Positions 1 through 64,000 of a stretch of DNA of 64,000 bases are shown here, one piece after another. The notes under the pieces are model-generated. The model did not search any database. It had not been told where the DNA came from and saw nothing but the letters and a program-made list of their open reading frames with translations. The stretch's first letter is position 1; every line of letters starts with the position of its first letter. Source of the DNA: an uncultured cyanobacterium (GTDB taxonomy: Bacteria; Cyanobacteriota; Cyanobacteriia; Cyanobacteriales; CAWUOF01); assembly GCA_963744145.1 (NCBI GenBank), contig CAVUSO010000001.1, positions 4,000,001 to 4,064,000 on the forward strand. Direction: 5' to 3'. Both the position numbers and the translations under genes were made by a program.

Positions 1-3000
1 AAACTTGGCGTTCATCCACCTGTAACACATCCACCAGAAGTTCTCTATCTGCATCGGGAAGCACTACAAAGGGATTGTAGGAAGACAAAGCACGCGATCG
101 CACCACATTCCCCCTTGCCCACAACAAGCCATAAATCACCTGAAACCGCCAATAGGGATTCGGCTGAATCAACCCCAAATGAACCAATGCCCGCTCTAAA
201 TCGTCCTTACTGCTGGCAATATAGGCAAAAACTCGCGCATCAATCTCAATTCCTAACCGTTCTTCCTCCTTATGCCATAACTGAATCAAATCCAGTAGCA
301 GTTTATCGGTTTCTTGGTTACTCCCAGGACGCAAAATCCGTGCATTGATAGCTGTCATCACCGAATGCGTTACCAGTATCCCCTCAAAAGATAGAACTTT
401 CCGCAGTCTGTCACTTGCTTGTTTCAGTTCCGCGTAACCCCGTGCCGATCGAAAACCTCCCACTGCATCCACTACCGCAACATTCGTTTGCGTCAACTCC
501 AGCAACCGCGTCAATTCCCCATCTATAATCTCAAAATCTGAAGGTTCTAGCGCAGTCATCGCCAAACGGAAGAAATTCGCCGGATCAGCAGCATAGCGTC
601 GCACGATTTCCTCGATCGTCCCCCCACCACCAATAGTAGACTCAGTAATCCAGATTTCCGCGATTTCCTCTGGAATACCAACAGCATCAGACGGACGGGG
701 GCCAGAGTCAATATCTAAAAGCAAATCAACAGCATCAAACTGGGGACACAAGTGCTGACAAGCATCTAACAAAGCACCCCCCAAAGTTGCCTTAAACCGC
801 AATATCGCCCACTCATCCCACTCGCGATTCGGTTCTGACCAAAGCACTGGGGCAAGATCATTTAAAATAGTTTGCACGGTATCTTTATTGCAAAGTGTTA
901 ATAAGCGATCATGTACCCTCTGCCGCTGTGTTGAATCGGGTTCAGAATTTTCCTCTGCTTCTAATAATGTCTCGTCCACGTTCAATGTTTGAAAGATATT
1001 CTCTAGAACGATCGCCATTTCTTCACCAATATTTTTATTGCTCAAATTTTCAAAAGCTTCAGCAAGCGGGATTTGCTCTTGCAAAGCACAAGCAGTCAGC
1101 ATGGATAAATAAATTTGATAAAGCCAATCGCGATGAAAGACATTTGTAAATTCACATAATCGGGTATCTGTCAATACCAAATTACGAAAATATGCAGTGC
1201 GAAATGATTGAATTTTTTCCCGATTCGGGTCACTTGAACTTATCCTGAAATTCCTAGAAATGCGAAAGCGAAATACTAAACCATCCACAAATTGAGAAAA
1301 CCCCACACTTGCGGGACTACCATCTTGACGCTGAGTAAAACGAATAATTGTATCTAGTTCTCGGTATTGCTTAACTTGTTGAATCCGGAGGTTAGCACGA
1401 GATGCGATCGCAAATCTTCTCACCTCCACCGGACATTGTTGACTATGAGTAAAACAGCGAACTTCCTCCATAATTTCACACCAAGACGAACCTTGAGGCA
1501 ATTCCAATTTTATTCCCGGATCATAAGGCACAATTTGGCTGCACCATTCTAATTGAGCATTAGAAGTATTAGAAATATTTTGGGGAATTTGAACAGGTTT
1601 AAACTCCCAAGGACGCACACAACGAATATCAACAACCTGCCCATCTCGCCAAAGTTGAAAATATCCTAATTCTTCTAATTCAGCACAATAATTTTCAACC
1701 GGAAACTGTTGTTCTTTTTCCTGTAAATTTGGTGGTGCAATCCAATGACTTGCATAAATATGTTGTACCCCAAACCGCCGTGATACTCTGCCTGGAGTAA
1801 AAGTCTTCAACGCTTGCACGATTGGCATTTGATTAATATCTTCCTCACTATAGCGAGTTTGGGCAGGCGTAGTAATTGTGACTTCTGGTAACAGCAAATC
1901 GCTAAATAAATTTTGGGGAACAAAATCGGGCAACGGTGAAAATGGTACTTGATAATCCTGTTCTGATTCACCTGTATAACTGGGAATTCGCTTCCATCCA
2001 GATTTCAATCGCCGCAATAACGTAGGAAGAACTGCCATCATTAATGCTCTCGGCGGTTCCCATAAAATAGAATCAACTTCATCTTGATTAATATGCAATG
2101 CTGATCGTAAAAAAGCTTCTAAATTGCGCTGCTCTTCTTTATTTTCTAGAATATTTTCGATTAAATTAATGATTTTATGTTGGCGATCGCGAAAGTAAGG
2201 CGGACTAGCAAAATCGTTCCATACACTACCTTTAGGCGCACCAGTAGCTAATTGTTGAGCAACCCAGTCCATCAAGGCGAAAACCCCTTGAATGCGAAGA
2301 ACATAGCGGTTAGCAATCGGTAGCGATCGCTTTTCCAAAATCGGATTAAACAACATATCATAAGCTTGATAAGCAAGGCGATCGCGCCCATAATCTGAAA
2401 GTACAACCACCGTCCAAGGACGCATAATTCTCCGCCGTCCTGCCCGTCCTTTCCGCTGAAGAAAAGATGCCATATCTCGCGGTGCTTTATGTTGAATTAC
2501 CGCTCCAACTTCAGCATCATTGTATCCAACTTCCAAAGAAGCAGTAGCAACAATAATATCTGAATTTTGCTCAACTCCTAAATCTTGAGAACTGGTGCGC
2601 CCAATCTTCAGGGGAGTTTGCAACGAGTGACCAATTTCTTCACATAATAACCAAGATTGTCCAGCAATGAGGCGATCGCTACTATTAGCAGCACCATGTT
2701 TTCGCAAAACAGCTAATGGTTGTTTTTTGGGTAACGGACGATTCCAACTATCTCTTCCTTCTGCATCTAAAAGGTTATGAAATAAGCGGTTAGTAACATC
2801 TAAATCATCAGTAAAAACAAACAGACGAGAACCATACAACCCGTTACTAGGAGGGTAATTTGCTGGGTCTAATATGCGTCTCAATAACATTGAAGCTTGA
2901 ATAGTTGTAGATAATAAACTAGTTCCTGAAACGGGATCGCCCCTCAACACTAATTGATACTCCATCCCCTCAGCAATTTGGTTGTCACCAGGCGAAATTT

Positions 3001-4300
3001 CCTCTATAGAACCTGGAGATAAACCTGTAAGTTGAGTAAAAAACTCTTCCGCATTTTCTAGCGTTGCGGAAAGTCCAGTAAATTGCACTTTTTTATCAAT
3101 TAACTTCTGCCATCTTCGTAGTAAATAAGCAACTTGTGCCCCATGTATTCCCGTATAAGTATGCACTTCATCCAGCAATACCATGTGGGGAGGTTTAGAT
3201 GTATTAATACCAAAAACATGATTATATTTAGAATCTCCTATTGATCGATTCAGCATTTCTGTAGTGGTAAATACTAAATCAGGGGGAGTTTTTGCCATGC
3301 GATCGCGTGTTAAGATGACCTCATCTTCCGCAACTGCACAACCGCAAGATTGATTAATACAAAAAAGCCGTTCTTTACCTCCTTCTACATCTTTCCTTCG
3401 CCACAACAATTCACCCCCACAGCGAGGACATCGCAAATAAGAACAGATAAATCCCTCTACTTTAGATTCCCATTTCTTTTGTAATTCTTCCACACTTGCT
3501 TTTCTGGGAGTCTGACCAAAAAAAGCGCCGATCAAAACTTTACACTTACCCTCAGCTTGGAGAACAGCATCTAAACGACGCGCTTCGATGTAAGTTTCTG
3601 AAAATTGGTCTTTTAGGAGTTCATTGCGTGGATAAATTGCTAGCACTTTACTCCAATACTCTGGGTTTTTAACCAATCCTGAAATATGCGCTAATGCTGG
3701 CAAATAAAATGCCAAAGTTTTCCCCGTTCCCGTTCCCGCACAAACAATCATCCCCCGACTTTTGGTGCTGTTTAAATCCCGCAGCATCCGGATCGTAGCG
3801 CGTAACTGAAAATCTGCTAGTAAGAGTTGACCACGTTGTGGAGAACAGAGAATTGCCGCGATCGCTTTTTGGCGAATGGGAGTGAGTAATTTTTCTGTTT
3901 CCAGTTGTGCGATTGCGCTTTCTAGTGAGATATTGCGATCGGGATAAACTCTAGGACGAATTTGAAAACGATAATCAGCAACAAGAGTTGGCGCAGTTTG
4001 CCAATTATTACTCGGAAAAAGTTGACGTAGACGAGCAAATAATCTCACCGATTCTGCCATCCGAGTGCGAAAAACACGGCGACCTCTAAGATTAAGATCG
4101 AACAGTAAATGGCTTTCTTCAATTAAATCATCTAAAAAATTCCAAACATTTATATCACTCTCCTGATTAGCTAGAAACTCTTCAGCTAGCTCTTCAATTT
4201 CACCTTCTGAGAAACCACCATCAACTACTCCCCAACTCAACAGTTTGGCTTCCTTACTTTCCAGAAGATTAAGAAATTCTTGAATTAATTGCTTTATCAT
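1..4300 (-). CDS. dpdJ: DpdJ-like large DEAD/DEAH-box helicase, 3'-truncated by the window edge (>1430 aa); absent from the ORF track
   Basis: Hand translation from ATG at 4300 gives MIKQLIQEFLNLLESKEAKLLSWGVVDGGFSE; Walker A MIVCAGTGTGKTLAFYLP near 3700-3750 is in the same frame; LDEVHTY, VATASLEVGYND and QRKGRAGR follow; the frame is open at position 2; lies downstream of dpdE-I. Confidence 0.85.
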   Translation of the reverse strand, partial: MIKQLIQEFLNLLESKEAKLLSWGVVDGGFSEGEIEELAEEFLANQESDINVWNFLDDLIEESHLLFDLNLRGRRVFRTRMAESVRLFARLRQLFPSNNWQTAPTLVADYRFQIRPRVYPDRNISLESAIAQLETEKLLTPIRQKAIAAILCSPQRGQLLLADFQLRATIRMLRDLNSTKSRGMIVCAGTGTGKTLAFYLPALAHISGLVKNPEYWSKVLAIYPRNELLKDQFSETYIEARRLDAVLQAEGKCKVLIGAFFGQTPRKASVEELQKKWESKVEGFICSYLRCPRCGGELLWRRKDVEGGKERLFCINQSCGCAVAEDEVILTRDRMAKTPPDLVFTTTEMLNRSIGDSKYNHVFGINTSKPPHMVLLDEVHTYTGIHGAQVAYLLRRWQKLIDKKVQFTGLSATLENAEEFFTQLTGLSPGSIEEISPGDNQIAEGMEYQLVLRGDPVSGTSLLSTTIQASMLLRRILDPANYPPSNGLYGSRLFVFTDDLDVTNRLFHNLLDAEGRDSWNRPLPKKQPLAVLRKHGAANSSDRLIAGQSWLLCEEIGHSLQTPLKIGRTSSQDLGVEQNSDIIVATASLEVGYNDAEVGAVIQHKAPRDMASFLQRKGRAGRRRIMRPWTVVVLSDYGRDRLAYQAYDMLFNPILEKRSLPIANRYVLRIQGVFALMDWVAQQLATGAPKGSVWNDFASPPYFRDRQHKIINLIENILENKEEQRNLEAFLRSALHINQDEVDSILWEPPRALMMAVLPTLLRRLKSGWKRIPSYTGESEQDYQVPFSPLPDFVPQNLFSDLLLPEVTITTPAQTRYSEEDINQMPIVQALKTFTPGRVSRRFGVQHIYASHWIAPPNLQEKEQQFPVENYCAELEELGYFQLWRDGQVVDIRCVRPWEFKPVQIPQNISNTSNAQLEWCSQIVPYDPGIKLELPQGSSWCEIMEEVRCFTHSQQCPVEVRRFAIASRANLRIQQVKQYRELDTIIRFTQRQDGSPASVGFSQFVDGLVFRFRISRNFRISSSDPNREKIQSFRTAYFRNLVLTDTRLCEFTNVFHRDWLYQIYLSMLTACALQEQIPLAEAFENLSNKNIGEEMAIVLENIFQTLNVDETLLEAEENSEPDSTQRQRVHDRLLTLCNKDTVQTILNDLAPVLWSEPNREWDEWAILRFKATLGGALLDACQHLCPQFDAVDLLLDIDSGPRPSDAVGIPEEIAEIWITESTIGGGGTIEEIVRRYAADPANFFRLAMTALEPSDFEIIDGELTRLLELTQTNVAVVDAVGGFRSARGYAELKQASDRLRKVLSFEGILVTHSVMTAINARILRPGSNQETDKLLLDLIQLWHKEEERLGIEIDARVFAYIASSKDDLERALVHLGLIQPNPYWRFQVIYGLLWARGNVVRSRALSSYNPFVVLPDADRELLVDVLQVDERQV

Positions 4301-4337
4301 TTACTCACTTTTTCCTTTGACCGATCAGAATGATTTA

Positions 4338-5042
4338 TTACATTAAACGAATCCGTAAAGAATCAGCAATTCCGTGCTTATGTACCCACTCTTTAACTTC
4401 GGGAGTCAGAAGATGTAATGATGCTCCTTGGTTAGTAGCAGCCCTAAGAAATTGCAGCACAGAATCGGGCACTTTTTCTGAACTTAAACTATCCCAAGAT
4501 TCTTGTAATTGACCAATCAATCGTTCGATATTTTCAAATTCTTCATTGTTTTTAGGAAATTCTTCACGAGGAATTAGAGCATTTATATTCCTAACTTTCT
4601 GTACTGTTATTTTAAATTCTTCGACTCTACCTAACAAATTGAGAATTTCTTGATTTGTGCTAGGTATTTGTCTAAGCAAGTAATTTTTCCAAGCTTGGAT
4701 TAATTCCTGTTTAAGAAGATTAGTTAATGTCTCTACACTGGATTTTAAAATATTACCTTTGAAATTTTTAGGATTGAGAATCCAATCAGAATTTTCTTGG
4801 AAATTTACTTCAATAACTGCTACATAATCCAATAAATTTTTAGCTTTTTGGGATAAATCAAAATTGGCGATACCTTTTTGCCGGAAGGTTCTCAAAGTTC
4901 CAATTAGCTGTTCAATAGCAGCAACAGCTTGACTAATTTGCTGCTGTCTTGTTTGAAAGCCCTCTAATTTAGTCGCATCTTGTTCCAACTTAATTTTTTG
5001 TTGAGATAATTGAATCAGTTGTTGAGATTTTTTGATGAGCAT
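4338..5042 (-). CDS. dpdI: DpdI-like helical/coiled-coil protein
   Basis: 234 aa, between dpdH and dpdJ; C-terminal VLQFLRAATNQGASLHLLTPEVKEW; call rests mainly on synteny. Confidence 0.65.
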   Translation of the reverse strand: MLIKKSQQLIQLSQQKIKLEQDATKLEGFQTRQQQISQAVAAIEQLIGTLRTFRQKGIANFDLSQKAKNLLDYVAVIEVNFQENSDWILNPKNFKGNILKSSVETLTNLLKQELIQAWKNYLLRQIPSTNQEILNLLGRVEEFKITVQKVRNINALIPREEFPKNNEEFENIERLIGQLQESWDSLSSEKVPDSVLQFLRAATNQGASLHLLTPEVKEWVHKHGIADSLRIRLM

Positions 5043-5047
5043 AATAT

Positions 5048-8000
5048 TTATCCTTTAATCTCATTTAATAGACTACTTAACTTAGACAAACCATTTTTGA
5101 TAGCTTGATGGCTATCTTCCACTGCTCCACCTTCACCAGATTTTAGTTGAGAAATTTCATTTTGTACGCGATTTAAGGAAGTATCGAGGAAATTATTAGT
5201 TTCCTTGAGAAACCCATCAGCATCTGTCATCGCTTTTTGGTACTCTTCGCTCAGATACTGAAGAAGTTTATGAGGATTAGTTTCTGTTTGCACTCGCTTC
5301 ATATTTTCTACATAACCACCAAAACGAGTGCGGGAAAACTCATCAATTACTATTGTTAGTTTTTCTGCACTTTTTTGACCAAATACACCTGCTTCTCTTG
5401 CCTGATCTATTGCTAGTTTAACCCCATCTATGACCTCTTTCTTTTTGACATCTTCACCAAACTCTGATATTAATAATTGATAAACTTTAAGTTGGCGATC
5501 GCGTTCTTCCTCAATTGCCTTAAGCAGCAGTTCATCTACTTTTTCACGTACTTTCTGTATAACTTGATATTCATCTCGTAAATCGTTAGGAATTTGACCT
5601 TGAGGTTGCCAGCTTTTCCGAAGCTGTCTTAAGGTTTCAATTATTTGTGCAGAATCAATGATCTGGAACTGCGATCGACTACCTCTGGTACAAGCAATTC
5701 TACTTTCAAAAATTTCAAAAAGTTTTTTCCGATTTTTCTTGAAAACTTGAAAAAGCTCTTTCCAAGTTTTTGAACGGCTTAATTCGTCCTGATCTTCAAG
5801 TTCAAGAAATAAGGAATTAATCAAATCTTCTACAGAATTAGTAGAGTGTCCTGACATTCTCGCAGCGATCGCTAGTAGCTCGGCTGTTGCGGGTATAGGG
5901 TTCCAAGCTTCACGACATTCTCTGGGACGGCAACGAATCTCCTCGACAATATACTGACTCCAACGTTCTAGTTGTTTAGCATAAGCGCGGAAATAGCGAT
6001 CGCCCTTCGGAAACTTCCAATTTTTGTAGTGCTTGTACTGTAAGATACCTTGAAAGGCAATAACAGTTTCCCGAAAGTCTTTCTCGTCCTCTGGATTGAG
6101 GGGAAGTGATAATACAATACCTGAATAAGTTCCTCTGGTGACTTTTCGACTTTCAAAAATAAGGTTTCTTTGCTTGAAAAGTTGATTACTACCTGCAAAA
6201 CTTCCTCGCAGTAAAATTTCTGTATCCCATTCAATTCTCTCAATTATTGCTGGATAAATAAACTCTCGTAATTCCTTAGAAATTTCGTCTGATAGAATCT
6301 CCTGATTATTCCAATTGTTAAGAATTATCAGTTGTTTAACTACTTTTTCAGAAATTTCATCAGATTTTTTGGGTGAAATTTCCGGTTCAATTTTGTAAGG
6401 TTCTGGCAGTTCTTTAGGGCCTGAAACTGGTTTCTGTTCAATTATTATTCCTAAAACTGGGATATTAAAAGCTGTATGCACTTGTTGAGGTAGATCGCAA
6501 AGTTGATCACTATCACTCCAGAAGTCGATTAATATTTCGCGGCGATCGCCGTTCACTAAATCTTTAGCTCTAATCTCATCTTGAACAATAACATCCAATC
6601 TGCGCTTGCCAAAGTGTTCCCGCAGAGCAGCCGAAGGAAACTTTCCTTGTTGAATATCATCAACAGAATTTTCTAAAGTATATTTGAGGACATCTTTAAT
6701 TAAAACCCTCGGCTTAAAATTTCCTGGGTTCACTCTCCAGAGCATCTGTTTTAAAGCTGTAGAAGTAAACGGATAAAGACCCATTCCATTGACTTGACCA
6801 AATCCCTGATGGCAAGGTTCGCGGTGTTCACACATATCACAAAAATTCGGTGGTTCTGCTTTCTTAACTCCAGGTTCGTTACGAGCATTTGCCCAACTGA
6901 GAATTTCCTCATCTTCTAAGCGTACTGCATTTAGATAGCGAACTACAAATTGTTGGATATCTGCATCCGTCACTAAGGATTGGTTGCTAACTGCACCAAT
7001 ATTCAAATTAACCTGAAAAGTAATTCGCTGGCGAACAGTCTCTAATACATAACTATTAAAGTAACCTTCTGTACAAGCGAGTGCTGTACGGATAGTGCAT
7101 AGAGGTTTTCTACCTGATTGTTGTGGTTGTTCTAAAACCGCCGCTAATACTTCTCGATCAATGCCCTGTAACTTAGCAAAATCTTCAATTAAGATTACCA
7201 ATTCTATCCCTTTTTCTGCTAAAGCTTCCCGTACTTCGCGCATCAATCTCTGCAAGTCTTCACGACCCAAACTTAATACTCTGGTAATCGCTTCATCAAG
7301 GTGCTGATTTAACCATTCTGTTGTTGCTTTTTGAATATTTTCATGATCGATAAGAAAGCTATAAAACCTTTGCGCTTGTTGACCAGCTTTTTGTAATTCT
7401 AAAATACTTGAAGGTAAGTCACTAGTTGAAAATTCTGTTTTTTCTTCAATATCTTCGATGGTATTTTGACCAATCAGTGCATGGATGACTAAGCGATGGA
7501 TAATACTGCCATCTTTCAGCCAGTATTCTCGACGAAAATAAGGGTCGTAAAGTAGAGAATCAAGTTCGTCAACCAAATAGTTTTGTTCTTCATCTAATTG
7601 CGATCGATCATGACGACCATTTCGTCCTACTGCTGCGGCAAGGTTATTCAAAAGTTGTTCTCTTGCTTGCGGCATAGTTAAAGTGCTTGTAGCTTGATTC
7701 AGTCTTTGTCGATATTCGTCAAACTTTTGACCTTCTATTCCTTCTATATCCAAAATTTTATCGATAATATCTTTTAAATTAGTGCCAATTTTAGGAATTA
7801 ATAAAACCTTGCGCTTTTCGGTTGATTCTATATTTGCTGCTAACCAGCGAATTAAATGAGATTTTCCCGTTCCAGAATCTCCTATTACTGGCACAAAAGC
7901 AAAGCTTTCAGGTGTTAAAAAATCTTTGAGAAACTTTTGTTCATTGTATGCTACTGGCGACGATGCTTCTATCAATGCTTGCTGATACATAGCCAGGGGA

Positions 8001-8104
8001 TGATGAGTTGCTAAAAAGATATGATCTGGAGGTTGGGTAGCTTCCACATTCATAATGCGTTGAACTTGTTCCGATCGCCAGCAAACAAACTTTTGAAATA
8101 TCAT
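5048..8104 (-). CDS. dpdH: DpdH-like P-loop ATPase
   Basis: 1018 aa; FLATHHP, Walker A GDSGTGKSHLIRWL, Walker B LVILIEDF; operon position. Confidence 0.8.
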   Translation of the reverse strand: MIFQKFVCWRSEQVQRIMNVEATQPPDHIFLATHHPLAMYQQALIEASSPVAYNEQKFLKDFLTPESFAFVPVIGDSGTGKSHLIRWLAANIESTEKRKVLLIPKIGTNLKDIIDKILDIEGIEGQKFDEYRQRLNQATSTLTMPQAREQLLNNLAAAVGRNGRHDRSQLDEEQNYLVDELDSLLYDPYFRREYWLKDGSIIHRLVIHALIGQNTIEDIEEKTEFSTSDLPSSILELQKAGQQAQRFYSFLIDHENIQKATTEWLNQHLDEAITRVLSLGREDLQRLMREVREALAEKGIELVILIEDFAKLQGIDREVLAAVLEQPQQSGRKPLCTIRTALACTEGYFNSYVLETVRQRITFQVNLNIGAVSNQSLVTDADIQQFVVRYLNAVRLEDEEILSWANARNEPGVKKAEPPNFCDMCEHREPCHQGFGQVNGMGLYPFTSTALKQMLWRVNPGNFKPRVLIKDVLKYTLENSVDDIQQGKFPSAALREHFGKRRLDVIVQDEIRAKDLVNGDRREILIDFWSDSDQLCDLPQQVHTAFNIPVLGIIIEQKPVSGPKELPEPYKIEPEISPKKSDEISEKVVKQLIILNNWNNQEILSDEISKELREFIYPAIIERIEWDTEILLRGSFAGSNQLFKQRNLIFESRKVTRGTYSGIVLSLPLNPEDEKDFRETVIAFQGILQYKHYKNWKFPKGDRYFRAYAKQLERWSQYIVEEIRCRPRECREAWNPIPATAELLAIAARMSGHSTNSVEDLINSLFLELEDQDELSRSKTWKELFQVFKKNRKKLFEIFESRIACTRGSRSQFQIIDSAQIIETLRQLRKSWQPQGQIPNDLRDEYQVIQKVREKVDELLLKAIEEERDRQLKVYQLLISEFGEDVKKKEVIDGVKLAIDQAREAGVFGQKSAEKLTIVIDEFSRTRFGGYVENMKRVQTETNPHKLLQYLSEEYQKAMTDADGFLKETNNFLDTSLNRVQNEISQLKSGEGGAVEDSHQAIKNGLSKLSSLLNEIKG

Positions 8105-8106
8105 AA

Positions 8107-8997
8107 TTATTGACCTATGTAAATAATGTGAGAATATCGCTCTTGATCATCAACTTGAGAATCAGCTTTTGGTAAAATCATTAATTCTGCATCTGACTCT
8201 AACTTAAGCTGAATATAACCTTCATCTTGAAGTCGAAGTAAACCAAAAGCAGTGCTAGTTGATAAGTAATTACTTTGACGGACATTGAAGTGTGTTTCCA
8301 CAATTTCACGAAACTTACCCGTTTCAAACAAAGGACATTTCTGAGCTAATTTTTCTATAAATTCAATTAACAATATTTTTCTCCCTGCTTGTTCTTGAAA
8401 TAAATCATTGAGATTCCGTCTCAGATAAACTGTAGGATCTGGAACAGTTACTCTTTTCTCTCCTAATGCGTGACCCCAAGCTAAACCCATGTAGCACATC
8501 CAATCATCCATCTGACTATAAAGTGCGCTATTGGACATTTTTAATAACTCACCAACTCTTTGCTTACTTACTGCTTGTTCCACCTCTTCCCAATTACTGG
8601 GAGCATGATAAATATCTTGTGCTAAATACCAAGCACAAACAAGACCCCAATCGTATTCGTCTTCGTTATCTGAAGCAAAAAATAATTCAGCGAGGGTATT
8701 GGGTAATAAGCGATCGCCTAGTTGGGGATTTCGCGCTTGCTCTGGTAGGTTAGGATTAATCGCAATTTCTTTATGATCTTCTTTTTCCTCTTCCACCAAA
8801 AGACCACATTTAATACTCTCAAGTATTGAATTATTGAACATTGGACGCGGTGAAGATTTGTTTTTCACCAATTCGTCGGGAGAAATAACTCTTTCTAACA
8901 CCTCTCTTTTCTCCCGCTGACCAGGTGTTTGCAGTAAATATCTAAAAATACCGCGAATTCGACTAGGACTTGCTAGAGGCTGTTTTAATATACTCAT
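8107..8997 (-). CDS. dpdG: DpdG-like protein
   Basis: 296 aa between dpdF and dpdH; PDPT motif, overlaps the dpdF stop. Confidence 0.7.
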   Translation of the reverse strand: MSILKQPLASPSRIRGIFRYLLQTPGQREKREVLERVISPDELVKNKSSPRPMFNNSILESIKCGLLVEEEKEDHKEIAINPNLPEQARNPQLGDRLLPNTLAELFFASDNEDEYDWGLVCAWYLAQDIYHAPSNWEEVEQAVSKQRVGELLKMSNSALYSQMDDWMCYMGLAWGHALGEKRVTVPDPTVYLRRNLNDLFQEQAGRKILLIEFIEKLAQKCPLFETGKFREIVETHFNVRQSNYLSTSTAFGLLRLQDEGYIQLKLESDAELMILPKADSQVDDQERYSHIIYIGQ

Positions 8998-11543
8998 ATT
9001 CCGATCTCCATATAAAAAGATTCAAATTTAAAATTACGTCCGGGAAAAATATCTATCAGAAGTCGATCATCTCTGCTAGGATCGACAGTATTGATAGGCA
9101 GCAATATTACGCGGTGTGCTGTAGAGGTTGATAGGTAAACATCAGGTAACATTCTCTCTTGAGAATGAAAAATTAAAGTAGGAATGCGGGGCGTTTTTAT
9201 TGGTTGATAGCTTTCAGGTTCAAAAAGGAATATGAAAGCACCATCTAATTTATTAGCTTCTTTAGTAAAAATGTTATGTAGTTCTTTAGGAGCAACAATG
9301 TTGTGAATGCCTTGTCCAATCAACCATCTTATTAAGTTATTGCGTCTTCTTTCCCAGTGTTTTTGTTCCACTGCATTATAAAAAATTAGTAATAATTTTT
9401 CTCCTCTTAGTAAGCGATTTAATTCCTCTCCTATACAAAAGTAAGGCTGTTGCCATATTAATGGAGATGCAATTATCCTTTCTGAGAAAGGTTCATCATG
9501 TTGTTTTCTACAAAAAGCACACCCACCACAAGCAGTAAAAACTCTAACTGCTTTCCTAAATGTTGGGTTTTCTCTTCGAGCAATAGTATAAGCTTCTTCA
9601 AAAATCTTCGAGATACATCGCTTAGGTTTTTTCTCCAAAGCTTCTTTCATCAATTGGAGATTATGGTAGCTTAAGTTTTGCCTTTGCGAACGTATTGGCT
9701 CAACTTCTGATTGCCAGACTTCTGGTTTTAAATGATACTCATTTATGATTTCAATCAGACGGCTGTTTCGGTGTTTATCTAAAGATTGAATGTAAGCATG
9801 ATCTGATTCAAAGTCTTTTCTTTGAGGAGGTTTTTGAGAATCTAATTTAATTAACCCAGTCCGACTTATTAAAGTTAAGGTGCGGATATTCCAAGCGCGA
9901 TTTTTTTCGCTATCCATATCAATATCGCCCTCTCGTAATGAAGGAGGAATATTGATAGGAACTAAAAACTTACCATCGGGGGTCATTTTCTGGCGATCGA
10001 ACATACTCTGCCATCGTTGCAGACCTCGTTCGATGGTGATCATTGCTTTTTCATTAAGCTCTTTGGCAATTTTTTGGTCTTCATTTGTATACAATGTTAA
10101 AGAGATTGCGGCTTTACCGTCCCTTCCCCCTCGTCCTACTTCTTGATAGAAACGGTCAATGGTTTCTGGAATACAAACATGAAGAACTGCACGCACGTCC
10201 GCTTGATCCACACCTAAGCCAAAAGCGGAAGTAGCAATAACTAGATCAATCTTTCTCTCTCGCCAATATTGAATTAGCTGCGATCGCGCTTTAGTAGTTG
10301 ATTTCCCAGTCATTACTGCATATCTTTTAAATCCTGCGGTAGATAACTCTTTTGCCCAGCGCTTTACGTCATCAACCTTGGTCGCATAAATAATCAGTGG
10401 ACGGGGTAAGTGATAAATCACTTCTAACAAGCGTTCTGTTCTAATCTCTTCACTTTGACACCAAGCAAACCAGTAAGCAGGTTCTGGGCGCAACTGCACC
10501 GCAGAAATAACTTCAAATTGTCCTGATTGTCCAAACAGTGTTTCCAAAGTATCCAAGCATGATTCTGTTAAAGTAGCAGTCAGCAATAGGGTATTAAAAG
10601 TAGAAAGACGCAATAAGTCTCGACGTAAACCCGGAAGCTCTTGAAAAGCAGGGCGAAATTCATCTCCCCACTGTTCAACCATGTGTGCTTCGTCAATGAC
10701 AAAATAACGCAACATTCCCAGTTTAGCAACTTCATAAAGGGAGGGAGCTAGAGAATCCATCAGGCTTTCAGGAGAAGTAAAAACAATTCGCTGAGTTCCT
10801 TGGCGAATTCTTTCCCGGATGGCTTCTCGCCTCTCTTTTCCTTCCTCCGACTCATCCCCATAATAAGCAGTAGAGTGATTAATAAAAGGTTGCAAAGCAC
10901 GTTCTTGGTCGAGTGCTAGTGCGGTTGTCGGAACAACTACCACACTCACCCCAGAAATGCGAGATTTGACCAAAGCAGGCAATTGAGCGCAGAGGCTTTT
11001 TCCCGAACCAGTTGGTAAATTAATAGTTAGGGTCGCACCTTCAGGCATAGTCAAAATAGCGCGAATTGCTTCACGCTGCCCACTACTACGGTAGCTGTTT
11101 AAGCCGACTAAATCAAGAAAAGGATCTCCTAGTTCTGGTTCATAATTTCGGCGGACTTCTTCCTTAAATACAGGTTGATCTGGGGGATAGTCGTTAGTAT
11201 GGTCAAGCCATTCTGGTTGCCAAGCATGAGCATTAATTAAAAAGTAGTCTGATTCCTCACGCAAAATCTTCATCCCACTTCGCTGCCAGATGTCTCGTTT
11301 AGAAGGGTAAGGAAAAGTTTTAGGCACTTTAAGGAAAGTAGAACTCCCCTGTAGTTCATCTTCCCGACGCAGAACATGACGCACCAAAGCCGCAATGTCC
11401 CCCACCCCTGGTGCGTGAGGAGTTCCCACCGCAGCCAAGGCTTCGAGTAAACGCCTCTGACAAGCTTCTGAAAATTGACTTGTATCAGCAGGAATCTTAC
11501 CTGTTTGGAGAACTTCTCTGAGTGCTTGGAATGAATCAGCCAT
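8994..11543 (-). CDS. dpdF: DpdF-like RecQ-family helicase
   Basis: LPTGSGKS, VIDEAH, ATSAFGLGVD, YQEVGRGGRDG, CGGCAFC; follows dpdE. Confidence 0.82.
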   Translation of the reverse strand: MADSFQALREVLQTGKIPADTSQFSEACQRRLLEALAAVGTPHAPGVGDIAALVRHVLRREDELQGSSTFLKVPKTFPYPSKRDIWQRSGMKILREESDYFLINAHAWQPEWLDHTNDYPPDQPVFKEEVRRNYEPELGDPFLDLVGLNSYRSSGQREAIRAILTMPEGATLTINLPTGSGKSLCAQLPALVKSRISGVSVVVVPTTALALDQERALQPFINHSTAYYGDESEEGKERREAIRERIRQGTQRIVFTSPESLMDSLAPSLYEVAKLGMLRYFVIDEAHMVEQWGDEFRPAFQELPGLRRDLLRLSTFNTLLLTATLTESCLDTLETLFGQSGQFEVISAVQLRPEPAYWFAWCQSEEIRTERLLEVIYHLPRPLIIYATKVDDVKRWAKELSTAGFKRYAVMTGKSTTKARSQLIQYWRERKIDLVIATSAFGLGVDQADVRAVLHVCIPETIDRFYQEVGRGGRDGKAAISLTLYTNEDQKIAKELNEKAMITIERGLQRWQSMFDRQKMTPDGKFLVPINIPPSLREGDIDMDSEKNRAWNIRTLTLISRTGLIKLDSQKPPQRKDFESDHAYIQSLDKHRNSRLIEIINEYHLKPEVWQSEVEPIRSQRQNLSYHNLQLMKEALEKKPKRCISKIFEEAYTIARRENPTFRKAVRVFTACGGCAFCRKQHDEPFSERIIASPLIWQQPYFCIGEELNRLLRGEKLLLIFYNAVEQKHWERRRNNLIRWLIGQGIHNIVAPKELHNIFTKEANKLDGAFIFLFEPESYQPIKTPRIPTLIFHSQERMLPDVYLSTSTAHRVILLPINTVDPSRDDRLLIDIFPGRNFKFESFYMEIGI

Positions 11544-14500
11544 TACTCATCTCCCTCTACCCGAAATTGAGCTGGATGTCGCCCAGAAATGATGATAAAT
11601 CCTACAGAATCAAGCTTGATTTGGGGATAGCGAATTCCTGGTAAAATGGCTTGACTTAAGGCAGTTTCCATGCTAACTTCCTTGGCTAATAATGAAGGCG
11701 AATCTCCTTGGCGTTCAGCTAATCGATTAAGACGTAAGCGTAGCTGATCTACTCTATTTCCTAGTTTTTGTTCGGCTATTTTAGCCCGTTGTTCGCAGAC
11801 TGAAATAAAAGCAGTGCGATCGCGCAATAATATTTCAGAAGTCCGACGCACCTGATGGCATAAATCTTCCCACTTGCTAGCATCAATAAACTCATTGATA
11901 ATCGGTAATCGATCTTTTGCTAAGTTGTAATCTCTCTGTGAATCACTACCTTTAACCCTGTAGGAACGTTGCAGAATATTCAACAGTAATTCATCTTCAA
12001 CAATGCTCATTGGTTCATAGCGAATATCAATGAAAACAGTCTCTATAATTGGAGAAAATAGGGCATCTATGCGTCGCTTTAGAGCTTTGTATTTGTGATG
12101 ATCTATCCCAAAATCTGTTAAAACTTTTTGGGCTATTTCTAAATTGGCTTCGGCTATATAATTAAAGCGAAAACCAAACCATTCCATCCCTTCCCCAGTA
12201 TCCCAAGATTCATCACATCGCCACATGGCAAATGCTTTACCCCGATCATCCCAATTAATATAAGATGCTAGTGCTTCTACAAATCCTTCTCCAATTCGGT
12301 AGAGATTGACACCAGGATTTTGAGTTGATATTCTCCGGTTATAAGTACCAGATTGCTCTGCATAAGCAGCAAAGTGAGTTTTTAGATCGTTAATGGGAAT
12401 TAAAGTTTGCATAGTAGGTTGGTAGCGCACTTTTACTAAATTTGGATCTTGAATTGGCTTGAATTTTAGTGTTTGACAAATCCAATTTTCAGTTGCTCGT
12501 TTAATTTCCTGATGTTGAGCATCATATTCATCTAAAGCTTCAAAATATTGAGTGGCAATTTCATTCTGAGCATCAATTTCATCTAAAGCATTTTGTTCAC
12601 TGATTTTTACCTGTTCTTCAGCGATTTCCTGTTGGATAGCTGGGATCATTTCTAATAGTCCAATCGCACCTAGTTGAAACAGTGCTGCTTCCAGTTCTGG
12701 TAATTTTTTATCTACATAAAACTGAAGACTAGCTATTGATTGACGAAAGATACCGAAACCGTCTTTTAATAATTCATACCAAGCATTGTGAGGGCTATCC
12801 TGTAAGTCTGCACCTGCAAATACTGTAAACTTAACATTTATTGGACGACCAATGCGATCGATCCTACCAATTCTTTGTTCTAATCGATTTGGTGACCAGG
12901 GCAGATCGAAATGAATCATCCAATCCACAAACTGAAAATTGCGACCTTCTTCACCAGAGGAATCACAAACAAGAATGAAACAATTTGGGTCATTTTTAAA
13001 TTGATTAAGGTTTTTTTCAACATCGGAACGAGATTGTCCTAATTGATGACTTGCAACAGTTCCATGACCAAAAATATCTGATAAGCATCGGAAAATTTCA
13101 GCAGCAGTTTGCACAAAACTGGTGAAAATGACAACTTTAGGTAACGAGTCCCCTGATATCGGTTTACGAATTTGCTTTTGTACTTGTTCGGTCAATTTGC
13201 TCAGGTTGCTGCGATAAGATTGAAGATGAAAACGTTCTGAAAAATGATAAAGTAGCACTATTTTTAGTAGCTCAATGCGATCGCCATCTTCAGAAGGCTG
13301 CTGAATAACTTTTAGCAAACCTGCCAAAATCTCTTCTTCCCCTGGAAATTTAGTAGTCTGAGTCAAAATACGGATGTCGTCAGAGCCAAATTCTTGCATC
13401 AGGTTAGAGGGAAAAATAGACTTTAAACGGGCTGCAACTAGCTGTTCTAAAATTCTTAGCCAAGTTCCTGAAGCCCGAAAGAAAAGCAGAAAAATTCGTT
13501 GATATTCTTGTTGTTCGTGAGGAGCAATAGTTCGCCACTCATCAATCAGCTCGTGAATTTCTTGGGAACGCTCATCTAATTCATACTCTACTGTTGGCGT
13601 AATACTGCGGTCAAAAATTACATCTTCCACCGAAGCGCGACGGTTACGAAGCATCCGACGGTGTAACCGATAAGTGTCGCTGATGTGAGTACGAATTGCT
13701 CGGACAATTTTATCTCGCTCTGTGGGAATTGTTTCTTTGGCAACCAAACAATTTTGTAAATCTTCTGCTAGATTAAGTAAATAATTATCTTCAGCAAAAA
13801 GGTTTCGCAGTTGGTTCAAGTTAGTTTTAAGAACAAAGGGATTTGCTCCTTCTTTAAAGGAAAGTAAAATCCGACCAATTTGTTGACGATTTTTTACCCT
13901 AGTCCGAAAACCCTCTAAATCATTCAGTTGATAAGTAATTGGATCGAGCAGGTGCAACATGGTGAGAAAATCTTGCTCGTGATTGAGAACTGGAGTTGCA
14001 GATAATAGGAGTAGGCGATCGCTTTGATGAGCAAGATCTCTATAAGTCTCAAAACGTCGGCGCTGGATCGAATCTGGAGAAGTCGCCATTGCCGCAATAT
14101 GATGCGCTTCATCTAAAATTAAAAAGCCTAAATTAGCATTTGGACTGATCTGATCGACATCCTCTAATGCCAGTATCTGCACGCGATTCAGAAACTCAGA
14201 GAGATAGAATTTATTTTTTAATTCTTGAAACCATTGTTCCCGCAGGTATTGCGGTACTAATATCACCACTGCAAGTCCTTGGGGTTCATCGAGGAGATAT
14301 TGGTAAAGAATAATAGCAGCTTCGATCGTCTTTCCTAATCCAACTTCATCCGCTAACAGGTAACGTTGAATTGGGTCTTCCAGTACGCGCCGAACAACTT
14401 CAACTTGATGAGGATAAAGGTCAATCTTGGCAGAAATCAGCCCTGTCATCCCACGACTGACAGCGCGTTGCTGGATGAGACTTATGACAAAAGCTAAACG

Positions 14501-14938
14501 TCGATCATGGAAATAGGGCGTTTCCTGACCCTTCATTGCTAGTGTTTCAATCGGGTCGTCAATAGGTAGGTGACAACGAACATAAATTTCCTGCTCCTTA
14601 ACTAACGCGATCTTTTTATCGGGTAGATCAATTCGATACAGACCTTTTTGTTCATCCCAGTCAAAAATTCTGCCAATTATCCATGTATCCTGGTTTTCTG
14701 GCTTAATGTAGCATCGGGTCTGAAATGAGAGTCGAACTCGATCGAGTAAACTTAAAGGTAAGGTTATTTGAAGGCGTTGTCCAATTGAGCAGAAGTATTC
14801 AACCGTTGCTTTAGAGTTAGATAGCTCGGTAACTTTTCCTATACCTAAGTCGTCGTTTGGCGATTTTCCTGGAGAGATGCTGAGGGTATCCGTACCACTA
14901 CAAGAATGCGATCGCACCAACGAACCAAGTTCAATCAT
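11543..14938 (-). CDS. dpdE: DpdE-like SNF2/RapA-type helicase
   Basis: LLADEVGLGKT, ILDEAHH, LLLSATP, DLPWSPNRLEQRIGRIDR; ATG at 14938 preferred to GTG at 14956. Confidence 0.82.
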   Translation of the reverse strand: MIELGSLVRSHSCSGTDTLSISPGKSPNDDLGIGKVTELSNSKATVEYFCSIGQRLQITLPLSLLDRVRLSFQTRCYIKPENQDTWIIGRIFDWDEQKGLYRIDLPDKKIALVKEQEIYVRCHLPIDDPIETLAMKGQETPYFHDRRLAFVISLIQQRAVSRGMTGLISAKIDLYPHQVEVVRRVLEDPIQRYLLADEVGLGKTIEAAIILYQYLLDEPQGLAVVILVPQYLREQWFQELKNKFYLSEFLNRVQILALEDVDQISPNANLGFLILDEAHHIAAMATSPDSIQRRRFETYRDLAHQSDRLLLLSATPVLNHEQDFLTMLHLLDPITYQLNDLEGFRTRVKNRQQIGRILLSFKEGANPFVLKTNLNQLRNLFAEDNYLLNLAEDLQNCLVAKETIPTERDKIVRAIRTHISDTYRLHRRMLRNRRASVEDVIFDRSITPTVEYELDERSQEIHELIDEWRTIAPHEQQEYQRIFLLFFRASGTWLRILEQLVAARLKSIFPSNLMQEFGSDDIRILTQTTKFPGEEEILAGLLKVIQQPSEDGDRIELLKIVLLYHFSERFHLQSYRSNLSKLTEQVQKQIRKPISGDSLPKVVIFTSFVQTAAEIFRCLSDIFGHGTVASHQLGQSRSDVEKNLNQFKNDPNCFILVCDSSGEEGRNFQFVDWMIHFDLPWSPNRLEQRIGRIDRIGRPINVKFTVFAGADLQDSPHNAWYELLKDGFGIFRQSIASLQFYVDKKLPELEAALFQLGAIGLLEMIPAIQQEIAEEQVKISEQNALDEIDAQNEIATQYFEALDEYDAQHQEIKRATENWICQTLKFKPIQDPNLVKVRYQPTMQTLIPINDLKTHFAAYAEQSGTYNRRISTQNPGVNLYRIGEGFVEALASYINWDDRGKAFAMWRCDESWDTGEGMEWFGFRFNYIAEANLEIAQKVLTDFGIDHHKYKALKRRIDALFSPIIETVFIDIRYEPMSIVEDELLLNILQRSYRVKGSDSQRDYNLAKDRLPIINEFIDASKWEDLCHQVRRTSEILLRDRTAFISVCEQRAKIAEQKLGNRVDQLRLRLNRLAERQGDSPSLLAKEVSMETALSQAILPGIRYPQIKLDSVGFIIISGRHPAQFRVEGDE

Positions 14939-15260
14939 AGTTCCGGACCTAAACACTGCCTCTTTCTAGAATTCCCTGGAGCGAACCAAAAACTACCAGA
15001 TTAATTTAATTTTCCATCCTTTTTGTGCTTGGTATTGAACTACTGCTTGCGATCGGCTGCCAATCAAGAAGTATAGCCCAAATCTTTCCTGGTCGTCACG
15101 AGCGTTCCACCATAGCCAATTGGTAGAATTAGCCCATACATTATACTTTTTAAGCAAATCCAGAAGGTCTAATTGGGAAACTCACTTTTAACACCAATTG
15201 TATAGGATGATAGCTCCAACGTCAAGAACCTGACTTTGCTAATGGCTATATTACAAAAAA

Positions 15261-16451
15261 TTAGAAAATATCTGCGGGATCAGCTGAACGTAATTTACCG
15301 ACTGCGATCGCTCCGGAAATAGTACACATGACAATGGACATAATTAGGACAAATATAGCTCTATCACCTGTCATTGCGATCGGTAAACTGGTAGCATTTT
15401 TGACAAAATCGTAGAGTTTTAAACAGACAGTAAAACCAGGAATATAACCTAAAAACGATAAGATTAACGCTTCTTGAAAAACTACACCTAGTAAGTACAT
15501 ATCAGTATAACCCATAGCTTTGAGTGTTGCATATTCTGGTAAGTGATCAGCGACATCAGTATAAAGAACTTGATAGACAATCACAATTCCGACAATAAAA
15601 CCCATAATAGTACCGACAGTAAAAATAAACCCGATCGAGGTATTTTTTTGCCAATAGTTTTTTTCAAATTCTACAAATTCATCACGGGTAAGAACTCTCA
15701 CATCCTTTGATAATTTTGCTGCTAATTCCAACTGGACTTTTTTAACATCTGTACCTGGTTTTAGGTTAATCAACCCTACATTTATTTGACCAATTTTGCG
15801 ATTAGGAAAAATTCTTAAAAAATTCAAATCGCTAGTAATTAAAGAACCATCTGCACCAAAAGAAGCTCCTACACTAAATAATCCGATAATTTTAATTTTT
15901 CGTTTTTCCAGTTCAGGATAAACAATTTTTCCTTGTTCAACTTCTTTCACTACTGGTAAAAATTCTGGTCGAGATAGTCGATCAATCAGTGCTACATCTG
16001 GGAGTTTTATTTGATTTTGTTTTTGATTTATTTCTGGTAAATCAAAAATCGATCTTTTGGGGTCATACCCGATTACTAAAATGCGACGGTTAGAAATTTG
16101 CTCATTTAGATTTTTTCGATCTTGGTCGGTTAAATAAAACCAATCTGCTGTACCAATATACAAAGAATCAACAGATTCAACACTATCTAATTCCCGAGTT
16201 TTATACAATTGACGTTGAGAGAAATTAGTAATATTAATCAAAGCACGAGTCTTAGGACTGATTAAAATTAAGTCTGCTTTTAATTTCTGATGAATGCGGA
16301 TCGCACTATCATAAAGTGCATCTCGAAATCCCAATTGCATAAACATTAAAATAGTAGCAAAACCAATTCCTGCTAAAGCAACGAGTAGACGAATCTTTTC
16401 TTTAGAAAGTTGTAACCAAGCGAGAGGGATTTTTAAAATCATCTTGATCAT
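15261..16451 (-). CDS. devC: ABC exporter permease DevC (FtsX-like)
   Basis: IPLAWLQL start, YQVLYTDVADHLPEYATLKAMGY, ADPADIF end. Confidence 0.92.
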   Translation of the reverse strand: MIKMILKIPLAWLQLSKEKIRLLVALAGIGFATILMFMQLGFRDALYDSAIRIHQKLKADLILISPKTRALINITNFSQRQLYKTRELDSVESVDSLYIGTADWFYLTDQDRKNLNEQISNRRILVIGYDPKRSIFDLPEINQKQNQIKLPDVALIDRLSRPEFLPVVKEVEQGKIVYPELEKRKIKIIGLFSVGASFGADGSLITSDLNFLRIFPNRKIGQINVGLINLKPGTDVKKVQLELAAKLSKDVRVLTRDEFVEFEKNYWQKNTSIGFIFTVGTIMGFIVGIVIVYQVLYTDVADHLPEYATLKAMGYTDMYLLGVVFQEALILSFLGYIPGFTVCLKLYDFVKNATSLPIAMTGDRAIFVLIMSIVMCTISGAIAVGKLRSADPADIF

Positions 16452-16475
16452 CTCGATTAATAACTAAATAAAATC

Positions 16476-17852
16476 TTACGATTGCTCACATTTAGAAGTA
16501 TTAATTTTCACCTCGATTTTTAAATTAGTTAGTCCAGCAACTTTTTGACTATCCTCTGGATTAAGACGAATTTTTACTTCGACCACTCTCGCATCAATAT
16601 CCGCAGCTGGATCAGTATCTAGGATATCTTTTTTGCCAATTTGCAAACCAATTTGAGCAACTTTACCATGTAATTCTAAAGATTGAGGAGGATTTTCAGT
16701 TTCTGACAATTCCTGTTTAATTGCATCACTGGTAATCAATGCTGGTTGATTAAGACAGATCTTTTTAATATCACTTTCATAGATTTCTGCAACTGCATAC
16801 ATTTGATTAGTTTGACCGATATCAGCAATACCTTTATCGTTTACTTTTTCTCCAGGTCGAGTATTAATTTTTAAAATCTGTCCATTAATTGGCGATTTAA
16901 TATAAGCTAAATCAAGATCAGCATTAGCTTTTTCCACTGAAGCGATCGCACTATCAACATCAGCTTGAGCTGCTTGAAGATCAACTGGACGTACCTCAGC
17001 AATTCGATTCAAATTCGCTTTAGCTTCACTAATCTGTTCTAATCCAGTATCAACACTACGCTGAAGAGTTGCTTTAGCTTCATTAATTTGTTCTTGTAAA
17101 GTATCCACCGTTTTCTTCAGATTAGCTTTAGCTTCAGCTAATTGTTTAACACTAGTTTCCCAAGTTAACCGTTTAGTATCTCGGATTGAATCAGAAGTAG
17201 CACCATCAGCTGATAACTGCTCATATCTCTGAGCTTCTACTTGAGCATTATTTACTTCTGCTTCTAAGCGATCAATAGTTGCTTGTTGGGTACTAATTTC
17301 TCCTTGTAACTGAGATTCTAGACGAGTAATTGTTGAGATTTGAGTTTTGCGATCGCCATGTAATTGAGCTTGTAAACGAGCGATCGTTGCTTGTTGAGCG
17401 ATAATTTCCCCAGACTTAGCACCAGCTTTGACTTGTTCTAAACGGGACTCAGCAACTTTTACTTGTTGTTTAGCTTGTTCTAATGCTGCTTTTTTGGATG
17501 CTAAACTATCTAAAACTGCAACTACATCTCCTTGACGAACTCGATCTCCTTCTTTAACATTAAGAGTCAAAACTCTGCTACCATCCAAAGAATTAGCAGC
17601 AGAGAGTTGGATTACTTCCCCTTCTGGTTCCAAACGTCCTAAAGCACTAACCGCAGGATCAGGAAGTGGAGTAGGTGTAGGGATCTTGTTGGTTGAAGAG
17701 AGAGCTGTCACCTGAAATACTTTGGATAAAGCTATACCCCCGATCGCTAAAGCTAAAGCAACGGTTAACCCTACAGTCCAACGACCGACTGGTTTTAAAA
17801 ATGGTTTTTGTTTCCCATCTGACGGTTTTTCCATATTATGACCAATCGCCAT
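16476..17852 (-). CDS. devB: ABC exporter membrane fusion protein DevB (HlyD family)
   Basis: VSALGRLEPEGEVI, long coiled coil, DPAADIDARVVEVKIRL. Confidence 0.9.
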   Translation of the reverse strand: MAIGHNMEKPSDGKQKPFLKPVGRWTVGLTVALALAIGGIALSKVFQVTALSSTNKIPTPTPLPDPAVSALGRLEPEGEVIQLSAANSLDGSRVLTLNVKEGDRVRQGDVVAVLDSLASKKAALEQAKQQVKVAESRLEQVKAGAKSGEIIAQQATIARLQAQLHGDRKTQISTITRLESQLQGEISTQQATIDRLEAEVNNAQVEAQRYEQLSADGATSDSIRDTKRLTWETSVKQLAEAKANLKKTVDTLQEQINEAKATLQRSVDTGLEQISEAKANLNRIAEVRPVDLQAAQADVDSAIASVEKANADLDLAYIKSPINGQILKINTRPGEKVNDKGIADIGQTNQMYAVAEIYESDIKKICLNQPALITSDAIKQELSETENPPQSLELHGKVAQIGLQIGKKDILDTDPAADIDARVVEVKIRLNPEDSQKVAGLTNLKIEVKINTSKCEQS

Positions 17853-17864
17853 TTTTTGCTAAAC

Positions 17865-18602
17865 CTAACCAACAAAGTCAAACAAAACATTAGTCATATA
17901 ATAATTTGCCCATTCAGGTCCAAAAGCTTTTTCCAAAACTCGTCGAGTTTTATCATTTTGCTGTTGTTTAGTACAGTAATAACGTTGACCAGCTAAAATC
18001 CGATCCTGTTCAACCAGATCAACTGGTTCAGCAGCGATCGCTTGGGTACAATGAATTTTGAGATATTCCTCCACTTGTCCCAGAAACCATGATTCTTCCT
18101 GTCCCGCACTGGGTCGAACAAAGAGACAAAATTCGGAAAAAATATCTCCCCATTCGGGTAAATCGCGAGGTTGAGAAAATTGTAGCTTAGGTAAGCTACT
18201 TAAAGCAGAATTATACGCCGCAGGTAAGGTTAGTTCTGGGTTAGTGGGAGAAAGATCAGCGATCGCAGCACTAATAATACCTTTTCCTCCGACTAAATCT
18301 GTCCCAAACATCGGGAGATTAAAGTTAGTACGAGGAAACATGACACAATGCAAAATATCAAGTCCAGTCCCTACTTTGGCTAATTCTAGATGAATTTTCC
18401 GAAACTGGGGGGTTTGATAACAGCGGTTTTCAATGACCAGCTTTTCCCCTTCTAAACGTCCTTCTACATAACCTAAGTCCTTTGGTAGTTCATAGGGGGA
18501 TAGATTTAAGTAATGATGCCAGATTTTTTCCATCAAATTAGCTAAATCACGAATCAGGGGATGTTGTTCTTCACGGAGAGAGGGTTTTAGGGTTTCTGAC
18601 AT
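17865..18602 (-). CDS. pcyA: Phycocyanobilin:ferredoxin oxidoreductase
   Basis: IENRCYQTPQFRKIHLELA, LDILHCVMFP, QQQNDKTRRVLEKAFG. Confidence 0.96.
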   Translation of the reverse strand: MSETLKPSLREEQHPLIRDLANLMEKIWHHYLNLSPYELPKDLGYVEGRLEGEKLVIENRCYQTPQFRKIHLELAKVGTGLDILHCVMFPRTNFNLPMFGTDLVGGKGIISAAIADLSPTNPELTLPAAYNSALSSLPKLQFSQPRDLPEWGDIFSEFCLFVRPSAGQEESWFLGQVEEYLKIHCTQAIAAEPVDLVEQDRILAGQRYYCTKQQQNDKTRRVLEKAFGPEWANYYMTNVLFDFVG

Positions 18603-18878
18603 GATGAGTATAGTAAAAATATGGTTTTCTCTCGTGTTGAGCTAAACAAGACCCAAACCACGAGCAAAAACAATTGCTCTCGTCAGCATATCAAAAGGTG
18701 CGATCAACTGGGTTATTGAGAAATTTATGACCTGATTAATTTTAGCCAACCCATGACTTTTTGCATACAAAGATAATTAACTATACTCATGCTGGAAGTC
18801 ATTACTTTCTCTACTACTACAGACAAGGTTAATTGAATATAGTTTAAGTATAAAAAATATTAAGCAGGAATAAGGATT

Positions 18879-19097
18879 ATGAAAATTATTAAAATTGGAT
18901 TTTTAATTATTCGTTTAGCTGGTTTAACTGGGGGAACATTATTTTTTATTTCTCCTGCTAATGCTGCTCCAGTTTACTCACCATATCATCATAGCAAAGA
19001 AGCAGAATTACCTAGAGCTGAAAAACGTCGTCTCACTGAAGAAATCCGTAGATTTGAAGAACTACGTCTGGCACAAGAACGTCGTCGAATTGAATAA
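18879..19097 (+). CDS. Small secreted hypothetical protein with Arg/Glu-rich tail
   Basis: Signal peptide ending PANA; EEIRRFEELR resembles the 20469-20777 product. Confidence 0.55.
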   Translation: MKIIKIGFLIIRLAGLTGGTLFFISPANAAPVYSPYHHSKEAELPRAEKRRLTEEIRRFEELRLAQERRRIE

Positions 19098-19288
19098 TTA
19101 CCTATGGGTGATTTAATTTGGTATTTCTTCTGAATCTCTGCCATAGTCATTGTATAAAACCCCGTATAAAGTTGCGGGATTTTACACGCTCATTTGATAG
19201 GTAGCAATAGGTTGTATAAAAATATTGTATAAACCATATAAACGCTAGAACAACGCAATACCAATTTTTTCAGCTCGTATCGTATAAT

Positions 19289-19332
19289 TTTTATCCGCTC
19301 ACCTATAAAATTTTATCCGCTCACCTATAAAA
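19289..19332. repeat. 22-bp tandem repeat (TTTTATCCGCTCACCTATAAAA x2)
   Basis: Exact duplication; each unit is TTTTAT-N10-ATAAAA. Confidence 0.85.
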
Positions 19333-19415
19333 TATTTATATATTTTCTTTGCTCGTAGTATATAAAAATACACAATGTCAACTATAATCAGGGTAATTTT
19401 ACAAAACGATACACT

Positions 19416-20069
19416 ATGAGCAATGCAATAGGAACGCCCTCACAGGTACTCGAACACTTAAATTGGCGATATGCCACCAAAAAATTCGACCCCACAAAAA
19501 AGATTCCTCCAGAAATTTGGAAGACCCTGGAAGACAGCTTAGTGCTTGCTCCTTCATCATTTGGGTTGCAGCCATGGAAATTTATCGTGGTGAGCAATCC
19601 AGAAATCCGTCAGCAGTTAGTACAACATTCTTGGGGACAAACACAGGTGGCGGATGCGTCCCATCTAGTAGTTTTAGCAATCCAAAAGGAGATTTCTGCG
19701 ACGGACGTAGACCGCTACATCCAACATATGTCTGTTGTCCGTCAGGTGGGAGTGGATGCTTTGCAGGGATTAGCCAAAACAATTAAGGGCTTCCTGAGTA
19801 ACCCGCCAATCCCTCTCAATGAGTGGGCAGCCCGACAAGTTTACATCGCGTTGGGACAGTTTATGACAGTTGCTGCCATGTTGGGAATAGACACTTGTCC
19901 GATGGAAGGATTTAATCCTGCCTTGTACAATGAATTGCTGGGGCTGACAGAAGCAGGATATTCGGCAGTAGTGCTTTGTCCTGCTGGCTATCGTGCGGCA
20001 GATGATAAGTATGCTGCTCTGCCCAAAGTGCGCTACTCAAACCAGGATGTGGTGCAGTACGTGCTTTGA
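19416..20069 (+). CDS. Nitroreductase family NAD(P)H-dependent oxidoreductase
   Basis: WRYATKKFD, LAPSSFGLQPWKF, DTCPMEGF. Confidence 0.92.
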   Translation: MSNAIGTPSQVLEHLNWRYATKKFDPTKKIPPEIWKTLEDSLVLAPSSFGLQPWKFIVVSNPEIRQQLVQHSWGQTQVADASHLVVLAIQKEISATDVDRYIQHMSVVRQVGVDALQGLAKTIKGFLSNPPIPLNEWAARQVYIALGQFMTVAAMLGIDTCPMEGFNPALYNELLGLTEAGYSAVVLCPAGYRAADDKYAALPKVRYSNQDVVQYVL

Positions 20070-20468
20070 TGGTAGCCCTCAATGCTGATCTTCCCACCGT
20101 CCCGATCAGCAAAATATAACGCTATCTGCTAAACACGCTTTCAAATCTGGACAACCAGTACATAAAGGGTCAAAATAGCCAGTCTCATTAGGGGCGCAAG
20201 AGTTCTTGCGCCCCTACTATGTTTGGTCAAGTATAAGATTTAGCCTATAGGATTAGGGCGATCGCACATACACATAGGCACTCGCGACCGATTAAAGCGT
20301 TACAACTTTTGGACTCTGGTCTGTGCAATTAGTCATGGTAAAGACAGTAACTATCAGCATCCTGCAACTCATTACTTTCTAGACTATTGCTGAGAGAATT
20401 AAAAACCTATGCTGTTAACAGATAGAAAACAGCAAACCAAAACACAAACAAAAAAGGAAGTCAAAAGT

Positions 20469-20777
20469 ATGCGTCTTACTAAATCTTTAGCCCTAGTTGG
20501 AATTGTTAGCTTAATGTTAGGTGGAATTGCCATCCCCGCTCGTGCAGATAGCTACTATCCAAATAATAATAGCTATAATCAACAACGTATTCAAGCAGAA
20601 CGTCAAGCAGAGCAACGGAGAATAGAAGCAGAGCGCCAAGCAGAGCAACGCAGAATAGAAGCACAACGTCATGCTGAAGAAGTACGCCGTGCCGAAGAAA
20701 TACGTCGCGCTGAAGAACTGCGTCATGCTGAAATAATCCAACCTGCACCAGTTTTATCTGTAGGTTTGCATTTATAA
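20469..20777 (+). CDS. Small secreted protein with AERQAEQRRIE repeats
   Basis: Signal peptide ending PARA, 11-aa charged repeats, AGGA upstream of ATG 20469. Confidence 0.65.
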   Translation: MRLTKSLALVGIVSLMLGGIAIPARADSYYPNNNSYNQQRIQAERQAEQRRIEAERQAEQRRIEAQRHAEEVRRAEEIRRAEELRHAEIIQPAPVLSVGLHL

Positions 20778-20856
20778 TATGCAAACAACTCACATTAACC
20801 AAAGTTCCTTGAGTTTATATTATTTGTAATTAGTTTTGTTGTCCCTGGGGTTATAT

Positions 20857-20885
20857 GCCTCACCATAATGGTGGGGCTTTTTGTT
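20857..20885 (+). terminator. Probable intrinsic terminator
   Basis: GCCTCACCAT-A-ATGGTGGGGC hairpin plus T run; near-identical hairpin at ~21730-21756. Confidence 0.6.
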
Positions 20886-20895
20886 GGAGTTAAAT

Positions 20896-21029
20896 CAATA
20901 CGGTTCGGTTAAGTGTAGGGGCGAAGCATTCGGGTGATAATTGAATGCTCAAACGAGTAATACTAGACCCGAATGCTTCGCCCAACTTCCGTCGATATCT
21001 CCCAAAATATTCTTAAACGAACCGTATTG
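20896..21029. repeat. MITE/REP-like palindromic repeat
   Basis: Terminal inverted repeats CAATACGGTTCGGTTAAG / CTTAAACGAACCGTATTG enclosing GTAGGGGCGAAGCATTCGGG...CCCGAATGCTTCGCCC. Confidence 0.8.
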
Positions 21030-21232
21030 GGAGTTAAATAATGCTCTAGATTTAATCACAGAGATTAGTATAAATAACTGTAACTTTGATCATCTCTTAA
21101 CTTATTACTTTAGAGACTATGAGAACAAGTTTTAAATAGCTATTCTGTAAACATGAAGAAAAAGAGCTAACTCAAAACGTTATTACTCTAACTTTAAAAC
21201 ACTATCAAAACTTGATCAGAAATTTCTCAATT

Positions 21233-21685
21233 ATGAAACTCAACGCATCTTTCTTATTACCTGGTCTAATCGCTTTAACTCTTGCTACTTCGACCGTAAT
21301 CGCTTCCTTTAGTCCAGCATCGGCAGCTCCTGCTCAAACAACAGAACATGGCAAACATGGCAAACGGGGCGAAAGATTTAAAAATCTCAACTTGACTGAT
21401 GCTCAAAAAGCTCAAGCAAAACAAATTCGTGAATTTAGTCGTACTCAAAGAGATGCTGTTTTTACTGCTGATCAAAAAGCTCAATTTAAAGCAGCAAGAG
21501 CTAACCATACCAAGCCTAATGTAACTCTTAGTGCTGACCAAAAAGCACAACTTAAAGCAATTCGCGCAAGTGCTAAATCTGAATTTGCGGCAATCTTAAC
21601 ACCTACACAACTACAACAACTACAAGCTAATCGCGCTCAATGGAGTCAAAATCATCCTAACGCTCGTTCAGGTCAATCTAACTAA
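21233..21685 (+). CDS. Spy/CpxP family periplasmic protein (LTxxQ motifs)
   Basis: Signal peptide; LNLTDAQK, FTADQK, LSADQK, LTPTQ. Confidence 0.8.
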   Translation: MKLNASFLLPGLIALTLATSTVIASFSPASAAPAQTTEHGKHGKRGERFKNLNLTDAQKAQAKQIREFSRTQRDAVFTADQKAQFKAARANHTKPNVTLSADQKAQLKAIRASAKSEFAAILTPTQLQQLQANRAQWSQNHPNARSGQSN

Positions 21686-21923
21686 ACCAGTAAATATTTA
21701 GGGTCTCCTATTTTCATCCTCGCTAATTTGCCTCACTGTAATGGTGGGGCATTTTCTTGTTGGGGACTTGGAGATCGCACAACTCTCACACCGAACCCAA
21801 CACAGAGAAGATTGGCGATCGCTCCTCAATTAAATCATGGTAATTTTCAAGTGATAGTGATCTAAAACACAGACAGCTAGAAAGTCCAAATGATAGCATA
21901 TAGGCAAAAAAGAGGGTAAAGAT

Positions 21924-22496
21924 ATGCAGAAAATAATACCATCAATCTTAACCATTAGTTTACTATTAACTGGATATTCGATTAAACCCGTTATGGCAGA
22001 AAAACCATACCAGATAGCTCAATCCGTGTGGGGTAAATTCACATCTAAAGAATATGGATTTAGTATATTAATGCCTGGAAAACCTATTTTTCTAAATCAA
22101 ACTATAAATGTCAAAGGTAAATCAATTGCTTTTCATATATTTTCAGCTTCTCAACATAACGATAGAGCCTCTTATGCAGTATTAGTTAGTGATACTCTTG
22201 GAGAAATTTCTGAAGATAAAAAATCTTATATATATGAAAGCATAACAGCAATGCTAAATAAGATTTCAGATGCTACTCTAATCAGCCAAAATGATCTAAA
22301 TATGAATGGATATAATGGACGTAGCTTTGAAATGCAATATACTAAGTATGGTGTAAAATTTATTGCTAAAGGAAATATTTTTATTATTAATAATAGGCTA
22401 TATGAAATCCTAGCTGACACTTCTAGTGATATTGCTACCAGTCTTACTGGTAGTACCCAAGGGTTTCTAGATTCTTTTGAATTAGTGAATCCTTAA
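21924..22496 (+). CDS. Secreted hypothetical protein
   Basis: Signal peptide; WGKFTSKEYGFSILMPGKP and FLDSFELV ends typical of a common cyanobacterial secreted family. Confidence 0.6.
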   Translation: MQKIIPSILTISLLLTGYSIKPVMAEKPYQIAQSVWGKFTSKEYGFSILMPGKPIFLNQTINVKGKSIAFHIFSASQHNDRASYAVLVSDTLGEISEDKKSYIYESITAMLNKISDATLISQNDLNMNGYNGRSFEMQYTKYGVKFIAKGNIFIINNRLYEILADTSSDIATSLTGSTQGFLDSFELVNP

Positions 22497-22657
22497 TCTT
22501 TGAAAGCGATCGCATTAATCCTAAGCTACGGGATTAATAAATTTTCAGCTCTACAATTGAGCTCTGGAAACTGTGAGGGAATATCGTGATCGCTAAAATA
22601 ACGAAATACAAAACTTAGGTTTCAACACCTGATCATTTTGTTATTGAAAACTACCGA

Positions 22658-23263
22658 CTAACCTTGTTGAACCATCCACACCAGAAATCCCAGGATTTGT
22701 TCGACCGGAGTCAGGGGATAATCGGTTAAATCGATCGTCACATTTTGCCCTTCTAACTTCATAAAACGCCACTGGGTTCCGCTGGTAATGCTACCATAAA
22801 TTACTGGAATTTGATTGTCTTTGGCTTGATTAAATTTCTGAGCAGCAACCATTTCAACCACACACTGTCCGATTCCGGTTTTCAGATCCGCTTTTTTAGC
22901 TTCTACAATCACAACTACCGGAGATTCAATTTCCAAAAGTTCCGGAGAGCGACTGATGATAAAATCGCAAATCCCATTAAGTCCAGCAGTTGGATCGACG
23001 GTAAATTCTTCTCCAGAGAAAAGACTAATTTGCCGATGCAAAATTTTCCTCACCTCTAGCAGAACTGGGCTAATAATTAATTCAGATCGGGCTTTTTCAC
23101 TACCAGTAGCAACTGCTAGAGGTAAGCTTTCTGCTAAAAAATCTGTCAAGGTTGCACTGGGAGCGATCGGCTCTACTTGGGGCAAAAATCGCCGATCTTC
23201 AATAGTTGTTAAGCCAAATGCTTGTTTAACTTTTCCAATTGTGGTAAATTCACTGTAGGACAT
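22658..23263 (-). CDS. Conserved cyanobacterial PD-(D/E)xK-like hypothetical protein
   Basis: SEKARSELIISPVL, GICDF, IVEAKK, GQC, ITSGTQWRF. Confidence 0.7.
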   Translation of the reverse strand: MSYSEFTTIGKVKQAFGLTTIEDRRFLPQVEPIAPSATLTDFLAESLPLAVATGSEKARSELIISPVLLEVRKILHRQISLFSGEEFTVDPTAGLNGICDFIISRSPELLEIESPVVVIVEAKKADLKTGIGQCVVEMVAAQKFNQAKDNQIPVIYGSITSGTQWRFMKLEGQNVTIDLTDYPLTPVEQILGFLVWMVQQG

Positions 23264-23385
23264 AGGTATTTAGCTTTTAGCTTAGTTAGCTGATCCTCTA
23301 TTATAGCGCGACTGGATCACTTCGCGATCGCTAATCTCCAAATTGATCGCGATCGCACTTTGCCTAACTTAATTAATAAAAAAAG

Positions 23386-24597
23386 TTAGCCAAAACTTTG
23401 CCCTGTTGCTACCATATCATAATGAATATTTGCTTGTTTCAACCGAGATAAAGCTTCAGATAGACGCGCTATATTTTCAATCAAACTGATCCGAACATAA
23501 CCTTCACCACCAATCCCAAAAGCATTACCAGGTGTTACTACTACACCAGTTTGTTGCAACACTAATAAAGCAAAATCTGTCGAACTATATCCAGGAGGAC
23601 ATTTAACCCACAGATACATAGTTGCTAGAGATTTTTCCATTTTCCAACCCAATTGAGTTAATCCTTGAATCAGAAAATCTCGACGTTCTTGATAACGCGC
23701 TTGTACTGCATTAACATAAATATCTGGTAATTGTAATGCTTTTTCTGCCGCAGTTTGAACTACACCAAATATCCCATAATCCAGATTAGTTTTTAAAGTT
23801 CGCAAATTTTGGATCACATGACGATTCCCCACCACAAATCCCACTCTCCACCCAGCCATATTGTAGGTTTTTGATAGAGTATGGAATTCTACCCCAATAT
23901 CTTTAGCTCCAGGAATTTCTAATAAACTGGTAGGTTCAAAACCATCAAAACTTAATTCTGCATAGCACAAATCATGAATCAGCAAGATCTCATATTTACG
24001 AGCAAAAGCAACTATTTCTTCAAAAAACTCGCGCGGTGCAACAGCTCCAGTTGGATTACTGGGGTAGTTGAAATAAAGCATTTTCGCTTGTTGAGCTATA
24101 TGATCCGGAATTGTAGTTAAATCAATTAACCATTTGTTTTCTGGTTTGAGCATCAAATTATAAATTGTCCCACCTGCGATCACTGGTCCACGAAAATGCG
24201 CTGGATAAGCAGGACTAGGCACTAAAATCAAGTCTCCTGGATTGATATAAGCTAAAGCTAGGTGAGTTAAACCTTCTTTAGATCCCAAAATCGGTAACGC
24301 TTCACTATCTGGATCGAGGTTAACTTGATAGCGTCGCATATACCAATTTGTAATAGCGCGACGAAAACTCGACTTTCCTTCAAACGCGGGATAACGATGA
24401 TTATCGGGATCTTGTAACGCTGCGATCGCTGCTTCGATGACGGGTTGGGGTGTTGGACGATCGGGATTACCCATCCCCAAATCAATTAAATCAAGTCCCT
24501 GTTCGCGAGCTTTTGCTTTCAGTTCGTCCAGACGAGCAAATACATAGGGAGGTAGTTTTTGCAGACGTTCCGCTGGACTAATCCAATTTAAAGTCAT
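23386..24597 (-). CDS. Class I PLP aminotransferase (aspartate / LL-diaminopimelate aminotransferase-like)
   Basis: DLGMGNPD, NYPSNPTG, FHTLSKTYNMAGWRVG. Confidence 0.9.
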   Translation of the reverse strand: MTLNWISPAERLQKLPPYVFARLDELKAKAREQGLDLIDLGMGNPDRPTPQPVIEAAIAALQDPDNHRYPAFEGKSSFRRAITNWYMRRYQVNLDPDSEALPILGSKEGLTHLALAYINPGDLILVPSPAYPAHFRGPVIAGGTIYNLMLKPENKWLIDLTTIPDHIAQQAKMLYFNYPSNPTGAVAPREFFEEIVAFARKYEILLIHDLCYAELSFDGFEPTSLLEIPGAKDIGVEFHTLSKTYNMAGWRVGFVVGNRHVIQNLRTLKTNLDYGIFGVVQTAAEKALQLPDIYVNAVQARYQERRDFLIQGLTQLGWKMEKSLATMYLWVKCPPGYSSTDFALLVLQQTGVVVTPGNAFGIGGEGYVRISLIENIARLSEALSRLKQANIHYDMVATGQSFG

Positions 24598-24660
24598 TAT
24601 AATGTAACGCTCTTATAATTAACAAAAAAACTTAACCGAGGTAGGTCAATAACTACATAG

Positions 24661-25818
24661 TCACATATTTTGATAGTTACGTGTAGTTTCTAGCGATATA
24701 GTAGTGGAAACCATTGCTGCCATTAACTGTTCTGGTACTACCTGAAATGGTAAGCGATGGATGTCTGAATTGGTCTGACAGGAAATTTCAGCAGCTTGAC
24801 GTAAGTCTTGGATCGTAATATTTTCTAATCCTAAAGCTGCTAAATTTTGGGGTAGACCAATTTCACTATAAAATTTTAACAGTTGTTGTCTGGCAGTAGC
24901 GGCTAATTGATTACCTGCGATCATTTCTTCTAAACGCAGTTGGACCAGAATGCCAAAAGCAACTTTTTCTCCATGTAAAGTACCATGACTGGCGATCAGA
25001 TGAGTTAAACCATTATGTACCGCATGAGCTGCAACGGTGCGACATTGAGCCCCACCCATCCCACCAATTATTCCAGCTAGTAAAACTGTAGCATCTACTA
25101 CTTGTTGCCAAGTTTCTCCACCTGGTGTTTCGATCGCTGCTACTGATTTTTGCAATAAAATATCTCGCAAAATTCTCGCTTGTTGAACAGCTGAGATCAT
25201 CAGAGTCTGTTCGGAATGACCACTACTGACGGAAGCTTCATACCATTTAGCTAGAGCATCTCCGATTCCTGCTACCAGAGTTCTTAATGGCGCTGTTTTG
25301 ATCAGATCATAGTCTAGCACTAACAAGTCTGGACATTTAGCTAGGCTAACATCATAAAGAAATGCACCTTGATCAGAATAAACATTAGATAGTGCTGTCC
25401 AAGCTGCACAAGTTGCGGCGGAAGTGGGAATAGTAATAATTGGTAAATTATTTTTGTGGGCAATGAGTTTAGCTGTATCTAGTGCTTTTCCACCACCAAT
25501 CCCGATAATTAAATCTGCTTGATGTGTAGTTACTGCGGTTTGTAGAGATCCCAGACTACTTTCGCTACAATCTGGACTATAGGAAGCTTGGCTGATTTGG
25601 AGCTGCTGTTGGGTTTGCAGTTGTTCGAGTTGGTTTTGGATCAGGGGAAGGGTATGATTTCCTCCAATTACTAAGGGACGGTTCCCTAGTTCCCCGATCG
25701 CTGCTCCGGATTGGGCTAGAATTTGACAACCTCGTAGCACTTTTCCTGGGGCAATACTTAAAGGTAATATGGCGATGTTGTTTTGGACTGATAAGCTAGA
25801 ACCTGGTTGATATGACAT
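24661..25818 (-). CDS. Iron-containing alcohol/glycerol dehydrogenase family
   Basis: GIGGGKALDTAK, AGIGDALAKWYEA, AAHAVHNGLT, LHGEKVAFG. Confidence 0.9.
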   Translation of the reverse strand: MSYQPGSSLSVQNNIAILPLSIAPGKVLRGCQILAQSGAAIGELGNRPLVIGGNHTLPLIQNQLEQLQTQQQLQISQASYSPDCSESSLGSLQTAVTTHQADLIIGIGGGKALDTAKLIAHKNNLPIITIPTSAATCAAWTALSNVYSDQGAFLYDVSLAKCPDLLVLDYDLIKTAPLRTLVAGIGDALAKWYEASVSSGHSEQTLMISAVQQARILRDILLQKSVAAIETPGGETWQQVVDATVLLAGIIGGMGGAQCRTVAAHAVHNGLTHLIASHGTLHGEKVAFGILVQLRLEEMIAGNQLAATARQQLLKFYSEIGLPQNLAALGLENITIQDLRQAAEISCQTNSDIHRLPFQVVPEQLMAAMVSTTISLETTRNYQNM

Positions 25819-25906
25819 TTTTTTAGACAGATTTATATTGACTTCTCTGGAGATGTCCGGTCTCCAATCAGAGATTTGCTATTATTACTTTTTGCACCTA
25901 TTTGCA

Positions 25907-26425
25907 TCAACTAGACGAGGTTGGTTTTGGTAATAAAGCTAATTTTTCTGGATAGATTTCGATCGCCATTTCTTCATCATTCTGAACTGTTAGCGATCGT
26001 CTGATTTCACCTAAAAATAATGGTTGGGAAACACCTGGTTCAGGATGGATAATTGTCCTAGCCCGAATTACCAGTTTACTCGTTCCCATCCGACCTGGAG
26101 AGAATAAATCACTAGCTGCTTGGAGCAAAGTTGCATTTAATTCTGACTCAGAAATTGTTGGTGCTACGGCAATTACTGTTTGGGCACCACCATTATCATA
26201 AACTCGGGTAAATTTGACTGCACCAGGAATAACTTCTCTGGTAAATAAACCTAAACTTAGGGCAAAAATTCCTGCTGTTAATACTCCCATAAACCCGGTT
26301 GCTCCGACTAGACGAAACCGGAAACTCCATTTTAATCCAAAAGCTAATATTGCGATCGCCGCACAAACTAAAGTCAATATTCCCGACCATTTACCAATCG
26401 AGATCAGCAGTTCAGGGGTTAACAT
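25907..26425 (-). CDS. ycf51: Ycf51 family membrane protein
   Basis: RFRLVGATGF, VYDNGG, follows the usual cyanobacterial neighbourhood with the dehydrogenase and aminotransferase. Confidence 0.8.
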   Translation of the reverse strand: MLTPELLISIGKWSGILTLVCAAIAILAFGLKWSFRFRLVGATGFMGVLTAGIFALSLGLFTREVIPGAVKFTRVYDNGGAQTVIAVAPTISESELNATLLQAASDLFSPGRMGTSKLVIRARTIIHPEPGVSQPLFLGEIRRSLTVQNDEEMAIEIYPEKLALLPKPTSSS

Positions 26426-26440
26426 AATTATTTCCAAATT

Positions 26441-26908
26441 TCAGGATTCAGTTTCATTCGATACAATACTCTGATCAGCAGATTCTATGGCAGCTTTTAA
26501 GGTATGCCAAGTTAGAGTAGCACATTTGATTCTAACTGGGAATTGAGACACCCCTTGCATGACGTTTAATTTTCGTAACTCATGGGGAAACTGGGCTTTA
26601 CCTTTCATCATCAGTTGAAATTGTTCTACTAGAGCTAATGCTTCTGCGATCGATTTACCTTGCATTGCTTCTGCCATTAAATCTGCTGATGCTATGGCGA
26701 TCGCGCATCCTGAACCTTCAAATTTCACATCTTCAATGCGATCGGCTGTGGGATTGAGCTTTAAGGTCAGTTCAATTGTATCCCCACAAGAAGGATTATG
26801 ACCAAGCTGATGTCTGTCCACCGGGTCAGTTTTCCCTCGATGACGGGGGGTTTTATATCTTTCTAAAATTACTTGCTGATAAAGATCGCGGAGATTGCCA
26901 AGGGTCAT
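26441..26908 (-). CDS. sufU: SUF-system NifU/SufU family Fe-S assembly protein
   Basis: LYQQVILE, HNPSCGD, GCAIAIASA, RIKCATLTWH; ATG at 26908 preferred. Confidence 0.88.
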   Translation of the reverse strand: MTLGNLRDLYQQVILERYKTPRHRGKTDPVDRHQLGHNPSCGDTIELTLKLNPTADRIEDVKFEGSGCAIAIASADLMAEAMQGKSIAEALALVEQFQLMMKGKAQFPHELRKLNVMQGVSQFPVRIKCATLTWHTLKAAIESADQSIVSNETES

Positions 26909-27000
26909 ATTACGATTCATCACATCTGAAATCTGATCGTAGCAGTTTTTTTGCCATGTAAAATCCCCTTGTTGTGAAAACAAGGGGATTAACAATATTG

Positions 27001-27187
27001 AGGCTGACCGAGACGCCGTTTTACCTCAGTTTTTGACCTGGAAAATCCAGGTGGGCACCATGCGTCTAGCTTAAAGTTTCCGGGTACAAGCCCGGTTTAC
27101 TGCTGCTAGAAATCTTGCGGTTCCCTTTAATAAGAAAACATAGATCATAAAACATTATTGGCAGTCACCAACGTCCCAGCAGTAGCC
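27001..27187 (-). ncRNA. ssrS: 6S RNA (cyanobacterial SsaA/6Sa)
   Basis: ~187 nt directly downstream of purK, the known cyanobacterial synteny; ends pair (GGCTACTGCTGGGACGTTG / CGGCGTCTCGGTCAGCC); internal CCGGGCTTGTACCCGG and CCTGGA..TCCAGG hairpins; ends approximate. Confidence 0.85.
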
Positions 27188-27222
27188 TGTATTTAGATGA
27201 TAACACAAAAAAATTTAAAATG

Positions 27223-28356
27223 TTATCTATACCAAATCGATTCTACAAGATTTGCGATCGCGATGGCTTTTTCTCGCTCTGGCTGATCTAATAATACAGT
27301 GACATGACCTAATTTCCGTCCCGGACGAGCTTCAGTTTTGCCATACCAATGAATATATGCTCCCCGGATCTGGCTAATTTGGTCTCGTTTACCCTGATAA
27401 TTATGGTGAGCATACTCATAACCCAGTAAATTTACCATGACTGCGCCCCCACACTTTAATCGGGGATTCCCTAAAGGTAAATGACCCACAGTTCGCAAAT
27501 GCTGTTCAAATTGGGAAGTTTCACAAGCATCTAAGGTAAAATGACCAGAATTATGAGTCCGAGGGGCAATTTCGTTGACTAATACTTGTCCATCTTGGCT
27601 CAAAAATAGCTCAATCCCAAAAATGCCTACAGCTTGTAAACTTGTTAATAAATGGTGAGCGATCGCTTCGATCTTTTCCACCACCGAGGTTTCCAGTTCA
27701 GCAGGAATGATCACTCTGTGACAAACCTGATTTTCTTGCTGAGTTTCTACCACTGGATACAAAACCACCTCTCCTGTAAACGAGCGAGCGGCAATTATGG
27801 CTAATTCTCGCTCAAAGGGGATAAATTCTTCGATTAATACCTGATTAAATCCTAATTTTTGGCAAATATTGACCAGTTCAGTCTGATTATGGATGATAAA
27901 AGTGCCCTGACCATCATAGCCGTAACGACGGGCTTTGACAACTAGGGGAAATCCCCAATTTAATCCTAATGAGGATAAATCACCTTGATCAACCAGAGTA
28001 GTAAATTGGGGTACAGGTAAACCATGATCCCGCAGATAACAGCGTTGAGTATATTTATCTAATAAATGGGACAATACGGTGAGATTAGGGACAAAGATAA
28101 TTCCTTGAGCAGCTAGTGGTGATAAAGATTCCAGGTTAACAAACTCATTTTCAAAAGTAATGACATCACAGCAAGTGGCTAATTGAGCAGTTGCGATCGC
28201 ATCATCAATGGGAGCAAAAATTGTTTCCGTTGCTATTTCTACTGCTGGATCGGTTGACTGGGGAGTCTGAATCACCAATTCGATCCCCAAAGACCGAGCA
28301 GCACTTCCCATCATCCAAGCTAGCTGTCCACCACCAATTACACCAACTCGTTTCAC
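27223..28356 (-). CDS. purK: N5-carboxyaminoimidazole ribonucleotide synthase
   Basis: GVIGGGQLA, GYDGQG, NEIAPRTHNSGH, RPGRKLGHVT. Confidence 0.96.
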   Translation of the reverse strand: MKRVGVIGGGQLAWMMGSAARSLGIELVIQTPQSTDPAVEIATETIFAPIDDAIATAQLATCCDVITFENEFVNLESLSPLAAQGIIFVPNLTVLSHLLDKYTQRCYLRDHGLPVPQFTTLVDQGDLSSLGLNWGFPLVVKARRYGYDGQGTFIIHNQTELVNICQKLGFNQVLIEEFIPFERELAIIAARSFTGEVVLYPVVETQQENQVCHRVIIPAELETSVVEKIEAIAHHLLTSLQAVGIFGIELFLSQDGQVLVNEIAPRTHNSGHFTLDACETSQFEQHLRTVGHLPLGNPRLKCGGAVMVNLLGYEYAHHNYQGKRDQISQIRGAYIHWYGKTEARPGRKLGHVTVLLDQPEREKAIAIANLVESIWYR

Positions 28357-28424
28357 TTTAACTGATTAACTCCGCTAAAATCGCAAACTACATTTTTTAT
28401 GCTATCCTAATAAAGTTGTCTAAT

Positions 28425-28520
28425 TTCGCACATCCAGGATTTCGGGTGTTTCAAATCTCCATTGTGTTGGTTTGAGATCCGCCTGGGTGGAGGATTAACC
28501 CGAATTAGGAGTTAAAAATT
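28425..28520 (+). promoter_or_regulatory. Structured rpsB 5' leader (possible S2 autoregulatory element)
   Basis: TTCGGG...CCCGAA pairing next to the AGGAG RBS; inferred from position. Confidence 0.4.
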
Positions 28521-29324
28521 ATGTCTGTTGTTTCTTTGGCTCAACTGCTCGAGTCAGGAGTTCACTTTGGTCACCAAACTAGACGGTGGAATCCAAAAAT
28601 GAACCCTTATATATTTACTGAGCGGAATGGTGTTCACATTATTGATTTGGTCCAGACAGCTCAGTTAATGGAAGAAGCATATTCATATATGCGTTCTGCT
28701 TCCGAGCAAGGGAAAAAATGTCTGTTTGTAGGAACTAAGCGTCAAGCTGCGGGAATTATTGCTCAAGAAGCAGTGCGCTGTGGTGCTTACTATGTTAACC
28801 AACGTTGGTTGGGTGGAATGCTCACCAACTGGACGACGATTAAAACTCGTGTCGAACGTCTCAAAGAACTCGAGCGTCGTGAAGATAATGGTGCGCTAGA
28901 TTTACTTCCGAAAAAAGAAGCTTCGGTGTTACGTCGCGAGATGACCAAGCTCCAAAAATATCTGGGTGGAATTAAATCGATGCGGAAAATTCCCGATATG
29001 GTAGTGATTGTAGACCAGCGGCGGGAATATAATGCAGTTCAAGAGTGCCAGAAGTTAGGAATTACGATCGTGTCCTTAGTGGATACTAACTGCGATCCCG
29101 ATTTGGTTGATATTCCGATTCCTGCTAATGATGACGCGATTCGGTCGATTAAGCTGATTGTTGGTAAGTTAGCTGATGCTCTGTATGAAGGTCGTCATGG
29201 TCAACCGGATGCGGAAATAGAGGAAGAATATGAAGATGAAGTTGTTGATGAGGAATTTGATTACAGCGATAGCGACTACACTGACTCGTTGATTCCTGAT
29301 GATGATGAGGATGCTGATGAGTAA
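28521..29324 (+). CDS. rpsB: 30S ribosomal protein S2
   Basis: [25 protein letters not shown], acidic tail. Confidence 0.98.
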
Positions 29325-29365
29325 TTTAGTCTTAAGTGTGTCATTCAAACAAGGAAGAAGACATT

Positions 29366-30325
29366 ATGCCTAAAGATAAGGACAAAAAAGACAAGCATAA
29401 GGACAAGGACAAAAACAAGGACAAGAATATATCTGCACCAAGTAACGCTCAGGACAAGGACAATGATATATCTGTACCAAGTAACGATGATATATCTGTA
29501 CCAAGTAACGCTCTGGAGATATCTGCACCAAGTAACGCTCCGGACAAGGACAATGATATATCTGTACCAAGCGTTCAGGAGATATCTCCACCAAGTAACG
29601 CTCCGGACAAGGACAATGATATATCTGTACCAAGCGTTCAGGAGATATCTCCACCAGCTCAGGAAAAGGAGGTATCTGCTCAACTAGTAAAAGAACTTCG
29701 CAATAAAACTAGTGCAGGAATGATGGACTGTAAAAAAGCCCTCAAAGAAAGCAATGGTGATATTGAAAAAGCCATTGAATGGTTGCGTCAAAAAGGTCTA
29801 GTTTCCGCAGGTAAACTGGAAGGAAAAGCTGCTAGTGAGGGTTTAGTCGATAGCTATATCCATACGGGCGGTCGAGTTGGCGTGCTGGTGGAAGTTAATT
29901 GTCAAACAGATTTTGTCGCTCGAAATGAAGCTTTCAAAGCTCTGGTTCGTAATATTGCTATGCAAATAGCAGCTTGTCCTAATGTTGAATATGTGAAGAT
30001 AGATGATATTCCACCGGAAGTTGCTGCGAAAGAAAAAGCAATTGAGATGGGAAGGGATGACCTGGGTAATAAGCCAGATAATATTAAGGAAAAAATTGTT
30101 GCGGGTAGAATTGAAAAACGCCTGGGTGAACTTTCTTTAATGGATCAAGCTTATATCCGCGACCAAAATATTACCGTGGCAGAGCTAATTAAACAAAATA
30201 TAGCTCAGTTAGGTGAAAATATTCAGGTGCGTCGTTTCACTCGCTTTATTTTAGGTGAAGGTCTGGAGAAAAAAGAAAGCAATTTTGCTGAAGAAGTAGC
30301 TGCTCAAATAGGTGGTAATCAATAG
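29366..30325 (+). CDS. tsf: Elongation factor Ts with a repeat-derived N-terminal extension
   Basis: [29 protein letters not shown]; follows rpsB; ATG 29366 is the only in-frame ATG upstream of the core. Confidence 0.93.
29424..29660 (+). repeat. In-frame 63-bp/21-bp tandem repeats in tsf
   Basis: GGAGATATCT starts at 29515, 29578 and 29641 (63-bp period); DISVPSN-type subunits. Confidence 0.92.
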
Positions 30326-30387
30326 ATGGTGATTCATCCCAATTTTTGATGAAGTTGCCCAAAATGACCTAATCTAGGGAAAAACCG

Positions 30388-30690
30388 TTCGACTACGCCC
30401 CCTTCGACTACGCTCAGGGTAAACTCAGGGTAAACTCAGGGTAAACTCAGGGTAAACTCACGGGACACCTAACCCCCAACCCCCTTCCCTACTAGGGATA
30501 GGGAGCGATGATGATCCTTGCTCCCCTTTCCTCTTAGGAGAGGGGTTGGGGGAGAGGTCGATCCGCGCGATCGCTGGTATTATGGTTCGTTATTGATCTT
30601 TCCTAGCAGAAGATGGGTGAAGCATGAGGGGATAATATTCTCGTTCGATTGTTCAATTTTCACCCTCATGCTTCACCCCTACACTTAACT
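30388..30690. repeat. Cluster of small cyanobacterial dispersed repeats
   Basis: CCCTTCGACTACGCTCAGGGTAA followed by 11-bp ACTCAGGGTAA tandem copies; CCTAACCCCCAACCCCTT...AGGGGTTGGGGGAGAGG palindrome; GGGTGAAGCATGAGGG...CCCTCATGCTTCACCCCTAC REP-like unit. Confidence 0.8.
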
Positions 30691-30718
30691 GAACATTAGG
30701 CTGAAAAATTAATTTTAA

Positions 30719-31468
30719 ATGATTAATGATCAGAAAGTATTGATTTTAGGTGGAACTGGGGAAACTTCAGCATTAATAACTCAAATTAATCAAATTCCCG
30801 GTGTAAGTGCGATCGCGTCTTTTGCTGGTAGAACTGAGTTGTCTGTTACACTAACAAAAACTTTGCGTGTGGGTGGGTTTGGTGGTATAACTGGGTTAGT
30901 AGACTATCTCCAAACCGAAAGAATTGATTATTTAATTGATGCTACACATCCTTTTGCTGCACAAATTTCTTTCCATGCTGCTCAAGCTGCGGATTACTGT
31001 GGTATTCCTCGATTAATGTTAGTTCGTCCTGCTTGGGATGCGATCGCAGGAGATATTTGGATTGAAGTTAAAAATCATCAAGCAGCTCGGGATGTTTTAC
31101 CGGATTTAGCACAACGCATATTTCTGACTATTGGTAGACAAGAACTTTTGGTTTATGCTGATCTCCAGGAACTCTGGTTTTTGATGCGGATGATTGAGTT
31201 ACCCTTACCAAATATTCCTATTCCATCAGGAAAAATCCTGTTACAACGGGGATGTTTTTCTTTAGAACATGAGCGATCGCTTTTGCAAGAATATCAAATT
31301 GGAGCGATCGTTAGTAAAAATAGTGGGGGTGATGCTACCTACTCAAAAATTATGGCTGCACGAGAGTTAAGATTACCTGTAGTCATGATTAAACGTCCAC
31401 CTTTTCCTGAAGGTGAACAAGTACCAGATGTCAATAGTGTGATTACCTGGTTAAAAACCAAGTTATAA
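30719..31468 (+). CDS. cobK: Precorrin-6A/cobalt-precorrin-6A reductase
   Basis: LILGGTGE, RVGGFGG, IDATHPFA, SKNSGG. Confidence 0.93.
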   Translation: MINDQKVLILGGTGETSALITQINQIPGVSAIASFAGRTELSVTLTKTLRVGGFGGITGLVDYLQTERIDYLIDATHPFAAQISFHAAQAADYCGIPRLMLVRPAWDAIAGDIWIEVKNHQAARDVLPDLAQRIFLTIGRQELLVYADLQELWFLMRMIELPLPNIPIPSGKILLQRGCFSLEHERSLLQEYQIGAIVSKNSGGDATYSKIMAARELRLPVVMIKRPPFPEGEQVPDVNSVITWLKTKL

Positions 31469-31484
31469 ATTTTTCGGGTATTTT

Positions 31485-32048
31485 CTACAGTCGAGCTAGT
31501 AGTTCTTGTTTTTTGTTTTGAAACTCTTCTTCCGTCAGAATCCCTTGCTCTTTTAATTTACCGAGTTTCTCTAGAGCTTGATAAATATTAGCTGCATCAT
31601 TCCCCTTTTCATTTTCTAAGTTGGAAACATAGTTTTTACCCTGCTCAAATTCTGCATCATAAACCTGTTTGACTTGTTCTTCGACAAAATTATCCAGACC
31701 ACCACCGCTGGAAAAATGAGTGATCGCAACTTGTCCCACTGCATAGGTCGAAGCTCCAGAAGCGATCGCCATGGAAGCTCCACCAATCATGGTGCCAATT
31801 CCAGGAATTGCTTTGATCAAACTTGCTCCCAGACGAGCAATGGTTGTACCTGTCAGTGCTGAGACAAAGGTTTTTCCTAGACTCCGAGAATAGCTGACCC
31901 CGTAGACATGGGCAATTTGTTGGAGCATTTCTAGTTGGATTGCGGTCACCGCAGCGAAATCAACTAAGGGAATGGGGATTAATCCACCACCCATTGCCCA
32001 CATCACATGGGAACGAATAATTGCTTCAGCTTCAGTGCGTTTGCTCAT
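31485..32048 (-). CDS. YcjF/DUF697 family protein with C-terminal SHOCT-like motif
   Basis: GLIPIPLVDF, KAIPGIG, ASTYAVG; LKEQGILTEEEFQNKKQELL. Confidence 0.8.
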   Translation of the reverse strand: MSKRTEAEAIIRSHVMWAMGGGLIPIPLVDFAAVTAIQLEMLQQIAHVYGVSYSRSLGKTFVSALTGTTIARLGASLIKAIPGIGTMIGGASMAIASGASTYAVGQVAITHFSSGGGLDNFVEEQVKQVYDAEFEQGKNYVSNLENEKGNDAANIYQALEKLGKLKEQGILTEEEFQNKKQELLARL

Positions 32049-32176
32049 TTTAAAAACTCTTTTGGCTATAAATTTTACAGGTGTTCTGCTCTTGCTGGAG
32101 ATTTAATCGGGCTTACAGCTAGTGCACTAAAATTGATCGGAAGTTGCTAGATTTAACGCTAATTTATTGTTACATA

Positions 32177-32269
32177 GCAATTCCTAATTGTCAATGATTA
32201 TTTTTAGAGAGAAAATCAAGTCTCAATACTTGAGTTAATCTAAATTAACTGATCCGATCTAACCATTAG
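32177..32269 (+). repeat. ~90-bp dispersed direct repeat, copy 1 (copy 2 at 55260-55348)
   Basis: 52-bp identical core, 32218-32269 = 55297-55348. Confidence 0.9.
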
Positions 32270-32337
32270 TAAGAATAGCGATCGAGCAATAGGGTTCAGT
32301 TAATCGGGTTTAAGAGTAGCGATCGCGATCGAGCAAA

Positions 32338-33102
32338 TCAATTCTCAACCAAAACAGCATCAAGTAACTTCCAATTAGTATCAATCCAAAACGTACCATC
32401 ACTAAGAATTAACACATCATTTGGAGTTATTCCAGAAAGCATAGGATTAGGTGTAGCTATAGCAGGTAAATCTTTCTTTTTACATATTAATAGCATTACC
32501 TCTATTAATTCTTCGAGGGTATTTTTATTAGCTAATCTTCCGATTTTCTTCCAATTGATTCGATCAACTTCTCGATTTTCATCTTCTTCCATATACAAGG
32601 GAATTGGTATTTGCGAAACTGTCATATTTTGATCAGGAATATTAAAAACAGGAGTAGGAGGTATGATAATTTTGGATAGAGGATCAAAACCTTTATTAAA
32701 TTTATTGAAAATAGATGAAAGCGGTACTGTAAATATTGCTAGTTCTTGTTGGGCAATATACCAGTCAAAATCCATAATTTCCAAATTGACAGTTTCGTTA
32801 TTCCCATGATTTTTATGATATTCATTAATCTCATTCATCAAATCTTTTAATTTTTGCTTCTCTAACAAATATTGGTATTTTTGGACATCAAAGTCAATAT
32901 AAGAAATATCTATCTGTACTTTTATTGCCATATCTAGCGGACCATATCCATCTCCCACATGAATAGGTTCTGAGCTAATATAGGCTTTTTTCCCAAAATA
33001 TCGATGGTGACGATCGACAATGGTAATTTCGTCTCCAATATTCGGGATTTTTAAAGATATTTTGGTAATAGGTTTATTTTTTGATTTGCGATTTTTCCCC
33101 AT
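32338..33102 (-). CDS. Hypothetical protein
   Basis: 254-aa AT-rich ORF with AGGAG RBS; no motif recognised. Confidence 0.6.
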   Translation of the reverse strand: MGKNRKSKNKPITKISLKIPNIGDEITIVDRHHRYFGKKAYISSEPIHVGDGYGPLDMAIKVQIDISYIDFDVQKYQYLLEKQKLKDLMNEINEYHKNHGNNETVNLEIMDFDWYIAQQELAIFTVPLSSIFNKFNKGFDPLSKIIIPPTPVFNIPDQNMTVSQIPIPLYMEEDENREVDRINWKKIGRLANKNTLEELIEVMLLICKKKDLPAIATPNPMLSGITPNDVLILSDGTFWIDTNWKLLDAVLVEN

Positions 33103-33327
33103 TGTTTTGCTCCTATTTTTACACTCAATATTCTATTTTACCATAAGTTGAATAATTAGCGATCGCTTATAGTCACTGTAATTTTGGTAGGATTCGCTGT
33201 TTAGTGGTTGGGAGCGATCGCATTCAATTCGCAATTCTAGAATTCTAATGGAGTTGGAGAGTGGCGATCGCATTCAATCCGAAGTCTGCAATTAAAATCA
33301 TTTTAAAATCATCTAAAGATGTTTTCT

Positions 33328-33717
33328 TTAATTAATAGGTGAACATAATTCAATTAAGGTTCCATCGGGACATCTAATATAAGAAACAATTTGACCCCAA
33401 GGTTTTTCCAAAGGAGCATTAATCTCTAATGCACCTGCTGCGATCGCTTTTTGATGCGCTATTGCCACAGAGTTAGTAATAAGAGCAATTTCAATACCCA
33501 ATGGTTTAATTGAAGACTCAGCGGAAATATAACCATCAGGGAGATTTGACGATCCAAGAGAATGGGAAGCAAAAGATAAAATTGTTTCTCCAGTATCCAA
33601 CTCTCCATAATTTCCTGTGGGATCTAAAAACTTCCTCCTGAAACCAAAAGCTGTTTCAAAAAAAGTTAGTGATTTTAATACATCATTGACATAAATAATT
33701 GTATATCCGAATTTCAT
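33328..33717 (-). CDS. VOC/glyoxalase family protein
   Basis: YTIIYV, YGELDTG, KPWGQIVSYIRCPDGTLIELC. Confidence 0.9.
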   Translation of the reverse strand: MKFGYTIIYVNDVLKSLTFFETAFGFRRKFLDPTGNYGELDTGETILSFASHSLGSSNLPDGYISAESSIKPLGIEIALITNSVAIAHQKAIAAGALEINAPLEKPWGQIVSYIRCPDGTLIELCSPIN

Positions 33718-33885
33718 TTTTTTCCTTTTTTAGATTAATTAGCTTGATATTTGACAATTTCTAATATCAATTTATCATAAAATTAAATTTTTTAGAAGCT
33801 AAAGCTCAGATTTCCTAATGCTAACGTCTTAATTCTTGAGTCCAAATTAATATCGGTTGGCGTTACTGAGACAAAATGCAAGGCT

Positions 33886-34070
33886 TCAAGTGGCGATCGC
33901 ATCTCCAACCCAGATATTATTCTCTCCTAAAGGATTGAAAAGTACAGACTCAATAAACTTAGATTGTCTATTTGCATCCCCAGGTAGAGCCCGCTGATAA
34001 TTACTGGGGATAAATATTTCGTTAGTACCTTCATTTTGTCCTTCCTAATAATTTTGGTATTTTGCTATAG
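33886..34070 (-). pseudogene. DUF262 (GmrSD/ParB-like) N-terminal remnant
   Basis: Hand translation EIFIPSNYQRALPGDANRQSKFIESVL resembles the DUF262 'IP.YQR...W....S.FIES' motif; in-frame stops on both sides. Confidence 0.5.
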
Positions 34071-34132
34071 GCGATCGCTTAACGAGTACGGTTCACTAAA
34101 GAACGCGATCGCATCTTAATTATCAGATTAAA

Positions 34133-36925
34133 TTATGGCGATCGCAGAATCGGTTCAATAAACTCCATAATACCAGCATCATCAAAATTATCAGTAAATT
34201 CAATTAAACGAGCAACAAAAGGATTATATTCAGAATTTAACTGTTCTAATCGGTTAGCTTCATTTATCACCATATCCATATCCCCAATTCGACTAGCTTG
34301 ATAGATTTGCTCAAGTTCCGCTGCTGGTGGGAATATCATTTCTTGTTTGTTTACTATTTCTGCTTCTTCATAATTCCAAGTCATTTGCAAATGATGGGCT
34401 AAGAGATTAAATAAATCTGGGGCGTTCACTGGTTTAGCTAGAAAATCATCACCACCCGCGTCTAAGCTCATTTGCTGGTCTAGTTGTGCTACAGATGCAG
34501 ATGAAACTAATACTTTTAAATGTTTCAATTTTTCATCATTGCGTAATTGTTTAAGAAACTCAAATCCATCCATTACGGGCATTGATAAATCTGTAATTAC
34601 TAAGTCTGGATGATTTTCTCTGATTTTGTCTAAACCGACCTTTCCATTCTCAGCCTCACTAACTACAAAACCAATTGGTTCTAATAGATTGACAATTACT
34701 GCTCGATTTTCCCAACGGTCATCTATTATTAATATTTGTTTGCGATCGCCATTGTAACTGATAATATTACTTACCTGATTTTGTTGCTCTTGTACCCATT
34801 CTTCATTCAATGGTAATTCTATTTCAAAAAAGAATTTACTACCTACTCCCAATTCACTCTCTACTTTAATCTGTCCACCCATTAACTGGACAATTTGCTG
34901 ACTAATGGCTAATCCTAGTCCTGTCCCTTCAGCTTGACGAGAGCGATCGCCTACTTGTTGAAATGCTTGGAATAGTTTATTAATATTTTCTTGACTAATC
35001 CCAACTCCAGTATCTATAACAGAAAAACGTAGGTAAACAAAGGAATTTGGATCAATATTTGAGGTTAATCTCTCAACTTTCAAGGTAACATTATCTTTAT
35101 CAGTAAATTTAATCGCATTACCTAAGAGATTAATTAGCACCTGACGCAATCGTTTCTCATCAGCAATAACCCCATTAGGTAAGTTAGGATCTGGTGTATA
35201 GTAAAAATCAATACTTTTTTGTTGAGCCCGGATTTGGGAGATTTCTACTACACCTTGCACTAGGGAAGGTAAATGAACAGCACTAGGCACTAGTTCGAGT
35301 TTACGAGCCTCAATTTTAGAGATATCTAGAACGTCGTTAATTAGAGTTAGCAAATGAGAACCACACTGATGAATAATATTAGCACCATGACGCGCTTTTT
35401 GATGAAGCTCTTTCATGCGCCCTAAAATTTGAGCATAACCTAAAATACCGTTTAATGGTGTTCGTAGTTCATGACTCATATTAGCAAGAAATTCACTTTT
35501 AGCTTGATTAGCATTATCTGCTATTTGTTTAGCTTGTTTCAGTTCGGCGGTGCGTTCTTCTACTCGTCGTTCTAGTTCAGCATTAGTTTGGGATAAGGTA
35601 TAAAAAGATGCTTGCAATTGACTACTCATTTCATTAAATGTTTCTCCTAGTTGATTTAGTTCTTTAATATTTTCAGGTTGAATTTGTTGGTTAAGATTAC
35701 CTCTAGCGATTTCTTTAGATGCTTTGTTTAGACGATTAATTGGTTGTAGAATCCATCGGGATGTGTAGAAACCGGAGATAGTTGCTATAATTAAAGCCAA
35801 AATACATAGGAAAATTGTAGTACGAGTATTAACATTAATTTGTTCCATAAAATCTGATTCAGGCATTACTACAATTATCAGCCAATCTAATCCTAATTCA
35901 TCGTGCCAAGGAGTTACTTGGATAAATTGACGTTTACCATCAACAAACATATCTAAGCTTTGAATTTCTTTAATGTTGCTAAGATTATTAAATCTTTTAT
36001 TCAAATATTCAGACGTGGACTGAATAAGTGGGTCTTGGCTCTTATTACCTAGTAATCGTTTAGGTTTATTGTTAATAACTGTAAATGGCTCTTCATTACT
36101 AGAACTGGCAATCATTAATCCATTTCGTTCTAATATAAAAGTTTGTCCAGATGAACTAACTTTAGCTTGACGTAGAAATTCACTTATCTTCCAAAGGTGT
36201 TGTTCGATCGCGATCACTCCTTGTAAAACACCCTTATCATCATAAATAGCGCGAGAAGCAGCAATACATAAAGGAAAAGGAGGCGTTACAACCCAGTTAT
36301 AAATTGGACTCCATACTAAACGTCTTTCCTTAATAGCTGATTTATACCAGTCTTCATCACGAATATCGAATCCAGGAGTATCTCTGACTTGTGTAAGATT
36401 GTTACCCTGATCGTCAAACTTTAATACATGATAACGATCATCACCATATTTTTGACGATTAATTTCATCAACAGTAATTGAATTATCCCCTGGAAAAATC
36501 CCAGTAGCAATAAAGTCAACTGTATTAGTTCCATAGGTTAAATAAGTAATATTAAATAGTTTAACCTGTTGCCAAAAATAACGTGCTAGTTGTTCTGAAT
36601 TATTTCGATCTATTAGACCTCTATTAATTACGTCCCAGTTTGCTTGAGTCAGTTGGCGAGTAATTGCCATATAGTTATCTAGACGTTGATTAACACGACT
36701 TGTAACTTCGCCACGTAATTTAGTGGCTAGTTCATTTACAGCTTTTTCTCCATTTCTTAGTGAAATATATGCGGTTAATCCAACAGCTACAGAAATCTGT
36801 AATATAAACGGGGCAATTAAGATGAGTCTTAATGGTATTGAAGCAAATTTAGGCGATCGCTTAGTAGAATCCTGGGTTTTAACTAGCTCAGATACACTAG
36901 CTGGATCTGATTGTTTAGTTTCCAT
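34133..36925 (-). CDS. Hybrid sensor histidine kinase (Cache-HAMP-HisKA-HATPase-REC)
   Basis: [25 protein letters not shown], receiver [13 protein letters not shown]. Confidence 0.93.
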
Positions 36926-37137
36926 AGTAGTTTTGGTTAGGAGGTTTTATGGCTAGAATACACTAAGACTTGATTTTTAGCCTTGAATGCGATCACTCCC
37001 AATTTTCCAAATTAAACCCAAATTAATCAAAGCATTAACTAAGCTTAAATTCTCTAAAGTTCGGAAATATTTCAAAAGTCAGTAAAATTTAGGTATCGGA
37101 CTCTGGTATTTTAGGTTAACGCAACGATTTCCCAGAA

Positions 37138-37822
37138 ATGAGTACAGATATTCAAGCAACGTCCAAAAGCATAATTTTGCAAACCAGTCAGCTATTAGAC
37201 CTACTGCTGATCATTTTTCCCCAATATACACGCGAGAAAATCCGTGCATATCTCTATAAAAACTATCGGGAGTATAACAAATCCTTAGATATCAAAGGAA
37301 TGATCGTCACCTATGCGGGGCAACCTGGGGGGAATGGCAGACAGCACCATTGGAAAGTTGATGTCACTAACGCATCCCAGAGATTAAAGAAAATTTTCAG
37401 CGAGTATCAACGAAAGTCAGTCTCAATTGTTCCAGCACCCCCCCAAGACAACCAAGGCCGAAAATGCACCACTAGAATGGAATGGGTTATTTTTACGATC
37501 GCGAGCAGAGTTGAAAATTGCCGAAGCCTTGGATCAAGCCAATGTGTTATTTTTCCCCAATAGTCGCTGTAGAGTGAGCGATCGGGATAACCAGAGAAAC
37601 ACGATCGAGGTAGATTTTTTGATTATCCATCAGGGAAAAATCGGGATATTAGAGGTTGATGGGGCAACTTATCACAAGTCCGCTGCTACAGACCATAAAC
37701 GCGATCGGCTATTCATGCGCCAAGGAATTATGTGCAGTCGGTTTGATGCGGGTGAATGTATGGTAAATCCCCAGAATATTGTTGAAGAGTTTCTGGAGTT
37801 GTTGAGTAGAGGAAAATTATGA
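37138..37822 (+). pseudogene. PD-(D/E)xK/DUF559-like nuclease gene split by a frameshift in a C7 run
   Basis: Overlapping ORFs 37138-37563 and 37427-37822 fuse to 227 aa if one C of 37438-37444 is removed; RSRAELKIAEALD, EVDFL, LEVDG..H. Confidence 0.65.
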
Positions 37823-38500
37823 GAATAATAACTGTAATAGCCATATTTATTTTGAGTCTTTGTTTCATTCTTGGGTTTAGTTTTATTGGTCTTAGTAATC
37901 CATCTAATAGCTCAGTTAGTATTATAGATAAAATTAATCCAAGTGAGTCAAAAGCAGAATCACTTGGTATTCAAGATTATAATTTTGGTTATTGTCTTTC
38001 AGCACCTCCGCTATATAAAGAATCTGGTGAGGATTACGAAGTTGTAATTGATGATCTAGAAACTCTTAAAACTCTGATTAATAATTCGCCAAAATGTAAA
38101 GATTCTAAGATATCTTTAGATTTCTATTTAGTAGATTTTACAAAATGGACATTAATTGGTAAACAATTTACAATTGTTGGAGGATGCGGTGTAGGTACTA
38201 CTTTTATGGTCACTGTTACCCAAGATAAACAACAGCATATTTATAATCATACAATTGTAGTAGGGAGTGAAAGTGCAAAATGTGCAGGTAATTCAAGACA
38301 TCAATCATGGATATTAGTACCTAAGTTACCATTAGCTTATCATGTTGAGTTTAATAATTTAGTAAGATATGATTCTATTATTTATTGTGGTAATAAAATT
38401 GAATATTAATTATGGCCAAATAATTCTGTGCAGTCGGTTTGATGCAGGTGAATGTACGGCAAATCCCCAGAATATTGTTGAAGAGTTTCTGGAGTTGTTG
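37731..38500 (+). repeat. 74-bp direct repeats (37731-37804 and 38427-38500)
   Basis: 71/74 identical; duplicate of the 3' end of the upstream nuclease-like gene. Confidence 0.92.
37819..38409 (+). CDS. Hypothetical Cys-containing secreted/membrane-anchored protein
   Basis: 196 aa, N-terminal hydrophobic helix, AT-rich, enclosed by the 74-bp repeats. Confidence 0.65.
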   Translation: MRIITVIAIFILSLCFILGFSFIGLSNPSNSSVSIIDKINPSESKAESLGIQDYNFGYCLSAPPLYKESGEDYEVVIDDLETLKTLINNSPKCKDSKISLDFYLVDFTKWTLIGKQFTIVGGCGVGTTFMVTVTQDKQQHIYNHTIVVGSESAKCAGNSRHQSWILVPKLPLAYHVEFNNLVRYDSIIYCGNKIEY

Positions 38501-39200
38501 GGGAAAATTTGATATCTAACAAATAATAGTAATTTCTCCGCGACCAATACTATAAACTAATCTATTGATCACTCGTTCAGATTCTAAGTCTATATTTTGA
38601 TTAGCGATATCCATCAGAGTGTTGAATTGGGCAGAGTTCATGTTTCTTTTTCCTTTAACTTTATATTCCTATCATCCCGCTAAAATCTAGTCTAAGCGAT
38701 GATCCGTATCCATACTTAGAGTGATTGTTATTTTCGTTTTAGGCGATCGCATCCCAGTTCTCTTTGTGACCAATATCACCAAAATGAGGACAACCTTGTA
38801 TGGCGATCGCGAGCCAACGATTTCTTTTGGCCAGCTTGATAAACCGGACTAGGGTGCTGTCAACTGCTCGGCATTAGGCTGCTTACGAGTCCCGCAGCGG
38901 CCATTACAGCCAAAATCAATTTCTACTTTTCCCAGTAAAGGGGAAAGTCAACAATCGTTTCAACGATGGCTAAATAGTCGGGTTGCGACAGTCTAACAAG
39001 TCGCTGCACCGGAACGTAGTGGTGGGACAGGTTGCTTGGGGATTAGGGGCGATCGCGGCATACTCCTTGAATAAATTAAATATTATCGTCTCAATTTTGG
39101 TTCTAAAATTACCAGAAGTCTACAAAATATTAAGTTTTAGAAGCCTAGTTTTGTAATAAAATCTATTTAGGTAAATATTCAATCAATTTGAGGTAAATTT

Positions 39201-39815
39201 ATGGTTAATTATGTGTTACGCAACTCGCTTAAAAAAGAAGATATAACCTTACAAACACAAATACAATGGTTTTACCCCATCTTAATAGAAAAAGTTTACA
39301 ATGTATGGGCTTATGTGGGTATAGATAAAGATAGAACCATTCTTGTTGGTCGTAATTCTCTACCATATTTTATTCGTAAATTTCAAACTTTAGAACAAGC
39401 ATATATGGAAAAAATAATGCTGCAATCATTATATAATTGTCCTTTTAAAATTGGTGGATATGATGAGAATAAAGAAAAATTTGATGAATTATGTTCGTTT
39501 AATATTCCAGGGATTTTGGATTTTTGTAATAATTTAGAGTCTGGAATAAATTTATTAAAACAATCTGAGAATAACCTAGATATTCCAGACCACATATTTG
39601 AAGGGCTTCTAGCAATTAAAGAGACAAAGATGATAAATTTTTTTGATACAGATATGGTTAAGCATTACGCTATTGCTTTAAATTTTCCTGAAACAGCAGA
39701 ATGGATTTGTACTAATTTGAATATTTATTTAGAAGGCATTTTGAAAGGATTCAATGTCAAAAAAGTAAAGAAATCGAAAAGTAAGAAAATAAAAATGTCT
39801 CAGATGAAAGCTTGA
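39201..39815 (+). CDS. Hypothetical protein
   Basis: 204-aa AT-rich ORF with GAGG RBS, just upstream of sspB. Confidence 0.6.
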   Translation: MVNYVLRNSLKKEDITLQTQIQWFYPILIEKVYNVWAYVGIDKDRTILVGRNSLPYFIRKFQTLEQAYMEKIMLQSLYNCPFKIGGYDENKEKFDELCSFNIPGILDFCNNLESGINLLKQSENNLDIPDHIFEGLLAIKETKMINFFDTDMVKHYAIALNFPETAEWICTNLNIYLEGILKGFNVKKVKKSKSKKIKMSQMKA

Positions 39816-39864
39816 TGAAAAATATTTGATAATTAAGGGTAATAAAAATAGTTAATCTATTTCC

Positions 39865-39893
39865 TTGTGATTTGAAAACTTTTATAGTATAAT
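39865..39893 (+). promoter_or_regulatory. Putative sigma70-type promoter of the ssp operon
   Basis: TTGTGA-N17-TATAAT, followed by CTGTATGTAA x2 (39901-39920) before the ATG at 39931. Confidence 0.5.
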
Positions 39894-39930
39894 GGTTTAG
39901 CTGTATGTAACTGTATGTAAATAAATTTTA

Positions 39931-40854
39931 ATGACTAAACAACTTAGTTTTTATTTAGATGGTGCTGCAAGTCAAGTAAATGTGAATGCAGTATTTGCCC
40001 GCCATGAAACATTTCATCCTCGGTTTGGCTGGATTAAAAAAGGTTTTGATGCAGCGATGGAAGATCCAAGTATTTTTAATGTTGATAATGCTCCAGTGCG
40101 ATTAGGCGTTGGAAAAAATATGGTCAATGCAATTCGTTATTGGTGTAATACTTTTAAAGTTTTGGAGGATGATATGCCAACAAAGTTTGGTGAAAGTCTT
40201 TTGGCTACTAATGGTTGGGACCCGTTTTTAGAAGATCCAGCTTCATTATGGTTACTACATTGGAATCTTCTCAAACCACCATGTAATGCAACCACTTGGT
40301 ATTTTGCATTTAATATTTTCCACCAAGTTCAATTTTCTCAAGATGAATTTTTTAATGCTCTATGTAACTATAAAGACACAGTTGCTGCTCGAATAGTTGA
40401 ATCTTCGGTTAAAAAAGACGTTAGTTGTATTTTCAGAATGTATGTTAAACAAGTAGTTTCCAAAATAGGTGTTAGCGAAGATACTTTAGATTGTCCCTTT
40501 ACTGAATTAGGTATTATCCATACTGCTGGAGACTCTAGACATTATACTTTTCGAGTTGGCTCTAAGCCTACTTTACCACCAGCTCTAATTGTTGCTGCTT
40601 GTTTGGAGTATGCTAGTTGGGTAGCACGCGAACAAAGAACTATTTCTATTTCTCGTCTTCTCTATACTATTGGTAGTCCTGGAGTAATTTTTAAATTGAC
40701 AGAAAATGCTATTTGTGATGCTATTGAACGAGTAGCAAGACACTCAAACTTAATTGCGCTCTCAGAATCTGCTGGTTTAATTCAATTTTCCTACAATTCC
40801 GATCCAGAAGAGTTAGCAAATAGTATTCTAGATAGGTACTATCTTAGTAGATAA
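39931..40854 (+). CDS. sspB: DUF4007 family protein, SspB-like
   Basis: FARHETFHPRFGWIKKG, LGVGKNMVNAIRYW, DPFLEDPASLWLLHW, CPFTELG. Confidence 0.82.
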   Translation: MTKQLSFYLDGAASQVNVNAVFARHETFHPRFGWIKKGFDAAMEDPSIFNVDNAPVRLGVGKNMVNAIRYWCNTFKVLEDDMPTKFGESLLATNGWDPFLEDPASLWLLHWNLLKPPCNATTWYFAFNIFHQVQFSQDEFFNALCNYKDTVAARIVESSVKKDVSCIFRMYVKQVVSKIGVSEDTLDCPFTELGIIHTAGDSRHYTFRVGSKPTLPPALIVAACLEYASWVAREQRTISISRLLYTIGSPGVIFKLTENAICDAIERVARHSNLIALSESAGLIQFSYNSDPEELANSILDRYYLSR

Positions 40855-40892
40855 AACCATTCAATCAACCAGTCAACCACAAGGAATCAATA

Positions 40893-43800
40893 ATGAATAA
40901 GCAGTTATCCCAATATTTTAGTCTTAAACGTCGTTATTTTCGTTCTATTAACTTAGAACGGGATTTAGATAAAGTGGATGCCTTAGAAGGCTATATTCCA
41001 ACAGAAAGGGCACTTGAAGTAATTAAGCGTATTGTAGCAGGATTAAATGGGACTTCTAATCATCTAGCATGGACAGTAACCGGAGTATATGGTACTGGTA
41101 AATCAGCCTTTGCTCATTTTCTGACTTCTTTGTGTGCCCCTAACAATAGTCAGATGCGACAAGAAGCATTGAAAATAGCTGCTACTGCATTTGAAATTGA
41201 TAGTCTAGAATATCAAACCCTAAATGAAACTATTCCAACCCAAGGGTTATTTCGAGCTGTGGCTACTGCCCAAAGAGAACCATTAAGTAACACAATTATT
41301 AGGGCAATTTATCGCGGAACTAATCTATTTTGGACGCCACAAGAATGTTCTAAGATGAGTATTTGTAGAGAACTTGTAGATTTAAATGCTGAGATAAACA
41401 ATGGTGCTATTATAGATAGTCGTCGCGTTTTAAAATTAGTACAAGAATTAGCTATCAAAGCTAAAACTGGTATCTTATTAATTGTTGATGAGTTAGGAAA
41501 AAACTTAGAATTTGCTGTCCAAAATCAAGGGTTTGAGGATTTATATTTGTTTCAGCAGTTGGCTGAACTGCCTAAAAACAAAAATTGTCAGATTTATATT
41601 CTTGGCTTATTACACCAATCTTTTGCTGATTATGGAGAGAGATTAGCATCTGTCCAGCGGAATGAATGGGCTAAAATTCAGGGAAGATTTGAGGATATTC
41701 CTTTTAAAGACTCAGATACACAAATGATGAGTTTAATCGGTCAAGCTATTGACTCATCAAAGGCTGAACCATTCTTTGATAAGATTCAAGATCAAGTATC
41801 AGACTGGTTTGAATATTTACCTAGTGAGATTACTAATGATATTGCTAAGTCAATTTTTACTAATGCTTATCCATTACATCCGATCGCAACGTTAGTTTTA
41901 CCCAAATTATGCACTCGTTATGCCCAAAATGATCGTTCTCTTTTTACCTTTCTTACCAGTGCTGAACCTTATTCGTTTCAAAACTATTTAGAGGAAGCTA
42001 CTGTAGAAGAAATTACTGTAGAGGAAATTAATGCACTTTCAGGAAGTATTTTACCAACTCTAAAACTAGATCGAGTTTATGATTACTTTATAGAAGCTGT
42101 AGGGTTAGGGTTAGCATCTAGACCTAATTTACAACGTTGGGTAGAAATTCAAACATTAATCAATGATGCTAAAAGTTTAGAGGAAGATAGTTTACGAGTA
42201 TTAAAGACAATTGGTATTTTAAACTTAGTTACTACCACAAGTCCTTTGAGAGCTACTCGAACTTTAGTTACACTAGCTATGTGTGATTTTGCTACAGATG
42301 ATAACAAGGCACTATGGGAGCAAGAGATTGATAATCTTTTACAAAAAGGTATTCTTACTTATCGGCGACAATTAGATGAGTTAAGAATTTGGCAAGGGTC
42401 TGATTTTAATGTTGATATTGAATTATCTAAATACCTTGAACAAGAGCGTTCACATTTAGTTAATCTTTTGTCTGATCTTCGTCCTTTAAGTCCTTTAGTT
42501 GTACAACGTCACAGTTATACAAAGGGAACATTGCGTTATTTTGAACGTAGGTATTTAGATGGAAGAGAAAAACTAAATGGGCTTCAATGTACTAATTCTG
42601 ATTGTGATGGTTTAGTAGGGTACTGGGTAGACAATAAACTACCTGATGCAGTTCCAAGTGAAACAGCAGATGGCAAACCGTTAATTATTTTAGCAGCGGT
42701 TAAACTAGATTTATTGCAGATTAGAGCAAAGGAATTTGCAGCCTTAAAAAAAATTCAAACAAATGCGATCGAATTACAAACCGATGGAGTAGCAAGGCAA
42801 GAAGTGCGTTATCGGCTGATCCAGGCTGAAGAATTATTGGATGAGATGCTGGCAATATCATTTGATGTAGCTACTTATAAAAATCCTTGTTGGGTGCTGG
42901 GAAAATCGGAAACGATTAGTCATATCAAAGATTTTAATGCTAAATTATCTGATGTTTGCGACCAGGTTTATAGTTTCAGTCTAACCCTGTGGAATGAGTT
43001 AATTAATCGTCGAGAGTTAACTTCCCAAGGGTCAAAAGCAAGAAGAGAATTAATTGAGGCTATGCTGGAACATCCTGAAGAAGAAATACTTGGACTTTCA
43101 GGGTATGGTCCGGAAGTAAGTATGTATTATTCAGTGTTAAATGAAACAGGTATTCATCGCCAACAAGATGATGTCTGGGGATTTTACCCACCCAATGAAA
43201 ATTCTGGTGTTAGTACAATTTGGCAAGTAATTGAGGAGTTTTGTTTTTCTGCTAAGGACAAACAAAAAACATTAGATCATCTCTACACCCAACTGGCAGC
43301 ACCACCCTATGGAATTAAACAAGGGGTTATTCCAGTATTACTCGCAGCAGTTTTGCTCTATCATGTTGATGATGTGGGAGTTTATAAAGAAGGTACATTT
43401 ATTCCTGTTTTGGGAATAGAACATTTTGAACTGCTGCTCAAAGACCATTCTCGTTTTAGTGTTAAATATTTTGAAATAGTGGGATTGCGATCGCAGGTTT
43501 TTAAGGAACTGGAGATGATCTTGCGATCGCCTAATGCCCAAAAGTTAGTAGGGATTAGAAATACTACCTTGTTAGCTGTAGTGCGGCCATTATTTCAGTT
43601 TGTGAAAAAACTACCTGCCTATACTAAGAAAACCAAACGTTTTAGTCCTGAAGGTTTAGCCGTATTGCAAACTTTACAGAAAGCCCAGGAACCAGATGAA
43701 TTGTTATTTAATTCCTTGCCAAAAGCCTGCGGCTTACCTCCAATCATGGTAAATGCTGAGGTAGATGAGGTAAATAATGAGGGTGATGGTACTATTGCCA

Positions 43801-44453
43801 AAACTTTACGCAAGAAATTAGTCACAGCACTACATGAAATTCAAACCGCCTATGATCGTTTATTAGCTGAGTGTCAATCTTTATTACATAGTGCCTTTGC
43901 GGTGAGGAGTGATGAGCATAGACTGCGGGAAGACTTACGGGTGAGAGCAAGCTATCTATCTGGCCAATGTATAGAACCTCGAATTAAGAGTTTTGTGAAC
44001 GCAGCAACCAATGAAACTTCAGTAGACTCAGAATGGTTAGAGGCTTTGGTCATGATTGTGGCTGATAGGCCAGCAGAGTCGTGGACTGATGAAGATGTTA
44101 CAAATTTTGAAGTTAAGCTTTCGGATTTGGCCAGACGGTTCAAAAATTTAGAGGCGATTCAGAAAGACGCGCAAACCCATACTAAAGAAGGATTTGAGGC
44201 AAGAAAAATCACGGTAACTCGTCCGGATGGACAGGAAACCCATTCTCTAGTTTGGTTTGATCATGAAAATAAAACTAAAATTCAAGATATAACTAAGAAA
44301 CTGTTGGGAATATTAAATGAGTATGAGCCACGGCTATGGCAAGCTGTGGTAACTGAGTTAACTGAACAAGTTATGAGGGTAACGCCCTCTGATGGTGTAG
44401 CCCAACAGCGGGAAAAACGTCAAAAAGGGAAGGATGAGCAAAAAACCAGTTAG
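40893..44453 (+). CDS. sspC: Large P-loop ATPase, SspC-like
   Basis: RSINLERD, Walker A GVYGTGKS, Walker B LIVDELGKNLE, EWAKIQGRF, YPLHP, QNDRSLFTFL, PPYG. Confidence 0.78.
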   Translation: MNKQLSQYFSLKRRYFRSINLERDLDKVDALEGYIPTERALEVIKRIVAGLNGTSNHLAWTVTGVYGTGKSAFAHFLTSLCAPNNSQMRQEALKIAATAFEIDSLEYQTLNETIPTQGLFRAVATAQREPLSNTIIRAIYRGTNLFWTPQECSKMSICRELVDLNAEINNGAIIDSRRVLKLVQELAIKAKTGILLIVDELGKNLEFAVQNQGFEDLYLFQQLAELPKNKNCQIYILGLLHQSFADYGERLASVQRNEWAKIQGRFEDIPFKDSDTQMMSLIGQAIDSSKAEPFFDKIQDQVSDWFEYLPSEITNDIAKSIFTNAYPLHPIATLVLPKLCTRYAQNDRSLFTFLTSAEPYSFQNYLEEATVEEITVEEINALSGSILPTLKLDRVYDYFIEAVGLGLASRPNLQRWVEIQTLINDAKSLEEDSLRVLKTIGILNLVTTTSPLRATRTLVTLAMCDFATDDNKALWEQEIDNLLQKGILTYRRQLDELRIWQGSDFNVDIELSKYLEQERSHLVNLLSDLRPLSPLVVQRHSYTKGTLRYFERRYLDGREKLNGLQCTNSDCDGLVGYWVDNKLPDAVPSETADGKPLIILAAVKLDLLQIRAKEFAALKKIQTNAIELQTDGVARQEVRYRLIQAEELLDEMLAISFDVATYKNPCWVLGKSETISHIKDFNAKLSDVCDQVYSFSLTLWNELINRRELTSQGSKARRELIEAMLEHPEEEILGLSGYGPEVSMYYSVLNETGIHRQQDDVWGFYPPNENSGVSTIWQVIEEFCFSAKDKQKTLDHLYTQLAAPPYGIKQGVIPVLLAAVLLYHVDDVGVYKEGTFIPVLGIEHFELLLKDHSRFSVKYFEIVGLRSQVFKELEMILRSPNAQKLVGIRNTTLLAVVRPLFQFVKKLPAYTKKTKRFSPEGLAVLQTLQKAQEPDELLFNSLPKACGLPPIMVNAEVDEVNNEGDGTIAKTLRKKLVTALHEIQTAYDRLLAECQSLLHSAFAVRSDEHRLREDLRVRASYLSGQCIEPRIKSFVNAATNETSVDSEWLEALVMIVADRPAESWTDEDVTNFEVKLSDLARRFKNLEAIQKDAQTHTKEGFEARKITVTRPDGQETHSLVWFDHENKTKIQDITKKLLGILNEYEPRLWQAVVTELTEQVMRVTPSDGVAQQREKRQKGKDEQKTS

Positions 44454-45234
44454 GCATATTCTTGGGTTATCTGGTGGAAAAGACAGTACAGCCTTAGCAG
44501 TTTTGCTGTACAAGGAGATCCCGCAGATGGAATATTTTTTCTGTGACACTCATAAAGAATTGCCAGAAACTTACGAATATCTGGAGCGGATTAAAGCCCG
44601 TCTGGGTATTAAGATCCATTACTTAAGTGCTAATAGGGGGTTTGACCATTGGCTAGATATTCATGATGGATTGTTACCATCGCCCCAAATGCGCTGGTGT
44701 ACCGTCATGATGAAAATTAAACCTCTTGAGGATTTTGTCGGTAATGATGAAACCATTAGTTACATAGGTATTAGAGCAGATGAAAACCGCGAGGGGTATA
44801 TTTCTACTAAGCCAAATATTAAGCCTGTCTTTCCATTTAAAGAACGTGGATTAGTTAAAGCTGATATCTTCCGTATTCTTGAAGAAACTGGGATAGGACT
44901 GCCAGATTATTATCGTTGGCGTAGTCGTTCTGGTTGTTTTTTCTGCTTTTTCCAACGTAAGTATGAGTGGGTTATGTTAGCACAAGAACATCCAGAGCTA
45001 TTTGCTGAAGCGGTTAAATACGAGCAAGGACATAAAGATGGGCGAACTTATACATGGATTCAAGGTGAGACTTTGTTGAAATTGCTAGAGCGTAAAGATG
45101 TGATTATTGCTCAACATGAAAAGTCAATTGCTAAGGAGAAAAAGACAGATCTAAATCGTCCATTAGCTGAAGTACTAGCTTCAGCTTTAGATGATGAAGA
45201 TAATGCTTTGCCATGTTTAGCTTGTCATCTTTAG
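44434..45234 (+). CDS. sspD: PAPS reductase family protein, SspD/DndC-like
   Basis: PP-loop LSGGKDS, RWCT..MKIKP, GIRADE, RSGCFFC, terminal CLACHL; overlaps sspC. Confidence 0.82.
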   Translation: MSKKPVRHILGLSGGKDSTALAVLLYKEIPQMEYFFCDTHKELPETYEYLERIKARLGIKIHYLSANRGFDHWLDIHDGLLPSPQMRWCTVMMKIKPLEDFVGNDETISYIGIRADENREGYISTKPNIKPVFPFKERGLVKADIFRILEETGIGLPDYYRWRSRSGCFFCFFQRKYEWVMLAQEHPELFAEAVKYEQGHKDGRTYTWIQGETLLKLLERKDVIIAQHEKSIAKEKKTDLNRPLAEVLASALDDEDNALPCLACHL

Positions 45235-45284
45235 GTAGTAAATAGTAACAAAAAAAAGGTAAAATTTTTTGAGGTTATTTGATA

Positions 45285-47057
45285 ATGACTGAACAGAATA
45301 AGAATTCTTTAGTTGATGTTGACCTAGCTATAGATGCAAGTAGAGTATGTTTTGGATTGAGTCGGATTGGATACACTCCTGCCAGTGCTTTATGTGACAT
45401 AATAGATAACTCAGTTCAAGCTGGAGCTAGAATTATTAATATATTGATTAGAAAAAATAGAGATGATTTAGGTGATAATCGCAAGAACAATGTCAAAGAA
45501 TACATTGTTGTTGATGATGGTAAGGGAATGAGTAATGAAGGTATTCAAAATTCTCTAAAATTAGGGGCTTCTGCGGATAACTATGAATATAACTCTCTAT
45601 CAAAATTTGGTCTAGGCTTGAAGTCTGCTGCGTTTTCTCAAGGGGAAGAACTTCAGGTTATATCTTCAACAGGTGAAGGATTTAATAAATATATAATATC
45701 TCTTCCAGCAATTGCAGATAAACAAAAATATTTTGCTTCTCGATTAGATTTAGATGAATTTGATCAAGAATTGATCCATAAGTATCTATCATCAAAACAA
45801 GGAACAATCATTAGAGTGACACAAATTAGGATGATTAATCATCCTAGTGTAAAAAATACAATTGAAGAATTAAAAACCAAAGTAGGAACTATATATTACT
45901 ACTTTATGAAGGATGGTTTAGATATTAAAATTGACGATGAATCAATAGAGCCATTTGATGTACTTTGTGTTGAAGAAGCTAACTCTAATGGCAATTTAGA
46001 TGAAAACGAATGGGATGGCAAAACAGTTAAATGGATAGAAAAAGAAAAAGAAATAACTCTTGATGCCGATGCTAATGTTAAAGCAAAAATAGAAATAACT
46101 CAACTTCCTTATCCACCACTTTTTGAATTAGAAAAACCTGGAGAGCAAAAGAAAATCAGGGATAAATACAAGATTGATGCTGGTAATTATGGATTTTATG
46201 TTTACAGAAACAAACGCTTAATTTCGTGGGCAGAATCTTTTAACGGAATTATTCCTCCAGACCAAGAATTATACGCCTTTAGAGGTCGTATATTGATTGA
46301 TGAATCAGCCGACGATAGCTTTAATATCGATGTTAAAAAGTCAACCATAACTTTATCTGATGAAGCACTTAACGAAATTAGTGACCGTTCTGATGAATAT
46401 AAACGCAAAAGTAGAAAAGCTTGGAGACGAGCTAACTCCCTAAGAAAACAAATGTTAGGGAGAGATCCAAATTCTACCTCTAATAGTATTGCGTCTGAAT
46501 TTGAACCTCCAGATTTTCTTCCTGGGGAACAACTCCCTACTGTACAAATAGAGAATGAAAAAAATAAAAGAGAAAAAGAGATAGAGACTGAAATGCTCTC
46601 TAGAATCCGGAGAATTGCTGCGCGAGATAAAGGTGAATCTGAAGGACGGAAAATTACTGAGGATGAATTAGAGAAAAGCGATCTTGAAATAGCACTTAAA
46701 GGGAAGTCAAACCCAGAAGCCAGCAAAATTTATAGAGTAGAATCAGTTGAAGATAATGCTCTTTGGGAGCCTTACTATGATACCGATCATGGAGGTTGTG
46801 TAAGAATTAACAAAGGTCATAGGTTTGCCAGATTAGTTTTTGAAGATAATATTGACAATACTGATTTACAGGTGATTTTTGATTTATTGTTATTGCAATT
46901 AGCAACAGCAGAAACTTATATTCAAAAATCAATTACTTCTTCTCCACGCTCTGAAATTGAGAAATTAACTTCTGAATATAGGCGTATTACTTCAGAATAT
47001 TTGGCAGCTTTGTGTCGAAATCGCGAAGGAAAACTTCCTCCTATTAGAGAATCATAG
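45285..47057 (+). CDS. GHKL (HATPase_c_3/MORC-like) ATPase 1
   Basis: ALCDIIDNSVQA, VVDDGKGM, SKFGLGLKSA, GTIIRV, GFYVYRNKRLI. Confidence 0.85.
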   Translation: MTEQNKNSLVDVDLAIDASRVCFGLSRIGYTPASALCDIIDNSVQAGARIINILIRKNRDDLGDNRKNNVKEYIVVDDGKGMSNEGIQNSLKLGASADNYEYNSLSKFGLGLKSAAFSQGEELQVISSTGEGFNKYIISLPAIADKQKYFASRLDLDEFDQELIHKYLSSKQGTIIRVTQIRMINHPSVKNTIEELKTKVGTIYYYFMKDGLDIKIDDESIEPFDVLCVEEANSNGNLDENEWDGKTVKWIEKEKEITLDADANVKAKIEITQLPYPPLFELEKPGEQKKIRDKYKIDAGNYGFYVYRNKRLISWAESFNGIIPPDQELYAFRGRILIDESADDSFNIDVKKSTITLSDEALNEISDRSDEYKRKSRKAWRRANSLRKQMLGRDPNSTSNSIASEFEPPDFLPGEQLPTVQIENEKNKREKEIETEMLSRIRRIAARDKGESEGRKITEDELEKSDLEIALKGKSNPEASKIYRVESVEDNALWEPYYDTDHGGCVRINKGHRFARLVFEDNIDNTDLQVIFDLLLLQLATAETYIQKSITSSPRSEIEKLTSEYRRITSEYLAALCRNREGKLPPIRES

Positions 47058-47059
47058 AT

Positions 47060-47570
47060 ATGAATATTTTAGGACAGCCTATTTGGAGCTTAATATCTAC
47101 TTGCTTTAATGGTTCTGATATAGCTTACATATATTTATGGATATCAAAAAAATATAAAGTTATATATGTAGGTCAGACAAACGGAAAACGAGGCTCTTTT
47201 GGTAGAGCTTTTAGTCACATCCAAGATGGCGGTACTCTTCGATTACAGTTTGAAGAAAAAGTTGGTATCAAGCTAGAAGAAGCAGATGATTTAGTTCTTG
47301 TATCTTATCCTCTTCCTCAGCAGCAAGAATATATGAGCATAGAATCCTCATATCGTGAGGCTATCGAATATCTAGTTCAGATAAAACTAAGAGATATTCG
47401 AGGAAAATTAGAATCCTAAATTTAATTTAATTTCTAATATTAGGTCTTCAGATAGAGTCCCAAATTGTACTCTAGAAAAGTACGCAGACGAAATTGTTAA
47501 AAATTTTCAAGACAATTATTCTAAGATAGGCATAAAAACACAAATAACTCAGGATAAAATTAATTTTTAA
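47060..47570 (+). pseudogene. GIY-YIG-like nuclease with a +1 frameshift near 47411
   Basis: YIY...IYVGQT, GR..SH, REAIE; the shifted frame continues NPKFNLISN... for 52 codons to TAA 47568-47570. Confidence 0.55.
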
Positions 47571-47601
47571 TTAGACTTAAGAATATATAAGAGTAGCCTA
47601 A

Positions 47602-49230
47602 TTGAGATTCGACGACCTACTATCACGAGCAGACGACAAGACGCTACAAAGCTTACTTGGTAGCGCCGCAGTACGCCTAATCAGACTTCTCGACCCTAGT
47701 CTTGCTACCCCAACTCGCCTGCGAGAAATTTTACTCAGCCTGCACTCACGCGAGAGTTTATTGCTATCCAAAAACTCTCGTTTGTGTCTTTTTGAACTTT
47801 TACGACCACAAGAAGCTAAAATCCTTGCTTTAATTCTAGATGCTCCAAATCATCAAGATATCTACCAATCTTTAAAAAAAGTCAAAATTCGTCGTGGTTC
47901 CGATCGGGAACGCGCTCTTTTTGACTTCTTTGAACTGAGTGTACCCGAAATTGAAGTAGCTATAGAAGCCGCATCAGTAGAGTTAACAACACCTAAATAC
48001 CCATTATTCGCACATCAACGCCGCGCCGCACAGCAGGTCAAACAGTACCTTACCCAAGACCCCCGGCGCGTTCTACTACATTTACCTACTGGAGCGGGAA
48101 AGACGCGCACCGCTATGAATGTTATTGCAGATCACCTACGATCGCATGAACCGACCATTGTAATCTGGTTAGCCTATAGTGAAGAACTCTGCGAACAAGC
48201 TGTGGCAGAATTTAAACGCGCATGGGAATATCTTGGCGATCGCCAACTCGTAGTCTACCGTTTCTGGGGAACTCACGAAATAAACTTAGAGCAAGTGCGT
48301 GATGGTATTGTCGTCGCTGGACTTTCTAAAGTCTATAACGCAGTCAGACGTAGCATTAGATTTATTAACCAACTTGGTGCGCGTGCTTCCTTAGTTATTA
48401 TTGATGAAGCACACCAAGCGATCGCCGAAACTTATCAATTAATTCTCGATGCTTTAGTGATTCCCTATAAAAACACAGCACTGCTAGGATTAACAGCAAC
48501 CCCAGGGCGCACCTGGGCTGATATTAGTACAGATGCTAAATTAGCTCAATTTTTTGCCAACCATAAAGTTACTTTGGAAATTCCTGGTTATGAAAATCCT
48601 ATAGAGTATTTGGTGGCAGAGAAATATTTAGCAAAAGCACAGTATCGCTCCCTATTTTATGAAAGCGGCTTAAAGTTAACTGAAAGAGACTTAGCGCAGA
48701 TTGAAACAGATTTAGAAATTCCATCATATATTCTTAATCAATTAGCTGAAGATGAACAACGCAACCTAAGAATTATTTTAGAAATTGAAAAACTCACTTA
48801 TCGACATCAGCGAATTTTAGTGTTTGCTATTTCTGTAGAACACGCTCGACTCTTAGCCTGTGTACTCCAAATCAGGGGTCTAAAAGCAAGTGCTATAACA
48901 GCTAATACGCCTCCCCAACAGCGAGAGCATTTAATCACTAGCTTTAAAGATAATTCAACAGATCCCAAAATACTTTGTAACTTTGGTGTCCTCACTACAG
49001 GATTTGACGCACCACGCACCAGCGCCGCTGTAATTACCCGTCCTATAAAATCTCTGGTTCTTTATAGTCAAATGGTAGGGCGTGCGATTCGAGGACTGAA
49101 GGCAGGAGGCAATGAAACCGCAGAAATAATCACTGTTGTTGACAGTAACTTGCCAGGATTTGGTTCGGTAGCAGAAGCTTTTAGTAACTGGGAAGATGTG
49201 TGGAATTTAACCAAAAATAAAACTGAATGA
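47602..49230 (+). CDS. SF2 DEAD/DEAH (ResIII-type) helicase
   Basis: LPTGAGKT, IIDEAH, GLTATP, VLTTGFDAP, QMVGRAIR. Confidence 0.9.
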   Translation: MRFDDLLSRADDKTLQSLLGSAAVRLIRLLDPSLATPTRLREILLSLHSRESLLLSKNSRLCLFELLRPQEAKILALILDAPNHQDIYQSLKKVKIRRGSDRERALFDFFELSVPEIEVAIEAASVELTTPKYPLFAHQRRAAQQVKQYLTQDPRRVLLHLPTGAGKTRTAMNVIADHLRSHEPTIVIWLAYSEELCEQAVAEFKRAWEYLGDRQLVVYRFWGTHEINLEQVRDGIVVAGLSKVYNAVRRSIRFINQLGARASLVIIDEAHQAIAETYQLILDALVIPYKNTALLGLTATPGRTWADISTDAKLAQFFANHKVTLEIPGYENPIEYLVAEKYLAKAQYRSLFYESGLKLTERDLAQIETDLEIPSYILNQLAEDEQRNLRIILEIEKLTYRHQRILVFAISVEHARLLACVLQIRGLKASAITANTPPQQREHLITSFKDNSTDPKILCNFGVLTTGFDAPRTSAAVITRPIKSLVLYSQMVGRAIRGLKAGGNETAEIITVVDSNLPGFGSVAEAFSNWEDVWNLTKNKTE

Positions 49231-49341
49231 TTTGTCTAAATTATTAGAAATTTTCTCATTTAGCTACAATTGTTATTTTAGTTAAATTTTGGGTAAATAT
49301 AAAATAGAGCGTTTTTAGATTATGTTGGACACTTCACACAA

Positions 49342-51174
49342 ATGACAGCAAATCCTCATGACATCGTTCCAGCCCATCTAGCAGTACAAGCAATGCGTGA
49401 TAATGGCTACAGGAATGCCGCTTACGCGATCGCTGAACTGATGGACAACTCAATCCAAGCAGGTGCTACTCATGTCGAGTTACTCTGTGCAGAGAAAAAA
49501 GAATTAGTCAATTCTAGACAACGCTCGCGCATCCATCAAGTCGCTGTCTTGGACAACGGTTGTGGTATGGATGCTAGCGTATTGCGGATGGCATTGCAGT
49601 TTGGAAACGGTACTCATCTTAACGAAGCTGATGAAAATCGTGGAATTGGACGTTTTGGGATGGGACTACCTTCTTCATCAATTTCTCAATGCCAGCGTGT
49701 CGAAGTTTGGTCTTGGCAAGAAAGCCCAGAAAATGCCCTTTATAGTTACCTTGACCTCAATGAAATTCGTCAAAGGCGGATGACTGAAGTACCTGAACCA
49801 CAGCTAAAAGCAGTTCCTCATCTCTGGTTGAAAGTAGGTAAATATTTTGAGAGCAGTGGCACCCTAGTCGTTTGGTCGAATATTGATCGTTGTATTTGGA
49901 AAACAAGTAACTCAATTATTGATAATTCTGAACTGCTTATTGGCAGGATGTACCGAAAATTCTTAAATAGCGGTCAAGTTGAGATTCGGATGTTTGCATT
50001 TGAGATAGATGATCTAATCCCCATCGTTAATGAGAAAAAAGCTCGACCCAATGACCCTGGTTATCTGATGGCAAAAACCTCTTGCCCTAAACCCTTTAAC
50101 GAAATCTCAATGTTCCAACCTTGGGGAGATGAGGATCAGTATGAAGCCATCGTCACAATTGATTTTCGGGGTAAGTCCCATGAAGTCAAAGTTCGCTACT
50201 CCTATGCTAAAGAAGAAGCTAGACTAACTGGTAAGCGTGGTAGTAATCCAGGTGAACAACCGCACGGCAAACACGCTGCTAAAAACATTGGTATTTCCCT
50301 TGTACGAGCAGATCGAGAATTAGAACTAGATCAAGAGTTAGTCATTAAATATGATCCAGTAGAACGCTGGTGGGGAGTCGAAATTGAGTTTCCACCAGGA
50401 CTAGACGATTTGTTCGGCGTAACTAATAACAAACAAACAGCACGGAACTTCACTGAAATTGCTAAGTTAGATATAGAATCCCTTTTAGGAAATGATAAAA
50501 CTATCATTGAACTTAAAGACGAACTAAAAGAAGACGAAGATCCAAAAGGTCCTCTACTAGAACTTGTAATGAAAGTAGATGCACAACTTAAAATTATCCG
50601 TCGTTTACTGAAAGCACAGACTAAAGGTACTCGCGGCACTGATGAGAAGCGCTATAAAGAAGTTTCTGAAGAAAAAGGAACTTATAAAACAGGAACTCGC
50701 AAACAAGAAGGCCATAAAGGCGGAAGCGATAAAGATGAATCACTACCCAAAGAAAAGCGTGAAGAAGTCATTAAGGATGCTTTAGTCAAGCAGGGCGTAG
50801 CTGAAATTAGAGCTAAGGAACTCGCGGCAACTACTGTCGATAATGGACTCAAGTACACTTTTGCTGAAACTGACATAGAAACTGCTGCTTTCTTTTCCGT
50901 CACACCAAGAGGTGGTAGTATTATTATCATGCTTAATACTAACCATCCAGCTTACAAAAATCTTATGGAAATTTTAGCAGAAGAGGTAGAAGGAGTTGAC
51001 GTAGAAATCTTACGCGGGCGTTTAACTAACTCCCTGGAAGGATTGAAATTACTTTTGATGGCATGGGCGCGTTATGAAGACGAACAACCAGATGGAAAAA
51101 GAAAACAAGCCGCTCAAGATGCCCGAGTTGACTGGGGAAGAATCGCGCGACAATTCCTAGAAACTGAAGAATAG
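49342..51174 (+). CDS. GHKL (HATPase_c_3/MORC-like) ATPase 2
   Basis: AIAELMDNSIQA, LDNGCGM, GRFGMGL, GTLVVW. Confidence 0.87.
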   Translation: MTANPHDIVPAHLAVQAMRDNGYRNAAYAIAELMDNSIQAGATHVELLCAEKKELVNSRQRSRIHQVAVLDNGCGMDASVLRMALQFGNGTHLNEADENRGIGRFGMGLPSSSISQCQRVEVWSWQESPENALYSYLDLNEIRQRRMTEVPEPQLKAVPHLWLKVGKYFESSGTLVVWSNIDRCIWKTSNSIIDNSELLIGRMYRKFLNSGQVEIRMFAFEIDDLIPIVNEKKARPNDPGYLMAKTSCPKPFNEISMFQPWGDEDQYEAIVTIDFRGKSHEVKVRYSYAKEEARLTGKRGSNPGEQPHGKHAAKNIGISLVRADRELELDQELVIKYDPVERWWGVEIEFPPGLDDLFGVTNNKQTARNFTEIAKLDIESLLGNDKTIIELKDELKEDEDPKGPLLELVMKVDAQLKIIRRLLKAQTKGTRGTDEKRYKEVSEEKGTYKTGTRKQEGHKGGSDKDESLPKEKREEVIKDALVKQGVAEIRAKELAATTVDNGLKYTFAETDIETAAFFSVTPRGGSIIIMLNTNHPAYKNLMEILAEEVEGVDVEILRGRLTNSLEGLKLLLMAWARYEDEQPDGKRKQAAQDARVDWGRIARQFLETEE

Positions 51175-52102
51175 CCAAAAAAATTGTGATTATACCGGGA
51201 ATTCAATTAGAAAAGATTTGTACAGAAGCCTATAAGGAAATTCTTCTTGTTGCTCCTTTTATTAAGGCTTCTGTTCTTAAAAAATTACTTACACAAATAT
51301 CTTCTGAAGTCACCATAAAATGTGTTACCCGCTGGCAACCTGAAGAGATTATTGCAGGTGTGAGCGATTTAGAGGTATGGTCTTTGCTTAAACAACGTCC
51401 TCAATCTTTTCTTTGGTTAAGACCCAACTTACACGCTAAATATTACCGTGCTGATGAACAATGCTTAGTGGGTTCAGCTAATTTAACAGCGAAAGCTTTG
51501 GGTTGGTCAAAGCTATCTAATCTTGAACTAATGATTCAATTACCTGCTACTCAAGGAAATTTCCAGACTTTTGAAACCGAACTTTTCCAAGGTTGTATTC
51601 AGGTTGATGAGAATTTGTTTGAGCAAATGTCAACAACAGTGCAGCTATTAACTGCACAATTTCTCAAAAATTTGTCTATTATTAGTATCATTTCTGATAG
51701 TTTAGCAGAAGATTCAGATATTACAGAAATTTGGCTCCCTAGTTTGCGAAATCCAGAAAATTTGTATTTAGCCTATTCGGGACAAGAGGATAGATTGACT
51801 TTAATATCACGGGATGCAGCTGCTCAAGATTTGCGATCGCTATCTATTCTTCCTAATCTAACGAAAATAGCTTTTATATCTTATGTAGGAGTTATTTTAC
51901 TCCAAAAACCTATCATTCAAAAAATAGATTCCTTTGTTATAACACCGCAGACATTTGGTGCTGTAAGAGATTTATTAGCATCTCTTTCTTGTGCAAAGTT
52001 ACCAAATTTTCAAGCTGATCGCGCTTGGCAAACATTAATGCGTTGGTTACTATATTTTCACCCTAATCAAAACACTTAATCAATGCACAGTATTCAGGCA
52101 TT

Positions 52103-52125
52103 AAAAAACCACCTAGGTAGGTGGT
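52103..52125 (-). terminator. Intrinsic terminator after the IS110 recombinase
   Basis: Minus strand ACCACCT-ACCT-AGGTGGT followed by a T run. Confidence 0.7.
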
Positions 52126-52139
52126 GCCAAACAATACAG

Positions 52140-53420
52140 TTACATTCTACACAAAATCCTAAACAGCAATCGCATGGCGTAATTAATTAGTTGTGATCGA
52201 GCTAATCTTATTGGTGTTTTGTTAATTTTCATCTCATCAAATTTCTTATGCAATGCAATGTTCAGAGGTAACGTCTCCATCACTGTAATCCACTTACCAT
52301 CAGGTTTACCGTTCTCCCTGAACTGATAACCTTTCTCTACTTGGATATTGCAGTGCTTTACCCTAGCGTGCTTGATTTCAATCCTAGTGAAGCACCATTG
52401 AAACAACGCGGTTTTACAAATATCAGAACCACCGCTACTCACTTTATTTTCTAAATCTCCTGAGCTTTCTTCTCTAGGAGCGCAGCCTAAGCCTTTCAGG
52501 AAACGTGCCAAAGACAGATGGCGCTTAGTATTTCTCTTTTCTCCTGGGTAGAACTTAACATCTGGTTTACCGTCTACCAAATAGTTCTCGATCGGAAAAA
52601 CCTGACTGATCAAGATTGACTGAATCCTCAAGCCAAAGCCAAATTCTTTAAAAACTTTCCGATATTTGTCAAACCTGACATCTTCCAGTAGCAGCGATCG
52701 CAGTTCTCGTTCGATTACAATCTCCTCTTCCTGAATCCCGCAGATCCGTTCAGCGTGCCGTCGCACATCGTCTTTCAATCCAGATCCACCAGTTGCAGCG
52801 TAAAGGCGATCATATTTGGCTGATTTCTTCTTGCCTGCTATCCACGCCCAAAGCAAAGGTAAATTTTCTCCTTCTGGTAATCGGCGTGAATTGATCAATG
52901 CTGCTTCAGGAAATTGCCATGCTAGCTTTTGTCTAGCGTAATTGATAATTGGACTTTGCACCCTATTGAGGTGTGCAAGTTGCAGCACTAGCTCTCGAAT
53001 TCGCACAATTGTGAAATCTCTAACTTGCAAGAATTCTCGATTATTATCTCCGTACTGCATCCCGTAAAGTGCTAATGCAAGAGCGTCGTTAGTATCTTTC
53101 TTATCAGGAAGTCTTAAAGCTTTCCGGTGTTCTTTTAACTTCTTGTGATCAACTAACCTAAGTTCTATCCCAGCACGAGCAAGATGAGTTGACCAAAGCT
53201 TTAGGTAGTTCACCCCCGTTGGTTCTGCTACGGCGATAACATCAGAGCGATCACCAATAAATTCCAACAACAGTTTCAGTCCATGTGAATCTGCATGGAA
53301 AATTTCAAAGTGCTTCTTAGACCTAGCGTATGCTATAATGTCAGCAGGTTTTTCTAACAATAAGCACACGGTCACAGTTGCCTTTGATACGTCCAATCCA
53401 AGGTAACGTTTATTATTCAT
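52140..53420 (-). CDS. IS110 DEDD recombinase/transposase
   Basis: YLGLDVSK, AEPTG, KKDTNDA (DEDD); C-terminal GCAPREESSG catalytic-serine motif; ATG 53420 (or TTG 53444). Confidence 0.92.
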   Translation of the reverse strand: MNNKRYLGLDVSKATVTVCLLLEKPADIIAYARSKKHFEIFHADSHGLKLLLEFIGDRSDVIAVAEPTGVNYLKLWSTHLARAGIELRLVDHKKLKEHRKALRLPDKKDTNDALALALYGMQYGDNNREFLQVRDFTIVRIRELVLQLAHLNRVQSPIINYARQKLAWQFPEAALINSRRLPEGENLPLLWAWIAGKKKSAKYDRLYAATGGSGLKDDVRRHAERICGIQEEEIVIERELRSLLLEDVRFDKYRKVFKEFGFGLRIQSILISQVFPIENYLVDGKPDVKFYPGEKRNTKRHLSLARFLKGLGCAPREESSGDLENKVSSGGSDICKTALFQWCFTRIEIKHARVKHCNIQVEKGYQFRENGKPDGKWITVMETLPLNIALHKKFDEMKINKTPIRLARSQLINYAMRLLFRILCRM

Positions 53421-53454
53421 TTTTCGCTTAGGTGATATTGCCAAAATCTCATCT

Positions 53455-53680
53455 CTGCGGTTTACGAATCACCCAAAAACCCAATGTTAAACACGAGTTT
53501 GATTCACCCTTAAAACCATTAATTAGAGAGAGATTAAGTTGAGTTATGAGTAGCCGAGTTTATGAAAATAGAAAAACCCTAAAGAGTTTGTTTCTTCCTT
53601 AAAACCCTAAGTTACTCTTATCCAACTGCAAGAAGGTTTGGAAGCTTCCTGCTACCTCCCCAGGGGAGAGGTTTCGTCTA
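53455..53680 (-). ncRNA. Putative IS110 bridge RNA
   Basis: Two homologous loops with shared scaffold; guide segments match the target (53591-99, 53564-70) and the IS ends (53503-10, 53468-75); boundaries approximate. Confidence 0.7.
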
Positions 53681-53971
53681 GTGGCTAACTAGACTCATCA
53701 GGAAGGTCTAAAACTCAGCGTTCATTTCTATGGGGTGAGGTAAATCATCAGGTTAGTCCTCATCATCATCAGGGTGATCCTGGTCTACGACGGTATAACC
53801 TTCTAGAGTTATGTCCTCGACTTCAAATAAGTTACTAGGTATCTCGTCATAATGCTCATCTGGGTGATCATTTTCTTCCTAATCGTTATGCTTTATCAGT
53901 TCCTAATTACTCTGAAGTATTTTACCGACTCAAAACTAACAAGTAGTTTATTTAAGTAACATAGGCAAAGT

Positions 53972-55141
53972 ATGAATATTCAAACCTCTCAAACTCGTGC
54001 AATATATCTTGACTACCACTCTACAACACCTGTCGATCCAAGAGTGGCAGAGATAATGCTGTATCACCTAACAGTAAATTTTGGCAACGCTAGCAGTACA
54101 GATCATACTTATGGCGATGAAGCAGCAGAAGCAATATTACAAACTTGTCGTAACGTTGCTGAATTAATAGGAGCTAAACCGCGAGAAGTTATATTTACTT
54201 CAGGAGCAACTGAAAGCATTAATTTAGTAATCCAAGGGAGTTTAGTTAATTCTGAAAAACCTCAAAAGATTGGTTTACTATCAGTTGAACATAAAGCAGT
54301 TTTAGATACCTGTTATACTTTAGCGAAAAAGAGACTTGTTCAACTAATTGAACTCCAAGTTGATTCAATGGGTAGACTTGACCTCGAATATCTAGAGCAA
54401 ATTTGTAGATCAGGTTTATCTCTGCTTTGTATAATGGCAGCTAATAATGAGGTAGGTAATATTTACCCGATTAAAGAAATTGGCAAAATTGCTCAGAATT
54501 ATGATATTCCTTTCTTGTGTGATGCTTCCCAAGCAGTTGGAAAAATTCCGATTAACTTTGAAGACTGGGGAATTACATATTTAGCAATTTCAGCTCATAA
54601 ACTTTATGGACCAAAAGGCTCAGGGGCTTTAATTGTAAGAAAAGGTCATAACTTAACCCCTCTGATATTTGGAGGAGGACATCAAAGAGGGATGAGGTCT
54701 GGAACTCTTAATGTCCCTGGTATAGTTGGATTAGGAGAAGCTTGTCACCTTCGTTTAGAGGAAATGGATACAGATGAAAAAGCGATCGCAAATCTTAGAG
54801 ATAGATTGCAAAACTTACTAATAGATAAAATTCCTGGTTTAGTAATTAACGGAGATAGATCAAATCGTCTACCGGGCAATCTTCATATTTCAATCCCAGA
54901 TGTTCCTAATAGCGCCATTATTGCTAGAGTACGCTCTAAATTAGCTATTTCAACTGGTTCAGCTTGTTCATCAGGTGTTGAAGCTCCTTCTCATGTACTT
55001 CGAGCTATGGGTCTTCCTTCTCATATAATTGAAGGTGCATTACGGATTGGGATTGGTAAATTTACGACATCTGAAGATATAGAACAAGCTGCTGATATTC
55101 TTTCAACTGCCGTTGGTCGTACTCGTCAAGTTTTGTCTTAA
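53972..55141 (+). CDS. sspA: Cysteine desulfurase (IscS/DndA/SspA-like)
   Basis: YLDYHSTTP, FTSGATES, AANNEVG, SAHKLYGPKG, STGSACSS; ends the ssp operon; symbol from context. Confidence 0.85.
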   Translation: MNIQTSQTRAIYLDYHSTTPVDPRVAEIMLYHLTVNFGNASSTDHTYGDEAAEAILQTCRNVAELIGAKPREVIFTSGATESINLVIQGSLVNSEKPQKIGLLSVEHKAVLDTCYTLAKKRLVQLIELQVDSMGRLDLEYLEQICRSGLSLLCIMAANNEVGNIYPIKEIGKIAQNYDIPFLCDASQAVGKIPINFEDWGITYLAISAHKLYGPKGSGALIVRKGHNLTPLIFGGGHQRGMRSGTLNVPGIVGLGEACHLRLEEMDTDEKAIANLRDRLQNLLIDKIPGLVINGDRSNRLPGNLHISIPDVPNSAIIARVRSKLAISTGSACSSGVEAPSHVLRAMGLPSHIIEGALRIGIGKFTTSEDIEQAADILSTAVGRTRQVLS

Positions 55142-55259
55142 GTTGATGACTATAGCGATCACTCCCAACCCAACCCAAAACTACTGCTCACAACCAAAAC
55201 TATCCTGATCTCGATCGAACTTATGTGGATCAGGTGGTAAAACCCAAGTCTGACTTTTG

Positions 55260-55348
55260 GCAATTCCTAATAATGATTATTTTTAGATAGAAAATAAAGT
55301 CTCAATACTTGAGTTAATCTAAATTAACTGATCCGATCTAACCATTAG
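55260..55348 (+). repeat. ~90-bp dispersed direct repeat, copy 2
   Basis: Matches 32177-32269. Confidence 0.9.
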
Positions 55349-55379
55349 CTATAGTTAATCTGTTTGATTCATAAATAGC

Positions 55380-55830
55380 CGAGGGCAAAGCATTCCGGTC
55401 ATAGTTTTCTTCATTTAGGCAATCACTGATCTGCCGGAATGCTTTGCCCCTACAGACCCGGACAAAATTCTGTTCATGTTTTATTTAGGTTCGCTATAGA
55501 GCAATACGGTTCAGTTATCTGTAGGGGCGAAGCATTCGGGCGATCATTTATTGCTCAAGTTCGTTAATATTATATCCGAATGCTTCGCCCTTCTGCGCCG
55601 ATATCTGTAGGGGCATAGCATTCGGGCGATCATTTATTGCTCAAGTTTTACCCTGAGCGAAGTCGAAGGGCCGTTAATATTATATCCGAATGCTTCGCCC
55701 AGTTCTGCTGCGCCGATATCTGTAGGGGCGAAGCATTCGGGCGATCATTTATTGCTCAAGTTTTACCCTGAGCGAAGTCGAAGGGCCGTTAATATTATAT
55801 CCGAATGCTTCGCCCTTCTGCGCCGATATC
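55380..55830. repeat. REP-like palindrome cluster including three tandem units
   Basis: TATCTGTAGGGGC(G/A)..GCATTCGGGCGATC...CCGAATGCTTCGCCC units at 55516, 55602 and 55717; units 2 and 3 carry TTACCCTGAGCGAAGTCGAAGGG. Confidence 0.88.
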
Positions 55831-55897
55831 TAAGAAATCGCGCCGATGCTCATATTTAATTAATCAAATTTCGCCGATCGCGATGGGAGTCAACTTG

Positions 55898-56491
55898 ATG
55901 AGTAATTATTTGTCATTCTTCCCAGAAGTATTGTTTATGCTGATTAGTTATGGAATTGGTGCTATCCCCATCACTTACTGGGTAGTAAAATTACTCACAG
56001 GTCAAGATTTAACCCAAGTGGGTACTGGAAATATTAGTGTAACTGCGGCTTTTCGTTATGGAGGAAAAATTAGTGGGATTATCTCGGTCATCGGTGAAGT
56101 TACTAAAGGAATGATTCCCGTTTATATAGCACAAATTTGGTTTCCAGCAACACCAGCTTGGCAAATTGTGGGCTTATGTTTTTTAGTGATGGGTAGATAT
56201 GCGATCGCTAAAGGTGGAGGAGTTACCAATGCTACTTGGGGAGTTCTCTTGTATTCACCTGTAGTAGCATTATCATCAGGAATAATAGGGTTATTAGTAT
56301 TAATTGTGGGACGAAAGTTTTTTCCCTCCCAACCGCACCAAGTTAGATTAAGAAGTGCCCGATGGGGATGTCTGAGTGGACCAATTTGGGTATTAATTTG
56401 GCGTCAATCTGTTTTAGAATTCTTAGTAGCAGTAGGATTAGCTTTATTGCTAGTAAGCATAAATATTCGTCAAAGTGATGATTTTTCCTAA
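55898..56491 (+). CDS. PlsY-like glycerol-3-phosphate acyltransferase domain protein
   Basis: YGIGAIP, GTGNISVTAAF, KGGGVTN; the ORF-track extension to 55805 lies in the repeat. Confidence 0.8.
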   Translation: MSNYLSFFPEVLFMLISYGIGAIPITYWVVKLLTGQDLTQVGTGNISVTAAFRYGGKISGIISVIGEVTKGMIPVYIAQIWFPATPAWQIVGLCFLVMGRYAIAKGGGVTNATWGVLLYSPVVALSSGIIGLLVLIVGRKFFPSQPHQVRLRSARWGCLSGPIWVLIWRQSVLEFLVAVGLALLLVSINIRQSDDFS

Positions 56492-58730
56492 AATAACACG
56501 ATTATTAACATTGACTGATCAATTAGATCCCCAAGTTTGCGGTGAAAAAGCAACTCGTTTAGCCCAATTAAAACAAGCTGGTTTTCCTGTTCCCGTTGGT
56601 TGGATTTTATTACCTGCTAATAAAATCGAAAGTCTCGACCAGATTCCTGTTAACTCTTATCCATCCTGGATCGTGAGATCGTCAGCTCTAGGAGAAGATA
56701 GCGATCGCCATTCAGGAGCGGGACAATATTTAAGTATTGGACCAGTAACTACAGTAACAGAATTAACTGAAGCGGTCAATCGTTGTCGTCAGTCCTATTG
56801 GGAAGAAAGAGCGATCGCGTACCGTCGTCACCGAACTTTACCTGATCAAAATATCGCTATATTAATTCAACCTTATATTCCTGGTCAAGTTGCAGGAGTA
56901 ATGTTTACCCGTCATCCTTTAGATGGGGGTTCCCAAGTAATTATTGAAGCATTACCGGGAGGTGCAGAAGGGGTAGTGAAAGGACAATCTACTCCCTTAC
57001 ATTTAGAAATAGATTTTAGTACAACTACTCGCTTAGAACAAAGTTTACAGTTAGCTCAAACACAACTTGATATCATCCGTGAACTGGTGAAACAAGCTCA
57101 AGCAATTGAAGCATTTTTTCATGGTTTACCTCAAGATATTGAATGGAGTTGGGATGGTGAAAAAGTTTGGATTTTGCAAAGTCGCTCAATTACTAATTTA
57201 GATCCGATTTGGACTAGAACTATTGCTGCTGAAGTAATTCCTGGAGTCATCCATCCTTTAACTTGGTCAATTAATCGTCCTTTAACTTGTGGAGTGTGGG
57301 GAGAAATATTTCAGATGATTTTGGGTGAAAAATCAGCGGGATTAGACTTTAATCAAACTGCAACTTTGCTCGGTTCCCATGCTTATTTTAATGCGACTCT
57401 CTTGGGAGAAATATTTAGAATGATGGGATTACCCGAACAAGGGTTGGAATTTCTATTACGAGGACAAAAAATTAGCAAACCACCCTTAAGAAAAGTTTTA
57501 TCTGGTTTACCAGGTTGGTGGAGATTGCTCCAAAAAGAACGAATTTTAGATCAGGAATTTCACCGCGATCTCCAGCAAATCTTTTTACCAGCTCTCCAAA
57601 GTTTAGCTCAAATTCCTGCGGCTGATTTATCTTTGACTGGGTTACTAGCTAGAGCTATAAAAATTCAGGTTTGGTTAAAAAAAATCACCTATTATAATAT
57701 CTTAGGACCGATTGGATTAGCAATCAGGCGATCGCTATTTAAAATTCCCCAAGAATGGTTAAATAGTCCTACTGCTCCCGAAATAGCTTCCCTGAGACAA
57801 TTACAACAACTAGCAACCAAATTAAAATCAGCAGATTTGCCAAAATTTCCCACGGGAGTAGAAATTGAATTTCAACGTTGGATTAATACCTATGGATATT
57901 TAAGCGAAGTTGGTACGGATATTGCGGTATCTACCTGGTGTGAAAATCCCGATCATTTGCGTCAGATCTTAATCAATATGGCTCAAAATCCAGTTACTGC
58001 TAAACCAGAGCTATTATCATCACAATTAAACTGGTGGCAAAATTGGCGATTAGCTCAATGCGATCGCAGAAATCTAGTTAAAAGTCAAATTAGTGAAATT
58101 TATGCACGTTTCTTAGCTCATTTACGTTGGACTTTTTTAGCCATAGAAGCTCACGGATTAACCAGACAAGAATTAGCAGAACCTGGAGATATTTTTTATT
58201 TAGAGTTTCGCGAAATTAAAGCATGGATTGAAAGAACAGAAAAGATAATTTTAACAGAGCGGATTAAACCCAGAAGAGAACAAGTAAAACGCGATCGCGA
58301 TCGGGTAGTACCGGAAGTAGTTTATGGAAATTTATTACCAGAAGTGTCGCAACTACCAGAAAATCAGCTAGGGAGCAAAGATCATTTTTTCCAAGGAATC
58401 CCTGCTAGTGCTGGTTGTGTAGAAGGATATATTAAAATCTATCGCAATTTCACCCTGGATTTAACCGATGGGGAAAAACCAGTCATGTTAGTACCCTATA
58501 CCGATGCGGGTTGGGCACCATTATTATTAGGAGCAAAAGCAATTATCGCTGAAGTTGGGGGACAATTATCTCACGGAGCTATAATTGCGCGTGAATATGG
58601 TATCCCCGCAGTGATGAATATTCCTCATGTAACTACACTTTTACAAGATGGTCAAAAAGTCAGAGTAGATGGATATCGGGGAACTGTAGAAATATTAGAT
58701 GAGGATATACCCCAAAATAGCCTGAACTGA
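56475..58730 (+). CDS. PEP/pyruvate-binding plus PEP-utilising mobile domain protein (PPDK/rifampicin phosphotransferase-like)
   Basis: GEKA, VRSSALGED, PQDIEW, LQSRSIT, GGQLSHGAIIAREYGIPAV. Confidence 0.85.
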   Translation: MMIFPKITRLLTLTDQLDPQVCGEKATRLAQLKQAGFPVPVGWILLPANKIESLDQIPVNSYPSWIVRSSALGEDSDRHSGAGQYLSIGPVTTVTELTEAVNRCRQSYWEERAIAYRRHRTLPDQNIAILIQPYIPGQVAGVMFTRHPLDGGSQVIIEALPGGAEGVVKGQSTPLHLEIDFSTTTRLEQSLQLAQTQLDIIRELVKQAQAIEAFFHGLPQDIEWSWDGEKVWILQSRSITNLDPIWTRTIAAEVIPGVIHPLTWSINRPLTCGVWGEIFQMILGEKSAGLDFNQTATLLGSHAYFNATLLGEIFRMMGLPEQGLEFLLRGQKISKPPLRKVLSGLPGWWRLLQKERILDQEFHRDLQQIFLPALQSLAQIPAADLSLTGLLARAIKIQVWLKKITYYNILGPIGLAIRRSLFKIPQEWLNSPTAPEIASLRQLQQLATKLKSADLPKFPTGVEIEFQRWINTYGYLSEVGTDIAVSTWCENPDHLRQILINMAQNPVTAKPELLSSQLNWWQNWRLAQCDRRNLVKSQISEIYARFLAHLRWTFLAIEAHGLTRQELAEPGDIFYLEFREIKAWIERTEKIILTERIKPRREQVKRDRDRVVPEVVYGNLLPEVSQLPENQLGSKDHFFQGIPASAGCVEGYIKIYRNFTLDLTDGEKPVMLVPYTDAGWAPLLLGAKAIIAEVGGQLSHGAIIAREYGIPAVMNIPHVTTLLQDGQKVRVDGYRGTVEILDEDIPQNSLN

Positions 58731-58753
58731 ACCTAATTGTATTTTATTTTCCC

Positions 58754-59010
58754 GTAGGGGCAAAGCATTTCGGCGCATAAATAAATAATTAAACGTTTAC
58801 CCTGAGCGTAGTCGAAGGGAAGAATAATAAGACCGAAATGCTTTGCCCCCATATTTAAGCAACCAACAGATCAACTACATACTATATATATTGCAATATG
58901 GTTCAGTTAAGGATATTTTTGAGCATCTCGGCGCAGAAGAGGGTGAAGCATTCGGGTATAATATTACTGCTTTGATTGTTCAATTATCGCCCGAATGCTT
59001 CACCCCTACA
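58754..59010. repeat. REP-like palindromic repeats
   Basis: GTAGGGGCAAAGCATTTCGG...CCGAAATGCTTTGCCCC and GGGTGAAGCATTCGGG...CCCGAATGCTTCACCCCTAC. Confidence 0.8.
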
Positions 59011-59028
59011 CTTATCAACTTAAGGGAA

Positions 59029-61158
59029 TCACAATATAAATTTATCAGTTCCTGCTACGATAGAATCATGATCATGCCGATCGCGATAATGGGCTGGTAA
59101 AGTAATCGTAAAAATTGAACCTTTTCCTAACTCACTTGCAACCTGAATATTTCCGCTCATCATTTGGCAAAATTTCCTAGTAATTGTCAGTCCTAACCCC
59201 GTACCCCCATATTTACGAGTAAAAGATTCATCTGCTTGAGTAAAAGCTTGAAACAGTTTTTCTTGTTGTTCCAAATTCATCCCAATCCCTGTATCCTGAA
59301 CCGAAAAACTAACCCACTCTTGCTCATGCTCCCAAAACCTGACCACATTGAGAGAAATTGTGCCATTTTGGGTAAATTTATTAGCATTACTTAACAAATT
59401 AAATAAACCCTGACGTAATTTTACTATATCTCCATACATTGTCCCAATATCTTCAGGACAGTTAACGTTTAAAGTATTAGAATTTTTGTCTAATAAAGGT
59501 GCAAAAATCATCTCTACTTCTTTGAGAATTGAAATAATCTCAAAAGTTTCTAAATAGAGATTCATTTTCCCAGCTTCAATTTTTGATAAGTCTAAAATAT
59601 CGTTAATAATCTCTAACAGATGTTTCCCAGCACTATTAATTCTTTGTAAGTCGGCAATTATCTCTTCCGGGTCAACTTCTCCAATTTCTTCTTGTAAAAT
59701 TTCACTATAACCGATAATTGCATTTAAGGGAGTACGCAGCTCATGACTCATATTCGCAAGAAATAAACTTTTAGCTTGGGAAGCTTCTTCTGCTTCAGCA
59801 CGACATTTTTGTGCTTCTTGACTTCTGGTTTCTAAATCAGCAAAAGATTTTTGTAATTCGCTACTCATGCGATTAAAAGCATTCCCTAAAGTTCCTAGTT
59901 CATCGTTTCGCTCAATATTTACTTGCTGATGAAAATCACCCTGAGAAATATTTTTTGCTGCTAAAGTCAAACGGGAAATTGGTTTCATCATTCTTCCAGT
60001 TAATAACCAGGTTAAAGTGCCAATGATGATCACCGTAAGTAGAGCTAAAAAAAATGCTATTTGGACAAAAAATACTTCCTTTTCTAAAACTTCTGTTTCT
60101 TGTTGTAAAATCACTACTCCCCAGTCATTTTTAAGTTTATTTCCCTGCGCTAACCATTTAATTCCTTGTTGATCAATAAAAGAAAATAAACCTGTTTTTC
60201 CAGCTAAGATGGCTTTTACTGGTTCATAGTCTTGCCAATTTGTAAGTTTGTTTCCTGAAATTAAACTACGGTCAGGATGAGCTAAAAGCTGTCCTTTTTC
60301 ATCTACTAAAAAAGCAAATCCGGTTTTTTCTACCCGAACTGCTCCCACTATTTCTACTAAATCAGTTAAAATGGTAGAACATAAAAAAATGCCTTTCATG
60401 GGTTGATTTTTATTACTTATATCGGGCATATATCGGGCATTTTTATACTGTTGATATGCTAAATTAATCAATCGGTAAGTAGTCGGTTCTGCTTGTCCCG
60501 TAACTGATAAACCAGGATAGTTTTTTTGAAATAATGATACTGCCTCAGTGGTAGCATGATCATAAACTCCACTAAAATTACCTTGGTAATAGTTAAGTTG
60601 GCTTAATTTTTGCTGTAGGGCTTTGACTAAATTACCATGATCACCTACTTTTAAACTAATTAATTCGTGAATTGGTGCGGCAAAAATAACTGCTGGTTTG
60701 CCACTAACCCGAGAAATTAATGTTTCTGTACTATATTCCTTACCGTTAATGATATCTTGAAACCACTGGCGATCGCCTCGATAGATATGGTCTGGTAATC
60801 TCCCATTGCTACGCACAGTATTATATCCATTTAAGTTATAAATATCTGCCGTATATAGATAGGGATAAGTCTGTTTAACTATAGTCATAATCGCTAACTG
60901 TTTTTTTTCATCCATGCTTGCTATCTCAGGAATTTCACTGACACTTTTTAAAATCAAAACATTATTTTCTTCCCATTTAGACACATTTTCTGTTAAGGTA
61001 TTTACCTTTAATTCTAGATTCTTTTTAGTTTGATTACTAATAATTCTAACTGCATAAAAACTAGCCAAAAATATCGCCCCAATAATTGGGGGCACAATGC
61101 CTAATAATACTACCACAGTAATGCGAAATCGTAAACTAAGAAAAAGTTTCTTTACCAT
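59029..61158 (-). CDS. Sensor histidine kinase (Cache with inserted peptidoglycan-binding domain, HAMP, HisKA, HATPase)
   Basis: [28 protein letters not shown]-binding-like LKVGDHG..V..LQQKL...G.YD..T..AV..FQ. Confidence 0.88.
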
Positions 61159-61259
61159 AGAAATATTCTGGTATTGACAAAGATGCTTTGGCACAGATAA
61201 ATTGATCTTAACAAGATTTTGCTCGATAATTTTATCGATGCGATCGGATCATTAACTTT

Positions 61260-61697
61260 ATGAACTTACCTTCTTTTCTTTGGTTATGGAAAATAGCTGC
61301 TTGGTCAATGGGTTTTACCTTGATTGCGTATTTATTACTAGCAATAACGGGTACTTCGCTATTTTACCTTCGTTATAGCAAACACCAAAGACCTCGGTGG
61401 TTGCGACCTCTTCACTATATCACTGGTGGAGTAATGATTGGATTAGTGCTGATCTTGCTGGGGGTCGGTTTAGTCGGTACGATCGGTTATTATGGTAACT
61501 TGGGTCATTCCATTCACCTAGCTGCTGGTTTAACAGTAGTAATATTAGTAATTATCTCCGCGTGGAGTTCTACCCAGATTAGCATTAAAAAAACCTGGGC
61601 TCGTCCTGTTCATATCGGTACTAATCTCCTGCTCTTAGGAGGATTACTTTGGGTGACGTTAACTGGATGGACAGTAGTGCAAAAATATTTACCTTAA
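61260..61697 (+). CDS. DUF4079-like membrane protein
   Basis: [27 protein letters not shown]; four hydrophobic helices. Confidence 0.7.
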
Positions 61698-63085
61698 AAA
61701 TCGATATTCAGAGGAGCGCGAGGAAAAGGAATCACATCTCGAATATTAGCCATTCCCGTCATAAACTGGACTAAACGCTCAAATCCTAAACCAAATCCAG
61801 CATGAGGAACTGTACCATAACGACGCAAATCTAAATACCACCAATAATCTTTTACATTTAAACCCTGATTGGTGATTCTTTTTTCCAAGACTTCCAAACG
61901 CTCTTCCCGTTGAGATCCACCAATAATTTCTCCAATTTTCGGTGCTAAAATATCCATCGCAGCTACAGTTTTTTCGTCATCATTCAACCGCATATAAAAA
62001 GCTTTAATTTCTACTGGATAATCAGTCAGAATAACTGGCTTTTTAAATACTTCTTCAGCGAGATAACGTTCATGTTCTGATTGCAAATCTAATCCCCAAT
62101 TGACGGGATATTCAAATTGTTTATCGGCTTTTTCTAAAATTGCAATTGCTTCTGTATAAGTTAATCGAGCGAATTCATTATTAATAATATTCTCCGCTGT
62201 AGCTAGAACTGAGTTATCAATCCTTTGATTAAAAAATTCCAGATCATCAGCACATTTTTCCAACACTGATTTAAAAATATGCTTTAAAAAAGCTTCAGCT
62301 AAATCCATATCCCCTTTTAAGTCACAAAAAGCCATTTCTGGTTCGATCATCCAAAATTCTGCTAAATGTCGAGAGGTATGAGAATTTTCAGCTCGAAATG
62401 TTGGTCCAAAAGTATAAACATTACTAAAGGACATAGCCATAATTTCCGCTTCGAGCTGTCCACTCACGGTCAGAAAAGCTGGTTTACCAAAAAAATCCTT
62501 ACTGTAATCTACCTCTTGAGCTGCTGTACGCGGCAAATTCTGCAAGTTTAAACTGGTAACTGCAAACATTTCCCCTGCACCTTCACAATCACTAGCTGTG
62601 ATAATGGGGGTATGCACCCACAAAAAACCCCGTTCTTGAAAAAATTGGTGAATCGCACTAGCACAAGCATTGCGAACTCGAAATACCGCACCTAAAGTAT
62701 TAGTCCGCGATCGCAAATGTCCAATTTCCCGTAAAAATTCAAAACTATGACGTTTTTTCTGTAAGGGATAACTTTCTGGATCAGCTTCACCATAAACGAT
62801 TAATTCTGAAACCTTTAATTCAATCCTTTGTCCTTTAGCTGGAGATGTCACTAAAACACCATGAATTTCGACAGAAGCCCCAGTATTTAATCGTTTCAGG
62901 ATATTCTCGTAATCGGGCAAATCCACATTAACTACAGCTTGAATATTGGCCATTGATGAGCCATCGTTAACTTCTAAAAAAGTAAATTCTTTTAATTCGC
63001 GCTTAGTCCTGATCCATCCTTGGATCGAAACTAACTCACCAGGTTGGCCATTTTTTAATAAATCAGCAATCCGTCTTGTTGTCAT
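61694..63085 (-). CDS. asnS: Asparagine--tRNA ligase
   Basis: [45 protein letters not shown] 63085 preferred. Confidence 0.97.
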
Positions 63086-63175
63086 TTCTTTATCCTTTTT
63101 ACCAAGTGTATTAGACCAGAAAGCAAAAGTAACTAGGACAGTCAAGATGACTGTCCCACAAGAGTCCTTAAACAT

Positions 63176-63550
63176 CTAACCTGTACAAGATTTTAAGATC
63201 CAGCCAATCACAATCCCTAATCCACCAAAACGAATTGCTTGCCAAAAAGGTTCTCTTAAGCTTCTCCAATTCAACAGATTACTTTCGAGATTGAGTTCTA
63301 AAGCTTCTAATTCTGCCTTAATCTGTTTTAACTCTTGCTTTAATTCTGGCAATAAATTTTGACGCGATTGCTGGTGGATTTCCTCCCGTCGATGACCAAG
63401 TTCCTGCTGTCGTAAGCGATCGCGTTTTACTTGTTCATAACGGGCTTTAATTTGGGCCAAAGACTCCTCAGTAGTTTGTAATTCTTGCTCAAACTCTGGC
63501 TCATTGACCCCATTAGTCGAATTCGGAGATGGTTCTTCTGGCGAATTCAT
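63176..63550 (-). CDS. Conserved cyanobacterial coiled-coil protein
   Basis: C-terminal FWQAIRFGGLGIVIGW. Confidence 0.7.
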   Translation of the reverse strand: MNSPEEPSPNSTNGVNEPEFEQELQTTEESLAQIKARYEQVKRDRLRQQELGHRREEIHQQSRQNLLPELKQELKQIKAELEALELNLESNLLNWRSLREPFWQAIRFGGLGIVIGWILKSCTG

Positions 63551-63611
63551 CGCAAAATTTTTAAAATAAATAAAGTTAAGATCGGTGCAAATCATTTTAT
63601 TGAATTAGACC

Positions 63612-63929
63612 ATGACCAATCTTACTCCAATTAACACCACCAATCAGACCGGATTACTTAGTCCGCTCCAGGAAAAGTTAACCCAATTCAGTACCCTAGA
63701 ATTAGCCCAAGCTTTAGCCGAACGAATGGCCATTAATGATCAAGATTGGCATCGTTTAAAATCTAATCGTCCAGCCCGGGCTGGTGAACAAGTCACTGCT
63801 GCGTTAATTTTGTTAATTCAAGATCAACCCGCAGAAGCTTTAATTAGATTACAACAGGCATCTGGTTGGCTAGATCGTTCTGTCAGCGCACCTCCCTGTC
63901 CTACCCACGGACATCGGGACGCCAAATAG
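63612..63929 (+). CDS. Conserved cyanobacterial hypothetical protein
   Basis: DWHRLKSNR, GWLDRS..APPCPTHG. Confidence 0.75.
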   Translation: MTNLTPINTTNQTGLLSPLQEKLTQFSTLELAQALAERMAINDQDWHRLKSNRPARAGEQVTAALILLIQDQPAEALIRLQQASGWLDRSVSAPPCPTHGHRDAK

Positions 63930-64000
63930 GCCCCATCCTGGTGATGATAGAGAATTAATCAGATTGTTGATTGTCCCGATCGCACAATTTTGGTAAAAAA

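Follow-up and report, generated by a model that had tools for sequence, protein, structure and literature searches.

Which effectors accompany an Ssp phosphorothioation writer whose operon lacks the usual partner genes? SspABCD is established as a family that writes single-strand phosphorothioate (PT) on host DNA. The window analysed here, a 64,000-nucleotide stretch from an uncultured cyanobacterium, contains such a writer, known from its genes, with five further genes between sspD and the desulfurase gene sspA. We found that these five genes are two independent modules, each with a MORC-type GHKL ATPase, stacked in a variable slot behind sspD.

The Ssp writer and the layout of the operon

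The nine genes of the first-pass annotation were all confirmed, coordinates included, among the window ORFs, and all of them lie on the plus strand, but the single co-directional run described there is broken by a minus-strand IS110 element inside the PLD nuclease gene. The DUF4007 DNA-recognition and nicking subunit of the writer (307 aa) is encoded by sspB (39931..40854, plus strand; Pfam PF13182, E 1.5e-99; SspB profile of PADLOC, 2023 release, E 1.1e-124). It is followed by sspC (40893..44453, plus strand), a P-loop ATPase of 1186 aa (PADLOC SspC 1541 bits, E 0) whose Walker motifs, A at 64 and B at 195, are both intact, and by sspD (44434..45234, plus strand), a stand-alone sulfur transferase of the PAPS-reductase family with 266 aa, which scores 370 bits (E 2e-111) with the SspD profile against 56 bits with BrxP and retains all columns with 90% conservation across 31 homologues. 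The cysteine desulfurase gene sspA (53972..55141, plus strand; 389 aa) has the PLP lysine and the SACS motif (PADLOC SspA 456 bits, 3.5e-137; DndA 459 bits), and three more IscS-like genes (37-43%) are found elsewhere in the same genome. Clustered sspB, sspC and sspD together with sspA constitute an SspABCD writer, and its genes are intact. A dndCDE-like cluster is also present in this genome.

It had been claimed that the operon holds no SspE gene, and this stands: PADLOC found none among the operon proteins, and the SspE profile PDLC02789 had 0 matches in the genome (G000, 96.3% complete), while the same profile, as a control, matched in 5 of 14 genomes. PADLOC gave no SspF, SspG or SspH match on the operon proteins either, and tblastn with the SspFGH of locus L010 against the genome returned a single 186-aa FtsK-type match, distant from the operon. 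The upstream ORF 39201-39815 is not regarded as part of the system because no match to it is shown in any of the 54 relative loci among the matches listed. Promoter and terminator scans stayed at or below shuffle level, Rfam had no match and no tRNA was detected.

Module I: GHKL1 and a GIY-YIG-like nuclease

GHKL1 (45279..47057, plus strand; 592 aa, HATPase_c_3), the ATPase of module I, consists of GHKL, S5, coiled-coil and C-terminal domains. It is a classical prokaryotic MORC, and the GhXhhpXXRhl signature of the S5 domain is found in 56 of 56 rows (residue 305 in the window). In motif I, Asp replaces Glu, giving D-x-x-D-N in 54 of 56 rows. The top fold matches of its predicted structure (pLDDT 67.5) are MORC2/3/4 and SMCHD1.

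The next gene encodes a small GIY-YIG-like nuclease (47060..47546, plus strand; ORF 47060-47419). Its frame breaks at about 47412 and stops at 47417-47419, so that the ORF ends at 119 aa, against about 150-163 aa in homologues, and the homology goes on in the next frame, where positions 112-150 of the family profile match past the stop (E 6.9e-9). A soil contig from run X1, covering 46775-47965 at depth 5, differs only in lacking one base at 47412, and this leaves the frame open. Module I in this strain is either intact, the break being an assembly slip, or newly broken.

Because the window protein has no Pfam match, its label is drawn from the L002 homologue, Atlas neighbours and invariant residues. 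The L002 homologue matches PF01541 (25.2 bits, cut-off 22.6), the only one to do so, with nothing at 1e-4 for those of L114, L136 and L149; the Atlas neighbours score 0.97, and 39% of members are annotated GIY-YIG. The catalytic set of GIY-YIG nucleases is Tyr, Tyr-x-Gly, Arg, His and Glu. With Y17, Y19, Y30, G32, R43, H47 and E97 invariant over 25 rows, the family has this set; its profile found nothing under E 1 among solved structures. Co-folding of GHKL1 with the nuclease in L114 scored 0.44 against 0.00 for the best control (contacts agreeing at >=93%, partner pLDDT >=78), on a benchmark where the mark was reached by 116 of the 157 solved pairs and 2 of the 215 mismatched ones, 18 of the solved pairs and both mismatches lying at <=0.60. 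This hints at a physical pairing of the two proteins.

Module II: helicase, GHKL2 and a PLD nuclease

Module II begins with an SF2 helicase (47602..49230, plus strand; 542 aa) carrying ResIII/DEAH/Helicase_C domains and an N-terminal part of ~125 aa without domain assignment; its GKT166, DEAH268 and motif VI at 490 are intact. The ATPase GHKL2 (49342..51174, plus strand; 610 aa) has a canonical E-x-x-D-N, and its model (pLDDT 84.4) matches the folds of SMCHD1 (Z 20.2, rmsd 4.7, 345 aligned), MORC3 (Z 19.3) and MutL (Z 18.9). We call it paraMORC-like because none of 35 rows has the GhXhhpXXRhl signature; at residue 317 the window protein has a relaxed form of it. The families paraMORC1-5 have motifs and C-terminal extensions of their own; of these, the ExxxH of paraMORC2 is absent from both window ATPases. 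Both ATPases combine GHKL motifs with an S5 domain, as prokaryotic MORCs do, and they are homologous over their whole length (hhalign 99.2%, 524 columns, 20% identity).

The 5' part of the PLD/HKD nuclease gene (51186..52059, plus strand; PLDc_2, E 1.6e-5) keeps its invariant residues and a single HxK, GSAN and NxE. Single-HKD PLD nucleases are expected to dimerise. The best solved-structure match of the family is the PLD-helicase 7clg (E 4e-4), which we take to be SauUSI. The C-terminal domain, for which Atlas scores were under 0.9 and the PDB search gave no match, might at a guess be a winged helix. A PT-reading domain was identified in none of the five proteins of the two modules.

The reading frame of the PLD gene ends at 52079, six codons into an IS110-family element (52060..53875, minus strand; transposase 52140-53444; NF051857 437 bits, cut-off 180), which is a single copy in the genome. 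The detached 3' end, the last 24 codons, lies at 53876..53950 (plus strand; PLD profile positions 299-319 of 320, E 4.7e-7) and shares 63% identity over 27 codons with the end of the intact L099 gene. Run X1 has depth in every bin across the element, with no joint skipping it among the pieces listed. Since IS110 interrupts the PLD gene, the full activity of module II is probably gone in this strain, and this copy of the operon is a poor test subject. Both nucleases look damaged here; in their families the catalytic motifs are intact.

Two modules rather than one machine

The first-pass annotation had joined the five internal genes into one effector with two divergent MORC-like clamps. The two GHKL+S5 ATPases hold, one a classical MORC and the other paraMORC-like, but they belong to separate modules. 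It turned out that GHKL1 with its nuclease occurs in 1 of 54 GHKL2 loci (among the matches listed) and helicase-GHKL2-PLD in 1 of 35 GHKL1 loci, and that in L099, the closest intact relative (82% identity), sspD is directly followed by the helicase, without module I. Because co-occurrence is this rare and L099 lacks module I, we treat them as two modules, not one unit. Besides, the GC content of module I is 32-34%, against 42% for helicase and GHKL2. A single machine with a GHKL1-GHKL2 heterodimer would agree with the end-to-end homology of the ATPases, with their joint presence in the window, L002 and L116, and with the MORC plus paraMORC1 neighbourhoods noted in PMC2292703, but given the counts, the GC difference and its absence in the closest relatives we find it scarcely credible.

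Linkage to the ssp genes and distribution

Behind GHKL1 comes the nuclease gene in 34 of 35 loci, and sspD precedes GHKL1 in 21 of 21 loci having at least 1.2 kb upstream, and also in L002 and L149. The 24 ssp-linked copies of module I form 6 groups at 70% identity, and one clade dominates, 20 of the 24 sequences joining at 60%. L100 has a truncated GHKL1 and neither nuclease nor ssp genes. Other effectors are often near: SspE in 2 of 35 loci and PbeA in L114, L123 and L136; in other loci, the slot behind sspD holds SspE (L015), DndB-like/DGQHR or HNH genes. GHKL1 was found in 1 of 381 genomes of the phylum of G401 and 1 of 400 of the window's phylum; searches of plasmids and viral contigs found none, nor did one of 401 genomes of the phylum of G402, run without a positive control.

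For module II we used 54 GHKL2 loci among the matches listed, a sample biased to close relatives; L055-L075 (21 of 75 loci), where only the N-terminal ATPase region matched, are excluded from all counts. Among these listed matches, the helicase adjoins GHKL2 in 51 of 54 loci, PLD is present in 30 of 54, and the full set of helicase, GHKL2, PLD and sspD spans 10 phyla. The expected co-occurrence with sspBCD was borne out: sspB or sspC is near GHKL2 in 40 of 54 loci, or in 30 of 34 when only long flanks are counted (among the matches listed), and, in a 400-genome phylum sample, 11 of the 12 genomes with GHKL2 are among the 32 with SspC, against 0.96 expected (kin are not independent), 8 of the 11 having both on one contig within 13 kb; 21 of the 32 have no GHKL2 match. 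Module II and ssp genes occur in tandem, convergent and split orders. All 10 close plasmid matches opened carry helicase and sspBCD-like genes, in some cases as a cassette of seven genes and nothing more.

Among the matches listed, PLD is kept in 21 of the 25 loci that have sspD and in 0 of the 8 that lack it, where helicase and GHKL2 stay, a pattern that reduces to 4 independent pairs (p 0.5 by sign test). L010 was left out of this table, as its ssp operon runs past the locus edge. L098, whose fetched contig shows no sspD, retains the PLD catalytic domain with the C-terminal core deleted. Since helicase and GHKL2 are intact without sspBCD in the Microcoleus loci L004, L005 and L014 and in G396, the pair also has a life without PT. 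Among distant GHKL2 relatives (27-28% identity), 2 of 2 opened lack both the helicase and the ssp genes. Rank correlations of identities are 0.85 within Hel-GHKL2 and within SspB-SspC and 0.33-0.62 between module and writer, from which it follows that the modules shuffle against the writer. A putative PT-associated methyltransferase (TIGR04096) flanks 9 of 54 relatives among the matches listed.

Comparison with known systems

Mza is made up of full-length MzaB and partner genes, and DISARM of DrmA, DrmB and DrmC with a methylase. The MzaB profile scored 81-89 bits (cut-off 850) in the N-terminal part only, with no other Mza match; DrmC reached 26.7 bits against 133, and neither DrmA nor DrmB appeared among the families listed, which for the helicase were the best 25 of 31. 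For BREX type 4, no PglZ or BrxL match was seen among 13 proteins scanned, and SspD is not of the BrxP type. In PADLOC and profile searches the internal genes fit no described system, SspFGH included; by these searches, neither module matches SspE, SspFGH, Pbe, Mza, BREX-4 or DISARM.

The operon shares writer genes and effector genes beside sspBCD with SspABCD-SspE and SspABCD-SspFGH, but in place of SspE, SspF, SspG or SspH homologues it has GHKL ATPases of the MORC type, combined with SF2 helicase/PLD or with GIY-YIG, as its effectors. SspFGH is described as damaging unmarked DNA and as toxic without PT (PMC8092258), the behaviour that we propose for modules I and II. Iyer, Abhiman and Aravind (2008, PMC2292703) predicted MORC+helicase+HKD operons with methylases to be R-M systems that loop and cut DNA; a GHKL+S5 ATPase, a Rad25-type SF2 helicase and an HKD nuclease are common to both, but there the mark is DNA methylation, while here the partner is an Ssp writer and HKD is a separate gene. 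Pfam, PADLOC and profile searches found no linked DNA methylase among the operon genes, and the portion of PMC2292703 covered names no PAPS reductase, desulfurase or GIY-YIG among the partners. PbeABCD likewise has a PT-linked HKD nuclease, an SF2 helicase and an ATPase, but there HKD and helicase are fused in PbeA, the ATPase is of the CxC ABC type and the paired writer is Dnd (PMC10853773); the module II helicase matches PbeA only across the motor (83 bits), and PbeC has no match in operon proteins or intact homologues. SauUSI, also a PLD-helicase, is a single chain that cuts methylated DNA with an SRA reader (PMC12707154), a domain not found here. GHKL ATPases also serve anti-phage defence in Mza and VcSduA (GHKL-Shedu), where the GHKL domain is proposed to control the nuclease, but VcSduA has a fused PD-(D/E)xK nuclease, and the portion of PMC12137116 available mentions no PT link. 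In the mostly open-access literature, we found no paper naming either module together with ssp; the supplements of PMC2292703, PMC12839542 and PMC10853773, outside that search, may list them.

Proposed mechanism and alternative explanations

We favour, with a probability of roughly 0.6, swappable MORC-clamp effectors that plug in behind sspD and cut DNA lacking PT. SspABCD would mark host DNA with single-strand PT, and in each module the GHKL ATPase would form a DNA clamp gated by ATP and license a nuclease where the mark is missing. In module II, the helicase would translocate or unwind and the PLD nuclease, as a dimer, would cut; in module I, the GIY-YIG nuclease may dock on the GHKL1 clamp as MutH does on MutL. 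We infer the role in defence, the dependence on PT, the cutting of unmarked rather than marked DNA and the order of steps.

Instead, PT in host DNA could activate the clamps, which would stay silent without the writer. SspE acts so (PMC8092258) and takes the same slot in L015, and the tight ssp linkage is accounted for equally well; but an orphan that is harmless should sometimes keep an intact nuclease, and the sspD-less loci among the matches listed have PLD in 0 of 8, although not significantly once kinship is counted, and we think this unlikely. Still more doubtful is that the modules are PT-independent backup defences, e.g. abortive infection, for which the ssp operon is only a landing slot. 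The swapping against the writer and the varied cargo of the slot fit that idea, PMC10853773 argues that PT writers are decoupled from restriction modules, and BREX loci often have backup nucleases (PMC12839542), but near-complete linkage in several gene orders, bare plasmid cassettes and the distant GHKL2 relatives without helicase and ssp speak against it. Very improbable, finally, is maintenance, in which PT sites, e.g. oxidised ones, are cut out or remodelled by a MutL-like clamp together with helicase and nuclease: mismatch repair uses the same logic, MutL is among the top GHKL2 folds and the modules sit between sspD and sspA, but most SspC genomes of the sample (21 of 32) have no GHKL2 match, iscS-sspBCD works in E. 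coli without the modules (PMC8092258), and mobile, patchy, often decayed loci suit defence.

Implications

About 85% of 2,678 sspBCD loci are reported without SspE and SspFGH (PMC8092258), and modules I and II are concrete candidates for a large part of the missing restriction partners. Their compact natural cassettes are testable in E. coli, and they offer a small system for the question how an effector can distinguish self from non-self if PT is on only a minority of sites, and for the role of prokaryotic MORC ATPases, predicted since 2008. A broader proposal, which we hold tentatively and at slightly under even odds, is that Ssp effectors include a major class, as yet without a name, built on MORC-type clamps: a pair of paralogous families tied to the writer that sense PT status and license nucleases which can replace one another (PLD with helicase, GIY-YIG, or else a protein of unknown type with 359 aa), and that are commoner partners than SspE or SspFGH. 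A published raw table gives HATPase_c_3 as a neighbour for 221 of 1056 SspD; with 11 of 32 SspC genomes here, and with SspE and SspFGH each at ~7% in a different survey, MORC clamps would, if the proposal is true, be the commoner partners of sspBCD, and prokaryotic MORCs would answer a mark on the DNA backbone.

Writer genes and breaks in the window copy

All nine genes of the operon were placed correctly by the first-pass annotation, and the identity of the writer is upheld, as SspB, SspC, SspD and SspA are strong PADLOC matches with their motifs kept. To judge by the nearest homologues that carry a name, the host is a cyanobacterium. The operon was said to lack SspE; it turned out that the whole genome (G000) has no SspE match either, and SspFGH was also looked for in this genome and not found. 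The nine genes are in place as a run, but it is not wholly co-directional, for an IS110 element (52060-53875) with its transposase on the minus strand interrupts the PLD (HKD nuclease) gene. The element is a single copy in the genome, and the 24 codons after it (53876-53950) are a PLD remnant matching the conserved end of the family.

At both IS110 junctions (52045-52075 and 53861-53891) the element ends resemble the target site, and the junctions have in common the six bases that precede, and the seven that follow, a difference of two bases. The non-coding end of 431 bases (53445-53875) contains near-matches to both target halves, about 30 bases apart. Judged from these, it could be a candidate bridge-type RNA gene; an Rfam search of it gave no match. 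The other break is a frame shift near 47412 in the GIY-YIG-like gene (GIY) of the window assembly. In a contig of the soil sequencing run X1 (one contig, depth 5), which is otherwise identical over 1190 bases, the GIY frame is open because one base is absent near this position.

Two stacked modules

The genes between sspD and sspA were first read as a single five-gene effector with twin clamps. This reading is not supported, since GHKL1 (a classical MORC ATPase) and GIY were found in only 1 of 54 listed GHKL2 loci (L002; L-numbers denote related loci from genome, plasmid or metagenome scans). Between sspD and sspA the window carries a stack of two modules, GHKL1 with GIY (module I) and an SF2 helicase with GHKL2 (a paraMORC-like ATPase) and PLD (module II), because the two are separate in other loci and differ in GC content (32-34% in module I versus 42% in helicase plus GHKL2). 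For instance, sspD and the helicase gene are direct neighbours in the closest intact relative (L099), whose helicase and GHKL2 share 82% identity with those of the window.

The metagenome scan for GHKL1 gave 35 loci, of which 34 have GIY directly after GHKL1 and one contains module II, and sspD is ahead of GHKL1 in all 21 loci with at least 1.2 kb upstream. A further lineage of module I (L149) has an insertion separating sspD from GHKL1, and the GHKL1 copy of L100 is incomplete, with neither GIY nor ssp genes beside it. Clustering of the 24 ssp-linked GHKL1 sequences gives 13 groups at 90% identity, 6 at 70% and 5 at 60%, with one group dominating. This family (603 of 8000 scored clusters reach E 1e-20) is rarer than GHKL2, which has 1082 clusters (50% identity) at E 1e-30 with more distant relatives counted in.

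The association of helicase, GHKL and PLD with sspBCD, drawn at first from this one operon, turned out to be a strong co-occurrence across genomes and plasmids. The GHKL2 scan of species genomes found at least 75 loci, 54 of them listed with a full-length relative. Among the listed loci, helicase adjoins GHKL2 in 51, PLD is present in 30, and sspB or sspC in 40 (30 of 34 with long flanks; the other four are three Microcoleus and one Nostoc). GHKL2 relatives are spread over 13 phyla and complete sets including sspD over 10, and the module II and ssp genes may be arranged in tandem, convergently or split. A sample of 400 genomes from the window's phylum has GHKL2 in 12, SspC in 32 and both in 11 (0.96 expected; Fisher p 1.6e-12, a significance inflated by kinship), and in 8 of these 11 the two lie on one contig within 13 kb. 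Regions from 19 of the 21 SspC genomes without GHKL2 contain SspFGH in 3 and SspE in 1. There are 18 GHKL2 plasmid records, 13 of them with an identity of roughly 35% or higher. Each of the 10 close records examined has helicase and sspBCD-like genes inside an 18-kb stretch, and 8 have PLD; two distant matches (27-28% identity) have neither helicase nor ssp genes. Natural seven-gene cassettes with an intact module II occur in L099 and in the plasmid loci L155 and L156, and an intact module I in L114 and L002.

In the two close plasmid loci without PLD, an unrelated 359-aa gene follows GHKL2 in its place (L145:9028-10107 and L157:13786-14865, alphaproteobacterial plasmids). The two proteins are 59% identical to each other, show no PLD or GIY similarity, and are a candidate new nuclease. 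A Microcoleus-type clade (L003, L004, L005, L009, L014, L107) has intact helicase and GHKL2 without PLD or sspBCD, in housekeeping-like surroundings with an aminotransferase class V gene preceding in three cases, and domestication is possible. In L006 and L148 a BrxP-type PAPS reductase lies ahead of sspB beside module II, which may therefore serve BREX-4-like writers too. In L010 and L145/L159, helicase and GHKL2 stand without PLD directly ahead of sspFGH and the ssp writer.

Alternative cargo

In other loci the position between sspD and helicase is taken by SspE, by DndB-like/DGQHR genes or by an HTH-HNH gene. Of the 54 listed loci, 11 have the last (about 460 aa, cyanobacterial) within the ssp operon (L012, L016, L017, L023-L027, L030, L033, L047), where the helicase is usually N-terminally cut or missing and sspD or PLD is often missing; it is found too in ssp loci without GHKL2. 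DndB-like/DGQHR genes come directly after sspD in L013, L019, L022, L028, L029, L034, L054, L143 and L144, often preceded by a small unannotated gene that had no match to the GIY profile. In L114, L123 and L136, a PbeA gene follows sspBCD-GHKL1-GIY, with a PbeC-like ABC ATPase next in L114. Pbe was described with Dnd writers, whereas in these loci PbeA occurs with an Ssp writer.

Protein anatomy

Models of GHKL1 and GHKL2 both have a GHKL+S5 architecture with best matches to MORC2/3/4 and SMCHD1, and the two are homologous from end to end at 20% identity. The MORC signature, as printed in the available text of PMC2292703, is present in 56 of 56 GHKL1 rows and 0 of 35 GHKL2 rows; motif I has Asp in 54 of 56 GHKL1 rows and the canonical Glu in all 35 GHKL2 rows. 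PLD has a single HxK motif with invariant partner residues, its best solved relative being the PLD-helicase 7clg, and GIY has an invariant catalytic-type residue set. The L114 co-fold of GHKL1 and GIY scored 0.44 versus 0.00 for the best control. Of 157 solved pairs 116 reach the co-fold mark, 18 of the 157 with a score of 0.60 or under; of 215 mismatched pairs 2 reach it, both with a score of 0.60 or under. Contacts agree at 93% or more with partner pLDDT of at least 78, and the model lends weak support to a physical pairing in L114.

Relation to previous surveys

The available text of PMC8092258 counts 2,678 sspBCD loci, 196 with SspFGH, 199 with SspE and 36 with both. In the available texts, the term GHKL is absent from PMC10853773, and GHKL and MORC from PMC12839542; the portion of the PMC12914056 main text covered has no mention of helicase, HATPase or phospholipase. 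In the first part of its Supplementary Data 2, HATPase_c_3 is one of two families listed for the largest SspD cluster and lies near 221 of 1056 SspD, a count at the level of HATPase_c_3 rather than of GHKL1 or GHKL2; the table is incomplete, because DUF4007 is absent from its rows. Our search of the available literature found no paper naming either module. The available parts of PMC12707154, PMC12137116 and the Tiamat preprint (10.64898/2026.09.30.754977) were also covered.

Other features of the genome and window

Outside the window, G000:C1:4504471-4508500 contains genes of 532, 668 and 128 aa resembling dndC, dndD and dndE, labels given by eye rather than by profile (PAPS-reductase match, ABC-type Walker A); with these, a Dnd writer may exist in the host alongside the Ssp one. 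A TIGR04096-like putative PT-associated methyltransferase (G000:C1:2763053-2765188; 41% to that of L031) and a weak DndB-like match (G000:C1:2655056-2656426) are distant from both PT clusters. Upstream of sspB are a DUF559-type endonuclease-like gene (window 37427-37822) and a 204-aa unknown gene (39201-39815) that is not conserved in related loci. After sspA, repeated palindromic elements (55380-55830) attract reads from many places, to a very high depth, and are a dispersed repeat family.

Proposed mechanism and conclusion

The simplest reading would be a restriction-modification system that takes PT as its mark of self, in which an ATP-gated MORC clamp would stand between recognition and cutting. 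The same clamp role was predicted for methylase-linked MORC operons in the available text of PMC2292703, and that of PMC12137116 proposes a like role for the GHKL domain of VcSduA. The distribution of PLD over 33 listed loci with long flanks bears on which DNA would be cut, marked or unmarked: of the 25 that have sspD, 21 also have PLD, and none of the 8 lacking sspD does, a pattern that amounts to four independent pairs (sign test p 0.5). Loci without sspD often keep helicase and GHKL2, and L098 keeps PLD without its C-terminal core. A search for a PT-reading domain in the proteins of both modules found none. The correlation of identity matrices is 0.85 inside modules and 0.33-0.62 from writer to effector, a sign that cassettes pass from one writer to another. 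Such exchange would suit effectors that can be swapped, and it is also compatible with modules that hitchhike with the writer independently of PT.

In conclusion, the first-pass observation is partly confirmed and its interpretation partly supported: the locus is a known writer bearing two undescribed, independently mobile MORC-nuclease modules.

Follow-up and report, generated by a model that had tools for sequence, protein, structure and literature searches.

A candidate bridge RNA and a predicted hammerhead ribozyme at its 5' side in a cyanobacterial IS110-family element

Bridge recombinases are under development as programmable genome-writing tools, and to our knowledge the way in which their guide RNA is naturally made and trimmed is known only in part. 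The stretch of DNA analysed here (the window, 64 kb from an uncultured cyanobacterium) carries an IS110-family element of 1,816 bp (1.8 kb) on its minus strand. The left non-coding end of this element raises the question of whether it encodes a guide RNA, which DNA such an RNA would recognise and how it would be released from its transcript. The preliminary description of the locus, made from the sequence, had read this end as a bridge RNA with the order target loop, donor loop, recombinase. This layout holds, and the RNA is very probably the bridge guide of an IS110-family element whose insertion site is the 3' end of a PLD-family gene. The earlier reading of the left end was nevertheless incomplete, as it overlooked a hammerhead directly upstream of the bridge RNA.

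The element and the gene it interrupts

In-silico removal of the element rejoins the PLD-family reading frame and regains its conserved C-terminus; the downstream part of this frame (53875-53946, plus strand) encodes LPNRYALSVPNYSEVFYRLKTNK* and matches the C-termini of homologues of 314-320 aa. The restoration of the host gene means that the ends of the element are set independently, up to a 6-bp ambiguity caused by the flanking direct repeat GAAAAT (copies at 53875-53870 and 52059-52054). Within this repeat, the trinucleotide GAA is found at both ends of the element, at an insertion site set by the restored host gene, and it is probably the core. A repeat scan did not find long inverted repeats at the element ends. 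There is one copy of the element in the window, and a megablast search of the element against plasmids gave no match. Taken as an annotation, a PLD-family gene adjoining an MzaB-like ATPase is cut short by the window copy, an ordinary insertion.

The coordinates of all features are collected in Table 1. In the outer left end, a 13-nt pattern, ATCACCCNGATGA, occurs twice, these being its only occurrences in the window, against a chance expectation of 0. The same region is crossed from the flank by a start-less open frame with an acidic tail, which was compared with the junctions of open reading frame, stop codon and hammerhead in the relatives. A simple promoter scan of the minus strand upstream of the ribozyme did not find a sigma-70-like promoter, and the junction formed in silico by joining the two ends of the element is spanned only by weak promoter candidates (8/12 positions).

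Table 1. Features of the IS110-family element and its insertion site; positions are those of the window.
Feature	Position	Strand	Parts and basis
Whole IS110-family element	52057..53872	-	coordinates; PLD-family ORF rejoined on removal
Left target half + core (TAGGAA + GAA)	53873..53881	-	identity 8/9 to 5' arm of first internal loop
Right target half AATAT	52052..52056	-	directly after core GAA (52059-52057); 3' arm of first loop predicts GAA+AATAG, 7/8
Outer left end	53709..53872	-	terminal ATCACCCA site 53868-53861; second ATCACCCNGATGA copy 53778-53766; start-less open frame
Type I hammerhead (predicted)	53653..53708	-	stem I 5' strand 53708-53702; core CUGAUGA 53701-53695; stem II 53694-53676; GAAA 53675-53672; stem III 53671-53655; cleavage triplet GUA 53655-53653; predicted cut between 53653 and 53652; motif parse
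P0 hairpin	53628..53652	-	predicted 5' end of processed RNA; conserved loop UCCAAA
P1, long stem enclosing target-binding loop	53536..53627	-	53627-53611 with 53555-53536; RNAalifold and covariance model
Target-binding loop		-	outer stem 53607-53602 / 53561-53556; LTG 53600-53592; inner stem 53589-53584 / 53579-53574; RTG 53571-53564
Donor-binding loop	53459..53517	-	outer stem 53517-53513 / 53463-53459; LDG 53510-53503; inner stem 53500-53496 / 53482-53478; RDG 53474-53466
Recombinase ORF	52140..53420	-	426 aa from ATG; upstream TTG at 53444 would give 434 aa
Right end	52057..52139	-	terminator-like hairpin 52125-52108; left-donor site AGGGTGAA 52064-52057

The candidate RNA of the left end and its guides

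The left end of the element encodes a predicted RNA with two internal loops (53630-53458, minus strand). Each of its two modules consists of an outer stem, a guide-bearing internal loop and an inner stem; the outer stem is GGGUUU/AAACUC in the module of the first loop and GGUUU/AAACC in that of the second, and the partner arms are at 53555-53579 and 53460-53482. The two segments quoted in the preliminary description, GAGTTTG[TTTCTTCCT]TAAAACC (53584-53606) and GAGTTTG[ATTCACCCT]TAAAACC (53495-53517, both plus strand), are present as given, like every other string that it quoted, and the long stem that it placed at about 53537-53554 with 53611-53627 was recovered as P1 by RNAalifold and the covariance model alike. 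This covariance model, built from 68 relatives with the window excluded, gave one strong match in the 64 kb, which covers its full length (53458-53630, minus strand, 102.6 bits, E 1.5e-22); as the second-best score was 9.6 bits, the RNA is beyond what chance would produce. When 69 sequences were aligned with MAFFT, 95.7% of cells were paired compared to 87.6% after shuffling, compensatory change was found in 21/33 pairs, and none of 500 shuffles reached the observed values, so that the folding and covariance check proposed earlier for homologous ends came out in favour of the RNA. The covariation in this alignment was 0.299, against at most 0.117 in slid controls.

The guides of the window were compared with the DNA at the ends of the element. 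The left-target guide (LTG) AAGGAAGAA (53600-53592) agrees with the left flank TAGGAAGAA (53881-53873) at 8/9 positions; the 9/9 reported previously is obtained with AGGAAGAAA, nine contiguous matches if one A of the scaffold is counted. The right-target guide (RTG), written as its complement GAAAATAG, agrees at 7/8 positions with GAA and the right flank AATAT (52059-52052), as expected from the earlier claim of an arm complementary to the core and right half. The second loop had been said to carry eight nucleotides of one element end, and the left-donor guide (LDG) AGGGUGAA (53510-53503) is indeed identical to the right end AGGGTGAA (52064-52057) over 8/8 positions. Complementarity to the other end was also claimed and is present over 8 nt, between UGGGUGAU (53475-53468), at the right-donor guide (RDG), and ATCACCCA at 53868-53861, but it is out of register: going by the other three guides, the right-donor site (TCACCC) should be 5 nt closer to the GAA core.

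If the RNA is a guide, its arms should change together with the flanks among relatives, a check that the preliminary description had put forward and that gave a mixed outcome, with covariation for the right-target and left-donor guides and no signal for the left-target guide within the flanks covered. In the 63 loci having one right-end candidate, the right-target guide matches the right flank at 5/5 positions in 42 and at 4/5 in 13 (together 55/63), and the 59 unique pairs have a mean of 4.29 compared to 1.47 +/- 0.14 for permuted pairs (maximum 1.88 in 1,000 permutations). Of the 44 loci whose right end was defined independently of the left-donor guide, 41 have a right end identical to this guide, and variants covary: GGAGT in L072, AGACT in L081 and, in the window, AGGGT in both guide and right end. 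For the left-target guide, 26/66 loci had a match with at most two mismatches within 700 nt upstream, compared to 26.6 after permutation, which is no enrichment. As the left ends of relatives lie beyond the 1.5-kb flanks, the evidence for this guide comes from two elements, the window and L069, a compact element whose left flank GAAGTAGA adjoins the left end and matches its own left-target guide at 8/9 positions. The right-donor guide reads GGGTGATTC in 69/69 aligned rows and is near-invariant, so there is hardly anything to covary; its single variant, GGGAGATTC in L071 and L077, had no left end matched to it. The predicted right-donor site ATCACCC was absent upstream in 76/80 loci, with the four matches not lying beside guide-like flanks, and one-mismatch matches to GAATCACCC were uninformative. 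The roles of the left-target and right-donor arms are putative. In a plasmid copy (CP150887.1) with both hammerhead and bridge RNA, the right end TAGACTGAA matches its guide and the right flank GTTGT is the one its guide predicts; its left end was not found within 12 kb.

Most relatives reside in larger mosaic elements and not in compact insertion sequences. Upstream of the RNA module, relatives have over 1.3 kb of small genes in common even when their targets differ, and this cargo consists of small ORFs of phage- or plasmid-like type. A left end of the relatives at the 5' edge of the hammerhead was considered and rejected, as the sequence upstream of that edge is common to copies with different targets over more than 1 kb. 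Left-target matches on the forward strand in the 60 nt at this edge were not enriched (4.06 versus 4.09 permuted), and single-mismatch 9-mers of the left-target guide gave only scattered matches over up to 1.3 kb.

The recombinase and its known relatives

The window protein matches PF01548, the N-terminal RuvC-like DEDD domain, with 35 bits (cut-off 29), and the C-terminal Tnp domain PF02371 with 13.7 bits, which is below the cut-off of 21.3; all 25 of 25 relatives match PF02371 at E <= 1, the best at 2.5e-5. No variation was seen across 25 sequences at D10, E66, D106, D109 and S320 or in the motif S320-G321-D322, and we take the first four residues, by analogy, to be the DEDD tetrad. The AF2 model of the protein (pLDDT 80.5) has a predicted fold like that of bridge recombinases: the best ten Foldseek matches listed are ISCro4 (9t56) and IS621 (8wt9/8wt6), with E-values from 7.7e-10 to 2.2e-8, followed by Nop5/56/58, TasR and RuvC, while a sequence-profile search against the PDB found no chain. 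This likeness in fold places the element in an already known class. The preliminary claim of an IS110 bridge RNA is therefore upheld by the homology of the RNA to 68 relatives, the covariation within its structure, the covariation between guides and flanks, and the match in protein fold to IS621 and ISCro4.

The recombinase (426-434 aa) had also been described as longer than that of IS621 and as possibly belonging to a distinct cyanobacterial clade. Its length is 426 or 434 aa depending on the start codon, but relatives span 392-438 aa, and the extra length of the window protein comes from an insertion of 28 residues, modelled for the most part at low confidence. A distinct cyanobacterial clade is supported at the level of sequence, as the nearest proteins are about 50% identical with all source names given being cyanobacterial, PF02371 stays under its cut-off and no PDB chain is found by profile. 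The 90% cluster of the window protein has a single member.

Elements of the IS1111 group with their seekRNA use enzymes of this family and follow the same logic of guides, but carry the RNA in the right end, downstream of the gene, whereas the window RNA lies upstream of it. The closest parallel in layout is IS621, for which the consulted parts of two papers describe an RNA in the left end, upstream of the recombinase (PMC11208160), with two internal loops of which the target loop comes first (PMC11208160; PMC11208158). According to the same parts, IS621 is also alike in that one arm of each loop is identical to the left half and core and the other complementary to the core and right half, that the core falls within all four pairings, and that a short inverted repeat (GGGTGA / TCACCC in the window) is made up by the donor halves. 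It differs in its core, a dinucleotide (PMC11208160) where the window has an apparent trinucleotide, GAA, and in a sigma-70 promoter rebuilt across the joined ends (PMC11208160), whereas a hammerhead precedes the RNA here. As far as these parts of the papers allow the comparison, a 5' hairpin and a long enclosing stem are additional features of the window RNA, and most relatives of the window, unlike IS621, are found in larger mosaic elements. The recombinase fold is the same according to Foldseek of the predicted structure, although the 426-aa window protein shows an identity of only about 14% when the structures are aligned and was missed by the PDB profile search. The top structural match is ISCro4 (PDB 9t56; E 7.7e-10, TM 0.52 on target length), from which the window protein differs by an identity of 14-15% and by about 100 additional residues. 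IS622 is, from the part consulted, the subject of a further preprint (10.1101/2025.05.14.653916).

The cargo of the relatives recalls the 'expanded' IS110 loci of another preprint (10.64898/2026.08.14.744561), which, in the sections consulted, likewise carry cargo, in the relatives here more than 1.3 kb of shared small genes upstream of the RNA, and have a recognisable guide match at one boundary only. The cargo here is made up of phage-/plasmid-like small ORFs and not of resistance genes, and the words ribozyme and cyanobacteri- do not occur in that preprint.

The predicted hammerhead upstream of the guide RNA

Directly 5' of the bridge RNA, a type I hammerhead is predicted in the window, in 71/80 relatives and in the plasmid copy. 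A model built from 32 relatives matches 71/80 loci at a threshold of E <= 0.01 and has a single match in the window (47.4 bits, E 2e-8), where the core motifs are CUGAUGA, GAAA and GUA. Among 52 parsed relatives, CUGANGA is found in 49, the other 3 having C at position 4, with GUC as the cleavage triplet of 47 copies and GUA as that of 5. In an alignment fitted to the model, stem II is 88.1% paired with compensatory change in 5/5 pairs, stem III 97.9% with 5/7 and stem I 79.4% with 2/5, further stem I swaps being present in the window and L081; the covariation score in this fitted alignment is 0.461 compared to 0.134 for shuffled alignments and was reached by 0/500 shuffles. Loop II and P0 can form a pseudoknot, with perfect pairing in 25/51 loci and in 16 of 40 unique pairs against 6.1 +/- 1.8 permuted. 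The window hammerhead itself has a C-U mismatch in stem I and no pseudoknot.

With type I hammerheads (RF00163; RAGATH-1 hammerhead RF03152) the motif shares the core CUGANGA ... GAAA, a stem III closed by an A-U pair, a GUC or GUA cleavage triplet, three helices with stem I open, and a tertiary pseudoknot from loop II to the stem I side. It differs in scoring far under the Rfam cut-offs (in the window 12.9 bits against 34 for RF00163, and 14.4 and 15.3 bits against 56.3 for RF03152), in a stem I of 4-5 bp whose 3' strand shares bases with the next hairpin, P0, in an insertion of 28-57 nt between A9 and stem II in about 20 Nostoc copies, and in having a bridge RNA as its genomic partner. No family reached or approached its cut-off when the window region and 12 loci were scanned with Rfam, and narrow scans alone gave sub-threshold hammerhead alignments. 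What is new here, judged from sequence, is the coupling of a predicted, conserved type I hammerhead to the bridge RNA in a cyanobacterial IS110 clade. A literature search, with bioRxiv supplements outside its range, found no report of such coupling; the consulted part of one preprint (10.64898/2026.10.21.760802) has a hammerhead-like cluster that may or may not be this motif.

These features suggest a mechanism in which the left end would be transcribed from the minus strand and the hammerhead would cut its own transcript at the site given in Table 1, freeing an RNA that begins with the P0 hairpin and carries the two internal loops, then the recombinase reading frame. The first loop would pair with the target halves, one arm being identical to TAGGAA-GAA and the other complementary to GAA-AATAT, and the second loop would pair likewise with the right and left ends as they are joined in the excised circle. 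A DEDD/serine recombinase, presumably bound to this RNA, would then exchange the strands at the common GAA core.

The RNA could also be a true bridge-RNA homologue in a copy that is now a stranded, immobile relic, with guides that record its last insertion and with excision and re-insertion lost. The displaced right-donor site, the duplication of the left-end terminus within the left end, the mismatched ribozyme without pseudoknot, the 28-residue insertion, the single copy and single-membered protein cluster and the empty promoter scan all fit this reading. On the other hand, the reading frame is intact with all invariant catalytic-type residues retained, the RNA scores full length against both models with all its stems intact, and half-matched ends are tolerated by IS110 elements according to the consulted parts of two preprints (10.64898/2026.08.14.744561, 10.64898/2026.08.31.748434), which makes a relic somewhat unlikely. 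It is less likely still that the hammerhead is real but serves to end or destabilise the upstream cargo mRNA, or to control recombinase expression, instead of maturing the bridge RNA. The ribozyme of relatives begins at, or a few bases from, the stop codon of the upstream ORF, and some bridge RNAs (L069, L054, L055) lack a ribozyme, as such a role would allow. This has to be set against a predicted cleavage site that lies directly before the conserved P0 hairpin and 45-54 nt before the target loop in 51/52 usable parsed cases (the exception being L075 with 35 nt), against the retention of the ribozyme in the compact window element without an upstream cargo gene, and against the part that P0, the first helix of the processed RNA, takes in the covarying pseudoknot of the ribozyme. 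That the two modules are a structured leader regulating the transposase without guide function, in line with the regulatory role held for IS110 non-coding ends before 2024 (Durrant 2024, PMC11208160, as far as consulted), can be set aside almost entirely, since the variable arms track the flanks across 63 loci as well as the right end of the element, which a leader model does not predict.

Returning to the bridge RNA freed by a hammerhead, a broader proposal for this large cyanobacterial clade can be made tentatively, at slightly less than even chances. Its bridge RNAs may be made by the built-in hammerhead and not solely from a promoter rebuilt in the circle, the guide being cut from any read-through transcript, including upstream cargo mRNA, and left with a 5' hairpin that also forms the pseudoknot. 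The module would then act as the right-end integration unit of plasmid-/phage-like mosaics, and the 5' edge of the ribozyme would descend from the original left-end donor site.

If true, a natural and conserved fusion of ribozyme and guide would provide a defined processing route for the guide RNA and a compact, self-processing cassette that could be expressed from any promoter. The locus would also add a divergent recombinase clade, with a three-base core and target arms of 5+6 nt, as a candidate for programmability. For cyanobacterial genomics, it accounts for the widespread annotation 'IS110 family transposase': genes of this name would often be the integration module of larger mobile elements.

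The insertion, its bridge RNA and its recombinase

The element lies within a gene for a PLD-family protein, whose plus-strand reading frame runs into it. Homologues of this protein measure 298-335 aa among the 119 listed, the closest (80% identity) having 314 aa. As the sequence just past the element translates to LPNRYALSVPNYSEVFYRLKTNK* and the C-termini of five of the homologues read ...RWL[LR][YHF]FL[RP].RY..[ST][VT]PN[YH]SE[VI]FYR..., removal of the element restores a full-length gene, which provides an independent check on the insertion site. The insertion and its site are real. The exact crossover point is ambiguous within 6 bp because both junctions contain the hexamer GAAAAT. The 9-mer TAGGAAGAA, comprising the left target half and the core, occurs three times in the window against 0.93 expected; the right half beside the second copy in the same gene is TAGAT, which does not fit the guide. 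The ATPase gene directly before the PLD gene encodes a match to the defence protein MzaB (64.5 bits), and an intact PLD homologue gives weak matches to ZacB and DrmC. A two-gene defence candidate may have been cut short by the insertion.

Features of the element and its surroundings
Feature	Position	Strand	Remark
ATPase	49342-51174	plus	MzaB match
PLD-family ORF	51186-52079	plus	297 aa, reading into element
Interrupted PLD gene	51186-52056 and 53873-53946	plus	
Sequence just past element	53875-53946	plus	LPNRYALSVPNYSEVFYRLKTNK*
Second exact TAGGAAGAA	51847-51855	minus	200 bp off, same gene
Right flank	52056-52052	minus	begins AATAT
Element	53872-52057	minus	1,816 bp; terminal sequence AGGGTGAA
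Terminator-like hairpin and T run	52108-52125	minus	15 nt past recombinase stop codon, inside right end
Recombinase start, ATG	53420	minus	426 aa
Recombinase start, TTG	53444	minus	434 aa
Bridge RNA and its model match	53630-53458	minus	102.6 bits, E 1.5e-22, full length
Predicted hammerhead cut	between 53653 and 53652	minus	
Hammerhead layout	53653-53708	minus	
Hammerhead model match	53625-53708	minus	47.4 bits, E 2e-8; sole match
ATCACCCNGATGA pattern	53856-53868 and 53766-53778	minus	90 nt apart, both in left end
Start-codon-less frame	about 53755-53878	minus	
ATCACCCA, right-donor match	53868-53861		
Left flank, terminal 9 nt	53881-53873	minus	TAGGAAGAA
Repeats of 55-75 nt with GTAGGGGCGAAGCATTCGGG-like core	20878-20952, 55484-55759, 30640-30694, 58941-59014	both	unrelated to element

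The bridge RNA consists of two copies of one module, made up of an outer stem, an internal loop bearing two variable arms, and an inner stem capped by a small loop. When one genome per species was scanned, 260 loci came up, of which 80 were kept, all cyanobacterial wherever the record title names an organism; their upstream regions share the architecture of the window, the scaffold positions being constant and the arms variable. RNAalifold on 69 sequences recovered the long enclosing stem and both stems of each loop, with compensatory changes in 22 of 38 pairs. Counted on a MAFFT alignment that was not fitted to any structure, a 33-pair structure has 95.7% of its cells paired (87.6% when shuffled), changes on both sides in 21 pairs and a covariation score of 0.299, compared with 0.152 shuffled and at most 0.117 in slid controls; none of 500 shuffles reached the observed pairing and covariation values. 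A covariance model built from 68 relatives alone, with the window excluded, has its sole strong match in the 64-kb window at the bridge RNA, the runner-up reaching 9.6 bits. The preliminary description had placed a bridge RNA in this IS110 end, and the sequence strings it quoted are all found where it located them. Its proposal is borne out by the model match, by stem covariation and by the right-target and left-donor arms, which track the DNA. As a bridge RNA, the window RNA is an added member of an already known kind.

Downstream lies the recombinase gene, for which two start codons are available. The N-terminal IS110 DEDD domain PF01548 is recognised at 35 bits (cut-off 29), and PF02371, present in 25/25 relatives at E <= 1, scores 13.7 bits in the window protein, below its cut-off. 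Among the 8,000 candidates scored, 706 relatives were found at E <= 0.001, the best non-self matches showing 49-52% identity over the full length, and all source names, where given, are cyanobacterial. Across 25 aligned sequences no change occurs at D10, E66, D106, D109 or the S320-G321-D322 motif; a 28-residue insertion lies near the C-terminus of the window protein. A profile search of PDB sequences gave no match. An AlphaFold2 model (mean pLDDT 80.5) is closest in structure to the bridge recombinases ISCro4 and IS621 (E 7.7e-10 to 2.2e-8, at about 14% identity), with Nop5/56/58, TasR and RuvC next, an order in keeping with evolutionary links proposed in PMC11213020.

Guide arms and the DNA they match

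In the account of Durrant et al. 2024 (PMC11208160), left guides pair with the bottom strand and right guides with the top, and the core is part of all four pairings. In the window, the 5' arm of the target-binding loop is identical to the left flank and core at 8/9 positions and its 3' arm is complementary to the core and right flank at 7/8. For the donor-binding loop, the 5' arm is identical to the final 8 nt of the element (8/8), and the 3' arm is complementary over 8 nt to ATCACCCA, out of register, the right-donor site lying 5 nt too far from the core. From the two donor arms one would expect inverted repeats, GGGTGA and TCACCC, with the core in common; at the actual element ends the two 8-nt donor matches would sit 4 nt apart. 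The shared core appears to be GAA.

The preliminary description expected the guides to covary with the flanks across homologous IS ends. Among relatives, two of the arms track the DNA that they should read. At 63 loci with one right-end candidate each, the 5 nt predicted after GAA matched the right flank at 5/5 positions in 42, at 4/5 in 13 and at 3/5 or fewer in 8; the mean over 59 unique pairs was 4.29, against 1.47 +/- 0.14 on permutation (maximum 1.88 in 1,000). With the right end defined as a unique GAA plus the predicted 5 nt, and thus independently of the donor loop, the left-donor arm equals the 5 nt preceding the core in 41/44 loci. The sequence is mostly AGAGT, with covarying variants GGAGT in L072 and AGACT in L081, a further copy on plasmid CP150887.1; the window has AGGGT in both arm and right end. 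Among the exceptions, L016 and L035 have a single differing position each, while L068 probably represents a false site. In the CP150887.1 copy (hammerhead 76.7 bits, bridge RNA 92.2 bits), the right end, TAGACTGAA, agrees with the guide, and GTTGT, the right flank, is exactly what the guide predicts.

The left-target arm is supported in two copies only, that of the window and L069, a compact relative without the ribozyme whose left flank matches at 8/9 positions. In the other relatives, matches are not enriched in the 60 nt before the ribozyme, nor within 700 nt (26/66 loci with at most two mismatches, 26.6 permuted), seemingly because their left ends lie further away. Upstream of the ribozyme, the reverse complement of this arm and the core is present in L048 (9/9, about 16 nt before the hammerhead) and L049 (8/9), as well as in L025 and L022; over 66 loci the mean longest such match is 4.24, compared with 3.94 +/- 0.10 permuted. 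The right-donor arm is GGGUGAUUC in all 69 aligned rows and GGGAGAUUC in L071 and L077, whose left ends were not found; it thus barely varies among the relatives compared. Taken over the window, the relatives and the plasmid copy, the guide matches fit the bridge-RNA model of PMC11208160.

A hammerhead layout before the bridge RNA

Directly upstream of the bridge RNA, in the window and in relatives, lies a hammerhead layout: CUGANGA, a hairpin opened by G-C, GAAA, a second hairpin closed by A-U, and GUC or GUA, with stem I formed by the 4-5 nt preceding the core and the nucleotides after the cut. A strict parser accepted 53/74 cases, one of them spurious; the 52 usable ones have CUGANGA in 49 and a C at position 4 in three, and GUC in 47 and GUA in five. 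A model built from 32 relatives, with the window left out, matches 71/80 loci at E <= 0.01 and the plasmid copy (L081:11765-11846); of the nine misses, at least three are cut short by a contig end, which leaves under 140 nt upstream. On a model-fitted alignment, which leans towards the fitted structure, 87.9% of cells are paired (68.6% shuffled) and the covariation score is 0.461 (0.134 shuffled, at most 0.101 slid), a value reached by 0/500 shuffles. Stem III is 97.9% paired with 5/7 pairs swapped, and 5/5 pairs are swapped in stem II. The motif can be aligned to the Rfam hammerhead models, with scores of 12.9-15.3 bits that fall far short of the cut-offs.

A tertiary contact is indicated by the stem II loop, which is complementary to the 5 nt before CAA in P0, a small conserved hairpin that the predicted cut immediately precedes and whose 5' bases form the 3' strand of stem I. 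The pairs seen are GAGUC/GACUC, GAUUC/GAAUC, GUGUC/GACAC and GGGU/ACCC, with GACUC/GAGUC once. Complementarity is perfect in 25/51 cases and at least 4 nt in 37/51; perfect pairs number 16 among 40 unique ones, where permutation gives 6.1 +/- 1.8 (maximum 13 in 1,000). The window copy retains the core together with stems II and III, has a single stem I mismatch and lacks the pseudoknot; it may therefore be a weak ribozyme. In about 20 Nostoc loci (e.g. L025, L028, L037-L039, L042, L046, L051) an insertion of 28-57 nt, comprising one or two extra hairpins, separates A9 from stem II; these copies often lack the pseudoknot, and a GCGATCGC palindrome recurs in many stem III and insert sequences.

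In 51/52 usable cases the cut falls 45-54 nt ahead of the target loop, the exception being L075 (35 nt). Given this position before the target loop and P0, cleavage would free the bridge RNA from any longer transcript and give it a defined, folded 5' end. The ribozyme of relatives starts at, or a few bases from, the stop codon of an upstream ORF, a position that would suit release of the guide from a polycistronic message. In IS621, the promoter is described as rebuilt in the circular form and integrated copies as weakly expressed (PMC11208160; PMC13626964); no promoter-like site was found upstream of the ribozyme in the window. Full-text literature searches returned no paper tying a natural hammerhead to a bridge RNA. 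One preprint survey (10.64898/2026.10.21.760802) covers bridge RNAs beside recombinases having both Pfam domains, a filter that the present clade would tend to fail; a separate part of it describes a divergent hammerhead-like cluster of 152 loci, which may or may not be the same motif.

Larger elements and a possible history of the left end

Relatives with different targets have more than 1 kb of upstream sequence in common, with mosaic breakpoints (L002-L006, L020/L035/L040, L066/L067, L081). This sequence encodes small ORFs, several with a PDPSWDYY-like motif; small ORFs also occur between the recombinase gene and the right end. Neighbours of the CP150887.1 copy include ParM/StbA and mobilisation genes. 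The recombinase/guide module looks like the integration unit of larger elements, and cargo-bearing IS110 loci retaining one recognisable boundary match only are described in a preprint (10.64898/2026.08.14.744561). Downstream of one recombinase homologue (L080:3237-3258) there is a CRISPR-repeat-like match to RF01318 (30.2 bits, below the cut-off of 40).

The 13-nt pattern ATCACCCNGATGA, with 0 occurrences expected, is found twice in the left end of the window copy. It connects the right-donor site with the beginning of a hammerhead core, which points to an ancestral left end starting at the ribozyme, with later duplication. The start-codon-less frame has an acidic tail, ...DQDHPDDDED*, at its end, with a CCUGAUGA motif just after it; because this junction resembles the acidic-tail, stop, hammerhead junctions of L017 and L041, the frame looks like the remnant of an upstream cargo ORF. 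The window copy may or may not still be mobile: its reading frame and RNA are intact, whereas its donor site is displaced, its left-end terminus duplicated and its ribozyme weakened. The ribozyme that precedes the bridge RNA across the clade, the apparent three-base core, and relatives that lie embedded in larger elements together mark the system as a new variant, one worth a bench test.
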